In this document: positions 1 through 64,000 of the stretch, in pieces
Layout of the letters: each line of letters opens with the position of its first letter
Numbering within the stretch: the stretch's first letter is position 1
From: Azolla caroliniana
Lineage: Eukaryota; Plantae; Polypodiophyta
Length of the DNA: 64,000 bases
Direction: 5' to 3'
NCBI GenBank assembly: GCA_043228905.1
Contig: JBHGNT010000007.1
Location: 7,812,001-7,876,000 of the forward strand
The notes under the pieces: model-generated
Database searches by the model: none
Seen by the model: only the letters and a program-made list of their open reading frames with translations
What the model was told of the DNA's origin: nothing
Translations under genes and position numbers: made by a program

Positions 1-764
1 AAGAAACATAAATTTATGTGTGTGGTCGTGACGATATAATGTATGTGTGCGACATTTCAAACACTAGATAGTGCACCGTGTTCATTCAATATATGGAAGA
101 AAACTATATTCTATGCGATGAGAGGAGAGGGGAATCTTACTTAAGTGAAACAAACAAAAACCTATGGTCCTTCCTAGTTATGAGAAGGAAATCTTAATGC
201 AAGTAAATAGCAATTTAATATAAAAAACATAAGTTAAAGAGTAATGAGATACTGTTGACACTTTCTCTCACTATAATCCATGTGCTTTTCATAACTCGTG
301 ACAATGTGATGTTGTAAAGAACAACTTGAGGCTGAGTCTAGTATGGGTTTTGGAGTTACCATTCACATTTGATCTAAGTATGTTGCATCTCACCCACAAG
401 AAGTTTATGATGTTGAAGAGTAGGCACAGAGAGGATCCTAGTAATCTGCTATATTCCAACACACCAAGTTACCTATGTCACACCTAAGTTACAAGTCCTA
501 TGGAAGGTGTTAATTCTACAAGCAAACCAAGGGGTAAAGATCCCTTGTGGGGGAGGATATAGTAATCCACTATATTTCATCACAGTAAGTTACTTCTGTC
601 GCACCTTACAAGTCCTATGGGTTATAAAGTGTTAATTGTACATGCAAACCAATGGGAAAAGATGATTCCCTTCCTTGCCCACAAGTGTCAAAGGTGTTAA
701 TTCTACATGCAAACCAAGTGGATGTGAGCCCTTCACACACACACACACACACATGACAAAGTAC

Positions 765-3485
765 CTTTGGGAATTGGGAGCGGTCTTTCATTGAGGAGTA
801 GATCGATGGAAACACGCTAGTGCCCCCAAACGAGAATGCGTAGAGGCCAGCAGCAACGGGGACTCCAGACATGCGGATAAGAGGTATAGGATGCGATACA
901 CCGATGCCATTGATGGAGGCCGCGAGTACAACCGCCACCAACAATCCTAGTGTCGAAAATATGCACCATATGGATGTAAAAGAGAGTGCCGACAAGTCAC
1001 GTAGCCACACAGTCGGTAGAATGATGAGGGATGCCACGAAAATCATGAAATTGTGTCCGGTGAGTCCCGGTAGTCCCCAATGGTTGAGGGTCGGAAAGAG
1101 ATAGGCCAAGTTGTCCCCAACACTAATGCAATATCCAACCAATGTGCCCGTTATTTCAATATAGAACATGGCATCTATCACTGTTCTCATCCGTCGTCCA
1201 CACACTATCCTCGCAACACCTTCGTATGTTCCGTTGTCCTCTCCATCATCACAATCCTTGGCCGTTGCTATCTCCACACATCGTGACATCAAATAGGCGG
1301 CATACATGTATCCCGTTGATATTGCCACCCCTATCAATGCACCCGTCCACCCACCCTTTGCCACCGCAAATGGGGACGATAGCATTCCTAATCCTGCCAT
1401 CATTATCGCCCAATTCAGGTTTTATACAAAAAAACATGAGATATTATAGAATCTAGTTTCCTTTGACATGTTCTAGATATATATTGTGATGTACTTTAAG
1501 CAAGACACTCTAGTTCAGATCCTCTCTATGTACATTTCACAATATATTTTTAGCTATATATTTTGCGTCATTGCGCCCATGGATGTCAAATATGGCCAAT
1601 GGAACCCAAAGTGTCTAAACATTGCATTGTGTCATGTCGGAGTTGATAAGTGATCTCCAATGTTAAAGAATTCAACCAATTAATGTTGAAAGTGTAGGAA
1701 TTATCGGGAATGGTCGAAAATATGGGGGGTAGCTTGAACGTAAATGATGATGAATCATAATGATATTGTGTGATGCCCAAACTCACCAACTTGTTTATGC
1801 CTCATCTCATATTGAAGAGTATGTGTGTTGAATAATATGGAGCCAACGATGTAGATTACATAACCCTTGTTTCATTTTTCTATTTGTAGGCTTCAGAATC
1901 TACATTGGTTAACGATACATCCTAATTATCCCAATATTCGATGATTTTCGTTGTATCTGTAAAGATTTAGATTCATAAGAAGAATTTGGTGGCCATTTAG
2001 ATTGCACTTTCTACTTGTGATGGACAAGATTTTCTCTATTTCATTTGAATATTGGAATATTCTATTTTATTGGTACATTTTTAGGTATTGGGTTCCAACT
2101 AAGGTATATTCTTCTTATATATTCAAACATTATGCATAACTAAATTAGTAAACTTTGGAATTCTAACTTTGCAAGCTTAGAGATGGTAAACCATAGAAAA
2201 AGCTTTACCAAACATATTTTTACAATTTAAGAATTGTTATTTTTAGGTACTTGTTGTGAGCCTCAATCTTAAACAAATGAACATGTAGACTCTTGGTGGG
2301 TTAATGTTTAATGACGGTTAGGAGCTTTGAACCTATGGATATAAACCTTTTAACTACGTATGCATACTATAAGAAATAAATAGATGAGATGGGGTTGGGA
2401 TGCTCAATGCTAACCTTTAAAATATTGGATCACAAAGAAGGAAAAATGTACACCCCCACAACGGAGGAAACATGCAAATAATCTTAATAAAGCCAAATAT
2501 CCAAACCAACGAATTATTAGGGAATAATGGTAAAGAAGCTTTTCTTGTGAGAAATAGGTAAGAGTAACCAAAGGCAAATATCGCTATTTTAATTCAAGGA
2601 TGCATTCCTCACAATTTTTCTTGTGCTTCATGGGTCTAATGTGTCCAAATGAACCTAGAATGATTACTCCCTATTATAATCTAGATGATCACCATCTCCA
2701 ATTGTAGAGTTGATAGCCATTTCTGTGATGGAGAACTATTTCACCCGCAAACCAATGACTTAAGCCGCTTAGTCATAACACATCCATTCATCATAAACCT
2801 TGCTTTCATTGATTCAATGTAGCAAATACATACCACACACAAGGTCAAGCGATTGTAATATTATGCACATACTTGTGTATTTACACACACAAACCAAGTT
2901 TGTGCATTTTGCTTCTATGGACATGGCTTAAATGATGGATGGTTGTCACAAGTAGGGAGCTTGGTGTATAACAGCACCCCCAACAAACATGTCCATTTAT
3001 TGATCTAAACCACATGAAATTGTTGTTTTGGGCACTCATATAGGGTATGGTGTTGTGTACCTTATCTTCATATGATGATAGAGACTATCAAGCCTAACAT
3101 TTCTACATGCATAGTAGTAATGGTAGCAAATTCTCTAGGAATGCCTGTAGAACCAACTTACATGCAATGCAACTTTCGAAAGATATTTATGATGTTTAAT
3201 ATTTTTTGATTTTAGAAAATATTAAGAAAGCTTACCATAGAGCATGCTAACACAATTAACTGTGGTTTGAAAGAAGGTGGTCTTGCGTCGTTTTGGAAGC
3301 TCATGCAAGGCCTTGATGTCCTTAGAGTTACTCATATTTATGTCAACATGAAACTTTTTAACCTTCTCTTCAGGAATATAGATCTCAGGAGGGGAAACCA
3401 TTTTTTGTACTTCATATGCAAAAGTATCTTGGGCATGTGACCCGTCATCGATGGCCACTTTCTCACTCAAGTGTGAGGCACCCAT
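765..3485 (-). CDS. AVT1-like (Aa_trans/AAAP) amino-acid transporter, first two coding exons (3485-3236, 1393-765); gene continues beyond position 1
   Basis: Exon 1 ends TTFFQTTVNCVSMLYG|GTAAG. Exon 2 starts after CAG with LGMLSSPFAVAKGGW and contains TYEGVA, ILPTVWLRDLSALSF and YAFSFGGTSVFPSIYSSMKDRSQFPK|GT. GT-AG joins keep the frame. Confidence 0.9.
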
Positions 3486-4177
3486 TTTTCTACAAAACAA
3501 GAAGATGGAAAAATAAATACCAATTACTATTAGTTGTAAAAGTCCACCTTAGCTTATCAATAAAATTAAAAGCATACCATACTAGTGATAATATTTGAGA
3601 CTTAGTAGTAATAGTAATTATAATGAAATATATAATAACAACAATAGTAGTAGTACAAACCGAATTCTAGCTAATAAGATGTAAATGTTGTTAAGCTAGT
3701 GTGTTCATCAAATACACTTAAGGGAACAACTTTTGTTGTTTTTGCTATCACTTGTATTTGATACATGAGAGACAAGAAACAGTGTGGGACAAGGACATAA
3801 TGAGTGAATGAATGAGCAAGTGAAAACGTTGAATGAGTGATGACTTAGAAATCGAGTGACTTAGAGACACTGAGTGAGAGAGAACCTTTGCCTAAATGCT
3901 TGAATCGTCCGCGTCTTCTCCCTCCCTCCCTTTGGTTCTTTCTCTCTTTAAATAAGCTCATGCACAAATAAAAGAGTATTATTTCTTTAGCAATCCATCT
4001 ACCCCATTTGCAATGTTTGTTCATGCTTTGACGTCCCCACCACCTTTTTCCTTTGGGATATACGTCCTCATTGTGGATATTGCAGCGGTGGGTTTTAAAC
4101 TAAAAGCACAAAATAACTTAGTTAATTTGAGGGAAAGAGAACCTTCTGGATTTGCATTTGTACTCTTAGCTTAGCTT

Positions 4178-4178
<1 letters not shown>

Positions 4179-4246
<68 letters not shown>
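4179..4246. repeat. (GT)n(GA)n compound microsatellite upstream of the transporter gene
   Basis: Directly visible. Confidence 0.95.
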
Positions 4247-4249
<3 letters not shown>

Positions 4250-7200
4250 AGAGTATATAGCCTAGGCGTATTCATATTCATGCATTAGAGAAGAAACATC
4301 ATATTATTGATAGCGCACTCGTACTCTTATGCTAAGAATAATATACATGTGGATTTTGTGATCTTACATTAGACAAAGTATTAAAGGTGCATATTTTGTA
4401 TTCGTAATTCTTCGAATTTGCCTTCATTGAAAATTATGCAACATGTCCAATGTAAATTTATAACTTATCATATATCTTTTGTGTCACTTTGCTGGCCGTT
4501 TAGGGGGAGTGACTTCTCTCATCCTTAAGTTACCCTTAGGAATGCATAAGAAAAAAGAAGATGAAGAATACACTCTCACATAAGTTTTCTTTGTTGCTTG
4601 GCTTATTGTAGCATAGTGTAATCAAGTATTGAGATGCATTGATCAATATACATCAAATTTGAACATTTGACATTTCCATAAGGTTATAGAAGTCATGCTT
4701 TAAGATTGGGTGGTTTCACAATGACCCAACATGTCACTCCTCTACATGTTATTGCACCCAAATTTGAATGTAATAATGCATGCACTAAACTAAATATATT
4801 CAATGCACATGAAGTTAGTAATATAGGATAATCACCTAGTGGTTATCTTAATATAGAAAAAACTCAAAAATGATTTTGGATAACTACCTACTCCATTTAG
4901 TAAAGGATAAAAATAAAAATGAATATGGATCCTATTTTCTACCGAAACCATGCCAAAATTGCAAAAACCATAATTAAAAAGGCATGTAAACATAATTTTT
5001 GTTGGATTATTCGATGAATTCATGCATAAGACTTGCAAAATGGTATATGTGTTATTTGCACAATATTTGTTGCTTTAACTTAGATCTTTCTAAAGCTTTC
5101 ATATGATTGAATGTGTACACTAATTTGAGGTTCATTGAGCAATTCTACTTTGATTATAATTGGCACATGTTGTTAAAGTCACTTGGATACTTTGTTGTTG
5201 GCAATATGTTTAATTATTAGTATATGTCACAATATAACATTATCATAATCTATATTGGTTGATGAGAAGTTGGGCTAGTATCAATATATGCGTGCTTAAA
5301 CAAAGGTATTTTAGTAAACACAAGTGTTTGTGTATTACTAGTAGGATGAACCGCATTGTCATTGGTATTGTGTCTATGTCAAATTCCTCAACTAGTAGCG
5401 TTGGTAGCGTTGCCTCTGCAGGGAAGTGCTATCAATTACACTCATTGAATTATGGGGAGAAAACAATAATCAATGTTGTGGAGACATTATCTTCGAAACA
5501 AACAATTAATGAGCATAGTATCAAAAAATTTATGACAAGTTTATATATATGATGAATAATGTTAAACCCATTGATAAAGCTTATTTCATTACAAAAGCTT
5601 TTCCATTACAACATTTTAGATTCCACAAGCTTTACCATTACCATTACCATTACCATTTAGAACTTTAAAATTCCAATGAGGCAACTTCATGAGTCTATGT
5701 TGAAAAATTTGTAGGGATGTTGAAAATCTCTTCTATCGTGTGTAAAGGAAATGTTTTGACAATGTGTTTTCACATACAAAGTTTGATTTGTGTGTGTAAG
5801 GTGCACGAAGCTCTCTCTTTGTCTTTGTCTCTCTTTCTCTCTCAAAATGTGAGAAGGTAAAAATTTCTTAAATATATGTCATTGATGTATATAGGAGGGT
5901 GTAAGAAATTAGCAAACCACAATGAAAAAAATCTTCTAGGTATGTATCAAACCTGAAATGCTCAAATAAATGGGAACTTGAAATAGATAGGTGTATTGTA
6001 ACATATGCTTCATGATTGAAGTACAAATTGGATCAAACCTTTGTAAATAAAGGGATGCATGTAAATAATGTAAACAAATAGTAGAACAATCATGATTGGT
6101 TCTCTCATTGTGAAGTTATTCAGCTCTATAACAAAACAAATCAAAATGTATTGGTCAAAGCTACACGCAAATCTTTTAGAAACATCATCACGACATTGAT
6201 CACCGTGTGACTCTTTGAGTTATAATGGAAGAAAATTGTTCGAATGGAAACCAATTATATTATTGCTTTAGGAGATGAAATTATTGGTATAAAAGGATAT
6301 TCACTTTCACCAACTTACTTTGGGTTACATATTTCAATTGGAATATATATTTGATAGGTTTGTGTAACAAGAAGACATTGTTGAGGTTACCATTGGGAAT
6401 GCAATGATCATAATTATGTTTACGTGTAATTAATATAGCGCTTTTAACAAATGCTTTATATACTAGAAGATGAAGAAGGCTATATGTATATCTAATGGAA
6501 GGCTTTACATTCCTAGTGTTTTTGTAGATGCATGCCTTGGTGTGTGTGAACGCCATTTCTCCCTTCTTAGTGTGAATGGATCCAAGACAAAGGTTATTCT
6601 CAATAAGGATAAACCAGGAATTCCCTACAATAATGACCTACTTGAGGTGACATCAAAGAAATCAAAGAAACATTTGAGAACATGTCCAACTACGGAGGAA
6701 TAAAATCTTGATTCATGAGAAGTACTTGTTCAACACTTTGGTGATGCCATTATTGTTCTATGATGTGGTAACATCTCTAAGTCTACTTACAAAGAACCTG
6801 AAAATGTCCAAGATCTTTTCATTACAATTTTTCTCCACCTCATAGAATTGCTTTTCCATTGCAATCATGTCATGGTGAGGGATGTGGAATGCATTCTTAC
6901 AATTGAAACTAAACTCTTTGTCAGTTCGTGGAATTGCATGGGAAGTAGATAAATTAGGCCAATAGGCATGGGAAACACAAAATTTTGAGTTTTGGATGGA
7001 TGAAGGAGAAATGTTGATTGATTGATACATTACACTTGCTTCATATTACCCTGATATATTCCTCAATGGATATGATGTTTTGCATGATACATCACACTTG
7101 AAAAGTATATCACATATGTTGCACAAAACTACAAAAATAATTCTTGCTTTGAGAATGTAAACAGATACTAGGTATACACAGTACATTATATCTTATTCAT

Positions 7201-7736
7201 TGTCTGCAATTTACACTATCATTTCCATGCAATAACTAATTGAGCATGCAATTAGGGCATTGAGAAGAGAGTTGTTGGTTCTAGCAACATCTTTTGTAAT
7301 GTTTAGTTAATTGATTTGCAACTTAGTTTATCTAAGAACTTAACCTAAATTGTTAAAAGCACTAAGTGGAAAGAAAAAACAAAAAGAGAATAATTGTACA
7401 TTTATTAATTAAGTGACCATTCTTAGTATTGCTGAAAACCATAAGTCTTAGGGTAAAACACTGGACATTAATCTTGTCTGTGTGAGAGAGAAATAAATAT
7501 AGTTTATTATTGTCTTCAGAGGTCAAATATGATCTATGAGACCAAAAATATAAAATGAAAACATAATGCATGTGAAAGTGAGTACGGACTCTCAACGTTC
7601 AAGAACCTTACCAATGAGTGTCACAATTAAGAATGTAGACAAGACTTCATGAGAGAGATTCATACAACGATTGGGTTTAATCGAAAATGTATCTCGCTCG
7701 ATCGACGACAATCAATCTTTCGATATCGTCGAAAAT

Positions 7737-8040
7737 ATGGAGAAAGGAAAAGAATTAGAATCACCACTTGACGAACTAATCAAAAGCATGAAGTATTTGT
7801 AGTTAAGGTTCGCCAAGTTGGAGAAATCGAAAGCTCGAGTAAAAAAAGGCCTAAGTTGATACATATGGAGCAATAAAACCCAAACATTAGAAGAGGGATT
7901 GCAAGAGTCATGAAGGAGCTCTTGATGGAAATTTAATTTTATATCAAGATGGAAAGATTCATCTATTAGAAACTCAACCACCTCTCTGATTCAACTTCAA
8001 AAAAGGCAAAATGAAGAAGTTAATGAAGGACGCCAAAGCC
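7737..8040 (+). pseudogene. Old, degenerate gypsy gag-like fragment
   Basis: Reads MEKGKELESPLDELIKSMKYL*LRFAKLEKSK, resembling the coiled-coil part of the gag at ~27590 (LQELTRMVRNL*IAQ); contains stops. Confidence 0.4.
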
Positions 8041-8167
8041 TAAAGGATACAAGCAACTTACTACTCAACAATATCTAAGTTTAAGTTTGGTGATTCTCAT
8101 ATTGGTACTCACTTTTGGCATAGGGTCATTAATACGGGGAGTAAAGAAATATCTAACAAAAGGACTC

Positions 8168-8762
8168 TGTCAAGACTAAGAGAGAGAAAGAGAGATAGAG
8201 AGATAATTGAAAGAGAATTATTATATTGAAGAGTAAAATGGATTACAAAGAGTAGGCTACAAAATGGCGTTGAACCAATTTAGGTTTGGGATGGGTGGTA
8301 GATCCCTATTTATAAGTAATAGAGAACACTCTAGAATATTCTAGGTTATCCTAGAATGTAGAGTAATCTAGAAGGTTCTAGTGGTATAGAACACTCTAGA
8401 ATATTCTAGGTCATTCTAGAATGTAGAGTAATATAGAATATTCCTATGATATTAGATTTCATATTCTGAAAACTATACATATAAGAATATTAATACAATG
8501 GTTAAGGATTTGACATGTGTACAACAAGGTCATGGGTTCAAATCTTTTCGAGTCATAATGTGAGTGTCATGATCTTTTCGATGCATGATGTGAGTGTTAT
8601 CATGACACTATCCCCCTTCTTCGACAACACGTCTCACGGGTCGTAGGGTTTGTATTAGGACCTGGTTTACAAGGATATTGACGATGAAATGCATTGACGA
8701 GTTTTGCAGCATTGGAAAGTGTTAGGAAACAGGTCCCTCCGGATGGGAAGTGAGAAGAACCG
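8168..8762 (-). mobile_element. 3' end of a Tcn1-like chromovirus: degenerate chromodomain tail, PPT and 3' LTR (8168-8607)
   Basis: Minus strand reads LSNAAKLVNAFHRQYPCKPGP, then a purine tract GAAGAAGGGGGATAG directly before TGTCATGA. The LTR ends ...CTTGACA. The element is cut by the copia LTR at 8763. Confidence 0.7.
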
Positions 8763-11700
8763 TGTTGATGAGCAACTTGGCTGAGGCGGAAACCGGAAAT
8801 CGTGGAGATAGCCAACACGGAAGGTTAAACTTGTAAATAGTCGAAAGGTTACATTAGTATATAAGTACTTAGGGCAATCATGTTAGATATGTGTGTATTA
8901 TTGTAAAGTTACTGTTGTCGAGGTCGTGATCTCTGTAACGGTGAGAGTGAACGAGTGTGAGTGGAAGCGTGTGAGCTCCATAGCCGCCTGTTGGCGAAGC
9001 AGGATCTCGAGGTCGTTGCCTCTGAGATCTCTGATTCTATTCCTTTCTCTCATAGTGTTCTATTTCAGAGTTTGTGGACTCCACGTGGTTTTTTCCCAGT
9101 TCGGGTTTCCACGTTAAAATTTGTGTCATTCTCAATTTCTGTATTATGATTTTCCTCTCCATTAGATTGATTATTATTCCGCACACGCAAACCGGTTGTG
9201 GCCGGCAACGATTTTAACTTCAAACTGGTATCAGAGCGAAATGACACAAAAAAAATGGACGATTCGTTGGGAGGCATGTTCAAGCTCACTGGCTCCAACT
9301 ATTCAGTGTGGAAGTTGAAGATGAGGGACATGCTCGTGGTTAAAGATGTTTGGTTGCCGGTTTAGTTCGGGGACAAGAGACCGGACAAAATCGATGCCAC
9401 GATATGGGAGGTGATGCACATGAAGACAATGGCGTACATACGGTGCTTCATCGACATGAGTCTATATAACAACTTCAATGAAGAGAGCAAGGCTCATGAG
9501 CTCTAGGAGAAGATCGACATTATGTTTCAGAACAAAAATGTTGTTAATCAGGTTTCGGTATTTCGGAAGCTAGTAAGACTCCAGTACCAAGATGGCTCCA
9601 ACATGGCGGAGAACATGAATGCCTTCCAGGGGCTGATACACCAGTCAACATCATTAGAAGTACCTCTCGCCGATGAGGTACTAACACTACTCCTGCTCAG
9701 TTCCCTCCCAGATAGCTGGGAGACATTGGTCGTCACTTTGGGCAACGCCGGGTCGGAAGGGAAACGGTTATCCCTAGCAAGAGTGAAGTTGAGCTTGCTA
9801 GATGAGGAGGCGCGTCGAAAAGATAAGGATACGAGCTCCGACTCCAAAGCGCTCCTTACCGAATCGGAACGCAGAAGGCAAAGGAACCATAGTCCCCAGA
9901 ACCGGGAAAAGTCAGGGACACGGTTAATGTCAAGGGGGAGGCCTACTTGCTTCTATTGTGGCAAGCCGGGACACTTCCAAAAGAACTGTCGGCACTTCCG
10001 AAAAGACAAGGAAACCGATGGTACCGATTCGAAGCGAACACCAGACCGAAAGGTAAAGACCGGAGGGGGCCAGACCGGAAGGGAATGACGACAATTGCGG
10101 CAAGTGAAGAAGAGTTGATGCTCATCACCGAGGAGAGTGAGTTGAACCTTGCCGACGACGAGACAACGTGGGTTGTCTCGATTTCGGAGCGTTGTTCCAC
10201 CTTAACCCGGACCGGAAATGCTTCTCATCCTACTCAGCCGGTGATCACGACTGTGTCTGGATGGGGAATGAAGGTACATGCCAAATTGTCGGCATAGGAG
10301 ACGTGTGGTTGACAACACCAACCGGATGCAAGCTGCTACTTAAGGATGTCCCACATGTTCCGGAGGTTCGACTGAACCTGATATCAGCCGGTCGGCTAGA
10401 TGATGAAGGCTACACGGGTAGCATCCGGAACAGAGTCATGAAATTCAGCAAAGGGAACCTGATAGTGGCTCGGTCCTGGAAGGTCAACACGCTGTACTTG
10501 ATGAATGCCCGGTTATTCTCGGAAGAAGTGAACGTGGCTTCAAACACTATTGGTGAGTTGTGGCACAAGAGATTGTGTCACATGAGCGTGAAGGGGATGA
10601 AGAGGCTTGCCGATGACAACCTCATTCTAGTGAAGAAGGTGCATCTTGAGAGGTGCACCGACTGCCTAGTCGGTAAACAAAACCGGACCTCCTTCTGATC
10701 GAGGCCACCGATGAGACGTAATGCACCACTGGAGTTGGTGCATATTGATGTGTGTCAAGTGGACACGAAGTGACATGCTGGATCGCAGTACTTCGTGACA
10801 TTCATAGATGACCACAGCCGGAAGCTGTGGGCCACACTGTTGAAGACGAAGGATCAGGTGCTATCCGTCTTAAAAGAGCTCCACGCGAGAGTGGAAAGAG
10901 AAACTGGCTGGAAGCTGAAGGTGGTTCGAGCAGATAACGGAGGAGAATACCGGGGGCAGTTCGAGGAGTACTGTCGCTTGAAGGGAATCCGGCTCAAATT
11001 TACCGTGCCGAAGACGCCAGAACTAAATGGGTTGGCCAAGAGGATGAACCAGACCATAATGGAGAGGGTCCGGAGTATGCTGGCGCATGCAAAATTACCC
11101 AAGATGTTTTGGGCGGAGGCATTGTCGACGGCGACATATGTGATAAACAGATCACCCTCAGTACCCTTGGACGGAGACACGCCGCAGAGAGTCTGGACCG
11201 GTAAGGAAGTGTCCTACCGGCATCTGAAGGTATTCGGGTGTCTTGCGTACGTGCATGTAGCTAAGGACCGTAGAGGAAAGTTAGATCCGAAGACCCGGCC
11301 ATGCATATTCCTTGGTTACGGCGACGATGAGTTCGGCTACCGAGTGTGGGACCCGGTCGACCAGAAAGTATTCCAGAGTCAAGATATTATCTTCATGGAG
11401 GACAAGTCGCTCGCCGACTGGGAGTCAGAGAAGAAGATAATGAACTCCGAGTCGAACGGTAAGGAGAAATTTCGATTTGATGAAATGTAGTTCCAACCGG
11501 CAAGAAGCCGGTTAGCACTCGATGAACCGGCTGGTGACGGTGAGGAGACAAAACCGGCCGAAGAAGAAGAAGGAATAGGTGAAACTGAAACCGGACAAAA
11601 CCCCGAATCAGATTCGGATGAAGAGCAAATGGAGGAGCCGGTTACCGAAGCCCAAGGACACAAATATCCTCTCAGAGAGAGAAGGGCCCCCCGGAGATTT

Positions 11701-12777
11701 TCGGATCCAGAGCACGTGTTACTAACCGATGAGGGGGAGCTAGAAAGCTTCGAGGAAGCTAAAAGTGATGCCCATAGCCGCAAATGGTTAAGTGCTATGC
11801 ACGATGAGATGGATTCCTTGCATGAGAACCATACGTACGAATTGGTGGAGTTGCCGAAAGGAAAGCGGGCACTCTGAAACAAGTGGGTGTACAAGTTGAA
11901 ACCGGGAGATGCCGGCAACCCCCTGAGATACAAAGCCAGGATCGTGGTGAAGGGGTTCCAGCAGAAGAAGGGCGTGGACTTCGACGAGATATTTGCCCCG
12001 GTAGTAAAGATGACTTCCATACAGACGGTGTTGAGTATAGCGGCAAGCATGGACCTCGAGGTAGAGCAGCTGGACATGAAGACGACATTCCTTCACGGTG
12101 ACCTCGAAGAGGAGATCTACATGCAGCAACCGGAAGGATTCGTGGAGAAAGGGAAGGAGCACCTGGTTTGCCGATTGAAGAAGAGCCTGTATAGACTGAA
12201 GCAGGCTCCCTGACAATGGTACCAGAAGTTCTACTCCTTCATGACCGACCAAGGGTATCACAAAATGCAAACCGATCACTGCGTGTTTGTGAAGAAGTTC
12301 GAAGGAGGCGACTTCCTAATTCTCCTTCTGTACGTGGATGACATGTTGATCGTCGGACGGGACCAAGCCAAAATACGGATGCTGAAGAAGGCTCTCAACC
12401 AAACTTTCGCAATGAAAGACTTGGGCCCGACAAGACAGATACTAGGGATGCACATCATCCGGGACCGGTCAAAGAAGCAATTGTGGCTGTCACAAGAGAA
12501 ATACGTGACAAAGGTGCTTCAACGGTTCAACATGTTAGAAGCGAAACCGATCGAATCGACACTCCCGGCAAACTGCAGATTATCCGGTAAGCAAAGCCCG
12601 AAGACGAAAGTAGAGAAGGCGGATATGATGAAGGTTCCATATGCTTCTGCCGTTGGGAGCTTAATGTACGCAATGGTGTGTACTCGACCGGATATTGGAT
12701 ACACAGTCAGAGTGGTGAGCCGGTTTATGAGCAATCCCGGCAAGGAGCATTGGAACGCGATCAAATGGATACTCCGG
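8763..12777 (+). mobile_element. Ty1/copia element F (Tnt1/Tork-like): 5' LTR 8763-9222, tRNA-iMet PBS, degenerate gag-pol truncated after RT
   Basis: TG...CA LTR; TGGTATCAGAGC at 9226; CCHC knuckle CFYCGKPGHFQKNC; LWHKRLCH; integrase RADNGGEY and GKLDPK; RT YKARIVVKGF and LYVDDML. Several stops and frameshifts; interrupted at WILR| by a gypsy LTR. Confidence 0.93.
9255..12777 (+). pseudogene. copia gag-PR-INT-RT polyprotein, disrupted
   Basis: ORF pieces 9522-10088, 10168-10698, 10795-11490, 11887-12213 and 12241-12813 lie in copia domain order. Confidence 0.9.
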
Positions 12778-13206
12778 TGTCATGTGGTTTTTCACACACG
12801 ATATGAAAACTAGTAAAATAATTATTTACGATTAGCTTAATATATTTATATACAAAGATAGATGTGTTCAAGAGCTTCATAGCGTATTTTACTACGCATA
12901 AAACGGATAAACAAGTATCAAGTTATGTGAGTGTGAAGTTTGAAGAAAAGAAAAGAAAAGACAAAACTGTGAGATATCCCACATAGATAGGACAACATTG
13001 GAACCCAAAATATATAACGGAAACCAAAACATATTCATTCTATCAATGTGTGGAGCATAGAATGTTCAAGGTGACTTGGGCTACACTATGTGGTGTGCAC
13101 GCTTCGGGCGTATGCGTGAGTGCATGGCTAGGTGGACGTTTTTAGACGTACACGCGCATGGACGTCTTCGGATGTATGCGTGTGTGCAAGTTTCGGACGG
13201 ACGCGT

Positions 13207-16200
13207 TGTCGTAGTGTATTTCGTACACTACGTGAAAAAGTAAAAATAATATAACCGATTTAATTACATATAAATAAATAAAATAAGAATATCAAGATAT
13301 TTATCACCAATAAATAAAATAAGAATATCAAGATATTTATCACGTGCATAGGGCAAGATTTGAACCTTGTACCTCCACGTAGCCAAACCTCAACTTTACC
13401 ATTATGCTACCTTATCTTTAGTGTTCTACAAATAGATTTAATAACTATAAGTGCTTTATTTGCACCTACCTTTATTAAAAGGTAAATCGTGCATTTTTAG
13501 AGTGCGTGAATATTTTATAGAAAAACGCAAGCAACTAAAAAGTGACTCATGCACATCTAGCGTGCATGAGCACTATATTTAGCAAATAAAAGCAAGGATT
13601 AAGAAAGCATCACATGCACATTTAGTGTGCATGAACATATTAGAAAAAAGCATGTAGCTATGCTTAGTCTCTCCCATCACTATATAAGGATGGGGAGCAC
13701 ATTGTAGTTTTTGTTGATTATTTTTCTATAATGATCAATCAATCTAAAATATTCGTGGGATTCACGAATTTGCGAAAATAATTCTCTCTTACTACCTAAA
13801 TATTGACTAAATATACTAAACTCGTGGGATTCACGAGATTCTTATCTTATAACTCTTTATACCTATTCTTTACTAGCCTTATTTGTATTTTTCTTTCTCC
13901 TAGTCCAAAACCTCGGCGGTTCCCACCCGACTCACGCAACGATCCGGAGCCGAAAGACACGACACAGTTGGTGAACCCGACGTGAAGGCGGGTGGCAAGG
14001 AGATGGAGAATCAACAAGAGGCAATGAGTATAACGATGATGATGATGTTCGAGCAGATGCTACAAGAACAACGAGTGATGTCGGAGATCACGGGGGCAGT
14101 AAAGCGGCTCGTACAACGAAACGGACAATTCAACGGAAACGATGTGTCACGCTATCTACGTGACTACAAGGCGGAGATGATACGATGTGGGATACCGGAA
14201 GGATTGCAAGTGACATCCTTCAATCGGGTGGCCACGGATGAGCTACAAGAGAGAGTCCACAAGATACGGCAACCAAACTCGACATGGGGGTCATTCGAAG
14301 AAGCTTTACGAGAGGCATATGATTACAAGAGATCGAAGGGAAAAGATCGGCGAGAATTCGACGAATGGGTGGCATCGGAGAAGACCCACCGAAGTGCAAC
14401 ACAAGCATTCCTAGAGTTCGAGCATCGTCTTGCTCAACTCTCGGAGCGGGAACAACGATTGGTGGGAGAGGATAAAGTCCTAATGTTCGTAAAATCGATC
14501 GATCGAAAAGAAAGGATGGACACCGGGATCGAACTTGAAGACGATGAAGGTACGAATGGTCTTACCGAAGATTGGGCCGAAGTCCAAAGGGTATGCCGGA
14601 GACATGATGAGAGGAAGATGAGAATCTTGTCAACAACATGGCCGATGAAGGATGGTCGATTGAAGACAAACGATGGAGCCGATATGAAGGCCGAAATACA
14701 ACATGATGGTGCGACGGAAGAGGGTGTAAAACAAGCTACCCTCTTGTCTTGCGAAAGAACAACGACAAAGGATAAGGCCGATAACCCAAGTGTAGAAGAA
14801 GATTTCAGAATACAAGTGTCCGAAACATTGGGTGAAAAAGGGGTAAGCATAATTGATGCAGTGAAAGAGAGCAAGGAGGACTTGATTGAGGAGGTTACCA
14901 TGAAAGATGACATTGAATTGAAGGTGGCTATGGACGAATCAACGACGGATGGCCATATCGAGACTTCCCCACCACTAATTCCAGAGACTCCGGCGGTTGC
15001 GTTCGAAAGGCAACATGAGACCGAAGAGACGGAAGGTGGCGGAGAGAAAACAAAGGTCGAAGTCGATGCATACGACGGAGAGATAGCCGAGAATATGGCT
15101 ATGGGTGAAACAATGGAGGATGATAATACCGAGGATTCCTACCCACTAATTCTAGAGACTTCGGCAGTTGTGTCCGAGAACCAACGTGAGACCGGAGAGA
15201 CGGGAGGTGGCAGCAAGAAAGGTAAAGTCGGAAGCCGGTTTGGATGGAAGGTGATCTGGACGGGATTCCGATCCGAAAGAAAGCCGAACCGAAAGGAAGA
15301 GAATTCGGCCGAAAGACGACACAAACGAAAGCCGAACCGGGCGAATGAGGATTCGGCCGAAAGACGACCCGAAAAGGGGTCGACTCGGTCAAAACCGATC
15401 GACTGAGTCTGACTTGGCTGAACGCGAATATGGATGGAAGCCGACCTAGCCGAAAGCCGATCGGACAGAAGCTAATCCGACTCAATCGGAGGTTGGACCG
15501 GTCAAGGCTGGTGAAAACGAGGAAAAGAAAGCCAACCAAAACCGAAACCGATAGATCGAAACCGGGCCGGAAGGAGACCGACTCAATCGAAACCGAACAA
15601 CCGATTCCGATTCGGCCGAATACGAATCCGATCAGAAGCCGATCAAACCGAAAGTCGATCGGACGAGAGCGATCCGGAAAAAAGTCAAGGTTGATGAAGA
15701 CAAGAAAGAGGCCAGTAAAAGACACTACCACGAATGACAAGGGCCAAGAGTATGACGAGAGAGAACAAAGAATATGGTGGATCGGATGGCGACAATGGTT
15801 CGGGTGGAAAGAATGGGTCTACTCAAAATGGAGAGACAAAGTTGACATAGCGGGACAAACGGAGGATGAAGGGGAGACAACAAGCATCGGCAACTTCGGC
15901 ACATACCGGAGGATGTGCGGGTTCGGAGGGGGCGAGTGTCGTAGTGTATTTCGTACACTACGTGAAAAAGTAAAAATAATATAACCGATTTAATTACATA
16001 TAAATAAATAAAATAAGAATATCAAGATATTTATCACCAATAAATAAAATAAGAATATCAAGATATTTATCACGTGCATAGGGCAAGATTTGAACCTTGT
16101 ACCTCCACGTAGCCAAACCTCAACTTTACCATTATGCTACCTTATCTTTAGTGTTCTACAAATAGATTTAATAACTATAAGTGCTTTATTTGCACCTACC

Positions 16201-16694
16201 TTTATTAAAAGGTAAATCGTGCATTTTTAGAGTGCGTGAATATTTTATAGAAAAACGCAAGCAACTAAAAAGTGACTCATGCACATCTAGCGTGCATGAG
16301 CACTATATTTAGCAAATAAAAGCAAGGATTAAGAAAGCATCACATGCACATTTAGTGTGCATGAACATATTAGAAAAAAGCATGTAGCTATGCTTAGTCT
16401 CTCCCATCACAATATAAGGATGGGGAGCACATTGTAGTTTTTGTTGATTATTTTTCTATAATGATCAATCAATCTAAAATATTCGTGGGATTCACGAATT
16501 TGCGAAAATAATTCTCTCTTACTACCTAAATATTGACTAAATATACTAAACTCGTGGGATTCACGAGATTCTTATCTTATAACTCTTTATACCTATTCTT
16601 TACTAGCCTTATTTGTATTTTTCTTTCTCCTAGTCCAAAACCTCGGCGGTTCCCACCCGACTCACGCAACGATCCGGAGCCGAAAGACACGACA
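13207..16694 (+). mobile_element. Young non-autonomous gypsy element D (gag only, no pol); 758-bp LTRs at 13207-13964 and 15937-16694; 4-bp TSD GCGT
   Basis: Only one LTR mismatch seen (13681 T vs 16411 A); PBS TGGTGAACCCGACGTGA at 13969; PPT GGAGGGGGCGAG; GCGT at 13203-13206 and 16695-16698. Confidence 0.95.
14003..15406 (+). CDS. Gag-like protein with a long acidic then basic tail (element D)
   Basis: Open ORF containing GQFNGNDVSRYLRDY, homologous to the gag starts at 21333 (GRFNGDKVPSYL) and ~26960 (GRFSGKDATSYL). No PR, RT or INT motifs. Confidence 0.8.
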   Translation: MENQQEAMSITMMMMFEQMLQEQRVMSEITGAVKRLVQRNGQFNGNDVSRYLRDYKAEMIRCGIPEGLQVTSFNRVATDELQERVHKIRQPNSTWGSFEEALREAYDYKRSKGKDRREFDEWVASEKTHRSATQAFLEFEHRLAQLSEREQRLVGEDKVLMFVKSIDRKERMDTGIELEDDEGTNGLTEDWAEVQRVCRRHDERKMRILSTTWPMKDGRLKTNDGADMKAEIQHDGATEEGVKQATLLSCERTTTKDKADNPSVEEDFRIQVSETLGEKGVSIIDAVKESKEDLIEEVTMKDDIELKVAMDESTTDGHIETSPPLIPETPAVAFERQHETEETEGGGEKTKVEVDAYDGEIAENMAMGETMEDDNTEDSYPLILETSAVVSENQRETGETGGGSKKGKVGSRFGWKVIWTGFRSERKPNRKEENSAERRHKRKPNRANEDSAERRPEKGSTRSKPID

Positions 16695-16698
16695 GCGT

Positions 16699-16920
16699 AT
16701 TTGCGGACGAGTGCGTGGATGCGTACACTACGGCGCGGTCAAGACTTTTGCACGCGGATGCATACACGGTGCGGGTTGGACGCGCGTGCGCGTGGATGCG
16801 TACACTACGGTGCGGTTGGGACGTGCACATGCGTGGATGTGTACACTACTACGTGGTCGGGACTTTTGTGCGCGGACACGTCGACGGTTTGGTTGCGACA
16901 CACGTACGGATTGCCCACGG
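16699..16920 (+). repeat. CpG-rich degenerate ~44-bp tandem repeat inside the E LTR (other part at 13080-13206)
   Basis: Recurrent GGATGCGTACACTACGG..CGGT.GGAC units. Confidence 0.75.
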
Positions 16921-19900
16921 GCTAAACTTTATGGATGATTGTGTCATTTGGCCGAATTATATGGACAATCGCATGCAACCAAAAGCCAAGGCCATGCAAT
17001 TAAAAGTAAAAGGCATGCATCTAAAAATGGAAGCATGCAACTAAAAGCAGAGGCGATGCAACTAAAAATAGAGGCCATCCAACTAAAAGTGGGCATGCAA
17101 AGTAACATTAGGGAGGAGGATCAACGAGGAGCTTGATATATGTCCCATTTTTTCCCTCCTAGTTTTTTTTTTCCCTTCTTTCTTCTTCCCTCTCGGATTC
17201 GAGAAACAAATTATCTCACATATTGATATCAAACTCCTAGCTTTGTTTACTCAATTTTTCTGGTCAAAAAATTATCTCTCGTATTCATATCGGACCACTC
17301 TTTGCATGGTTGTTGGCTCCTTTCTTTGAAAAATTAATCTCTCATTTCCATACCCAACCCATTGTAACACGATTCTGAAATTATAAAGAATCAATTTTCT
17401 TTTGCAATAAACTAATGATTTGTTTCTCCCACTTGTCTTATGCTTAAAACTTGCTTGTGTTGTACGTGTTGCACTAAATCCTTCTAGTCCAGAACCCCGG
17501 CGGTTCCGTCTCACGATCCGCACATAGTGACGGATTTTCACGACATAATTAAGTGGTGAACCCGATGTGAAAGAGGTGGTAGGGAGGATATCAAGTGCAA
17601 CGATGACTTCCACAAGCGGAACTCAAAGAGAGGAATTAACGAAAGGCATGGTGTCCGTAGTGGAATACATGTTGAAGGTGAGATATCGAGATCTCCACAC
17701 ATATATACTATCAAAAACAAGACCAAATATAAGATGTGGCATTTATCAAGATACTGCTAACTTAGCCTTGTCACTAACACCTTTACTAGGTAGAAGACCA
17801 CATCTAAAAACGAAAACAATGTCCACCCTGGCTGGTAGTTTGAAAACTTCTTGTTCGCCTTCTACGAGTATCCAACTTTTCGATGGTTCAATCCCACAAA
17901 GACCAACAACTTTAAAGGAGAGGAGGGCGACCATGTCATCAAATGAACCACATAATACATGATATTCCCTGTCCTCGAACATCACCAATTTCCTAACAAA
18001 GTTGCTCCTACATCATCGCTTTAGTGCATGAAGGAGACAGATGGGACTACGACAAGCTGTAGAGAACAAAACAACCGCATCAAAGGAAACAAGGGAAGGA
18101 AACAAGTCACAAAGCAAAAAGGTTTAAAGGCCATATAGCCCAAAAGGACCAAAGGCCATCAACAAGCTGAAATAGTGGAAAGTTGATCGCAGGACCAACT
18201 GGCTAAAAAACTGAAGAGCTAAAGGCCAAAGAACCAAGGAGTCGAAGGAGGAAGAGCTAATAGGCCGAAATGCTGACTTGACCCGACTCGATAACTAGTT
18301 TATATCTTGTAAAATTCCTTAATTATATTGTAATTTAAGTTTACCGGGGAGATCACCCCCTAATTTGTTGTAACGATATGAGTAGTCCTTTTATGGGGGT
18401 GTTTGTTCGACTAGAAGTCCTACTTGACCCATTTCTCTCTTTAGTGTGAATACTCCTCTCTTGAGTGTGAATACTCCTCTCTTTATTGTGAACTAAGTCT
18501 TATAATGGCTCAGGGGGTGTTTTGAATGTAACAGTCGTTTTCTCTCTCTGGCTATTGTGTAACTATGTGTCTCTCTCATTATATCCTTGTCTTGTGATTA
18601 AATAGTACACCATCTTTCTTACTTGCTTAATGTTTGCTAGTTCCTACTAACAAGATTCATATACATATTCCACACGAATGGACCAACGCACCATATAGTG
18701 TCATCACATGTACCTATCATTCTTTCTATTCAATCTCTAGTTCCTTTCTAACATTAGTGAACATACCCTTAACTTATTTTTTGTAAATATTTGTCACCTA
18801 CCCTCACCTACATTATATATGCATAACAATGATTTTTTCTTCTAATGTGCAAAAGAATATGTGTGGAAGCTTAACAGACACAACTGGGTAACAATAGACA
18901 AAAGACAACAAAGGTTTAATGGAAAGCTTAATCAACACAGCATACACAGGAGAGACAGAAAGAGCAGAACACAAATAACTCTATTCCAAAACAATACTCT
19001 AAAACTCTGTACATAGGATGTGCTCAGAGAGCACTTTTATACAAGTCCATACGGACTGACAGAAGTACTAACATGTTGTCATGAGGATTGTCGGCCATGG
19101 TGAGAAAACACGAGTGGGAGGAATAAAACAAGATGTGCAACATTGCACATGAACTTAAGAAAATTGTAACATAGGAATAATAGACAAATGTAAGGAGGAA
19201 AAGTAAGATGTAAAGGTATAAAGGTGATGTGCACTTTGTAGAGTAGAGGGAGGCACATGAAGTATGGGTGTAGGGAGTAGTGGGCATTGAGTATGTTGGT
19301 GAGAGGAGAGGGAGTTAAGACCCCTCAATCTCACCTCCTAAGATTGAGGTCAAATACTCACCTTTGAAAGAAAGGGGATTTGACCACTCCTTTTTGTAAT
19401 GTGTCTCACCCCTTATTACTATAAAAGGGAGTGAGGGGTCACTTTTGAGGGGCTTCCACTTTTTTTGGGTTTCTTTGGGTTGCCATTAGGGTTTCGTAAT
19501 TTTGGGTTTTAGGATCTCGTTTTAGGGGTTTCATTCATCTTCTTCTTCTTCATCATCATCATCTTCTTCATCTTCTTCTTATTCTTCTTCTCCCCTATCC
19601 GGTTAGGGTTTCATCTAGAGGGTTTACATTCGGCCTACGCTACCATGGTTGTAATCCATGTGGTGTTTTCATAATATAATCATTCGATGAATCTTGTCTT
19701 GTCTTGTCTCTAATCTTAATCTCTCGAATCTTGATCTTTCTCTTCCTTCTCGGTTGAACTCCCAAGCTTCTCTCCCTTCTCTTAATCCCTAGTCCAAGAC
19801 CCCCATGGTCCCGCCCCTTTTCGACACGCACACACGGATTTCCGTGACATTTGGTGAACCCGACGTGAAAGGGCGGCAAGGGAGGATGAGGATGGAAGCT

Positions 19901-21332
19901 TTATGGGAGGCGTACGGGTACGAGAAAGCGGAGGGGCAAGGTCGGCATGAGTTCGATCGATGGGTGGCCGGAGGAGCCACAACGAGTGACCGACAATAGT
20001 GGACAGGTTGAACCTTTGAGAGGCAAGTACGAGACGGAGGACAAAGCGGTGAGTTGCCGAGATCGACGGGTGAACGATGTGAGCGGAAAGTTATGTCTTG
20101 GAAACCAGAGGATGTGCGTGGAGGACAAAGGGCTATGCACCGGGAAGAGAAAACACGGCATCCCGGAGGACGTGCAGGGCCAAGCGGGCCAAGAGGGCGT
20201 GGGCCGAGACAAAGCGGTAACGAGAGCCGCAAAGGACGCTGAAGCGAGGGACACCAACACAGATGTCAAGATGGAGGTACGCTCTACCGCGAGAGAGCAC
20301 CACGAGCAAGGGAGAAACAAGGGGCGCGTATTGTACTCACATAAGGACCTAAGAGCGAGCATGTATTCAGAGGACAACAATGACACATGGGTAGAGCCTA
20401 TGGGAGGCAAGCGCGGAACAGAGAGAGGATGCACGCCGAGGTGCTTGGGACGAGGAGGCCTTCGAGCCGAAGGAGGAACACATGCGGTACGCAAGGGGCA
20501 GACTCCACCGTCTGATCAGAGTAATCGGGAGTGCGTTGTCGTGAAGAATTTCGGCCAGAGGCGGAAACCGGGAAACATTGGCTACATCGGCGGGGTGCAG
20601 CATGTGTGCTCATCCTTGTACATATAGTGTGAATAACGAGGGCGCCTTTATGACGCCGAAGAGTAGTCAAGTCGGGACAGATGATCCCATGTAAGTCGGG
20701 ATTTATCCCACATTGTAACGCATCCCTCTCCTTGTTCTATAAAAGGAAGGGAGCGCCCTTTGTGAAAGGGTTGCCCATTTTGCGTTAGAGGGTATACCGT
20801 TAGATTTAGGGTTAGTTACATTTCTTCTTCTTCTTCTTCTTCTTCTTCTCCCCCCCCCTTCGTGTTCGCTTAGGGTTTGCTTCAGCTCGTCTCCTGCGCA
20901 AGACCCCGCTCGGCGCGACAAGCCCGTGAGCTCCCCGACCGGCGGCTTGGCAGCCGACGACTATTGTAACCTACCTTGGTCCGGCTCGAAGCCGGGAATG
21001 TATTCTTCCTTTTATATACATACATTTGCGTCTGTCTGTGTATATCCGTGTCTCTGTTGGTGTCGGGTGCTTCCCCTTTCCTGCGTTTCCTGTACATAAG
21101 GGCGTGAGTCGGGTCGGCCTCTGTGTGTGTGTGTGTGTGTGCTCCCTCTCTTTCTCTCTCTCCCTTCGGTTGCTTCCGGTGTGCTCCTGGGATGCCCCGG
21201 AAACGGAGAAGTACGACTTCCTACGCTCCGTCACTCCCTAGTCCAAGACCCCCGTGGTCCCGCCTTTCTCCACGCACACGCGTAACAACGCGACATCTTT
21301 GGTGAACCCGACGTGAAAGGCGGCAAGGGAGG

Positions 21333-22700
21333 ATGGAGTCGGAAGATGATGAGCTTGCGGTGATGGTGGCCGAAGTGGTATTGGAGTCGGCACGAGTGGT
21401 GATGAGGCGAGAAGCAACGCAACAAGCGGTTGAGCGAGTGGTCGAAAGAGTCGGCCGTTTCAACGGGGACAAAGTCCCATCTTACTTGGGAGCCTACAAC
21501 GCGGATATGGAGGAGCGTGGCGTAGATGAGGCGTTGAGGCTGGAGTTCTTCTGTCGGGTCGTAGCTGTCCGGATGCATGCGGAAGTAAAGGAGCTCCGTG
21601 AGGCTCATAGTTCGTGGGAGGCCTTCGAAGAGGTGCTCCTGAAGGCATACGGAGGACGGCGGAAGAGCATGGGACGACACGACTTCGACCAGTGGGTAGC
21701 ATCAGCAAAGACCCACCGAGGCGCGACGAAGGCGTTCCGAGAGTTCGAGCGACGGCTTGCTCGGCTCCCGGAGCGGGAACAAGGTTTGGTGGGGACGGAC
21801 AAGGTCCTATTGTTCGTTAGGTCGATCGACCGAGCGGAACGGGAGGCCATCGGGATGGAGCTCGAAGACGATGACGGAGCGAATGGGCTTACGGAGGACT
21901 GGTCGAAGGTCGGAAGGGTGTGCCAATAGCTAGACAATGAGCGAGCCGGGAAGGCTAAGAGGAAGGGGCGCGACGGCGTGCCATCACAACGGGAAGAGGC
22001 CGAACGGCAAAGAGAGTCGGCAAGGGTCGGCGTTGGGGCCAGGATTGCGGAGGCGTATGCAGCTCTCGAGGCGATGCTCGAGGAAGAGGAAAGATCGAGG
22101 CCGCAAGCCGAGACTGAGGAGACGGACCTGCCCCACGCGATGACGGAAGATCGATACGATGGTACCACGGGAGAGGGTGCGGAACAAAACGCCCTCTCGA
22201 CTTGCGGAGATAGAACGGTCAAGGACGAGGCCGAGATACCGATCGCGGGATCGGAACGTTGGAACCAGCGGTTTCGGGCGTGTCAGCCTGAAACCCCGGA
22301 CATTGGAGAAGCAAGCCCAGGTGGGGCTTACGCGATTGGTAAGGAGACGACCGCCGACCATGAAGAGCCGGTGGCTACAGACAAGGGCGTAAACCAGACG
22401 GGCGATTCTTTGAGCCTTCCCACACTTGCTCCCGAGACGATGGCAGTTGGGCCCGAGTGCCCACGTGAGTCCCAAGCGGAGGAAGGCGGTGGCGAGAGAC
22501 CAAGAATCACTAGCGACACGATGCGGGAAAGGAGCGGACGAAAGCCCCCAGACCCGATTCCGGAGAACTCGGCATTCGGGCCCGTATACCCGTGTAAGAC
22601 CGAGGAGATGGATGGCGGTACCGAGGAGTCCTGGCACGATGCCAGCGAAGATGGGTGGGAGATGGCCAGCGAAAAGGTCGACGAAGAGACCAAGGAATGA
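21333..22700 (+). pseudogene. Gag-like ORF of element C with one premature stop (21927-21929)
   Basis: ORFs 21333-21929 and 21978-22700 share a frame; close homologue of the D ORF (FDQWVASAKTHRGAT, ELEDDDGANGLTEDW). Confidence 0.8.
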
Positions 22701-25150
22701 CCCGACCGGGGACCGAACCGCGCGATGCTCCGATACGGGTGGAGCGTAATCCGGTCGTGGATCATTCGATCGGGGCCGGATTCGGCATGAAAGTGCCGAT
22801 ACGGAAGAGGGTGTGGGACGAGCCGCCCTCTTTTACATGGGGAGAAAGACCGACCGGGCGAAGGTCGGGAATTGGAAGGGAAGTGGTCAAAGGTTCGGAA
22901 CGAGTCTGGCAAGGTCGGCATCGGAGCTGAAACTCCGGACATTGGAGAATCAAGCTCAGGCGGGGCTTGATTGATCACAGAGCGGATGCTATCCACCGAC
23001 ACCACTAAAAGGGGCGGTGGTCCGGACGAGTCGCCGAAAGAGGTTGCAAAAATCGGTTACCCCACGTCCTATCCGGAGACTTCGGCAGTTCGGCCGACGT
23101 GGCAACGTGAGACTGAAAGAGATGGAGGATGGAGGCGAGAACGCGAAGAGGAGAACGAAGACTGGTCCCCACACCAGTCCGGAGGCCCCGGCAGTTCGGC
23201 CAACGTGGCAACGTGAGACCTAGGGAGAAGGCTGGTGGCGACAAGAGAACGGGACCCGACAATCCGGAGAAGGACGAACGGACCCGGACGAGAACCGGGC
23301 GGAGCGGACTCTCGGACGACCATTCCGGGAGGGAGGAAGAGAGCAGGCCTACGAAGAGACCGAGGAGACGGTACGTCGGTACCACGGGAGAGGGTGCGGA
23401 GTAAACCGCCCTCTCAACATGCGGAAAAGAAGAAAGACCCGGGATAGGGGTCAGAGATATGGCAAGCCCGAGGAGGATCCTTCACACCGGTTCTACAGAA
23501 ACCCGCGGTCCGCCCGAGAGCCGGCTGTCGGCCTAAAGTGACGAACGGTGGCGGCGAGGGGACGAAGGCAAAGGGCTACGGATGAGCGGTCTACAGAGAT
23601 CCTCACACCGATCCTGCGGTCGGCTCGAGAGCCAGCGTGAGTCCTATAGGAAAGGACAGTGGCAGCAGGTGAACGTGACCAACAGAAGAGAATGGCGAAG
23701 GCAGAGCGGAGCAGCTGTGACCTTACACACACCGATTCTAGAGACTCCGGCAGTCAACGACAAGAGGAGGCGTGAGACCTAAAGTAAGGGACAGTGGCGG
23801 CGGCAAGGCGAGCAACCGAAGCCATAAGGGGAGGTCCCACGAAGACACTCACACCGATCCGACAGTCGGCCCAAGTGCCGGCATGAGTCCTATAGGGGAG
23901 ATCGGTGGCGGCAGGAGAACGTGATCGGACGACAGGAGGCGACTAACGGCAAGGAAGTATGAGGCCGGCAAGGTGGCTACGGACCATCTCAAACCTTTCG
24001 GCGAGGTGAGTGGGCGTAAGGAAGTCCGGTCCTACGGGATCCCCACACCTAACCAGAGACTCTGGCAGTTCGGCCAACATGGCAACATGAGACCGAGAGA
24101 GGAGGTTGGTGGCGGTAGGAAACGGGACCCGACTACGCGGAAGACACGAGGAAAGTCCGGGAGGGACTGAAACAAAAGACACCTGGATCTCGACAAGTGA
24201 CAAAACAAAGACCGGTCCTATGGGACCCTCACACTGATCCGGAGATCCCGGTAGTTCGGCCAACGTGGCAACGTGAGACCTAGGGAGAAGGACGGTGGCG
24301 GCAGGGAACGGGACCAACCGACACGAGGTAGCGGATAGGGAGCCGGTAAGACGGGGCAGACGAAGTGCAAAACCCTCACCAACCGGTTACGGTTTCGAAA
24401 GGAGCCGGTAGGGGCAAACACGGGGAGGTGTGTCAAGCCGGAAAGGCACACCTGGGACGGAATAAGAGTCTCGCAAGTGGCCATCGCGGGCCGGATCAAA
24501 GCATGACTACGGGACAGTGTTCGGCACGGGCGGTGCCGAACAAAGGAAGTAGAAGACGGCACAAGGGAGGTGCCGGGAACGAGGTGACAAGTGCCTAGTG
24601 GACTGCACAGGGTCAGAGTCAGGGGATGGCAAGAGAGGCCGGAGGAGGATCCTCCACACTCACTTCGTAGATCTCGGTAGCTCCGTCGAAGTAGCAAAGA
24701 CTGACACGGCAAGCCGGGGTGACAAGCTGGTGGGGGCGAGGGGACGATGGCAAGCGGAAGACTCAGGACCTATTGCAGCAGCACGAAGACGGGAAGGGCC
24801 AAGCGGGCTACTACGGGGTGTTCCTCGGATGCGGAGGACACCAGTATGCGGGTGAGCGGCGATGCACGATCTGGCCGGGAAAGGGGCCGACAAGGCGTGC
24901 AATGAACCGGAGTACGGCACAGGCAGTGCCAAACAACGGACGAGGGTATGTGGCACACGGAGGTGCCGGAGCGGAAAGGCGAGCGCGGAGATAGGTTGCG
25001 CGGTTCGGAGGTAGCGCGTAGAAGGTCAGAAAAGGATCCTCCACACCGTTCCGGAGACCATGGCGGTTCGAGCCGACGCGGCGATGTAAGACCATGGAGA
25101 AGGAAGGTGGCGGCGAGAGGACGAAGGCAACGCGAAACAACATGGGACGG
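22420..25150 (+). repeat. Degenerate ~120-bp repeat family in the internal region of C
   Basis: Recurrent CCGGAGACTCCGGCAGTTCGGCC..CGTGGCAACGTGAGACC..GGAGAAGG.CGGTGGCG units, for example near 23073, 23199, 24053 and 24239. Confidence 0.75.
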
Positions 25151-26033
25151 CAATCAGGACAACACGAATGGTCAACGGAGGCCAAGCGGGCCACTACGGG
25201 CGTTCCTCAAGCGGAGGACATCGGGCATACGGCGGGGAGCGGGCGTTCATACGGCCGAACAAGGGCCAACGGAAGTACGCGTACTACGGAGATCGCGGTT
25301 GAGGACCCATCGACGGGTCGAACGAGCCTACGGGGAGGTAAGCGCGAAGGAAGAACCGAAGCCGACGGATCAAACCGGTAGCGAGCCGGGATGCGGATTA
25401 CGGAAGACCGGTTTCTCACCTCCTAAGATGGGCATTGAGTGGTGGGTGAGAGGAGAGGGAGTTAAGACCCATAAATCTCACCTCCTAAGATCGAGGTCAA
25501 ATACTCTCCTTTGAAAGAAAGGGGATTTGACCACTCCTTTTTGTAATGTGTCTCACCCCTTATTATTATAAAAGGGAGTGAGGGGTCACTTTTGAGGGGC
25601 TTCCACTTTTAGATTTTCTTTGGGGAGTGGCCATTTGTCATTAGAGGTAGACCGTTATGATTTTCTTCATCATCTTTGCCCCGATTTCATTTTACGGTTT
25701 TGGTTTTAGGTTCCCTTTCGTATCATTTCCCTTCTCTCAATTGGGGTTTAGTTCTTCTTCCTATTCCACTTGGGTTTTCTTCTATTTGTGCTTGAGTCCG
25801 GCTTATGGCCGTGGTTGTAATCATATCATGGCTTTCATGCCTTATAGTGTAATTTGCTTGTTTAACCTTGTCTTCATCTATTTCTCTATCGTGTTAATCT
25901 CTTCTTCTTTCTGCTCCCCTTCTGAGCTCGAAGGTCGTAAGGGATAAGCTCCCATTTCCCCTCTATTCCCTAGTCCAAGATCCCCGTGGTCCCGCCCAAG
26001 TCGACACGTACTCGCGGATTTCCGCGATAACGT

Positions 26034-29000
26034 TGTCGTGAGGATTCCGAGCCATAGGTAGAAACAAGGTGAAACGCACAGGAACACCGGTTTACACGAG
26101 TGCACGCCTCGAGAGAATTAGCTAGGGAAAGTACTAGGCATAAGTATATAGAGGGGTACTACGTAGTCAGGACATTAATGAAGAAATAGACATCGCATAT
26201 GTAGGGAGAGTTACGAGGGGAGAGGATCTAGGAAGGGAAAGTGAGGATTCATGAATGCTTGTAACGGTCGCTTCTTCTGCTAGAAAAGAGGAGGCCATTG
26301 AGAGGAGAGGAGAGGAGATACAGAAAAGAGGAGGAGGATTGATCATCGGAAGGCGCTTCCCCTGCACACGTCCGACGCCCGAGTGCTCCCAGCTAGGGGA
26401 TTGACCTTCAGCGTGCCAACGCACCTTCGTGTCTGGCTATTACCAAGCTCCACGCTCCATCACCGGCTTTGATCCAACTATAATCACCCACCGCACTGTG
26501 CACCTGTGTTGTTTACCAAGCTCCACGCTCCATCACTGGCTTTAATCCAGCTGTAATCACCCACCGCACTTTTAATAGAAACTCTCTTTGCCTAACAAAC
26601 GTTGTTCTCGGTGTCTTGCCCGTGTCCGCGTCTACGCACGACTCTTTTACCCTCTCTCGATCGCTAGCATTACCTATTTTCCCGCGGTCCCAAGACCTTC
26701 GCAATTCTCAACGGCTCCCTTTTCGTTTCCTCGATTCCTTGGTTCGAGACCCCCGTGGTCCTGCCCGACTTCCACGCATCCGCGAGGATTTCCTCGACAT
26801 CTTTGGTGAACCTGACGTGAAGAAAGGCGGTAGGGGAATCTGGAGATGAGAGGAAGCGAACTAGCAGAAGCAATGCCGGTGGCGGTAGACCACCTGGTTA
26901 GTGCTCGCGAGGGCGCGAGTGCCCTCGACCGAGCCATAGAAGCAATGGTCGGGAAGATAGGACGGTTCAGCGGAAAGGACGCCACGAGTTACTTAGAGGC
27001 CTACAAATCGGAAATGTAGATGAGAAACATACCCGAAGATAGACGGCTAGCAGGGTTTCCCCGAGTCGTAACACCACACATCCATACAGAGATGGTCGAG
27101 ATTCAAGCAGGCTGTTGCGATTGGGCGGAATTCGCGGAGGAAGTTCTCGAGAGATACAGCTATGACAACTCACTCCAGCTATCAAGAAAGGATTTTATGG
27201 ACTGGGTCAACAGCCCTGGCAAGGGTCAAAACACTTCGGTGCTCCTCCAGGAGTTCGAGTCATGGTTCACGCGACTCTCTAGATTGGACCGAACCGTGCT
27301 TGAAACAAGCAAAGTCCTATTTTTGTGACATCTTTCGATTCGCGCGTCCGGGAAAGCGTGGGTCTTCTTCTGGAAACCAACCAAGGTCCCACGACTGACT
27401 GGGCAACCGTCAAAGAAGTATGCAGCAGGATTGACAAACGCCGAGACTGGAGAGAAAAGGGATCCTCGTCAGTCGAACCGGCTGTCAAAATCAGGGCCGA
27501 ACCGACACCAAACCGAATGGAAGAAACGAGGAGGTGGCTCGAGGTAGGCCCAACCACGACGAAAATAGTCGTGGAACCTGCAGGCGGCGCAGGGCTACAA
27601 GAGCTAACAAGGATGGTACGCAACCTCTAGATCGCCCAAGCCCGCCGAAGCGATGAGGGTCAGCCGCGCGACCGGCGACCACCGGCCAATCAGAGGTGTG
27701 TTGGTGCGACGCCACCGGACATGCCCGAAGAGAATGTGCTGACTTCGGAGAAGCACTCAGGAGTAATGTAGTCTACCTTTCGAACGACCGGATACATGCG
27801 AGCGACACGCGAAGACTGCTCGACACGAATTTCGGATGAGGTGGCATGAAGATGCTAATGGAAGAGGCTGCGGCCCGGCACATCGAAACCATCCACTATT
27901 CGGCTTCGGCCGGCATCCAAGTAGGGGAAAAGGCGAGCAAACCCGATTCAAACCCTGGATTCTGGCAGCTATTCTCAAGACCTTGACTGGAGGAAGGTTG
28001 CAGAAGGGAGAAGCGGAGCGCGCGGAAGAACGTGTGCGCGAAGTTACCTAGTGGAGCGACCCCGTTGAAGAAAGCACCGGCTTTATGGTAGCCGCTTGCA
28101 GGAACTACGAGGCCCTGATCGACGAAAGAGGAGCAGGGAAAACCATGGGATCGGGCCCTTCAGGGAGGTATGACACCCGAAGCACGCCCAAAAAGAACGA
28201 TGCCGCTACGACCGGGTCCTAGGAGAAGGAGAAGGGTAAGATTCCGAGCTTCTACGTAAGCTCAGAAATCGAGAAAACAACGAACCTACAAAAGGTCCTA
28301 GAGGAGCGAGTTCTCGACAGTCGCATAGAACTCACGTTTAGGGAAGTGCTCGGTATAGCAAGAAGGGAGTTCCACGATAGCATTGTGGACCTCGTGAAGA
28401 GGAAGCGTCTCACGACGGAACCAAAGCCGGAGAAGTCGGACGAGGTGAGGGCGGCACTCCTCAACGAGATTGCCACCGAAGATGAGCTCGCGAAAAGCCA
28501 CTATGCCAAGCCACACTGGGCAACAGCTACTACAAAGACCCCGGTTCGAATCGGGAATGTCAAGGAACCGGTGGTGGCAATAATCGACCACGGGTCAGAA
28601 ATTAACCTAATGTCCATGGACTTCTACAAAAAGGGAAATTGGCCGATCAACACCAAACACGGGTAGAAGATAGGCGCAGCAACAAGAGCCACGGAAGAGT
28701 TGCATGGGGCCTGCCCAAACGTCAGGGTGAGCATCGGAGACGTCAACATAAACCAGCACTTTTTTGTGCAAGAAACGTCCTCCCACCCGGTCATCCTCGA
28801 AGAACCATACATCACGGCGGCTAGAATGGAGACGAAAGTGTTGGACAATGGTTCAGCCTATGCAAGGGTAAAAAGTCAAGACGGCCGTCACTCCGTCCAA
28901 TTTTGGACCGTTCGGAAGAACCACGAATGAAACCGGGACACCCTCAGGAATGATGATAAGCCGGATTTTTAGATAGGGCTATCAAGGTGTGGGGCCACGA

Positions 29001-31250
29001 TAGTCCAGACAACCGGGAAACTCCCCACACCTGTAAAATAGGTTGGAAAATTTTGTTCTCCAACAACGGGGGGTGTACCATAGCCAGCATCAGTGGCAGA
29101 GAAAGAAAACAGGCTAAGATACGCTTGAAGGCGTGCGGAGCCTTAAGCCATGACGAAGGAATTGGGGAAGCCGTGGAGGCGGTCTCGTTCGATGACACCT
29201 TGGGGGAAATCGGGAAGGTAGTCGGAGGAGGTCTAAGCGAAGACCGAGTCATACCGGTCAACTCGATCGACATGTATGAAGTCATTGCGAACTTCGAAAG
29301 AGGAACCAGAGCGCATCGGATCGCCCGAGTAGACACATAATACAAGTTTGTGGACCAGAAGGTGAAGCCCGTCGCGGCCCCCTTACCAGAGGGCAGTTGG
29401 GAACGAATAAAGGGGGTCGCTACCGACCCGAGCCTACGAAATTCGGCCGGCATAGGACACCACTTCACCGACAAAACGCTACGAGAGCTGAAGATTGGTG
29501 GGGGTGGCTTCCTACTGTTGGCGGAAGAGGACCGGTTCCAAGGAATGCTCGAGAGGCACGGGAAGGCCTTCGCATTCTCATAAGGAGAGATCAGGTGCGT
29601 CGACCTGACCATCGTCGAGCCAATGGTGATCTTTATAGTACCACACGTACCATGGAGTCTCAAGCCGATCCCAGTACCGAGAGCTCACATGCTGATGTTA
29701 ATGGAGCTTCTTAAGCAGAAAGTGGAGTTGGGCATCCTCGAACCATCGAGTGCCCCATATTGTAATCGGTGGTTTACGGCACCAAAGAAGAACGGCACGC
29801 TGCGGTTCATCCAGGACTTACAACTAGTCAACAAAGTGACCATCTGCAATACGGGAGTCGGGCCATCGATCGACGAGTTCGCTGAAGCCTTCGTCGGAAG
29901 GTCCATATACTCCGTCGAAGACCTTTACTCGGGGTACGACCAATTCCAGCTCGCCGTGGAGAGCAGGGACATCACAACGATGCAGACCCCTCTCGGCCTA
30001 GTTCAAATGTGTACCCTACCACAGGGCGGAACCAACCAAGTGGAGGGACAAGCACTAACGAACAAGACCACCACGGCCGCATTCAAGTTTCTGATCAAGG
30101 ATGTCATATGCTGATATGGGTGCATGGGGAAAATCGTGGCTGACCGAGAAGAGCTAAACGCGGAAGAGGCCTCAACAACTAGCATAGGTCTACGCGCAAG
30201 TTCACGAAGCGATGGTTCAGGCCGTACGTGGTAAATAGCATCAACAATAATGCCACGTATCATCTCGCGGAGCTCGATAGGACGCGAATAACAACTCCGG
30301 TGGCCGGGAAGCAGATAAAAGCCTTCAAGGGACGGAACGAGGAGGAACGGGACCCGGGAACCGGAAGCGCCAACTCAGGAGAGGAGGACGAGTAACCGAT
30401 GGCCCGGAATCCACCACTAAATTCACTATCCGGCACATACCGGAGGATGTGCGGTTTGGTGGGGGTGGATGTCATGAAGATTCCGAGCCATAGGGAGAAA
30501 CAAGGTGAAACGCGCAAGAACACCGGTTTACGCGAGTGCACGCCTCGAGAGAATTAGCTAGGGAAAGTACTAGGCATGAGTATATAGAGGGGTACTAGGT
30601 AGTCAGGACATTAATGAAGAAATAGACATCGCATATGTAGAGAGAGTTACGAGGGTAGAGGATCTAGGAAGGGAAAGCGAGGAGTTATGAATGCTTGTAA
30701 CGGTCGCTCCTTCTGCTAGAAAAGAGGAGGCCATTGAAAGGAGAGGAGAGGAGATACAGAAAAGAGGAGGAGGATTGATCATCGGAAGGCGCTTCCCCTG
30801 CACACGTCCGACGCCCGAGTGCTCCCAGCTAGGGGATCGACCTTCAACGTGCCAACGCACCTTCGTGTCTGGCTATTACCAAGCTCCACGCTCCATCACC
30901 GGCTCTGATCCGACTATAATCACCCACCGCACTGTGCACCTGTGTTGTTTACCAAGCTCCACGTTCCATCATTGGCTCTGATCCGGCTGTAATCACCCAC
31001 CGCACTATGCACTTGTGTTGTTTAATAGAAACCCTCTTTGCCTAACAAATGTTGTTCTTAGTGTCTTGCCCGTGTCCGCGTCTACACACGACTCTTTTAC
31101 CCTCTCTCGATCGCTAGCATTACCTGTTTTCCCGCGGTCCCAAGACCTACGCAATTCTCAAATGGTTCCCTTCTCGTTTCCTCGATTCCTTGGTTCGAGA
31201 CCCCCGTGGTCCTGCCCGACTTCCACGCATCCGCGAGGATTTCCTCGACA
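26034..31250 (+). mobile_element. Gypsy element B: LTRs 26034-26799 and 30470-31250, Trp PBS, gag-PR-partial RT-partial INT with internal deletions; TSD ACGT/ATGT
   Basis: Protease IIDHGSEINLMS; RT PYCNRWFTAPKKNGTLRFIQDL, DLYSGYDQ, PQGGTN; integrase pieces KIVADREEL and YHLAELD; PPT GGTGGGGGTGGA. Confidence 0.93.
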
Positions 31251-34200
31251 ATGTACTTCAATGCTCATCAATGAGCCCCTACACTAACTCCCAAAATTTA
31301 TTCCTCCGCGGAATATCTATCCAACGGCCTCCCAGTTTACACACCGCTACGGCCTCTCGTTGCGCACCCGGTTTACACCCAGTTTACGCACCTAATGTTG
31401 AGCTTGTATCTCAACACTCCCCCTCAAGTTCAACTCGAGGTTCCCCTGCTTTTCCAGATGTTCGCTCCGGCTTCTTCTAGCTTCACGCCTGGCTTGTGCT
31501 CCTCAACCCATTCGATTCCGTGCCCCTCGACCCTTTCAATCGGCTAGTCTACTCGTGCAACCTTTCTCAGCTCCCTTGTTTTCATGGTGTTGGCACCTCT
31601 TCCACTCTCCTTTCCTCCGCTTGGCCTTTAGTTGATTCGGTGTCTCCAAATCGAACATTCGAGCCGAATCGGCTGTCTCAATTCGTTTCCGCTCTTGCCC
31701 GAATTAGTTGTCTCCAATTCGTCTTCTGTCTTCAGGCCCTTGACCACATTTGACCACGTCTTGATCTTGACCTTCTTGACTTCATCTCCCCCTCCTTCGG
31801 GTGACTCCGTCTCCTCCTTTCAGTTGATGCCCCTGTTTCTGCCTTCGGCTTCTTCAGCCGACTCGAAATCGAATTCTTCATCCGACTTGGCTTCACGTCA
31901 CTTCCACTCCTTTCTTGCTCCCTTTCCTGGTATTTTCTCCCCCTCAAGTTCGGCACGTGGAGGTGCAGCAAACCAAGCACACCCGAGAATTGCCGCAACT
32001 TGTCGAGACCAAGGAGCTTGGTGAAGATGTCAATAGTCTGCCGATCCGTAGGAACATACGCTTGTTCGACTTCACTGGAGAGGACCCGTTCGCGGATGAA
32101 ATGGTAGTACACCTCAATGTCCTTGGTCCAGGCATGGAAGACGGGGTTCTTCGCAAGTTGGATGTTGCTGAGGTTGTCCCAGTAGATCGTCATCAGAGCG
32201 GACACCTCCACTTGCAGATCCTTGACTAACTTCTTGAGCCAAATGGCTTCGCATGTCGCGACAACTGCTCCTCGATACTCTTCTGTGCTTGACAGTGCAA
32301 CTGTCGGCTACTTCTTGTTCCTCTAGGAAATCGCAGCGTTCCCAAGCGAGAAAGCAAACCCAAATGTGGATCTATGATCGCTAACGTTTCCAGCCCAATC
32401 GGAATTCGAGTAACTGATGAGTTGTTTGGCAATACCGGTCCGATATAGCAGCGCCCTATCGTTAGTGTCGTGGACATAGCGCAATATCCTTTGTGCGCAC
32501 TGAAGGTGTTCGGTCGTGGGTTGCGACATAAATTGACTGACTAGGCCGACCTGGTAACTGAGATCCGTCTGAGTGATCGTCAAATAAATTAGGCTTTCGA
32601 CAATCTATCAGAACCATGTTGGGTCGCACGCCTCTCCCGAATCTCGGTGAAGCTTGACGTTTCCGTCCAGAGGAGTTGAGATGGACTTATAGTCTGTCAT
32701 CGCGAATTTGAAGAGCATACTCAGCATGTAATGACATTGGTTGATTAGTATGCCTTCGGCGGTGCAGATCACTTCGATCCCTAGGAAGTAATGAAGGTCC
32801 CCTAAGTCTTTCATTTCGAATGATGCCGCGAGCTGGGACTTTACGTGGCTGATTTCATCTAGGTCGGCACCGGCGATGACTAAATCATCAACATAGAGTA
32901 AAATACTAACCGGTCCATGTCGACCTTCCCAAACGAAGAATGAATAATCTAATTTGGACGTCGCAAACCCAATCCGATGTAGGCGCTGCGTGATCTTCAC
33001 ATTCCATGCGCGTCAGGCTTGCTTTAGTCCGTAGAGGGACTTCTTCCATCGGCATACCGCCGAGGTGTTCTTTCCGGACTGAAATCTAGGGGGTTGTACC
33101 ATGTACACCTGTTCCTCAAGTTCTCCTTGCAAGAACGCATTCTTTACATCCATCTGATGTAAATGCCACCCCTTTACCTCGCCTACTGCAAGCAGGACAC
33201 AAACAGTTGTCATCTTTGCGACCGGCGCAAAGGTTTCATCGTAGTCAATGTTGTGTTGTTGTGCATATCCCTTCGCCACTAATCGGGCCTTGTAGCGGTT
33301 GATAGAGCCATTGGTTTTCTACTTGACCTTATACACCCACCTGCATCCAATCGGCTTTACACCCTTCAGGGCATCAACCAAGTCCCAGGTTTCATTTGTC
33401 GCTAATGCGTGCATCTCTTCCTCCATGTGGCACGCCAATTTGCGTCCTTCGCCGCTTCTACGTAGCTCTCCGGCTCACGCACTTCCGCCACTCGTGTCAT
33501 GTACACATAATGATGTGCTATGTTCTCGTTGTATTCGAACTGCACCACAGGATTCTTCTGGCAGGTAGATCAACATAATTGCTCATTAGTCAGTTTTGAG
33601 GCCCTGTTGGCTGATGCAGACTTCGTTTACGAAGGTCCATCTTCATTCTTCCCGAAGTCGTATTCGCTTTGATCCGATTCATCTTTATCAATGGCGTACT
33701 CCGACATCTTCTTCTTTCCCTTCTCTTCGCGCGTAAGCCGTCTCCTTGACTTCCAGAGTGGGGATTGCACGGCCAAGTCTCCACTAATCGTCGGCTCTGC
33801 GTCTGACTGGTCATATCGACTCAGTCGCTCATTCGGCCCACTTAGCTTGAATGAGATCGGACTCTCTTCAAGAGCTCCAATGTCTCCTTAGACCCGAGGC
33901 ATTTCAGCCTTGGTGATCTCTTCATCAAATATTAGAATGGAGTCATCAGGGGTTGGAGGCAAAGGCACGTACCACGACGTGGACTAGTCAAACACAAGAT
34001 CACGACCTACACGAGCTTGTTTGGTTCAGGGATTATAACACTTATAATCCTTCTATTCGTTTGAGTAGCCAACCAAGATACACTTCTCGGCTTTGGCGTC
34101 CAGCTTCCTCCGTTTCTCCTTCAACACGTGCACATACACGATGCTACCGAAAACCCTCAAGTGTGCCAAGTTCGGCTTCTTCTTGAAATACAACTCATGT

Positions 34201-36749
34201 GGTGACACTCCTCCATTGGAAGATGCCCAATTCTAGAGGTAGACGGCTGTTATGATCGCTTCGGCCCAGTAGAACTTCAGCAGATGCTTCTCTTCAAGCA
34301 TTGCCCTTGCCGCCTCCTCTATCGTCCGATTCTTCCTCTTCGCCACGCCGTTCTGCTGCAATGTGTATCTAAATGAGAATTCGCGTTGAATTCCTTCCTT
34401 CTGTAGATAACTCGGGAACTAGTCGGAGAAGTACTCCTTCTCGCCATCGGACCTTAGGCACTTGATCTTTTGCCCGGTTTCCCTTTCCGCAAGGCTCTTC
34501 ACCTTCAGGAAACACGCGAAAACTTCACTTTTTTTCGCAATCAAGTATGCCCAAGTGTGCCGAGTGAAGTCATTGATGAAGGTTAGGAAGTAACGGCTTC
34601 CCCCGATGCTCACGTTCTGTGTTGGTCCCCATACATTCGAATGGATCATATCGAGCGGATTTTGACTCCGATTACACTTGTTGGGGAATGGAAGTCGGTG
34701 TTGCTTCCTGAGCTGGCAAGTTTCGTAGACTTGGCCATTCCAGCCACTAAATTTCGGCAATCCGAAAACAATGTTCTTCGTTTGCATTTCACGAAGCTGT
34801 GGGAAGTTAACTTGGCCGAACCGCTTGTGCCATAGGTCGATGTCTAACTCGACCTTCTGTCCTTTCACAAACAACGCAATTCCGACTTCATTGGTGTTGA
34901 GGATGAACATCCTCCCTTCTCGGTGCCCTTGCGCAATGACTTTTCCCTCTTCTTCGATGTAGCAACCGAGATGCATGAATCGAACTTGCATCCCCTGGTC
35001 AACGATCTGTTTGACCAACACCAGGTTCTACGTTATTGTTAGGACGTGTAGCACGTTCATTAATTTCCCATTCTGGCTTACGTGGCTAAGGGGAACTTCT
35101 CCGACATGTTCAATGGTATGTAGAGTGTCATCTCTCCAGTTTCGACCACTCCTTGTTTTTCCAGTTTCTCCAAGTATGAGAACCATTCTTGGTGACTCGT
35201 CATATGATTTGATGCTCCGGAGTCAACATACCATACCACGTTCGGTTTCTAAGTGTTCACCTCCATCGAATTGGCCTTATGCTTCATTACGAAGGTTGGG
35301 CCCGATCCATTTCCAGCTCGTTCGGAGCCTTGGGCATAGTGTGATCGCTGCTGATTTCCTTGTTCGGTCTACCTGGAGCCGGATGCAATTTTCTCCGAAT
35401 TGGCGCGTTCCTTCCAGCGCTCGCTCTCCTTGTGGCCTTTCTTGGCACAGTACCAGCATTCCACGACAGGCTTTCCTTGCCGGTTTCGGGTGCCACCTTG
35501 ATTCCCTCAGCTTTTAGAGGGTCTAGAACTATTGTTGGCATTATGACCATGCCTTCCATCTTGCTCTTGTTGGCTGCCTCCATTGCGCGCCGACTCTCCT
35601 CGTCCGCCATGACCACGGAGGCTATCTTCCTCCGTGTACAACATCTTGTTGTCGGTGTGCGTACTCGTTGACACACCCGCGTGGTTCTCCTCTGCTAGGA
35701 GCATCGACTGTAAGTTGAAAAACGACAATGTATTCTCCCTCGTACATGCCGATGTTCGGAAAACTCTGAACTTCAATGCTAACCCTCTGAGGCAGACCTG
35801 CACCATTTCTTCCTCGTTGACATTTACATCAACGGAGGCGAGAGAGTCACAAATGTCCTTCATCTTGGAGGTTTAATCAACCACCCTCATATCTCATTGT
35901 TAAACATTCCTCAACTCTTGCCTAAGTTGGAGCTTTCTCGTTGTGGTGCTCATGACAAAATCTTTTTCAGATTTCCCCAAGCATCCTTCGGCGTCCTCGC
36001 ATCCTGTATGTAGCATAGAAGTTGATTGCTCACACGAGATGCGAATCAGTAGAGAACTCTGTTTGTCGCTTGTTCCCAGGTCGGGAAATATCTGTGTGTC
36101 AATTCGGGTGTTGCGTCATTAGCTCCATCGACATAACTCCAACAGACATGACCGACCAGATATATAGGTGTATCTTGTACGACCAAGATGCGTGGTTGCT
36201 TCTGTCAAGCTTCTTCGTCGAAAGCGAGCTAGCCATTCCTCCTTCCATTCTTTGCTTCTTCTATTCTTCACCGTGATTAAGGTTTGTCTGTTTGTCGGCA
36301 ACAGAGGTTCTCAACCTTCGCGCTCTGATACCATGCAAAAGAATACGTGTGGAAGCTTAACAGACAACCGGATAACAACAAACAAAAGACAAAGAAGGTT
36401 TAATGGAAAGCTTAATCAACACAGTGTACGTAGGAGAAGTAGAGAGAGCAGAACACAGAAAAACTCTATTCCAAGACAATACTCTAAAACTCTGTACATA
36501 GGATCTGCTCAGAGAGCACTTTTATACAAGTCCATACGGACTGACTGAAGTACTAACACGTACTTCAATGCTCATCAATGAGCCTCTACACTAAATCCCA
36601 AAATATATTCCTTCACGGAATATCTATCCAATAGCCTCCCGGATTACGGACCGCTACGGCCTCTTGTTGCGCTCCCGGTTTATGCACCCAGTCTATGCAC
36701 TGGTTTACGCACCGGTTTACGCACCTAATGTTGAGCTTGTATCTCAACA

Positions 36750-37209
36750 AAATATAATCAGCTCCTTGTCCTTCTCCAATGTTACAGTATTTCTGAAGAG
36801 CTTTAATGCTCATGTAGATGTTGTACCTGTAAAGAAATGGGCAAGAAGACTTAGTTATCCAACCATAAGAATCGGTATTGATTATATCAGTAACCTGAAC
36901 CTAGTTCGAAGGATACCTATGCTAGAAAATAGGTCTAATATCCAATCTGCTTCGTTCGAGAACATTTCGATCAAGCACATCATAAGTCGTTGAGGTTTTC
37001 GGTATTGGTTGACAAATCCACATTCTATCGTGGTGACATGTCGCAATTTGCATGTGACTGCTAGATATACCAGCAGTTTTGAACCTCCAACTTCATTAGA
37101 GTGATCCTTGATTCTTTGTTTCTCTATTTCTTCGAAATAACCAACCGTAATGTACTCAATTTCATTTACGAACCGAAAGGTCGGTCCTCTATTCACGTTG
37201 GTTTTTATC
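36750..37209 (-). pseudogene. Intron-containing relic of a beta-class N4-C/N6-A DNA methyltransferase (C-terminal half)
   Basis: Exon 37209-36917 reads IKTNVNRGPTFRFVNEIEYITVGY...VNQYRKPQRLMMCLIEMFSNEADWILDLFSSIG. A GT-AG intron spans 36916-36827. Exon 36826-36750 reads TTST*ALKLFRNTVTLEKDKELII. Confidence 0.8.
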
Positions 37210-37299
37210 CTATAATGAATAGTAGGTGAGTTAAGAATAGATTCGACAAATTAAGAACGAAAGTATGGTGAATGAGACCTATAAATAATCCAGTATAAA

Positions 37300-38860
37300 T
37301 TGTAAATGTTCTCAGTATATGTAAGAATAGGGTATTGATGAGGCTGGATGGTTCCCACTACCATGATTTTTGTTTTATCCACATTTATAGTTAATCCAAT
37401 ACATAGAGAGAGATATATATATAGATTTCATTATCTTCTTCAGAGGTCAAATATGACCTTTGAGACCAAAAATATTACATTTCATATAATGCATGTGAAA
37501 GTGAGTAGTGACTCTCAATGTTAAAGAACTTTGTCAATGAATGTTGCAATCGAGAGTGCACAATGTGGTTGTGAAAGACAATGACTAGCATCCGGCTCCG
37601 GGCAGACCGAACAAGGAAATTGGCTTCATCCAACAAGGGTCGTCCTCTCCCTTTCTTGAATCAATGGGCAGATCCACATATGATGGAATTATCGCATCCC
37701 TATAGGGATTTGTATGTAACACTCTCATCTGTAAAATTTTACAACTAATAGAAGGAATTTTGTTTGGAAAGAAGAAGAAGGGTGCTTGGCCGAAAAGCAT
37801 TTGTCTGTGCTTGAGACACAAACATTCTTAAAAGCTTCCCATTTACATTCTAGTGTGATACCATGTGGTATCTTTGTCATTTGTAGCATATCCTCAACCA
37901 TCTCAATGGAATACATGGATGCTCATGTAAGGTTCAATCTCAAGTCTAATTGTTTATTACCTTCAACGGATTTTTCATAATTAGACTTATGCATACATTT
38001 GAGGTCAATATTCCGGCGTCCATTCACCAAGTTAGAATTTATCTATACAATCCAATATAACTTGGAAATAGTATGTATTCAATCACACTATTTCCATTGT
38101 GTTTTCTACATGTAAACCTATTAGTGTTGGGCCATACGGATACACCATTTGCAATAACCATTCTGGCACTATTGCACATTTGTAGGAGTAACTTCTCAAA
38201 TTGGTCTAGACTATACATTCGTATATCCTCTTGTATCCATGACATATGTGGCATGAAAGATAGTTGTGCATCAAGTTGGAAACTTCTTGTATGGTATTCA
38301 TATAACCAAAGACAATAACTTCCCCTTTGGATTTGAAATAAGCAATATCACCTTTGAGATTCACAAAAGGTTAATCTTTATCCAAAGAAGCATAAAAGTT
38401 AGAATTTTGATGTCGAATGTAACAACCAACTACAAAAGTCGGCAAATATTTAGGTGCTTCTATTTTGAGCCATATGTAGCATTTATGTTCATCACTTTTT
38501 ATAATCGACACATATTCTTCTATTTCCTTCTTGATCAAATATGTCACCCCTCATTGTCCTCTTCTTTGTCTTGCATTTTTTGCCCATACCAAAGAGTGTA
38601 CATTATAGTGTTCTAAACCTCAAATCCTTTGAGTATCATGCTCCCATGTTTCAGCAAAAAGTGTGATGTCCAAGTCATTAGTGAACTCCTTTATGTCAAA
38701 TCCCTCATTCCATGGGCATCCATTGCTTTTCCAAAAGCATAGCTGTAGAAGTCTTGTATTAGTCTGATAGGTTACGTGTCTTGATTTGCCTTCATTTCCA
38801 TCTTTAGGCATATCCTTAACCTTGCTTTTCAATTTTCTTCATATGCTTTATGACGGGCAT
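37300..38860 (-). mobile_element. Degenerate LINE (RTE/L2-like) fragments: APE endonuclease and part of RT
   Basis: CFWKSNG..DITLFAETWE; RFTCRKHNGNSVIEYI (SVIDY-like); GLTINVDKTKIMV at ~37340-37397. Confidence 0.7.
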
Positions 38861-39205
38861 TTTGTTGTGAGATAGTACGATTCACTCCCAAAGCATTGTG
38901 CACCTTTGAGGTATAACCGAGAGAAATGAAGACGAAGAAAGAGAGAGAGAGAAAGATATCGTTGACAAAGAGAAAAAGAGAGAGAAATGTACCGAATAAT
39001 AAATATTACAATTGAGAATGCACATTATAATTGTGAGACGAATGTGAGGGGGGAGTGGGCAGAATTTACAATTTGTAGAAAAAAAAACATGAGTGCAATC
39101 GAATGTAATGAATTGTATTAAGTGTGGTACTCTAATTCTTGCATAGTAGATGAACCTTCTCATGGGATAAAGAGGTAATTTCTAGAGAGACATTTAATTT
39201 ATCCA

Positions 39206-39675
39206 TGTTACTGCATGTCTGGAACCAACACCTTCAATTCCTACGCGGAATCAAACCAAGAGACGTGGTACAAGTAGTCCCCAAACTACCTTACGCAATG
39301 AGAAGGCACAAAATGGGAAACTAACACTGTTAGTTAAGGAATTGATACAAGACACAAGTTAAAAGCCAACTCTGATTGTATTATATAATAGATAATGGAT
39401 TACACGTTCACGGTTATATGCCGAATTAACTCAGATTCTCAAGACTGCATCCTGACTCTCTTCCCCCTTCCTTTTGTCTTCGATTGCTCTTCTTATATAG
39501 TTTCCCTTTGGCGGGCTTCTCCTTTGTTATCGTTTGTCTTTGGCTGCGTGTGACTTGGCTTCCTGCTTAATTACGTTTTGTTTACCTACTTTTACCTATT
39601 TGCGTTACAGTTGTTTTTAGATATTACATATACGATTTGTTTATAGATATTACATTTTTTAGCCCATGGACAACA
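39206..39675. mobile_element. Solo LTR, 470 bp, with 5-bp TSD ATCCA
   Basis: TGTTA...CAACA termini; ATCCA at 39201-39205 and 39676-39680. Confidence 0.75.
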
Positions 39676-40139
39676 ATCCACATCTAAATCAATTTCCTTA
39701 TGCATAGAGAGACCTATTTATTGCTCCATTCCATCGACGATTGAAAGGAACAAAAAGCTCAAGTTATTTGAAGTTTTTTACGATAACCTTGGTTTTGGAG
39801 ATATTGAAATTACTATGCATACAAAAGTTTTCCAGCACATCTAAGTGTGTGGGCAACTTCGAAAGCATTTGCAAAAAACTACTCATCATCTTCAAATAGA
39901 ACAATTATAAAAACTACATTCTAATGGTAGGTTCTTTGCTTCCCTTTCACATTTTACAAGTTTCTTGACCATTTTATTTTATTGCATCAATGCACAAACC
40001 AAAGAGGGCTGAGGAAAGTGAACTCTAGTAGTATTAGTGAAAAAATACAAAATTTCATATCTCAAATGAATGTGGTGTGCCACCTTCTCATAGATTTGGG
40101 AAATTTCAAGCGTAGATGCAGCCAATAACTTGAGTTCTT

Positions 40140-40270
40140 CCATGCTTCTCCGAAGATGCCCGTTGGGCACTATATCAAGTGCTTCCTTGAGGTCTATGAA
40201 TCAACAATAATTTTATTTATCTTGCAAACAACTTCCTTTCCATTAGCACTTGGAAAGAAACAAATTTATT
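40140..40270 (-). pseudogene. LINE RT fragment
   Basis: YC*FIDLKEALDIVP, resembling the FxDxxKAFD motif. Confidence 0.55.
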
Positions 40271-42791
40271 GACAATGCAATGGTGTTTTTTTTTTCTTCC
40301 AAAATGAAGCTATTTTCCCATTAGTTAGGAAGGATTATTACATAGAGAGTCTACAAGGAGACTTACGGTGTTTTTGAAAAATAAGTTGTAAACATTTATT
40401 TTCCTTGATCTATATTTATTAGAACCATTACAAGACATATGTTAAATCGAAAAACATGTTTTCTACTTAATAAAATGACTTTCTCGAAAGCATCTAGTGT
40501 TGCACCATTTTCATTTGTAGCATATCCTACACCATCTTCACATACATGTGTGTTGTTTTAAAGTTTGTACATACAAATATGATTGTCTTGCACTATGGTT
40601 TGACTTTATATACCCAAATCCTTCCATACATGAATACACAAAGTCATATTATAAGATTTCAGAGTTTATTCGCCAAGAAAAGATTTATGCATGTGATCCA
40701 AGATACCTTTTCAGAGTAAATTATATTACATGTATGTTATGTTTTTTATATCCTTGATATTATTCCATAAAGGTTAAACATTTTCAATGAACATTTTGGT
40801 GTTATTGTACATTAGTAGAAGTAACTTTCTATTTTGACCCAAATCTTACTCTTCCATAGAATAGCACAATACATTTGTACATCCTCTTCTATTCTTGAGA
40901 TTGATAACCTCTCCCTTGTCTTGGAATTAAGCAATGTTAGCATTTAGATTGATAAAAGCTTGGTCTCTTTTAAAAAGGAATAAAAATTGGAACCACGATA
41001 AAGAATGTAAAATCCAATATTATCTCTAACAATAGAGACATAATATTTTACTCCCCTCTTCATCAAACATGTCACTCCTCATAGTTCTCTTCACGGTCTT
41101 GAAGTTTTTGCCCATATCTAGAAATGCACATTGTATCATGCTCTTAAGTTTTACGAACTATAATGTTCTATTTGTTGATGAGTTCATCCAAGATAATGCC
41201 CATATTCCATGGCTATCCATTGCAATTCTAAAAACATATTTAAAGAAAATTTGAGTTAGTCCTGTATGTTACGATTTGCTATTAATTCCTTGTTAGCTTT
41301 TCATCTTTCACGATATCCTTAAACTTACCTTTGCTTTTATCCTCATATGCTTAGCGATGGGAATTTTCTTGTGATAGGGCAAAGCAATCTTCACTAAAAA
41401 AGTGTTATGTACCATTGAAATAGATCCAACTATTTTCACGAGTGATGCATTTGTTAGTTTCGTTGACCATTGTGCATATAGTAAGCCTCCCTCCTTCACG
41501 AGTGAGAAGAATTTTATTTTCTAACTCTAATGTGAAATCAACCAATGGCATTTTCAAGTGATGTAAGTATTTCCAAATAATCCTGAGTAAGAGTGTTCGT
41601 GGATCATGGCTTTCATTGTTTCAATTCTTTGCTAGTGTCATAACTTGCATAATAGCGACTGAAAATTAGGTTATTTATTTTTCTTCCTCACCATCTCGCA
41701 ATGAGATGTCGTTAAATAGGGTTATAATGAAAGTCAAAACTAACCACTTTTTTGTGTTTAGTATAGAAAAGACACCAATTTTGTACAAGAGCACCATTGT
41801 TAAAAATTGTTCCATGTTATGTGCTTGTTACATAGTAGTACCATGTAATAAAGTCTAAGTTACACATGACATCACTTAGAGCATATCGTTTAGCTTCCAA
41901 ATTATGTTGTTTTTATTCTGTAAAATAATTAACATATTGTTGGTACTTGATTCGTATTACTTGTTTATAATTTAGAGGTATCACGTTCAAATCTTAAATA
42001 TTATATTATGCTTGTAGAATAGTGATTAATTTTAAATAATTTTCTTTTGTGCACTCACTTGCAATCAAGACCTGTCCTTTGGCTTAAGTTGGTTTCACAT
42101 TGTGCGTTAGAAGACAACATGACACTGTGAACTCGCTCATCTACACCACTACAACAATTTTCCTTCAAGCCTAGGTACATGTGCTTGATGGACATTGGAA
42201 ACCATTGCAGAAGTAACCCATTTGTAAGATTTGTAGACTTGAATAATTAAGGTAGTCAAACATGAATATGGTGGGGAGGGTAAGAGGAAATTGATTTAAA
42301 TAATGGCTAATTTTTCCTAGTAAACGATGATAAGAGTTGTAAATATAGCAACAATTTTACAAAGAAAACATGTTAGTGATTACAATATGTTTATGTTTTA
42401 AAGCCTTCACCAAAGGAAATGCACCCACTATTTTATGTCAAATAAACACTTTCACATGGGATGGGGGATGAGATTTTCGTCTAATGTCAGACACTCACCT
42501 TAATGTCTCACATTATTCAATACTTCACATAATGTTCTTGCAAGAGACCCATTTACCACCAACCAATCAATGTCTTATCTTCAATTAAGTTATGATAAAT
42601 TTAATGGGTGTGCATCAAGGGTATCAAAATTTCACAAGGTTCATTTACCATTACAAGAACATGATCCAAAAGAATGGGCAAAGAAGATAAGATAGCATAT
42701 GAACTCTTGTTTGCATGGTTATGGATGCAATCGTTTGCATATGTGATATTAAAATAACATTTTGCATAGTTGCCAAGACAAAATTATTGTA

Positions 42792-44739
42792 AGTATAGGT
42801 CTGCTATTTTTACGTGGGGTGCAGTCTTTTGGGGAATGTTGGATCAATAAAGGGCTTTTTATCATTATAATCATTCTTCATTGTCTTTATATGTAAGAAG
42901 TTTTCAAGTATATTCTACTTCAAGATCCTTGCAGGGAGTCAAGTTCTTCTCGCGGAGTTATGTTTGGCAGATTGTCTCCTCGTTGTCTCTATGGGTTCTT
43001 TGGAAAGCTAGGTGCTCCAAGTTATACAATGATGAAGACATTCACGTTGTGGATCAGGTAAAGTCTTTTTGGAATTTATTAGTACATTCGGTTAAAGGTG
43101 AGTATGACAGGTATAAAGGCTATGGAAACACAGCCATTTGAAAAAGAAAGAGATTACGACAAGTTTGGTCAGCTATTCCTATAATGTTAGATGCAGGCAC
43201 GGAGGTTAGTTGGTTGTTCCCGCCACCAGTACCATTCTTATGGCGTACAACATGAGATAACAGGGAGCAGACGGTGGCGGCATGTAGGAAGCTTATTTTA
43301 ATGTAGGTAAGATATACATATGCTAGAAGAAGATATGAGGAAATAGGATGATGTTCTGGATGCTGAATCAGACTAGTATAAGAAGATTTTAGTGGTATGA
43401 GGCAGATTTCGTGTGATAATCAGAGACATCGACATGGTGGATGTGGACAGGTTGAAATAGGTTTAAGTTGTTTTGTGATTAGGATGACTAATGTTGGTGG
43501 GGGTTGTCGAAGATTACTAGGAGAAGGGCCGCGTTAATCGGTGAGACAGAATAGGGGAAGCAAGATACCCTAGATATGGGCTGACTTAAGACAGATATTA
43601 TGGTTCTCATAGGTTGCGGGATGATGGCAGTGGGATTTGAAGCAACTTTGTCATGGTGTGAGGATGAGTGGTGTTGGTGCGAGGGCTGAAGCAGATCAGG
43701 AGGGGAGAGGAATCATTGTTCACTTATTTTGTTGTTAATTGCACAGGATATTCGCGGTACTCGGCGAGATGGTGGATGTGGATTGATTGAAGCAATTTGT
43801 TTGTTTTTAGGAGTGATGATGGTGGGGGGGACAGAAGCAAATCATGAGGGGATGAGGAACCATTATTCACTTGTTTTTGTTGTTATTTGTATAGGTCAGA
43901 GGTGGTATTCAGCGAGATGGTGGATGTGGTTTGATTGAAGCAATTTCTCTGTTTTTAGGAGTGACGATGGTGCGGGGTAACGAAGCAAATCATGAGGGGA
44001 TGAGGAACAATTTCTCATTTTTGTTGATTCATTGCACAGGTCATTGGTGGTATTCAGCGAGATGGTGGATGTGGACTAAAGGAAGCAATGTGTCTGTTTT
44101 AGGAGTGATGATGGTGGGGGGGATTGAAGCAACTCATGAGGGGATGAGGAATTTTTTTACTTATTTTGTTGTTAATTCCACAGGACATTGGTGGCATTCG
44201 GCGAGATGGTGGAGGTGGATTGAATGAAGCAATTTGGTTGTTTTTAGGAGTGATGATGGTGAGGGGGCCGAAGCACATCATGAAGGGAGAGTGAATAAGT
44301 TGTGGGGATCGAAGCAAATGGGGTGAGAGGTGGAGATTAGTATAGTACATTTCATTTTCATGGTCCGTTTTTTTCTCCCCAACAATTTTTACAAATGTTG
44401 GAATCAGTTCAGATCTGTTTGCAACTGTTTCCGTTGGGATGGTGAATCTTCTTACAGCTCCACACCTGACACATATGATTGGAAAGACGGAGGACATGGA
44501 ATATCATGTGAAATATAAGTTTTCTATGGAGTTCTGTTCTAAGAGCCCGAAATTTTGTTTTCTGTAGCAGATCACTGGAATCAATGTTGTGTTTTATGGC
44601 TGTTTTTTTTCCCAACAGTTTTTACAAATGCTAGAATCAATTCAAATATACTGGTGGAGATGAAACAATATTATGTACTATTTGTATACTGCCTCTGGGC
44701 TTTTTATTAATACCAATGGAGCATATGTTTTATGGTAAA
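42792..44739 (+). mobile_element. 5'-truncated L1-like LINE with a long 3' tail; 12-bp TSD AAAATTATTGTA
   Basis: ORF2 C-terminus WQIVSSLSLWVLWKARC...WLFPPP; TSD at 42780-42791 and 44740-44751; short A-run at the 3' end. Confidence 0.75.
43660..44300 (+). repeat. ~146-bp tandem repeat, about 4.5 copies
   Basis: GAAGCA.ATCA.GAGGGG anchors at 43688, 43834, 43982, 44126 and 44270. Confidence 0.9.
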
Positions 44740-47700
44740 AAAATTATTGTATAATTGATTGGAAACACAACTTTATTTTGTATTCCAACATATGATTAAT
44801 GGAGGTGTGAGTACCTTCACGATTTGACCAATCTCAAGGTTTGTTATCATGAGAACAATAATTGTTTGATCATAATAGCGTTTGAGTACTAAAATGTCCA
44901 AGCACTATATAAATCTTCAATCTTCATTTGTCATGTTAGATTGCAACCTTTCAACAAAAAATTATATTATCTTCTCCTCAGGTTGAGTTGCTACACTTGT
45001 ACCTTTTAAGAGGTTACATATGATCTTCCAAATCTAGTTGTATTGTTCCCCTTAACCACATTGCGGTGCACATATATCTTTATGAACCGAAGACATGCTT
45101 AGTTTTGACTATTTTTTCTATAGAACACTTTAATAAGCAAAGGAAGCGAAATGATTACGCGATGACTTTATCCATAGTAGCCATGAGAATTAATAATAAT
45201 CTATAGGATTCAATATTGTATATACCACTTTTAGTCAAGTCGTACCAACCTTTCCCAAAAGCCTATATGAGGATACATTAGGAAGGGGTGAATCATATTC
45301 TAGCCATATATACATCACCTAAGAGACTTCATGCATCATTACAAATTCAATTTGAAGCTTGCAATCACAATTTACCTTCTTATAAGATTGGATGGTTATC
45401 AATCTCACTAAATGGATGGTTATTGATTTGATGCTTGCAATCACAATTGACCTTCATATATAGATTGTTTTGAACTTCAAATGCCCTTTTTTTTGCATTT
45501 AAGTATAAAATGTGCCCTTCATTTTCACGTATAATTATACTAGAAGATAACAAAGAAAAAGTTATACAAAAATAAGGCATGATATGGAAAAATGGGATGA
45601 CCTTGTGAGAAGATAATGCTTTTCCTTTTCTTTCTCGAAGGATCTAAATAAGTTAAACTATTGTAAATTTGGACGAAAAGGAGGTAAGATGTCTTTCTTT
45701 TATTTATTTTATACAATTAGCTTACCCTAGTTGTAGTTTATTGGATGACCAAAGCCAAGACCTTTGGTTTAAGGTGTAACCCAAAACTATATCATTTAAC
45801 ACTATTTCTCTCCCTTTGTTTGCGCAACCAAGAGAGAGAGGTATATATTGATATTTTTTGAACTTCCATGAGAGATCGATTGTGATCTATGAGATAGGGC
45901 CTAGCCATTGGCGAAGATCGATCGAACATGGGTTCTCTCACATTTATGACTATGATGCTATGGTTTAAACTGCCAAGCCGACAACCACATTGAGAAAGAG
46001 AGAGAGGATTTAACTATATGGATTATAAATTATATTGTATTTACATCTTATTTAACAAAACAAAAATACCCTAAACACTAAACACTAAGCCCTCTACCTT
46101 CTCTAATTCTTTTTCTTTTTAAAATTAATTCTCCATCAACAGTACATACATTAATTTTTTATTATTAAATCCCTCGTGCAACATTCCTCCCCCAATAGTA
46201 AAGCATTAACCTTTTTTATGACTAATAAATAAGAGAAAAATTAGTTAGTTTTGACCCTTAAGCCACTTAACTCATAATAATAAATATAAGCATGAAAATG
46301 GACAACCATATATTTTATGCTTCAACAATGATGAATTCATGATTTTTTTACCTTAGAGTTATGGTTTTTTAGCCAAAATATGGGAAAATGGTCATCGATA
46401 TGCAACCCTACTTGCAATATGGTTATGGAAAAAAAAATGTTGTAGCATTACAAAGATTATATTCTACCAAGGTTGTGAATTCAAGTCACACAAAATAGGT
46501 TTTATGTTGTTTTAATGAAAATGATGTTCATGTTATTGGTTTAAGATCTCTTAAAAAAGGACTATAAGACCGAAAGAGTTGAAAACAATAGTGGTACCGG
46601 CTTACAAACATCAACGTATATCAAAGGGTTGAAAACATTAGTATTGCCTAAAATAAGAGAAAACATTAACTAATTAATCATATACAACAATAATAAAGTC
46701 TTGTTTTGAGTAAACTCACATCACACGTGTCACCTTTTTTTAACTATCTAAGGTGATTTTTCATAACTTTGTAAGGGAACATTCCTTGTAAGCATTATTG
46801 AGAGCTTCTTGTCATGTCATGAATAATGCAAGTTTATGATGAAATATTATATACTTTAAATGGTCGCACGAGGCTGTACATGTAAGTGCTAACATATTAT
46901 GACATTAACCAGGAGATTGTGGATGGAAACGTTTGTGGTCCATCACTTTCAAATGCCTGTCATTAAATATTAGCCTAAGCAATTGTTCCTTTTATTAAAT
47001 GTCCTACACGTGATTAGGAATATTTTCTATTTTAATAACCTTGCACAACCACTAAAAGTCTTATGAATATTAAATCAAACATGATCATTAGGAAGTATAA
47101 GTTTATAAATATACAAAACACCTAATCAAATGCTAGGTAATTATCGAGTAAAAAAACTAAGCATTAGCCATTCATTGTTGCCTTTCCTTGGAAAAGAGAT
47201 ACGAGGAGATATTTTGTCTAGAGATATGTTAGACATTTTCTTTTAAATGGCGGATTAATTATGTTTGTTGGTAATTTTAATCAAAATTATATTGTATTTA
47301 CCCCTTCAATATACAATATGGGCGTCTTTTGAATTGAACAACATTCATTGTTCGAAGATTGATGAGAAATGCCAAGGAGCTGGAGCTCAAAAGTAGATTA
47401 TCGTGTTAGTCGACCTAAGTGAGGGATATGATTTATGCCAATTCAATCACGTTTCTATTTCAAACCATAATTCTAATCCTAAAGTATAACTTTTAAATTC
47501 TTAAATAGAATCCATGTCGTTTTGACGACCATTATTAGACAATCAAGTCATTCTCACCTTTGCTTAAAAAAAAGGAAAGTAAAGAAAATGTGGCACCATG
47601 TTGAGTGGGAAGACTCATGATAAACAATCACATATACACTTCATTAGTTATAGCTTTTATATGTTTGTTTCTTCTAGTAAGGATGACATATTAGCATTTG

Positions 47701-48762
47701 AATTCCCACGCTTTGTTATTGGGTGAATGATTTCATTTACTCATTTTTATATAATATTAAAAAGTTAAATATAGAAAAGTTTGTTTATAAAATGCTGAAA
47801 AATCTCATTGTCTCTCTCATGAGATGGAGGATTGTATATAATTATATTTATGTGTTGTGATAATCTTATGGAAAGAAGCTAGTGATAAGATGGCATGATG
47901 GTCGAAGCTTAAGTAAAGAAATGAAGTTTTTGATAGGTGTGACATTTTCTAGGTAGATTACATTGCAACTCAAATGCTCCCTTGTTCCATGATGGACACT
48001 ATGCAAACACAATCAATATTGAAAATGGTCTTTTAGAGATAAAGGAAACAGGTCATGTGTGATGGAAATGAAACTAAGTGTGGGAACTAAAGAGAACATA
48101 AAGAGCTCGCACAAATAATGACATGTGCACCCGTGCACCTGAGGCTATTGCCCACACAATAATGACAAGTCGCCAAAGCATTGTATTGCTAGGCCAAATG
48201 TCAAATGGAGAAACATAAGAGAGAAATCTAGGGCCCAACCAAAGGGTTAATGAAGCAACATAACTTGAGGATAACTAGATTGACACTTCTATGAGTGTAA
48301 TTGACATTCCAAGTTCAATGCTTGAATTTTTTTTAAATAAGATAATGATTGAGAACAAAACTGAGGACAAAGACTTTGATATGAGGACAGATGAAGGAAA
48401 AGTACACAAATGGAGTTGCATGACGAAGACCACAATGAGCCTCACAATAGGCATGCACTTGAACACGCAAGTGCCACATGGAGAAACGAAGGTTGCATTG
48501 AGAACGGGGCAAAAGAAAATAAAAAGACCCAGTACTAAAGATCCATAAAAGACTTAAGTGTGAATGACCCACTACTTGTTATGTACACATAACGTTGGTG
48601 AGGGTAGGTCACTAATATTTACATTAGTGAAGGGTATGTTCAATAACGTTAAAAAGGGGACTAATGTGATTGGATAGAAGGAATGATAGGTGCATGCACT
48701 ATCATGATTTGGACAACCAATGAATTGAGAGCCTTTTAGAAAGGCACATCTATTCAAGGGAC

Positions 48763-49768
48763 CTAGGAAAAGGTATACCTTGTGTCTTTCGACTTATCTC
48801 TGTCGGTTGACCCGGAGTCTGCTATCTTCTTCTTCAACTCCCAGTCAGTAATAGTCTTGTCTTCCATGAAGACTATGTCGTGACTCGGAAACACCTTCTT
48901 GTTGACCAAGTCCCACACTCGGTAGCCGAACTTAACATATTGTACCTGATGCATGCTCGGATAGGCCGGGAAGAAGTGAGTGTGGCATCTGGCAATGCTA
49001 GTATCCAAGGAATATGCATGGCTGGGACTTCGGATCCAACTTTGCTCTCTTGTCCTTTGCAACATGCATGTAGGAGAGACAGGTGAACACCTTTAGATGC
49101 TGGTAAGACACGATTTTACCGCTCCATACTCTTCGTGGTGTGTCTCCGTCCAAGGGTGTTGAAGGTGATCTATTTATCACGTACGTTGTCGTCATCAGCG
49201 CCTCAGTCCAAAACGTCTTGGCTAACTTCGCATGTGCCAACATGCTTTCGACTCTCTCCATTACGGTTTGGTTCATCCTTTTGGCCAGTCCGTTCAGCTC
49301 CGATGTCTTCGGCACGGTGAATTCGAGCCGGATTCCCTTTGAATAGCAGTACTCTTCAAATTGCCCCCAAGATTCACCTTCATTTTAGCTTTCAGCTTTT
49401 GGCCGGTTTCCCTTTCCACTCTCGCGTGGAAGTCCTTGAAGACAGATAATACCTGGTCCTTCGTCTTCAGTGGCGAGACCCACAACTTCCGGTTGTGGTC
49501 ATCTATGAACGTCACGAGGTACTGCGATCCCGCATGTGACTTCGTGTCAACTTGGCATACATCAGTATGCACAAGTTCTAGTGGTGCGTTCCGTCTAATC
49601 AGTGGTCTTGTCTGGAAGGAGGTTTTGTTTTGCTTGCTTGCCAGGCCATCGGTGCACTTGTCAAGTTGCACGTCTTTCACCTCTAGAATGAGGTTATCTT
49701 TAGCAAGTCTTCTTATCCCTTTCTAGCTCATGTGACACAACCACTTGTGCCACAACTCACCGGTATTT
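48763..49768 (-). mobile_element. Copia integrase fragment of the same family as element F, in opposite orientation
   Basis: RRNAPLELVHTDVCQVDTKSHAGSQY, MPKTSELNGLAKRMNQT and AKLDPKSQPCIFLGY match 10550-11450. Confidence 0.9.
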
Positions 49769-51627
49769 TGACACAACGGGCACAAAACCGACCAAGTTGG
49801 AATCGGCCACAACGAAATCAGCAGTGTGGGAGATTGAGTTGAAATCCGAAGAATGTGCAACCAAGCTGAAAACAGCCCCCACACAAGTAACTTTGTGGGG
49901 AGTCATGACCCGCGCTAGTATCTGTGAAAAAGTGATGGAGCGGTTGCATCAATCCACCGTCAGATTGTGTGTTTCCAACTAGGATAGCCTTAAAACAATC
50001 AGATGTCGAGGGGTTGCAATGAGGTAAAATGTTAATATCTCCTGGTGGGGACCGACTTGAAGTACCAATGGGATAGTGGCTTCAGTAACCACCCCCAAAG
50101 AGAGAACAAGTCCGTCGATAGCTTCAACAAATATGGGTTTTGTTGTGCAAATGGTGGGGATACTATGTGCTTGGACGAATGAGATATTGATAAAACAAGT
50201 AGATGCACTGGAATTGAGCAAGGCATGGGATTGCATTGAAGTAGACCCAAAACAAAGATTTACTTGCAAAGTAAAACCTCCTGATGGCGTAACGGAATTG
50301 TAGGAGCACGGAGAAGTTGGGTAACGGAACACGTCCGGCTGCATGGCTCCTACTGCAGCTAGACTTGGTCGTTTTCCTGTTGTTGAAAAACCTCCACAAG
50401 ACGTGCACAGTGGGATTGATGACTAGGACCTCGTACCAGGCAATGACGGATGACATGACCGAGGGTACCACAATAGAGGCAGAGGCTATTGTCACATCAA
50501 TGTTGTCGTTGGGCATTAGTTAATGGTTGGGACCAAGCATGGTTGATCTCCATTGGGGTATGGGGGTCGACCTCCATCTGGGTATGACTATCATTGGAGG
50601 ATGGCAATTGTGGTGTGGTTGGCAAAACTGATATATATGGCCTTGCGATTGGAGCGTTGCGGGAGGAAGACTGAAATCCTTTGACTCCCATGTTCCTCCT
50701 GACGAAGCTCAAAAGGACGATTATCACATTGAACGGCTCGGGAGATTACTTGGCACAATGATGTGGGTTCCGGAAAGTTTAAGAGAAAAGTCTTGACATC
50801 ATTTCGGAGGCCTCAACTAAAACGGTTGCATAAGGCTTGGTCATCCCAGCTGACATCACACGCGATCTGAAGAAACTCTAAAGCATAGACAGAGGCTGGA
50901 CGGGATCCTTGTTGTAAGGAATAGAGCTTTGTGAGTGTCATTCATCGTTGGTCTGTATCTCCAAACGTGGCTTCAAGCTCCACAAGGAAGGTAAGAAAGT
51001 TGTCTAAGAGTGGGGATGAGGTCTCGACCAATGGTGCAAACCATGCTTGCGTCGGTCTGGAGAGAAGGGTAGCCCAACGAAGAGAAATCGTTAGCATAAC
51101 ATTGGGGTTGTAAACGAATGATAAGCCAAATTTGATTGATGAAGCCACGAAGACGCGCCCTCGAGCCGTTGAATTTGTCGGGTAGGTTGACGCTAGGTTC
51201 AAGGACATATGGATGGGAAGAGGAAGGGGTTATGCTAGGTGTTGATGGAAGGTGAGGCTCAGCGGGTGGGGGGTTGTTGGATGTGCCATTTTGAAGTTCT
51301 TGTAATGATTCACGAAGGATTTCATTTTCTAGTTGAAGTTGTTGCAAGGTTGTCATTACTTGGTTTAAGTTGTTGACGGAGTCGGACATGGTAGCAAGAA
51401 GAGGAAGGTGAAAAAACTGTCACAGACAAGTAGAGAGAGAGAGAGAGAGAGAGAGCATAGTGCCTAGATGGATGTAGCTCAGTTGGTAAAGTTGCCCAAT
51501 GGAAACTAGCTAGTCATGGGTTCAACCCCTACATTCCACAGTGGCATCTAGTGAATTAAGAGATATATATGAAGTATATAATAGAGAGAAGTGAGACATT
51601 TGGGTTTCGAACCCACGACGTAGTGCT

Positions 51628-54600
51628 TGTTGGGGACAACGCCGTCAATGCGGAAGTGCAAGCAACATTCTTATGAAGAAGAACCTGTGTATGCATGAGC
51701 AAGATAGACACAGAGAGAGAGAGAGAGGCACAAAGGAAACGTTATATTCCAAATAGCAACTGTTTACAAATGACAACCAACCTTTACTAAAGGTTACAAA
51801 GTCACTTTATATAGTGACTATCCTAAGGCAACTACCCTTTATGCTATTTAAAGAAATGGCCCGAACTTGGGCTGTCCAAAGGGACAGTGTGAATATGGCC
51901 ATTATACACTCGTATTCGACACTCCCCCGTAATGGGCGTACAGATGGGTTATCTTAAAGAATTATAGGTATATATACAAGGTTTATCAGACAGATCAGTT
52001 TTGTTAGAGTCGGCAAGATTCGAGGACAGAAGACCGAATCGGTCAGGTCGGAAGAGCTAAAGTTGATCCTTAGAGAACCGATGTCGGTGGTCCGAAACCA
52101 TCCTGTGTTATGTCGGAAGAGCTAAAGTTGATCCTTAGAGAACCAATGTCCGTGGTCCGAAACCATCCTGTGTTATGTGTCTGACTTTAACCAGGCCGAT
52201 TTTTCGTTACGCCCATCTGGTGCCGAAGGGACCGGAAGCGGTCCGCCAAAAGACACTTGGTCATTCCATCTGCGACATTATCGGTTGTGGATATCTTCTC
52301 GAGACGGATTTTCCCTGAAATGATGTAGTCCCGAACGAAGTGATATCGAACGTCGATATGCTTAGAGGCGTTGTGGTGAACCGGATTTTTTGACAAAGCA
52401 ACAACACCCTGACTGTCGTTGTAGACAACTGGAGTCGAGTCGGCGTCCACTTGTCGAAACGTGTGCGCCAGCCGACCGAGCCATAAAGCTTCTTTTGCCG
52501 CGTCGGACGCAGCTACATATTCCGCTTTGGTCGTTGAGGTGGTTGTGCATTCCTAAAGTTTTGACTTCCACGAGATTGCTCCATTGCCGAATTTGAAACA
52601 GTATTCTATTGTTGATTTCCAACTGTCCACACAGCCAGCGAAGTCCAAGTCGGTGTAACCGACTACGCTTGAGGTTGAGTTCGGGCCGAAAAGAATGTCG
52701 TGGTCTTTTGTGCCAACTAGATATCTGAACACATGCTTGAATGCGTTCCAGTGCGATCAGCCGGGTTTGTGCATGAATCTGCTGACGACTCCTATGGCGT
52801 GAGAAATATCAGGCCGTGTCGTGACCATCGCGTACATGAGGGAGCCAACTGCCGGTGCATACGGTACCGACTTCATATCTTCCCCCTCTGGACCGGATGT
52901 CGGATAGTCTCACTGAGACAGCCGAAGGTTGATGGGGAGCGGGGTCAAAGCAGACTTGGCCGATTGCATGTTGAAGCATTCTAAGACACATCCGATGTAG
53001 TCGGTTTGAGACAAGAAAAGTTGTCGTGTATTGCGATACCGACTAATCTTCATACCTAGTATGTGTCTTGCCGGACTGAGGTCCTTCATGGCAAACTTCA
53101 ACCGCAATTGTCGAACGAGTTTGGTGAGCTCTCCGGCATGCCGACTGGAGAGTAGCATGTCGTCCATGTAGATGATGAGGAAGACGAGAGACCCTTCTTG
53201 AGTTGTTTTGGTGAAGAGACAGTGGTCCTCATCGCTCTTTGAGAAGCCGACCGATTGGATGAAGTCGTCGAACTTCTTGTACCACTGTCGGGGTGCCTGT
53301 TTCAGGCCATGGAGACTCTTCTTGAGTCGGCAGACTAGATGTTCCTAGCCGGATGCCACAAAGCCTTTCGGTTGCTCCATATAGATTTCCTCCTATAGGT
53401 CACCGTGGACGAATGTCGTTTTTACATCTAGATGAATTAGCTCCAAGTTGTCGACGGCCACGACGCCGAGCATGAAACGAAGGGTCGTCATTTTCACCAC
53501 TAGTGAAAAGATTTCTTTGAAGTCGACACCATATTCTTGTCGAAATCCCTTCGCAACTAATCTGGCCTTGTACATTGGGGTTGTTGAGTCAGACGTCTCT
53601 TTTAGTCGATAGACCCACTTACACGGAAGAGCATGTCGATTCTTCGGCAATTTGACCAAGTCCCAATTCTTGTTTGCCCGAATGGAGTGCATTTCTGACT
53701 CCATCGCCAGATTCCATGTGGCTAAATCAGCAGATGTTGATGCTTCTTCGTAAGACGTCGGTTCTCCGGCGTCGGTGAGGAAAATTCCGAGAGAGTACCT
53801 TTCCGGAGGTTGCGACAGTCTCTTGGATCTGCGAGGTATGACTGAACTAGTCGCATCGGGTGTCAATGTCGGATGGTCGAGAGCCGAGCCATTCGGTTGT
53901 GCCGAATCGGTGGACGTCGGTTCTCCGGCGTCGGTGAGGAAAATTCCGGGAGAGTACCTTTCCGGAGGTTGCGACAGTCTCTCGGATCTGCGAGGTATGA
54001 CTGAACTTGTCGCATCGGGTGTCAATGTCGGATGGTCGGGAGCCGAGCCATTCGGTTGTGCCGAAGCGGTGGATTCGGTGCGAGAGTTATCAGTTTCATC
54101 TGCCGAGTCTTTGGCGAAAGACTTTCTCCAAGCTGCTTCAGTCAGGATTGCGCTCGTGACTTCGGAGTACTTAACAACAGTTGTTGAAGCATTGCACACA
54201 GCTGTAATGAAAATTTCCCATGAAGAGGGGAGACTACTCATGAGTATCATTGCTCTGAGTTCATCCTCGATTGCCGTCCCTTGAGACGCGATTTGGGAGC
54301 TTATGCTTTCGTACTCGTTGAGGTGTGCCTGAACCGAATCGGATTCTTTCATCCGCAAGTTGTAGAGGCATCGGATCAGATACATCTTCGTTGCGGCAAC
54401 CTTCTTTTCATAAGTTTTTGACAATGTTTTCCAAAGTTCAAACATTGTCGTGCATGATTGCACTGTGAAGTACACTAACTCTGACAAGTGCATTCGAATC
54501 GTGGCGCGGACGATTCTGTCAAGCTTTAGCCACTCGTTTGCCTTGTGTGCTTCTAGAGGATTTTCATTCTCAATCGGGTCTATCTGATCCTTGACTATGA

Positions 54601-55456
54601 GATAGTCCTGCATTTGTTCCTTCCAGAAGTTGAAGTTGGAACCATCGAACCTCCTTAGACTCATCTCCGATGAGCCGGATGTTGATGCCATCTGCTTCAG
54701 TTTCGGTTGGTAAGACTCGGTTCGGAGTTGACTACGAACCTTAGTGGGGTGTAGCCAGTCGGCTCACCCGATATCGTTCTAGTCGGTTTTGAACCCGAGT
54801 CGATTTGGTTTCGGATACTTGTTACTGAACCTGCTCGGAGTGACTCCGGTAACTCGAGGGACAGAACCGGCTGGTCTTCCCGAATGTTGCCGAGTTGGAG
54901 TGAGCTTGGTTAGCTTTCGATTGTATGCCGAATACTGATTACACGAAACCGATTGTTTGGGCCGATTCTGCTTCGGATGACTGCAACGATGAGAGGGACG
55001 GATCCAACTGATCCTCCCGAATGTCGATCAGCCGAGTGAAGCACGAAGTGGTTGTTGCCAGGAGACCAATCTGCAACGGGTGGTTACAGCAAGCGGGTGA
55101 ATAGCGTCCGGTGACCTATTCGGATGTTGTTTAACCGAATGAAGCACGATTGGGTCGGTTGTTGCTCAAGGAGCTCCCCTCAAGCAGTTACAATAACAGG
55201 AACAGAGTACAACCGACTGGCTTACTCCAATTTGTGATTTAACACAAGGAGATGCGAGCTTTTTGTTTTTCTTCTCCCTTCTCTGTTCTTCAAAGAAAAT
55301 GAATATAGAATGTTGTGTTGTGCGATGAGACCGGCAGCGGGTTGAAGAACCTCCAACGCTCTGATACCAAATGTTGGGGACAAGGCCGTCAATGCGGAAG
55401 TGCAAGCAACATTCTGATGAAGAAGAACATGTGTATGCATGAGCAAGATAGACACA

Positions 55457-55510
<54 letters not shown>

Positions 55511-55703
55511 CACAAAGGAAACGTTATATTCCAAATAGCAACTGTTTACAAATGACAACCAACCTTTACTAAAGGTTACAAAGTCACTTTATATAGTGAC
55601 TATCCTAGGGCAACTGCCCTTTATGCTATTTACAGAAATGGCCCAAACTTGGGTTGTCCAAATGGACAGTGTGAATACGGTCATTATACACTTGTATTCG
55701 ACA
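51628..55703 (-). mobile_element. Internally deleted Ty1/copia element G; LTRs 51628-51921 and 55372-55703; iMet PBS; TSD GTGCT
   Basis: GTGCT at 51623-51627 and 55704-55708; reverse PBS GCTCTGATACCA at ~55358-55369; PPT at 51922; [12 protein letters not shown] and YMDDML; RNase H NPVHHNASKHIDVRYHFVRD. Confidence 0.95.
52187..54691 (-). pseudogene. copia gag fused to RT-RNase H (protease and integrase deleted)
   Basis: ORF 54691-53393 runs from gag directly into the EPTSYEEA/RT region; stops and a frameshift follow. Confidence 0.85.
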
Positions 55704-57159
55704 GTGCTTGTAGTGTTAACAACTTACCACTAGGGTAAGCTAATTACGACAAAAAGAAGAAGAGAGAGAAAAAGTAGACAAGAGAACAATAACTGAATTT
55801 ATGCTTTTGTAACTAGTGTTCTTCACCTTGATTCTAATCAAGGTGCACCCAAGTATTTATACAAGAATGTGGAGGTATGCATGTAAGCTAGGAATATTCT
55901 AGAAAATGCATGAGGATGCATGCAAGCTAAGAAACTTCTAGAGAATGCATGAAGATGCGTTCTCTAGAAGTTTCTTGAAAGTTCTAGTGATTAACATACA
56001 ATGTAATAAGTTGAATCTCATACAACAATGCACAGATGGATGTAGCTCAATTGGTAAGGTTTCCCAATAAGACCAGGAGTTCATGGCAACCATCTACATT
56101 CTATCGCGGCATCATGTCTATGACAATGTCTTGATGTAGATAAAAGCTTAGGCCACTAGTCATTGCAGCTAATTACCTAGTGATTGTAATCTCAATAGTT
56201 AATCGGTCCATTGTATTCTACACACTTTTTCTACTAACACCAATTACCTTAAATAGCACATTGATGTTAAGATCGTCAACACCACTATTAAGTAACATCA
56301 TTAGACTAGACCTTTTTAAGACAATATCATCTTCTGACTTGCTCATGTTGAGTAAACTATTACGGAGATTATTTACTAGTACAGATATTAGGTTTTCATT
56401 GAGACCATCAAAATCAACTAATTCTTTTATCGATGGATCATTTAATATTCCATAAAGTATTACCTTCTTGTCTTCATTGCTGATGTGCTTGGTTTGAACA
56501 TTGAAATAGTCTACAACCTCTCTCTATGATAGTAGTCTCATTACATCCATTCTCAGTGGTATTCAGATCTACATCACAACCAATACTATCCTTACCTTTA
56601 GTTGATGTGTCTTTCTTATCCTTTACCATTTGACGATGTTTCCTTTTTTTTCGGCCCAATACTTTCGTATCGCTTGTTATGTACTAATAACCTGATCCCT
56701 ATCATGATGATCCATGAGGGTTGTTGATAAACACCCTCCTTCCCCTTCCATCTGGCTTGACATCTTCATTAGTAAATTGAAAAAAAATGAGACGTATGAC
56801 TATACCACATGCAAACAGATTATTTACAAGGGCGATCCCACCGTTTGCCAAAGCACACATTGGCAGTAAGTGATCCTTTGTCGTGGAAAAGTGAACGCTA
56901 CTGAGACGTTGACGATTGCAACCACTATCGGGAGCAGTGTTGGCAAGTATGTGAGTGTGGTGGCAGTGATGACTATCTGCAACAAGAATACACAAAATTA
57001 CTCTGCAATACACAAGATTATACAGAAGATAATTAACAGACAAAGATGTAGATGCAATGGTTAGTTAGCAATAGAGGAGTGAATAGTGGCGGCCAAGTGT
57101 TTGAAAGTGGTGGTTTTAGAAGCTACAAGTGGCTAACAGTAATACTGGCACCCAATTCA

Positions 57160-57400
57160 AGTAAAATCATCAGCGAACCGTGTAGCGAATTGTGGCAACA
57201 ATGGAGGAGTGAACTGTGGAAGCAATCGAGGACCGAACAATGGCAACAACTAAGCATACAATGGCCGCAATGGAGGAGCTAACTCAGTCAGAGCGAATAG
57301 TGGCAACAATCCAGGACCGAACAGTGGTGGCAACTGAGCGTATAATGGCGGCAATGGAGGAGTGAACTCAATCGGAGCAAACAGTGGTAACAATCGAGCC
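57160..57400 (+). repeat. Degenerate repeat with Asn/Gly-rich coding potential
   Basis: Recurrent AATGGAGGAGTGAACT and AGTGGCAACAATCC units. Confidence 0.6.
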
Positions 57401-57659
57401 TGAATATTCATAAAGTGATGGCCAACGTGATGTGACAATGTATCATGCATAATGGACCTATGAATTTGGTTATAATTATTGTTTCCATTTATGGTGCTTA
57501 TTTATATCATTAAAACATTCTAATGTTTCCAGTTATGGTTTCCATTTATGGTGCTCATTTATATAATTAAAACATTCTAATGTTTCCATTCATGGTGCAA
57601 AAAGGCTAAATCACGGGTAGCTTTTTACATAGCTAATTAGTTATGTCAAGGACACAGCT

Positions 57660-58400
57660 AATTGTTCCCACTCCCATGTTTTCACCTATGTAGATTATGT
57701 CACATAGAGAGAGAGGATGAGTTCCACTTTACATGCAAGTCTCCAACATACGTCGAGATAAGGACAAAATACGAGACATACTCGGTCCCTCTCCCACCCT
57801 CCCCACTATTAGATACTCTAGATATAAAGAAATTAGTCATATATATCTTAGCGCTAAAACAACATAGAGAGAACAAACTACAAAATGTTGGCGATAACGT
57901 TTTTAAGATTCACCAACATGTAACAAATGAAGTTTTTCAGGGACAGGGGGAGACAACGAATGTGGACACACCTTCACTACTTGGCCTCTTCCTTGATGAA
58001 GCAGAAAACCAAAGAAGAACCAAACGCCCTCGGATGTCGGGTTGCAACTCGACATGGTGTAGAAGCAATTAAGAAAATATGGGAGCGTGAGCTACACCAC
58101 CTAGAAGCCATGGTTGGGGTACCTTCTACATTGGGACCACGGGTCACACCCACACCAAAACCCTTAGACCTCCCTCTTCTTTTCAAGAGGCTTGAATGGA
58201 AATGACACTAGGCCTAGTACAAAGTCATTTCCTTTATTGAATATGTTACATCATAACACGTTTTGTACAATACTAGAACTCTTTTAGCTTAAGTTCTATT
58301 TTTATATTATTTTTTTTATTATGATTGGACAAATACCCTATTTTGTTGTACACCAATTGTCTCATGGGCCAATTTTGGCCATAGATTACATTAATATATC
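57660..58400 (+). mobile_element. 3' fragment of an RTE/L2-like LINE (C-terminal zinc-finger remnant)
   Basis: CRLCHIEREDEFHFTCKSPTYVEIR, matching a CxxC-EDExH-C-Y pattern. Confidence 0.6.
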
Positions 58401-58932
58401 TTTCTTTCTTAAATGAATGGATCTGCATTCCCAAATTTTCACATCCTCCATAGAAATAAACGAATTTATGTTGTTTCTAAAAAAGAGATTTTAAAATTCC
58501 CACCTTCCCAAACATGTTTTGATGTCAAATCATTACGATCACGAACTTCTCTATACTAAGAAGGTTCTCGGGATAAAGGTTTTGACATTGTGGTTATCTT
58601 CATCTTATGCTTTTTTACTAAGAAGACAAAACTTGCAATAGAAAGCTTCCGACAAAGGGCATTTTCATAGTTGCCTCTTTTACTGAGAAGGGTATTGTTG
58701 GTCCAATGGTTTCAACCTTGGGCTTCTTCATTCCTATTATGATTAGAAATACAACCTTGAAAACAACAATACATTGTTCGTGATATATCAAGTGTGGAAC
58801 TCATAGAGAGCTTATAGCAAATGTTCTCAACACAAATGTGTCATTAGCATTGAGAACTAGGATGAGATTGAGCATATCCATTTGTCAATATTGCATAGAA
58901 GCTGCGACTACACAAAAGTTCACACATGTTAG

Positions 58933-59576
58933 CATAGATTGACATATTCGCATTCATTGGGTTTCCTATTCGAATGCAAATGAATACGAATACGAATGGG
59001 TGGTCAAGTATTCGTTTAACCCAAAAAAAAAAACTCTTGTCTTTTTTAATTTCCTAGGATAACAAAAAGGAACTTAACAATAAATAGGGATAATAAAAGA
59101 GGAACTTGGGACTTGACAGTACTAAATTTTTATAATAAATGTATAACCTATAAGTTATAAGTTTGCGTTTTATTTTTAGTAAATAAATAAAATAAAATAA
59201 AGGCTCATTACTTTCTCACTTTTTATTCCCTCAAAATTTATGGATATTTTTATTTTGACATTAAAAAAAGTACTTCAAACTAATCATATCTTCAAAGTTC
59301 ATACTAATCATATTTGTATAATAAATATAAAAATATTCGTTTTTTAAAAATTAATTAAAATAAGTTTCATAAACTCTTTTGACACTATAATCTATTAATG
59401 AATAATTGTTCTTTTTTTTCGTGAAATAAATTTATTTTAAGAAATAAATAAATTATTTATATTTATTTTGCAAAACAAATGGTTTTTTAATATTCTTGGG
59501 GCCATTCCGTATTCTCAAATATTGAGAATATTGCGCATCGAGAATATCACGAATATCACGCACGTGTCAATCTATG
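58933..59576. mobile_element. hAT-type MITE, 644 bp
   Basis: 12-bp TIR CATAGATTGACA / TGTCAATCTATG; 8-bp TSD CATGTTAG at 58925-58932 and 59577-59584; AT-rich core with subterminal GAATA repeats. Confidence 0.88.
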
Positions 59577-61108
59577 CATGTTAGTAAAAACTCCTTCCCT
59601 TAGTTAATAGATTTAATTTCTTCCACAAGGGGAATAACTGATAGAATGAGGTTGACCACACACAGTGATATGTTCACCAACATTCCTGTCCCTTACTGTA
59701 TACCCCAGCTCCACAAAAAGATTTCATCAGAACATGTTCAAGCACAGTATAGCAGAACCTAAACACATTATCTACATGCAACAGCCAACACGTGTGTACG
59801 CCATATCTCCATGTTTTGCACCACCTTCATTATTTCAATAGGTTTCTGTATCTTCTGAAATCAGAATTACTCCTCTGTTCTCCTCTCTTCTATTGTTAGC
59901 AATATCCAATACACAAATGGTCTTTCACTCCAGATAGAATGCATAATTCTCTCCTTTCTCCCCTCTCCTAATGCTAGCTGGCTAGCAACAGCCAATATTT
60001 AGATTGTCCGCTCATTCAGATAGAACTCACTATCCTCCAAAATTACATGTTGTCCATGACCACATCTACTCAAACTCCAACTTGTGTTATTAGGTGGATG
60101 ATTTATTCGGCATAACTCATTGTAATGGAAAGATCATGTACCACTATCTAATCTTGAAAGCATACCATCCCTCCAATTAATGAGCACATATATACTTGCC
60201 CATGCAATCAATGCAAAAGAAATCATGGGATGGTAATTAAATAGTACTCTGATTCCTCAGGTCTAGCAAATAAACCTAGTTTGTTATGATACACACAAAT
60301 TAACATGATAAAAGCTTAAATCACTCTTAAAAGACTAGCACGATAGTTTATCATTCCATTTTGCTATAGCTCTACACGTGACTCTTCAGAATTCTGCTAT
60401 ATCATGCAATGTTATATACCATATAACATGAGAAAATCAAGTTATAAGTCTTATGTATGTACATTTAAATCATTCATAAATGGCAAAATGATCAATCATC
60501 ATACACACTTCTCAGCTGAGTTCAGAATGTCTGTAGCAATACACATGAGTCTTCAGAATTCTGCTATATCATTGTGATTTTGTTACATATATCATGACAA
60601 AATTAACTTATTAGTCTTTGTATGTACATTTAAAACATTCATAAACAGCCAAATGATGATCATGATGCACACAGTTCTCCACTTTCAGAGCGCAGAATTT
60701 GTACAAGTTCAAAGAAAGCTAATGTTAGACCACACAGAGAAATTCCAACTTAAGGTTTACTTTCACATACCTCTGGGTCAGGGAGCCAATGTGGCTAGGG
60801 CGTTCCCCTCAAGTCACACAAATCCTCCTATAGAAATATTTTGATGTAGATTCCTAATATAAGGTTAAACAGAAAAATATAAAATGCCTAATGAGTTGGA
60901 TAACTAACCAATCTGGTACCAAATCATATCGAATTTAAGAGTTGGGAGTCTGAACAAGATATCATTTAACTAAACAATCAAGTGTATCTGTGCAAGCTTG
61001 GCTACAAAAAAACTACACAATTCAGAAACTCGTTCTTCTCTTGTAGATGCTGTAGGTCTTAAATCTTGGCCAAAGCTTTACAAATGTCCAGAAACAAAAT
61101 GCAAAACT

Positions 61109-64000
61109 TCAATATGGTCGAGATCGGTGACCACCTCCACCTCCTCCACCACCGCCACCTCCAAAGCGTCTATCGGGTCCACCACCTCCACCATGTCTGT
61201 AGATTCAAGAGATGATTGTGTCAACTAATCATTTCAACTAATGCAACAATACTCAGAATCTGGTCTACTAAGATTATAGAGTTTTGAAATACAGGTATTG
61301 TGTGCCACAGATTGCAGAAAAAATAGAAACTAAATAGATGTTCACGCATCCCCTCCGAAGCAAGAGAATTTTCATTGCTTAATGTTCTTAAAATCCAATA
61401 CTTGGTTGTCTCACACAGATTTAGGGGGAAATAGAGAAATAATATAGAAGTTAGTTTCTACTTCCCCTCTAGAAACTCCCCTCTAATAACGGATGATTTT
61501 TCAATGTTTATGGTCGTAAAACCCATGAAACTTAGGAGTTCTTTCGTAGCTTTAATCAAAAATATGTTACTAAAATTATAAATAGAAAAAAGTGTGGTTC
61601 AACACAACAGATTTTCTAATTTTAAATAGAAAAGCATTACACCAAGCAAGTTTAATTGCTAACTCACCCTTGGTAAGGGCCTCCTGCACTCGGTCTTGGA
61701 GCAGATTTTTCAGCCATTGCCACCTTGATTTGATTACCTCTCAATACATAATCTAAAAATAGAAAAACAAATGTCAAAAGCTAAGAAAGAATTTGACATG
61801 ACCTAAGCATTTGCAATAAACGACTATGTTCTCAAAAAATTAAATCAGCTGAGACTTGGTTCTGCCAATAAAATGTGATATATTTCAGAACAGAAAGTAG
61901 ATAGGAGTACTGAGCTCCCATACCATTATAGAATCCTCCAGCAGAATGGGCAGCAGAGGGATCTTCATAAACTAGTGCAGCATCCCCTTTGTTTTGCCCT
62001 GAAGAATCTGTATAGATTTTGATATTCCAAGGCCATTGATCTTTGTATCCACGTTTTTGTTTAATCCTTGCAACCTGTAACACCACTCATAAGTCAAGCA
62101 TACAGGTGGAATTATTAACAGAACGGGGCGAGATTTTAATCAGATCCTGTGTTCTCAACAGAAACATTAAGATTACAGCAGAACACAAATGCAGAAATTT
62201 GGAGAAGACTGAAAAAGATCAATAAAAAAGTCGGCAAGCAAATGTTAAGTAGCATTAACTCTAAAGACTGTTAAATCGGGACGAAATATAAACCATTCAG
62301 TCACATATCCAAACCTTGAAGCACTGGATCTACCACATCCGTGTGCTTTCTTCGCAGAATGCAATTTATACAACGGAAAATCTGGTTTTGAGCCTACTAA
62401 TTACATCACTCACCTACATCAGACGAATATTCCACACTTCTGAGAACAAACCGTGGTGTAATCCGCAATGAGTGAACGCACACAGGCAATCAAAGATAAC
62501 AAGCGAAAACTCCTGCAAGTGCAACAAACACAACTGAACCACATCCCCATGCACTAATCTAAAATTTGTGAGAAGAAAAAGTTGTCATAAACATCTAATG
62601 TGGAGCAAGTGTCCTCAATCAGAATCTCCCATGGACCAGAAGTAAGGGGTTCTACCAACCTGAATCACCTACACTTGCCTTATCCAGAAGCAGGATACAA
62701 ATATCAAGCAGGATGCAAAGATCTGCGAGGTCATCAGGAGAGATCATAAAAAGCCTTCCATTAGTATGACAAAAACAGAAGTGCCATGACACTCGGCATC
62801 TCCTATGCATCCTTTCCTTTTAAATTTTAGAGGGGAAGATCGTCTTACCTGTCCCAGGTTCACATTGCAGTTCACACTAGCTTGTAGTTGAGGTTCAGCT
62901 ACAGTCCTAAAAGTTTCACCTACCGTTCTCCATAAATGGTATTAAGACTCAAGGTCCTAATTCACAAATCAGGGGGTCTGTCTGCTAGAAACGAACCACT
63001 TCATTCTACTTCTCATTAAATAGTCTCGCGTGCTGAATCCGCATGTGCCATGCCTCAGCACCTTTGAATAAGAGATTACGTACAGACTATTTCATTGAAT
63101 CTAGTTACACAAGTATGCCACTAATTAAAGTCTAGTGCCTTTGACTTCTCATTGTAAATGTTCATGATAGAAGAGACATGCTTTAAATCCTATACTAGCA
63201 GAATTAATAGTATCAAGGCAAAGAGATTGCCTCTTGAACATTTGGTGAAGAAATGGATGTTAATATAATGATGTTGCAAGCATCACCAAAACAGCTGTAT
63301 CATGGTACCCACAATTACAAGCTTCACCAAACAGCAGTATCTAAAATTTACATCATCCTCTGAACAGTTGGAAATGTACATAACCAAAAGGGAAAACTAA
63401 TAATTACACTATGGAATTAGCAAGCACTTAACAGAAACAAAAATCCACTACAAGTTCTTATAGAATTACCTGTCCAATGCCTCCAAAGAGCTCTCGTAGC
63501 TCATCGATTGTAACATCCAATGGGAGCCCAGTGATGTATATCCTTGCATTGTCACATCTTTCATCACAATTTTCATCGCATTGCTTCACTTTAACAGTTT
63601 CTGTGCCACCAGCAGACTTTGCATCAGCTCCATACTCCCCACCACGATTTTCAGTGTACCCAGAACCTCTCTCAGACCCATAATTTCCTCTGCTTCCCCT
63701 ATTGTCCCCACCATAATCTCCTCTGCCTCCCCTACTGTCTCCACCATAACCTCCTCTTCCCCCCTTACTCTCACCAGCAAGCTCTCCACCACCACCATAG
63801 TTTCCTCTAGGAGCCCCTGATTGACCTCCATAAACATTTCCAGATGGCGGTGCACTACCTGCATATTGATTTCTCCCACCACTGGCATAATCATAACCAC
63901 CACCAGCAGCTTGGTTGCCATAATCATTGTTTCCTTGCCGATAGTTACCACCTCCACCACCACTCTGGGCATTGTATCCATCTCCTCCATAGGAACCCCC
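61109..64000 (-). CDS. TAF15b: TAF15b-like FET-family RNA-binding protein, 3' exons (>64000-63470, 62074-61924, 61752-61668, 61196-61109)
   Basis: Gly/Tyr/RGG-rich region; RRM CDNARIYITGLP...LFGGIGQ|VARIKQKRGYKDQWPWNIKIYTD...YEDPSAAHSAGGFYN; C-terminal PY-NLS RSRPY*. All joins are GT-AG and in frame. Confidence 0.93.

What the first reader, a model, noticed from the sequence alone, without database searches (positions are those of the whole stretch)
36750..37209. Spliced bacterial-type N4-C/N6-A DNA methyltransferase relic buried in the TE stack
Seen: removing a canonical 90-nt intron (36916-36827; GTATCC...TTTCTTTACAG) joins two minus-strand exons into ...YRKPQRLMMCLIEMFSNEADWILDLFSSIG|TTST*ALKLFRNTVTLEKDKELI. 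Upstream in the same exon is IKTN..RFVNEIEYITVGY, preceded by another AG acceptor at 37210. Known: this follows the C-terminal half of beta-class amino-methyltransferases (N6_N4_Mtase; WxK...E.il, then KPxxLxxxLIxxxSxxGDxVLDxFxGxGTTxxxAxxxxRxxxGxE). These are mostly prokaryotic restriction-modification enzymes, with rare eukaryotic recruits such as Marchantia DN4MT1 and rotifer N4CMT. Inference: a horizontally acquired, intronised 4mC/6mA writer existed in this lineage, either as a host gene or as cargo of an unrecognised mobile element. This copy is dead: TGA at 36810-36812, eroded FxGxG, 3' end cut by the copia LTR, and the catalytic exon replaced by LINE DNA. The ORF track misses the second exon.
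Basis: partly seen in the sequence, partly recalled or inferred. Interest (0 to 1): 0.85.

Follow-up and report, generated by a model that had tools for sequence, protein, structure and literature searches.

The report
Dead scrap of transposon-borne DNA methyltransferase
This is a broken 540-base scrap of a spliced, bacterial-type DNA methyltransferase gene whose intact relatives are the second gene of a many-copy cut-and-paste transposon of a plant (likely a fern), a design already reported from algae, in which the enzyme is predicted to mark the transposon's own DNA.

Summary
In detail: two exons, a 90-nt GT-AG intron, the in-frame TGA, eroded FxGxG and the LTR cut are all as described. Forty-five related loci give an intact six-exon, 975-aa gene (ParB-like region plus beta-class amino-methyltransferase, motif DIPY, not SPPY). 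It lies head-to-head with a DUF7869/Sola-like transposase inside a ~8.6-kb element with 35-bp inverted ends and a phased palindrome array in intron 1. Intact subfamilies are under strong purifying selection (median dN/dS 0.016). One probable-RNA contig splices the homologous intron. The window keeps only 37291-36750, decaying neutrally, with no transposase, end or catalytic exon. Relatives occur in Chara, Riccia, Diphasiastrum, Adiantum and Ginkgo. The design is in print: Ectocarpus Sola1-1_Ec32 carries an opposite-strand ParB-N4C/N6A methyltransferase, and red-algal Plavaka elements pair ParB-like genes with inverted-repeat arrays. This scan has also reported the family from other DNA of this genome (8 notes seen) and from another genome. 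Self-marking with 6mA is likely but untested. New member of a known kind; modest interest for this scrap.

The parts
37210..37291 (-). 3' remnant (about 82 nt) of intron 4 of the family gene, ending in the AG acceptor; the break lies a few bases after the donor of the missing catalytic (DIPY) exon
   Evidence: DNA alignment with L021, L010, L008, L022, L013; blastn ends at 37290-37291
36917..37209 (-). Exon 5 of the family gene: WxKxN strand region, target-recognition region, KPQRL segment and the start of the SAM-binding motif I (FSGTG eroded to FSSIG)
   Evidence: homologous to L004:6968-7260
36827..36916 (-). 90-nt GT-AG intron 5, splitting motif I at FxGxG|GTT; itself similar in sequence to the intron of relatives
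   Evidence: 25 of 26; the homologous 93-nt intron of L004 is skipped with GT..AG ends in one contig of probable-RNA run X12
36750..36826 (-). 5' part of exon 6 (helix and strand after motif I, EKD acidic motif); nonsense codon at 36812-36810; truncated at the LTR
36334..36749 (-). 5' LTR of a copia element abutting the relic (context, not part of the transposon); the primer-binding site follows
   Evidence: integrase and RVT_2 hits downstream
31253..31416 (-). First half of the copia 3' LTR (context)
18848..19074 (-). Second half of the copia 3' LTR, displaced about 12 kb by nested insertions; no methyltransferase sequence follows it (context)
37292..38838 (-). Degraded LINE-like DNA abutting the 5' break of the relic (context)
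   Evidence: Exo_endo_phos E 0.0069, below cut-off, at 38302-38838; the RT-tail-like motif near 37390-37340 is recalled and has no Pfam hit

Best explanation
The feature is a dead 542-bp internal fragment of the passenger gene of a many-copy Sola-like cut-and-paste transposon, whose intact copies encode a predicted ParB-like/beta-class DNA amino-methyltransferase fusion that likely binds a palindrome array in its own first intron and likely writes 6-methyladenine on the element. Shown: the fragment's identity; the element anatomy (35-bp inverted ends, about 8.6 kb, DUF7869 transposase head-to-head with a six-exon 975-aa gene, phased palindromes in intron 1); purifying selection on intact subfamilies; neutral decay of this copy; splicing of the homologous intron in one contig. 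Inferred: that the N-terminal region is a ParB domain (weak hits only); that it binds the palindromes as a dimer; that the enzyme is active; that the base is A rather than C; that the mark protects the shared promoter region from host 5mC silencing. My odds: transposon-cargo fragment about 0.93; active self-targeting methyltransferase about 0.55; 6mA specifically about 0.4.
For: 45 loci from 149 candidate stretches. A shared right end followed by different flanks in 15 loci downstream of the gene, and its exact inverse at the left end of L042. A 916-aa DUF7869 ORF (E 2e-53) on the opposite strand in L004 and L042, with D387, D465 and D507 invariant in 37 aligned sequences and weak fold matches to TnsB, Mos1, IstA and integrases (best E 4e-4). 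Six exons, five GT-AG introns, one terminal stop in L004. DIPYG in 21 of 45 loci, three variants, none found in the rest. The fold of the Ginkgo relative matches CcrM Z 24.3 (rmsd 2.3, 216 aligned), M.BceJIV 22.8, M.MboIIA 22.2, rotifer N4CMT 19.9, M.PvuII 19.5. Median dN/dS 0.016 over the 22 of 36 pairs with measurable dS; the window's private changes are 16 nonsynonymous to 3 synonymous against a site ratio of 3.4:1. 68 palindromes in 14 of 45 loci against 0.47 per shuffle, spacings mostly 31-33, 40-41 and 50-52 nt. 1,981 and 5,416 contigs of two DNA runs lie on L004, with depth falling to about zero in the bins beyond the right end. Same design and same proposal in print for Ectocarpus and, with a different fusion, Bostrychia.
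Against: Transposase and methyltransferase are seen on one contig in only 2 of 45 loci, which are 95-98% identical to each other; no complete copy with both flanks, so no target-site duplication. The window's nearest subfamily (L010, L021; 83%) was not seen with a transposase or an end. ParB identity rests on PHROG E 0.064, an Atlas hit at 0.91 to a cluster only 35% ParB_N and KorB Z 5.0, all weak; Pfam gave no family for the N-terminal exon of L042 and only an unrelated weak hit for L020. DIPY departs from DPPY, and the N6A-versus-N4C Z gap is small. The only spliced contig is single, depth 3.6, from a run only guessed to be RNA, and comes from a damaged copy (2-nt insertion, 38-nt deletion). 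Retrotransposon-borne DAMs gave no 6mA in E. coli (bioRxiv 10.64898/2026.05.21.726589, section 9). The nine copies used for dN/dS were picked by me as frame-intact subfamily representatives. The palindrome pattern was derived from the same loci in which it was counted.
Confidence: 0.75

Rival explanations
1. Same transposon cargo, but the intact enzyme writes N4-methylcytosine (for example in the TCGA/CG-rich palindromes), blocking or mimicking host 5mC.
For: Beta-class N4C enzymes share the fold (N4CMT Z 19.9, PvuII Z 19.5). The array is CG-rich (CpG o/e 1.46, 17 TCGA in 461 nt of L004). That some N4C enzymes have a D-type motif is recalled, not tested.
Against: No S-type motif in any locus or among P0061-P0222, whereas DN4MT1 has TSPPY. 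The top four structural matches and the leading sequence matches are N6A enzymes or annotated so.
Confidence: 0.15
2. The intact protein is a DNA-binding accessory factor (anti-silencing or transpososome helper, like VANC) whose methyltransferase fold binds or flips bases but transfers little or no methyl.
For: Non-canonical DIPY. DIRS methylase domains are judged inactive (PMC4738411, passage) and retrotransposon DAMs were inactive in E. coli. VANC shows that sequence-specific accessory proteins with tandem targets exist (PMC5735166, abstract).
Against: Motif IV D-x-P-Y, motif I FxGxG and the acidic motif after it are all kept from Chara to Ginkgo; dN/dS about 0.02-0.04 over the catalytic and SAM-binding exons; the bacterial-type relative P0219 also has DLPY.
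Confidence: 0.25
3. The window fragment is the relic of a domesticated host methyltransferase gene, comparable to Marchantia DN4MT1.
For: It has spliceosomal introns, and no transposase, inverted end or palindrome lies in the window.
Against: 79-83% DNA identity, introns included, to a multi-copy family that ends in a shared inverted repeat with unrelated flanks; neutral decay; it lies between LINE-like DNA and an LTR.
Confidence: 0.04
4. The spliced peptide is a chance reading or a bacterial contaminant.
For: The window exon alone is below the Pfam cut-off.
Against: 93.4 bits against a shuffle maximum of 3.1; conserved GT-AG introns; named relatives are plant proteins.
Confidence: 0.01

Closest known systems
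Sola1-1_Ec32 of Ectocarpus (PMC12477816; passages and part of the reference list read, figures and supplements not seen)
   Same: Sola-type DNA transposon with a gene on the strand opposite the transposase encoding a ParB-like domain plus an N4C/N6A methyltransferase (1104 aa there, 975 aa here); the authors propose that it binds and modifies its own element.
   Different: Brown alga, 21.5 kb; here a land plant, about 8.6 kb, many subfamilies. No palindrome array or intron structure in the passages read. Sequence homology between the two proteins was not tested (sequence not held).
Plavaka accessory genes PAG2/PAG3 of red algae (bioRxiv 10.1101/2025.02.11.637652; passages read, supplements closed)
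   Same: DNA transposons carrying a PF01555 methylase gene and a ParB-like gene next to tandem arrays of inverted repeats, with the same self-binding proposal.
   Different: EnSpm/Plavaka transposase; there the methylase is fused to SET and ParB to a 2OG oxygenase, on separate genes; here the ParB-like region and methylase are one protein.
Sola superfamily DDD transposons (PMC10741241 passage; PMC12973397 passages and four Table S2 rows)
   Same: 2-9 kb typical size, short inverted ends, acidic triad of Asp residues; one of the four plant Sola clusters listed has ends beginning AACAC as here, with a 4-bp duplication.
   Different: Target-site duplication and direct transposase homology to Repbase Sola were not testable. 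That table lists no methyltransferase domain, and its sequences were cut from view. The end sequences and representative sequences of the Cibotium and Rhytidiadelphus rows look swapped, so the species for the AACAC end is unsure.
Beta-class amino-methyltransferases CcrM, M.BceJIV, M.MboIIA, M.RsrI, M1.HpyAVI, M.PvuII
   Same: Motif order IV before I and the fold (Z 19.5-24.3 for the Ginkgo relative).
   Different: About 20% identity; D-[ILVAF]-P-Y motif; long N-terminal ParB-like region; spliceosomal introns; no partner nuclease.
Marchantia DN4MT1a/b and rotifer N4CMT (bioRxiv 10.1101/2021.02.12.428880 and PMC8885841; passages read)
   Same: Eukaryotic beta-class amino-methyltransferases of bacterial origin.
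   Different: Domesticated host genes making 4mC (DN4MT1 has TSPPY and no extra domains; N4CMT has a chromodomain); this family has DIPY, a ParB-like region and rides a transposon.
DAM-carrying DIRS/LTR retrotransposons (bioRxiv 10.64898/2026.05.21.726589; abstract, passages, section 9) and VANDAL/VANC (PMC5735166; abstract and outline)
   Same: Mobile elements carrying their own epigenetic writer or anti-silencing factor; VANC targets form tandem arrays.
   Different: The DAMs are a different methylase class (NPP motif) in retroelements; VANC removes 5mC and is not a methylase.

Membership tests
Beta-class N6A/N4C DNA methyltransferases (PF01555) | Significant match to the family profile | tested here: met
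   Close relatives 27.8-41.7 bits against cut-off 26.7 (4 of 5); Ginkgo relative 65.7 bits. The window exon alone scores 19.1 bits, below cut-off.
Beta-class N6A/N4C DNA methyltransferases (PF01555) | Catalytic motif IV before SAM-binding motif I | tested here: met
   In the intact L004 gene DIPYG at 692 precedes FSGTG at 854. In the window copy motif IV is absent and motif I eroded.
Beta-class N6A/N4C DNA methyltransferases (PF01555) | Permuted Rossmann fold of CcrM/RsrI type | tested here: met
   Model of the Ginkgo relative P0066, not of the window's own family: Foldseek E 1e-13, VIA Z 24.3, rmsd 2.3, 216 aligned.
Beta-class N6A/N4C DNA methyltransferases (PF01555) | SAM-dependent methyl transfer to A-N6 or C-N4 of DNA | not testable with these tools
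   Needs an assay or modification-aware long reads.
DN4MT1/N4CMT-type host 4mC writers | SPPY catalytic motif | tested here: not met
   DIPY in 21 of 45 loci, no S-type motif in the loci or among P0061-P0222; DN4MT1 has TSPPY.
DN4MT1/N4CMT-type host 4mC writers | Low-copy host gene outside mobile elements | tested here: not met
   Shared inverted end with different flanks in 15 loci.
Sola DNA transposons | DDD RNase H-like transposase | tested here: inconclusive
   Invariant D387, D465, D507 and weak fold matches to DDE transposases; no Sola reference profile was available, and the link of DUF7869 to Sola is recalled or taken from earlier scan notes.
Sola DNA transposons | Terminal inverted repeats | tested here: met
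   35-bp exact inversion between the left end of L042 and the right ends. Absent from the window copy.
Sola DNA transposons | 4-bp target-site duplication | not testable with these tools
   No locus holds both flanks of one copy; no genome is held.
Sola1-1_Ec32-type elements with a ParB-methyltransferase accessory gene | Accessory gene on the strand opposite the transposase | tested here: met
   L004 and L042; 2 of 45 loci are long enough on that side.
Sola1-1_Ec32-type elements with a ParB-methyltransferase accessory gene | ParB-like N-terminal domain | tested here: inconclusive
   GGxH-S..AR motif kept from Chara to Ginkgo; PHROG ParB-like E 0.064; Atlas 0.91 to a 35% ParB_N cluster; KorB Z 5.0; that part of the Ginkgo model is low-confidence.
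Sola1-1_Ec32-type elements with a ParB-methyltransferase accessory gene | Common descent with the Ectocarpus protein | not tested
   The Ectocarpus sequence was not held; none of the 20 distant hits looked up was named as a brown alga.
RNA methyltransferases (Trm11/Trm14, METTL3) | Best profile and fold matches are RNA methylases | tested here: not met
   aTrm11 Z 5.3, Trm14 Z 5.7, METTL3 Z 13.7 against 24.3 for CcrM; UPF0020-family chain E 0.009 against 4e-16.

The most novel reading that the evidence does not exclude
A transposon-borne ParB-methyltransferase lineage has persisted in streptophytes from Chara to ferns and Ginkgo as a sequence-specific 6mA writer: the ParB-like domain loads at helically phased palindromes in the gene's own first intron and the enzyme marks the shared transposase/methylase promoter region, giving land-plant DNA transposons a self-addressed, non-5mC anti-silencing mark and a natural programmable writer-plus-target module.
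Probability: 0.35. Interest if true: 0.75.

Novelty: new member of a known kind. Interest (0 to 1): 0.42.

Why it matters
This copy does nothing, but it points to a young, abundant and strongly conserved family in which a printed, untested idea (algal transposons that bind and modify their own DNA) could be tested in a land plant: the protein, its candidate binding site and many near-identical copies are all defined. If the intact enzyme is active it would be a source of 6mA or 4mC on transposons in seed-free plants and gymnosperms, would bear on the disputed question of where non-5mC marks in plant DNA come from, and would add a methyl-writing counterpart to VANC. It also warns annotators that many 'N4/N6 methylase' gene models in Chara, Riccia, Adiantum and Ginkgo are probably transposon passengers (inferred; their flanks were not seen).

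Tried and rejected
No whole genome is held, so copies could not be counted or empty sites compared. The rest of the gene was sought across the whole window by tblastn and blastn, including beyond the split 3' LTR: nothing found; no inverted end or palindrome in the window. The 20-nt end motif gave 0 matches in viral contigs and 1 in prokaryote genomes (about one is expected by chance in 596 Gb, and L046 was not examined further). A distant-profile scan of viral contigs could not run for lack of a conserved stretch. Run search: no RNA holder listed for the window stretch, best DNA share 0.45; X14 laid no contig and X13 showed no spliced joint; these blanks are not used as evidence. A 257-nt skip in the transposase region in X12 has no splice ends and was set aside. 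In one search only 15 of 105 joints were shown, so absence of the spliced joint from DNA runs X1 and X7 is not established; all six joints were shown and DNA run X5 lacks it and has a contig running through the intron. No ParB structure surfaced from the PDB sequence-profile search; not used as evidence against. Flank letters at 15 right ends show no fixed target. No complex prediction was run: the open interaction is protein-DNA. Paper searches found no description of this family in land plants; the library lacks most subscription papers, and Iyer 2011, Bao 2009 and the Cell version of Walker 2025 were not seen. bioRxiv supplements (Petroll, Fernandez-Moreno, Walker) were closed and the Ectocarpus supplements were not opened; they may list plant members.

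Full report
Observation. The first exon alone matches Pfam N6_N4_Mtase weakly (E 0.0014, below cut-off) and the second not at all. Together they score 93.4 bits on a profile of 21 more distant relatives, against 77.2 unspliced and at most 3.1 for 200 shuffles. The feature is real.

Relatives. A search with the first exon gave 5 proteins among 130 candidates, 69-81% identical, all from unnamed assemblies. Using one of them, 45 loci were fetched from 149 candidate stretches. The window matches them over 37291-36750 and nowhere else in the element, best to L010 and L021 (83%), introns included, so the scrap came from DNA, not from an mRNA. The intron sits at the same place with GT..AG ends in 25 of 26 sequences where both flanks could be found. 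One contig of run X12, which the tool only guesses to be RNA, skips the homologous 93-nt intron of L004 with GT..AG ends; DNA run X5 runs through it. That contig is single, shallow and from a damaged copy, so it shows splicing, not a working mRNA.

The intact element. In L004 six exons joined at five GT-AG introns give 975 codons and one terminal stop, with GGSH at 348, DIPYG at 692 and FSGTG at 854; the short first exon is conserved in the three loci that reach it. On the other strand, head-to-head, L004 and L042 carry a 916-aa DUF7869 ORF with three invariant aspartates in 37 aligned sequences and weak fold similarity to TnsB, Mos1, IstA and integrases. Fifteen loci end downstream of the methylase gene in the same terminal sequence followed by unrelated flanks (a sixteenth, L028, has it upstream), and L042 has its exact 35-bp inverse on the left; the span is about 8.64 kb. 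Two DNA runs lay 1,981 and 5,416 contigs on L004 and depth collapses in the bins beyond the right end (depth is not a copy number). Intron 1 holds an array of 23-bp palindromes with a 3-nt centre: 68 hits in 14 of 45 loci against 0.47 per shuffle, spaced mostly 31-33, 40-41 and 50-52 nt, close to whole helical turns. I had seen the repeats as self-matches; reading them as a ParB target came from earlier scan notes, and I tested only their presence, place and spacing.

Alive and dead. Among nine frame-intact subfamily representatives that I chose, dN/dS over the two exons present in the window has median 0.016 (22 of 36 pairs; 14 saturated), and 0.036 over the catalytic exon; the window's private changes are 16 nonsynonymous to 3 synonymous, as neutral decay predicts. 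The scrap has LINE-like DNA on one side (weak hit) and the copia LTR on the other. That element's 3' LTR is split by about 12 kb of nested insertions, its LTRs differ by 9.3%, the flanking 5-mers do not match, and the gene does not resume, so deletions followed the insertions.

What kind of enzyme. The profile's best solved relatives are M1.HpyAVI, M.MboIIA, the 8urk enzyme (M.BceJIV), CcrM and M.RsrI, then rotifer N4CMT. A model of the Ginkgo relative (confident over the methylase domain, poor over much of the N-terminus) matches CcrM at Z 24.3 and tRNA methylases at Z 5-6. The motif is DIPY in this family and D-[ILVAF]-P-Y in most relatives, never SPPY. That favours N6-adenine but does not decide it. 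The N-terminal region is probably ParB-like, on weak evidence.

Range and host. A full HMMER search gave 207 proteins at E up to 0.001. Of 20 looked up, named ones are from Chara (3), Riccia (3), Adiantum (4), Diphasiastrum (1) and Ginkgo (1); the other 8 have no species name. Six further Ginkgo gene models match. Their flanks were not seen, so transposon linkage outside this genome group is inferred. The transposase falls in a 100/100 clade whose only named member is from Ceratopteris, which suggests a fern host; transposons can move between species, so this is not proof.

Mechanism. Most likely the intact protein dimerises on the phased palindromes through its ParB-like region and methylates adenines nearby, in the stretch that holds both promoters, helping the element stay active against host 5mC silencing. 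Anatomy and selection are shown; binding, activity, base and effect are inferred. The main rivals are a 4mC writer (0.15) and a binding-only accessory factor (0.25).

What is known. The design is in print. [quoted passage not shown] Sola features come from PMC10741241 (passage) and PMC12973397 (passages and four table rows). Also seen as passages: Walker preprint, PMC8885841, PMC4738411, PMC12344493, PMC5751038, bioRxiv 10.1101/2021.09.26.461848 (56), bioRxiv 10.64898/2026.05.21.726589 (64, 65, 88); PMC5735166 abstract and outline only. Ten searches showed no land-plant description, within the library's limits. This scan has already noted the family in eight other places shown from this genome and in another genome; those notes are unreviewed and are not support.

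Verdict. Observation confirmed; interpretation supported, with cargo rather than host gene. New land-plant member of a known but untested kind, represented here by a dead scrap. Interest 0.42; 0.75 if self-directed 6mA writing is shown (probability about 0.35).

Noticed in passing
window 18848-36749: The copia element next to the relic has its 3' LTR split into 31416-31253 and 19074-18848 by about 12 kb of nested LTR elements (repeat pairs at 19295/25442 and 26034/30470); its LTRs differ by 9.3% and the flanking 5-mers do not match.
   Followed up: partly
window 36749-36729: The copia LTR begins with a small inverted repeat (TGTTGAG..CTCAACA), present in both LTR copies.
   Followed up: no
window 43660-44311 and ORF 44503-44102: Tandem array of about 144-148-nt units with an overlapping 134-aa open frame that has no Pfam match.
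   Followed up: partly
window 618-1421 (-) and 63461-64000 (-): Host genes at the window ends: an amino-acid transporter (Aa_trans E 5e-33) and a Gly-rich region followed by the start of an RRM (E 5.5e-4).
   Followed up: partly
window 37406-37522 and 7486-7599; L003:6343-6461: A small unclassified repeat of about 120 nt present twice in the window and in L003 upstream of a PPR gene.
   Followed up: no
L042:513-3260 (-), residues about 750-870: The transposase has a confident C-terminal beta-rich domain after a disordered linker, reminiscent of BAH/Tudor-type readers (recalled); not folded or searched alone.
   Followed up: no
L042:4350-6023 (+), first 200 residues: The methyltransferase gene has a further conserved region before the ParB-like part, also present at the N-terminus of the Ginkgo protein; unidentified.
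   Followed up: no
L008:4615-4740: A copy with an internal deletion removing most of the ParB-like exon, inserted about 2.5 kb from a host short-chain dehydrogenase gene.
   Followed up: no
L028:192-215 and 550-820: A right-end motif lies upstream of a palindrome array and a truncated methylase gene, suggesting nested or rearranged copies.
   Followed up: no
P0079, P0076: Public gene models fuse this methylase exon to a cytochrome P450 (Diphasiastrum) or join two tandem ParB-methylase copies (Chara, 1825 aa), probably annotation chimeras.
   Followed up: no
PMC12973397 Table S2 rows 3204-3205: The listed end sequences and representative sequences of the Rhytidiadelphus and Cibotium Sola clusters appear swapped; these 10-11-kb plant Sola elements are large enough to carry the same passenger gene, which was not checked.
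   Followed up: no
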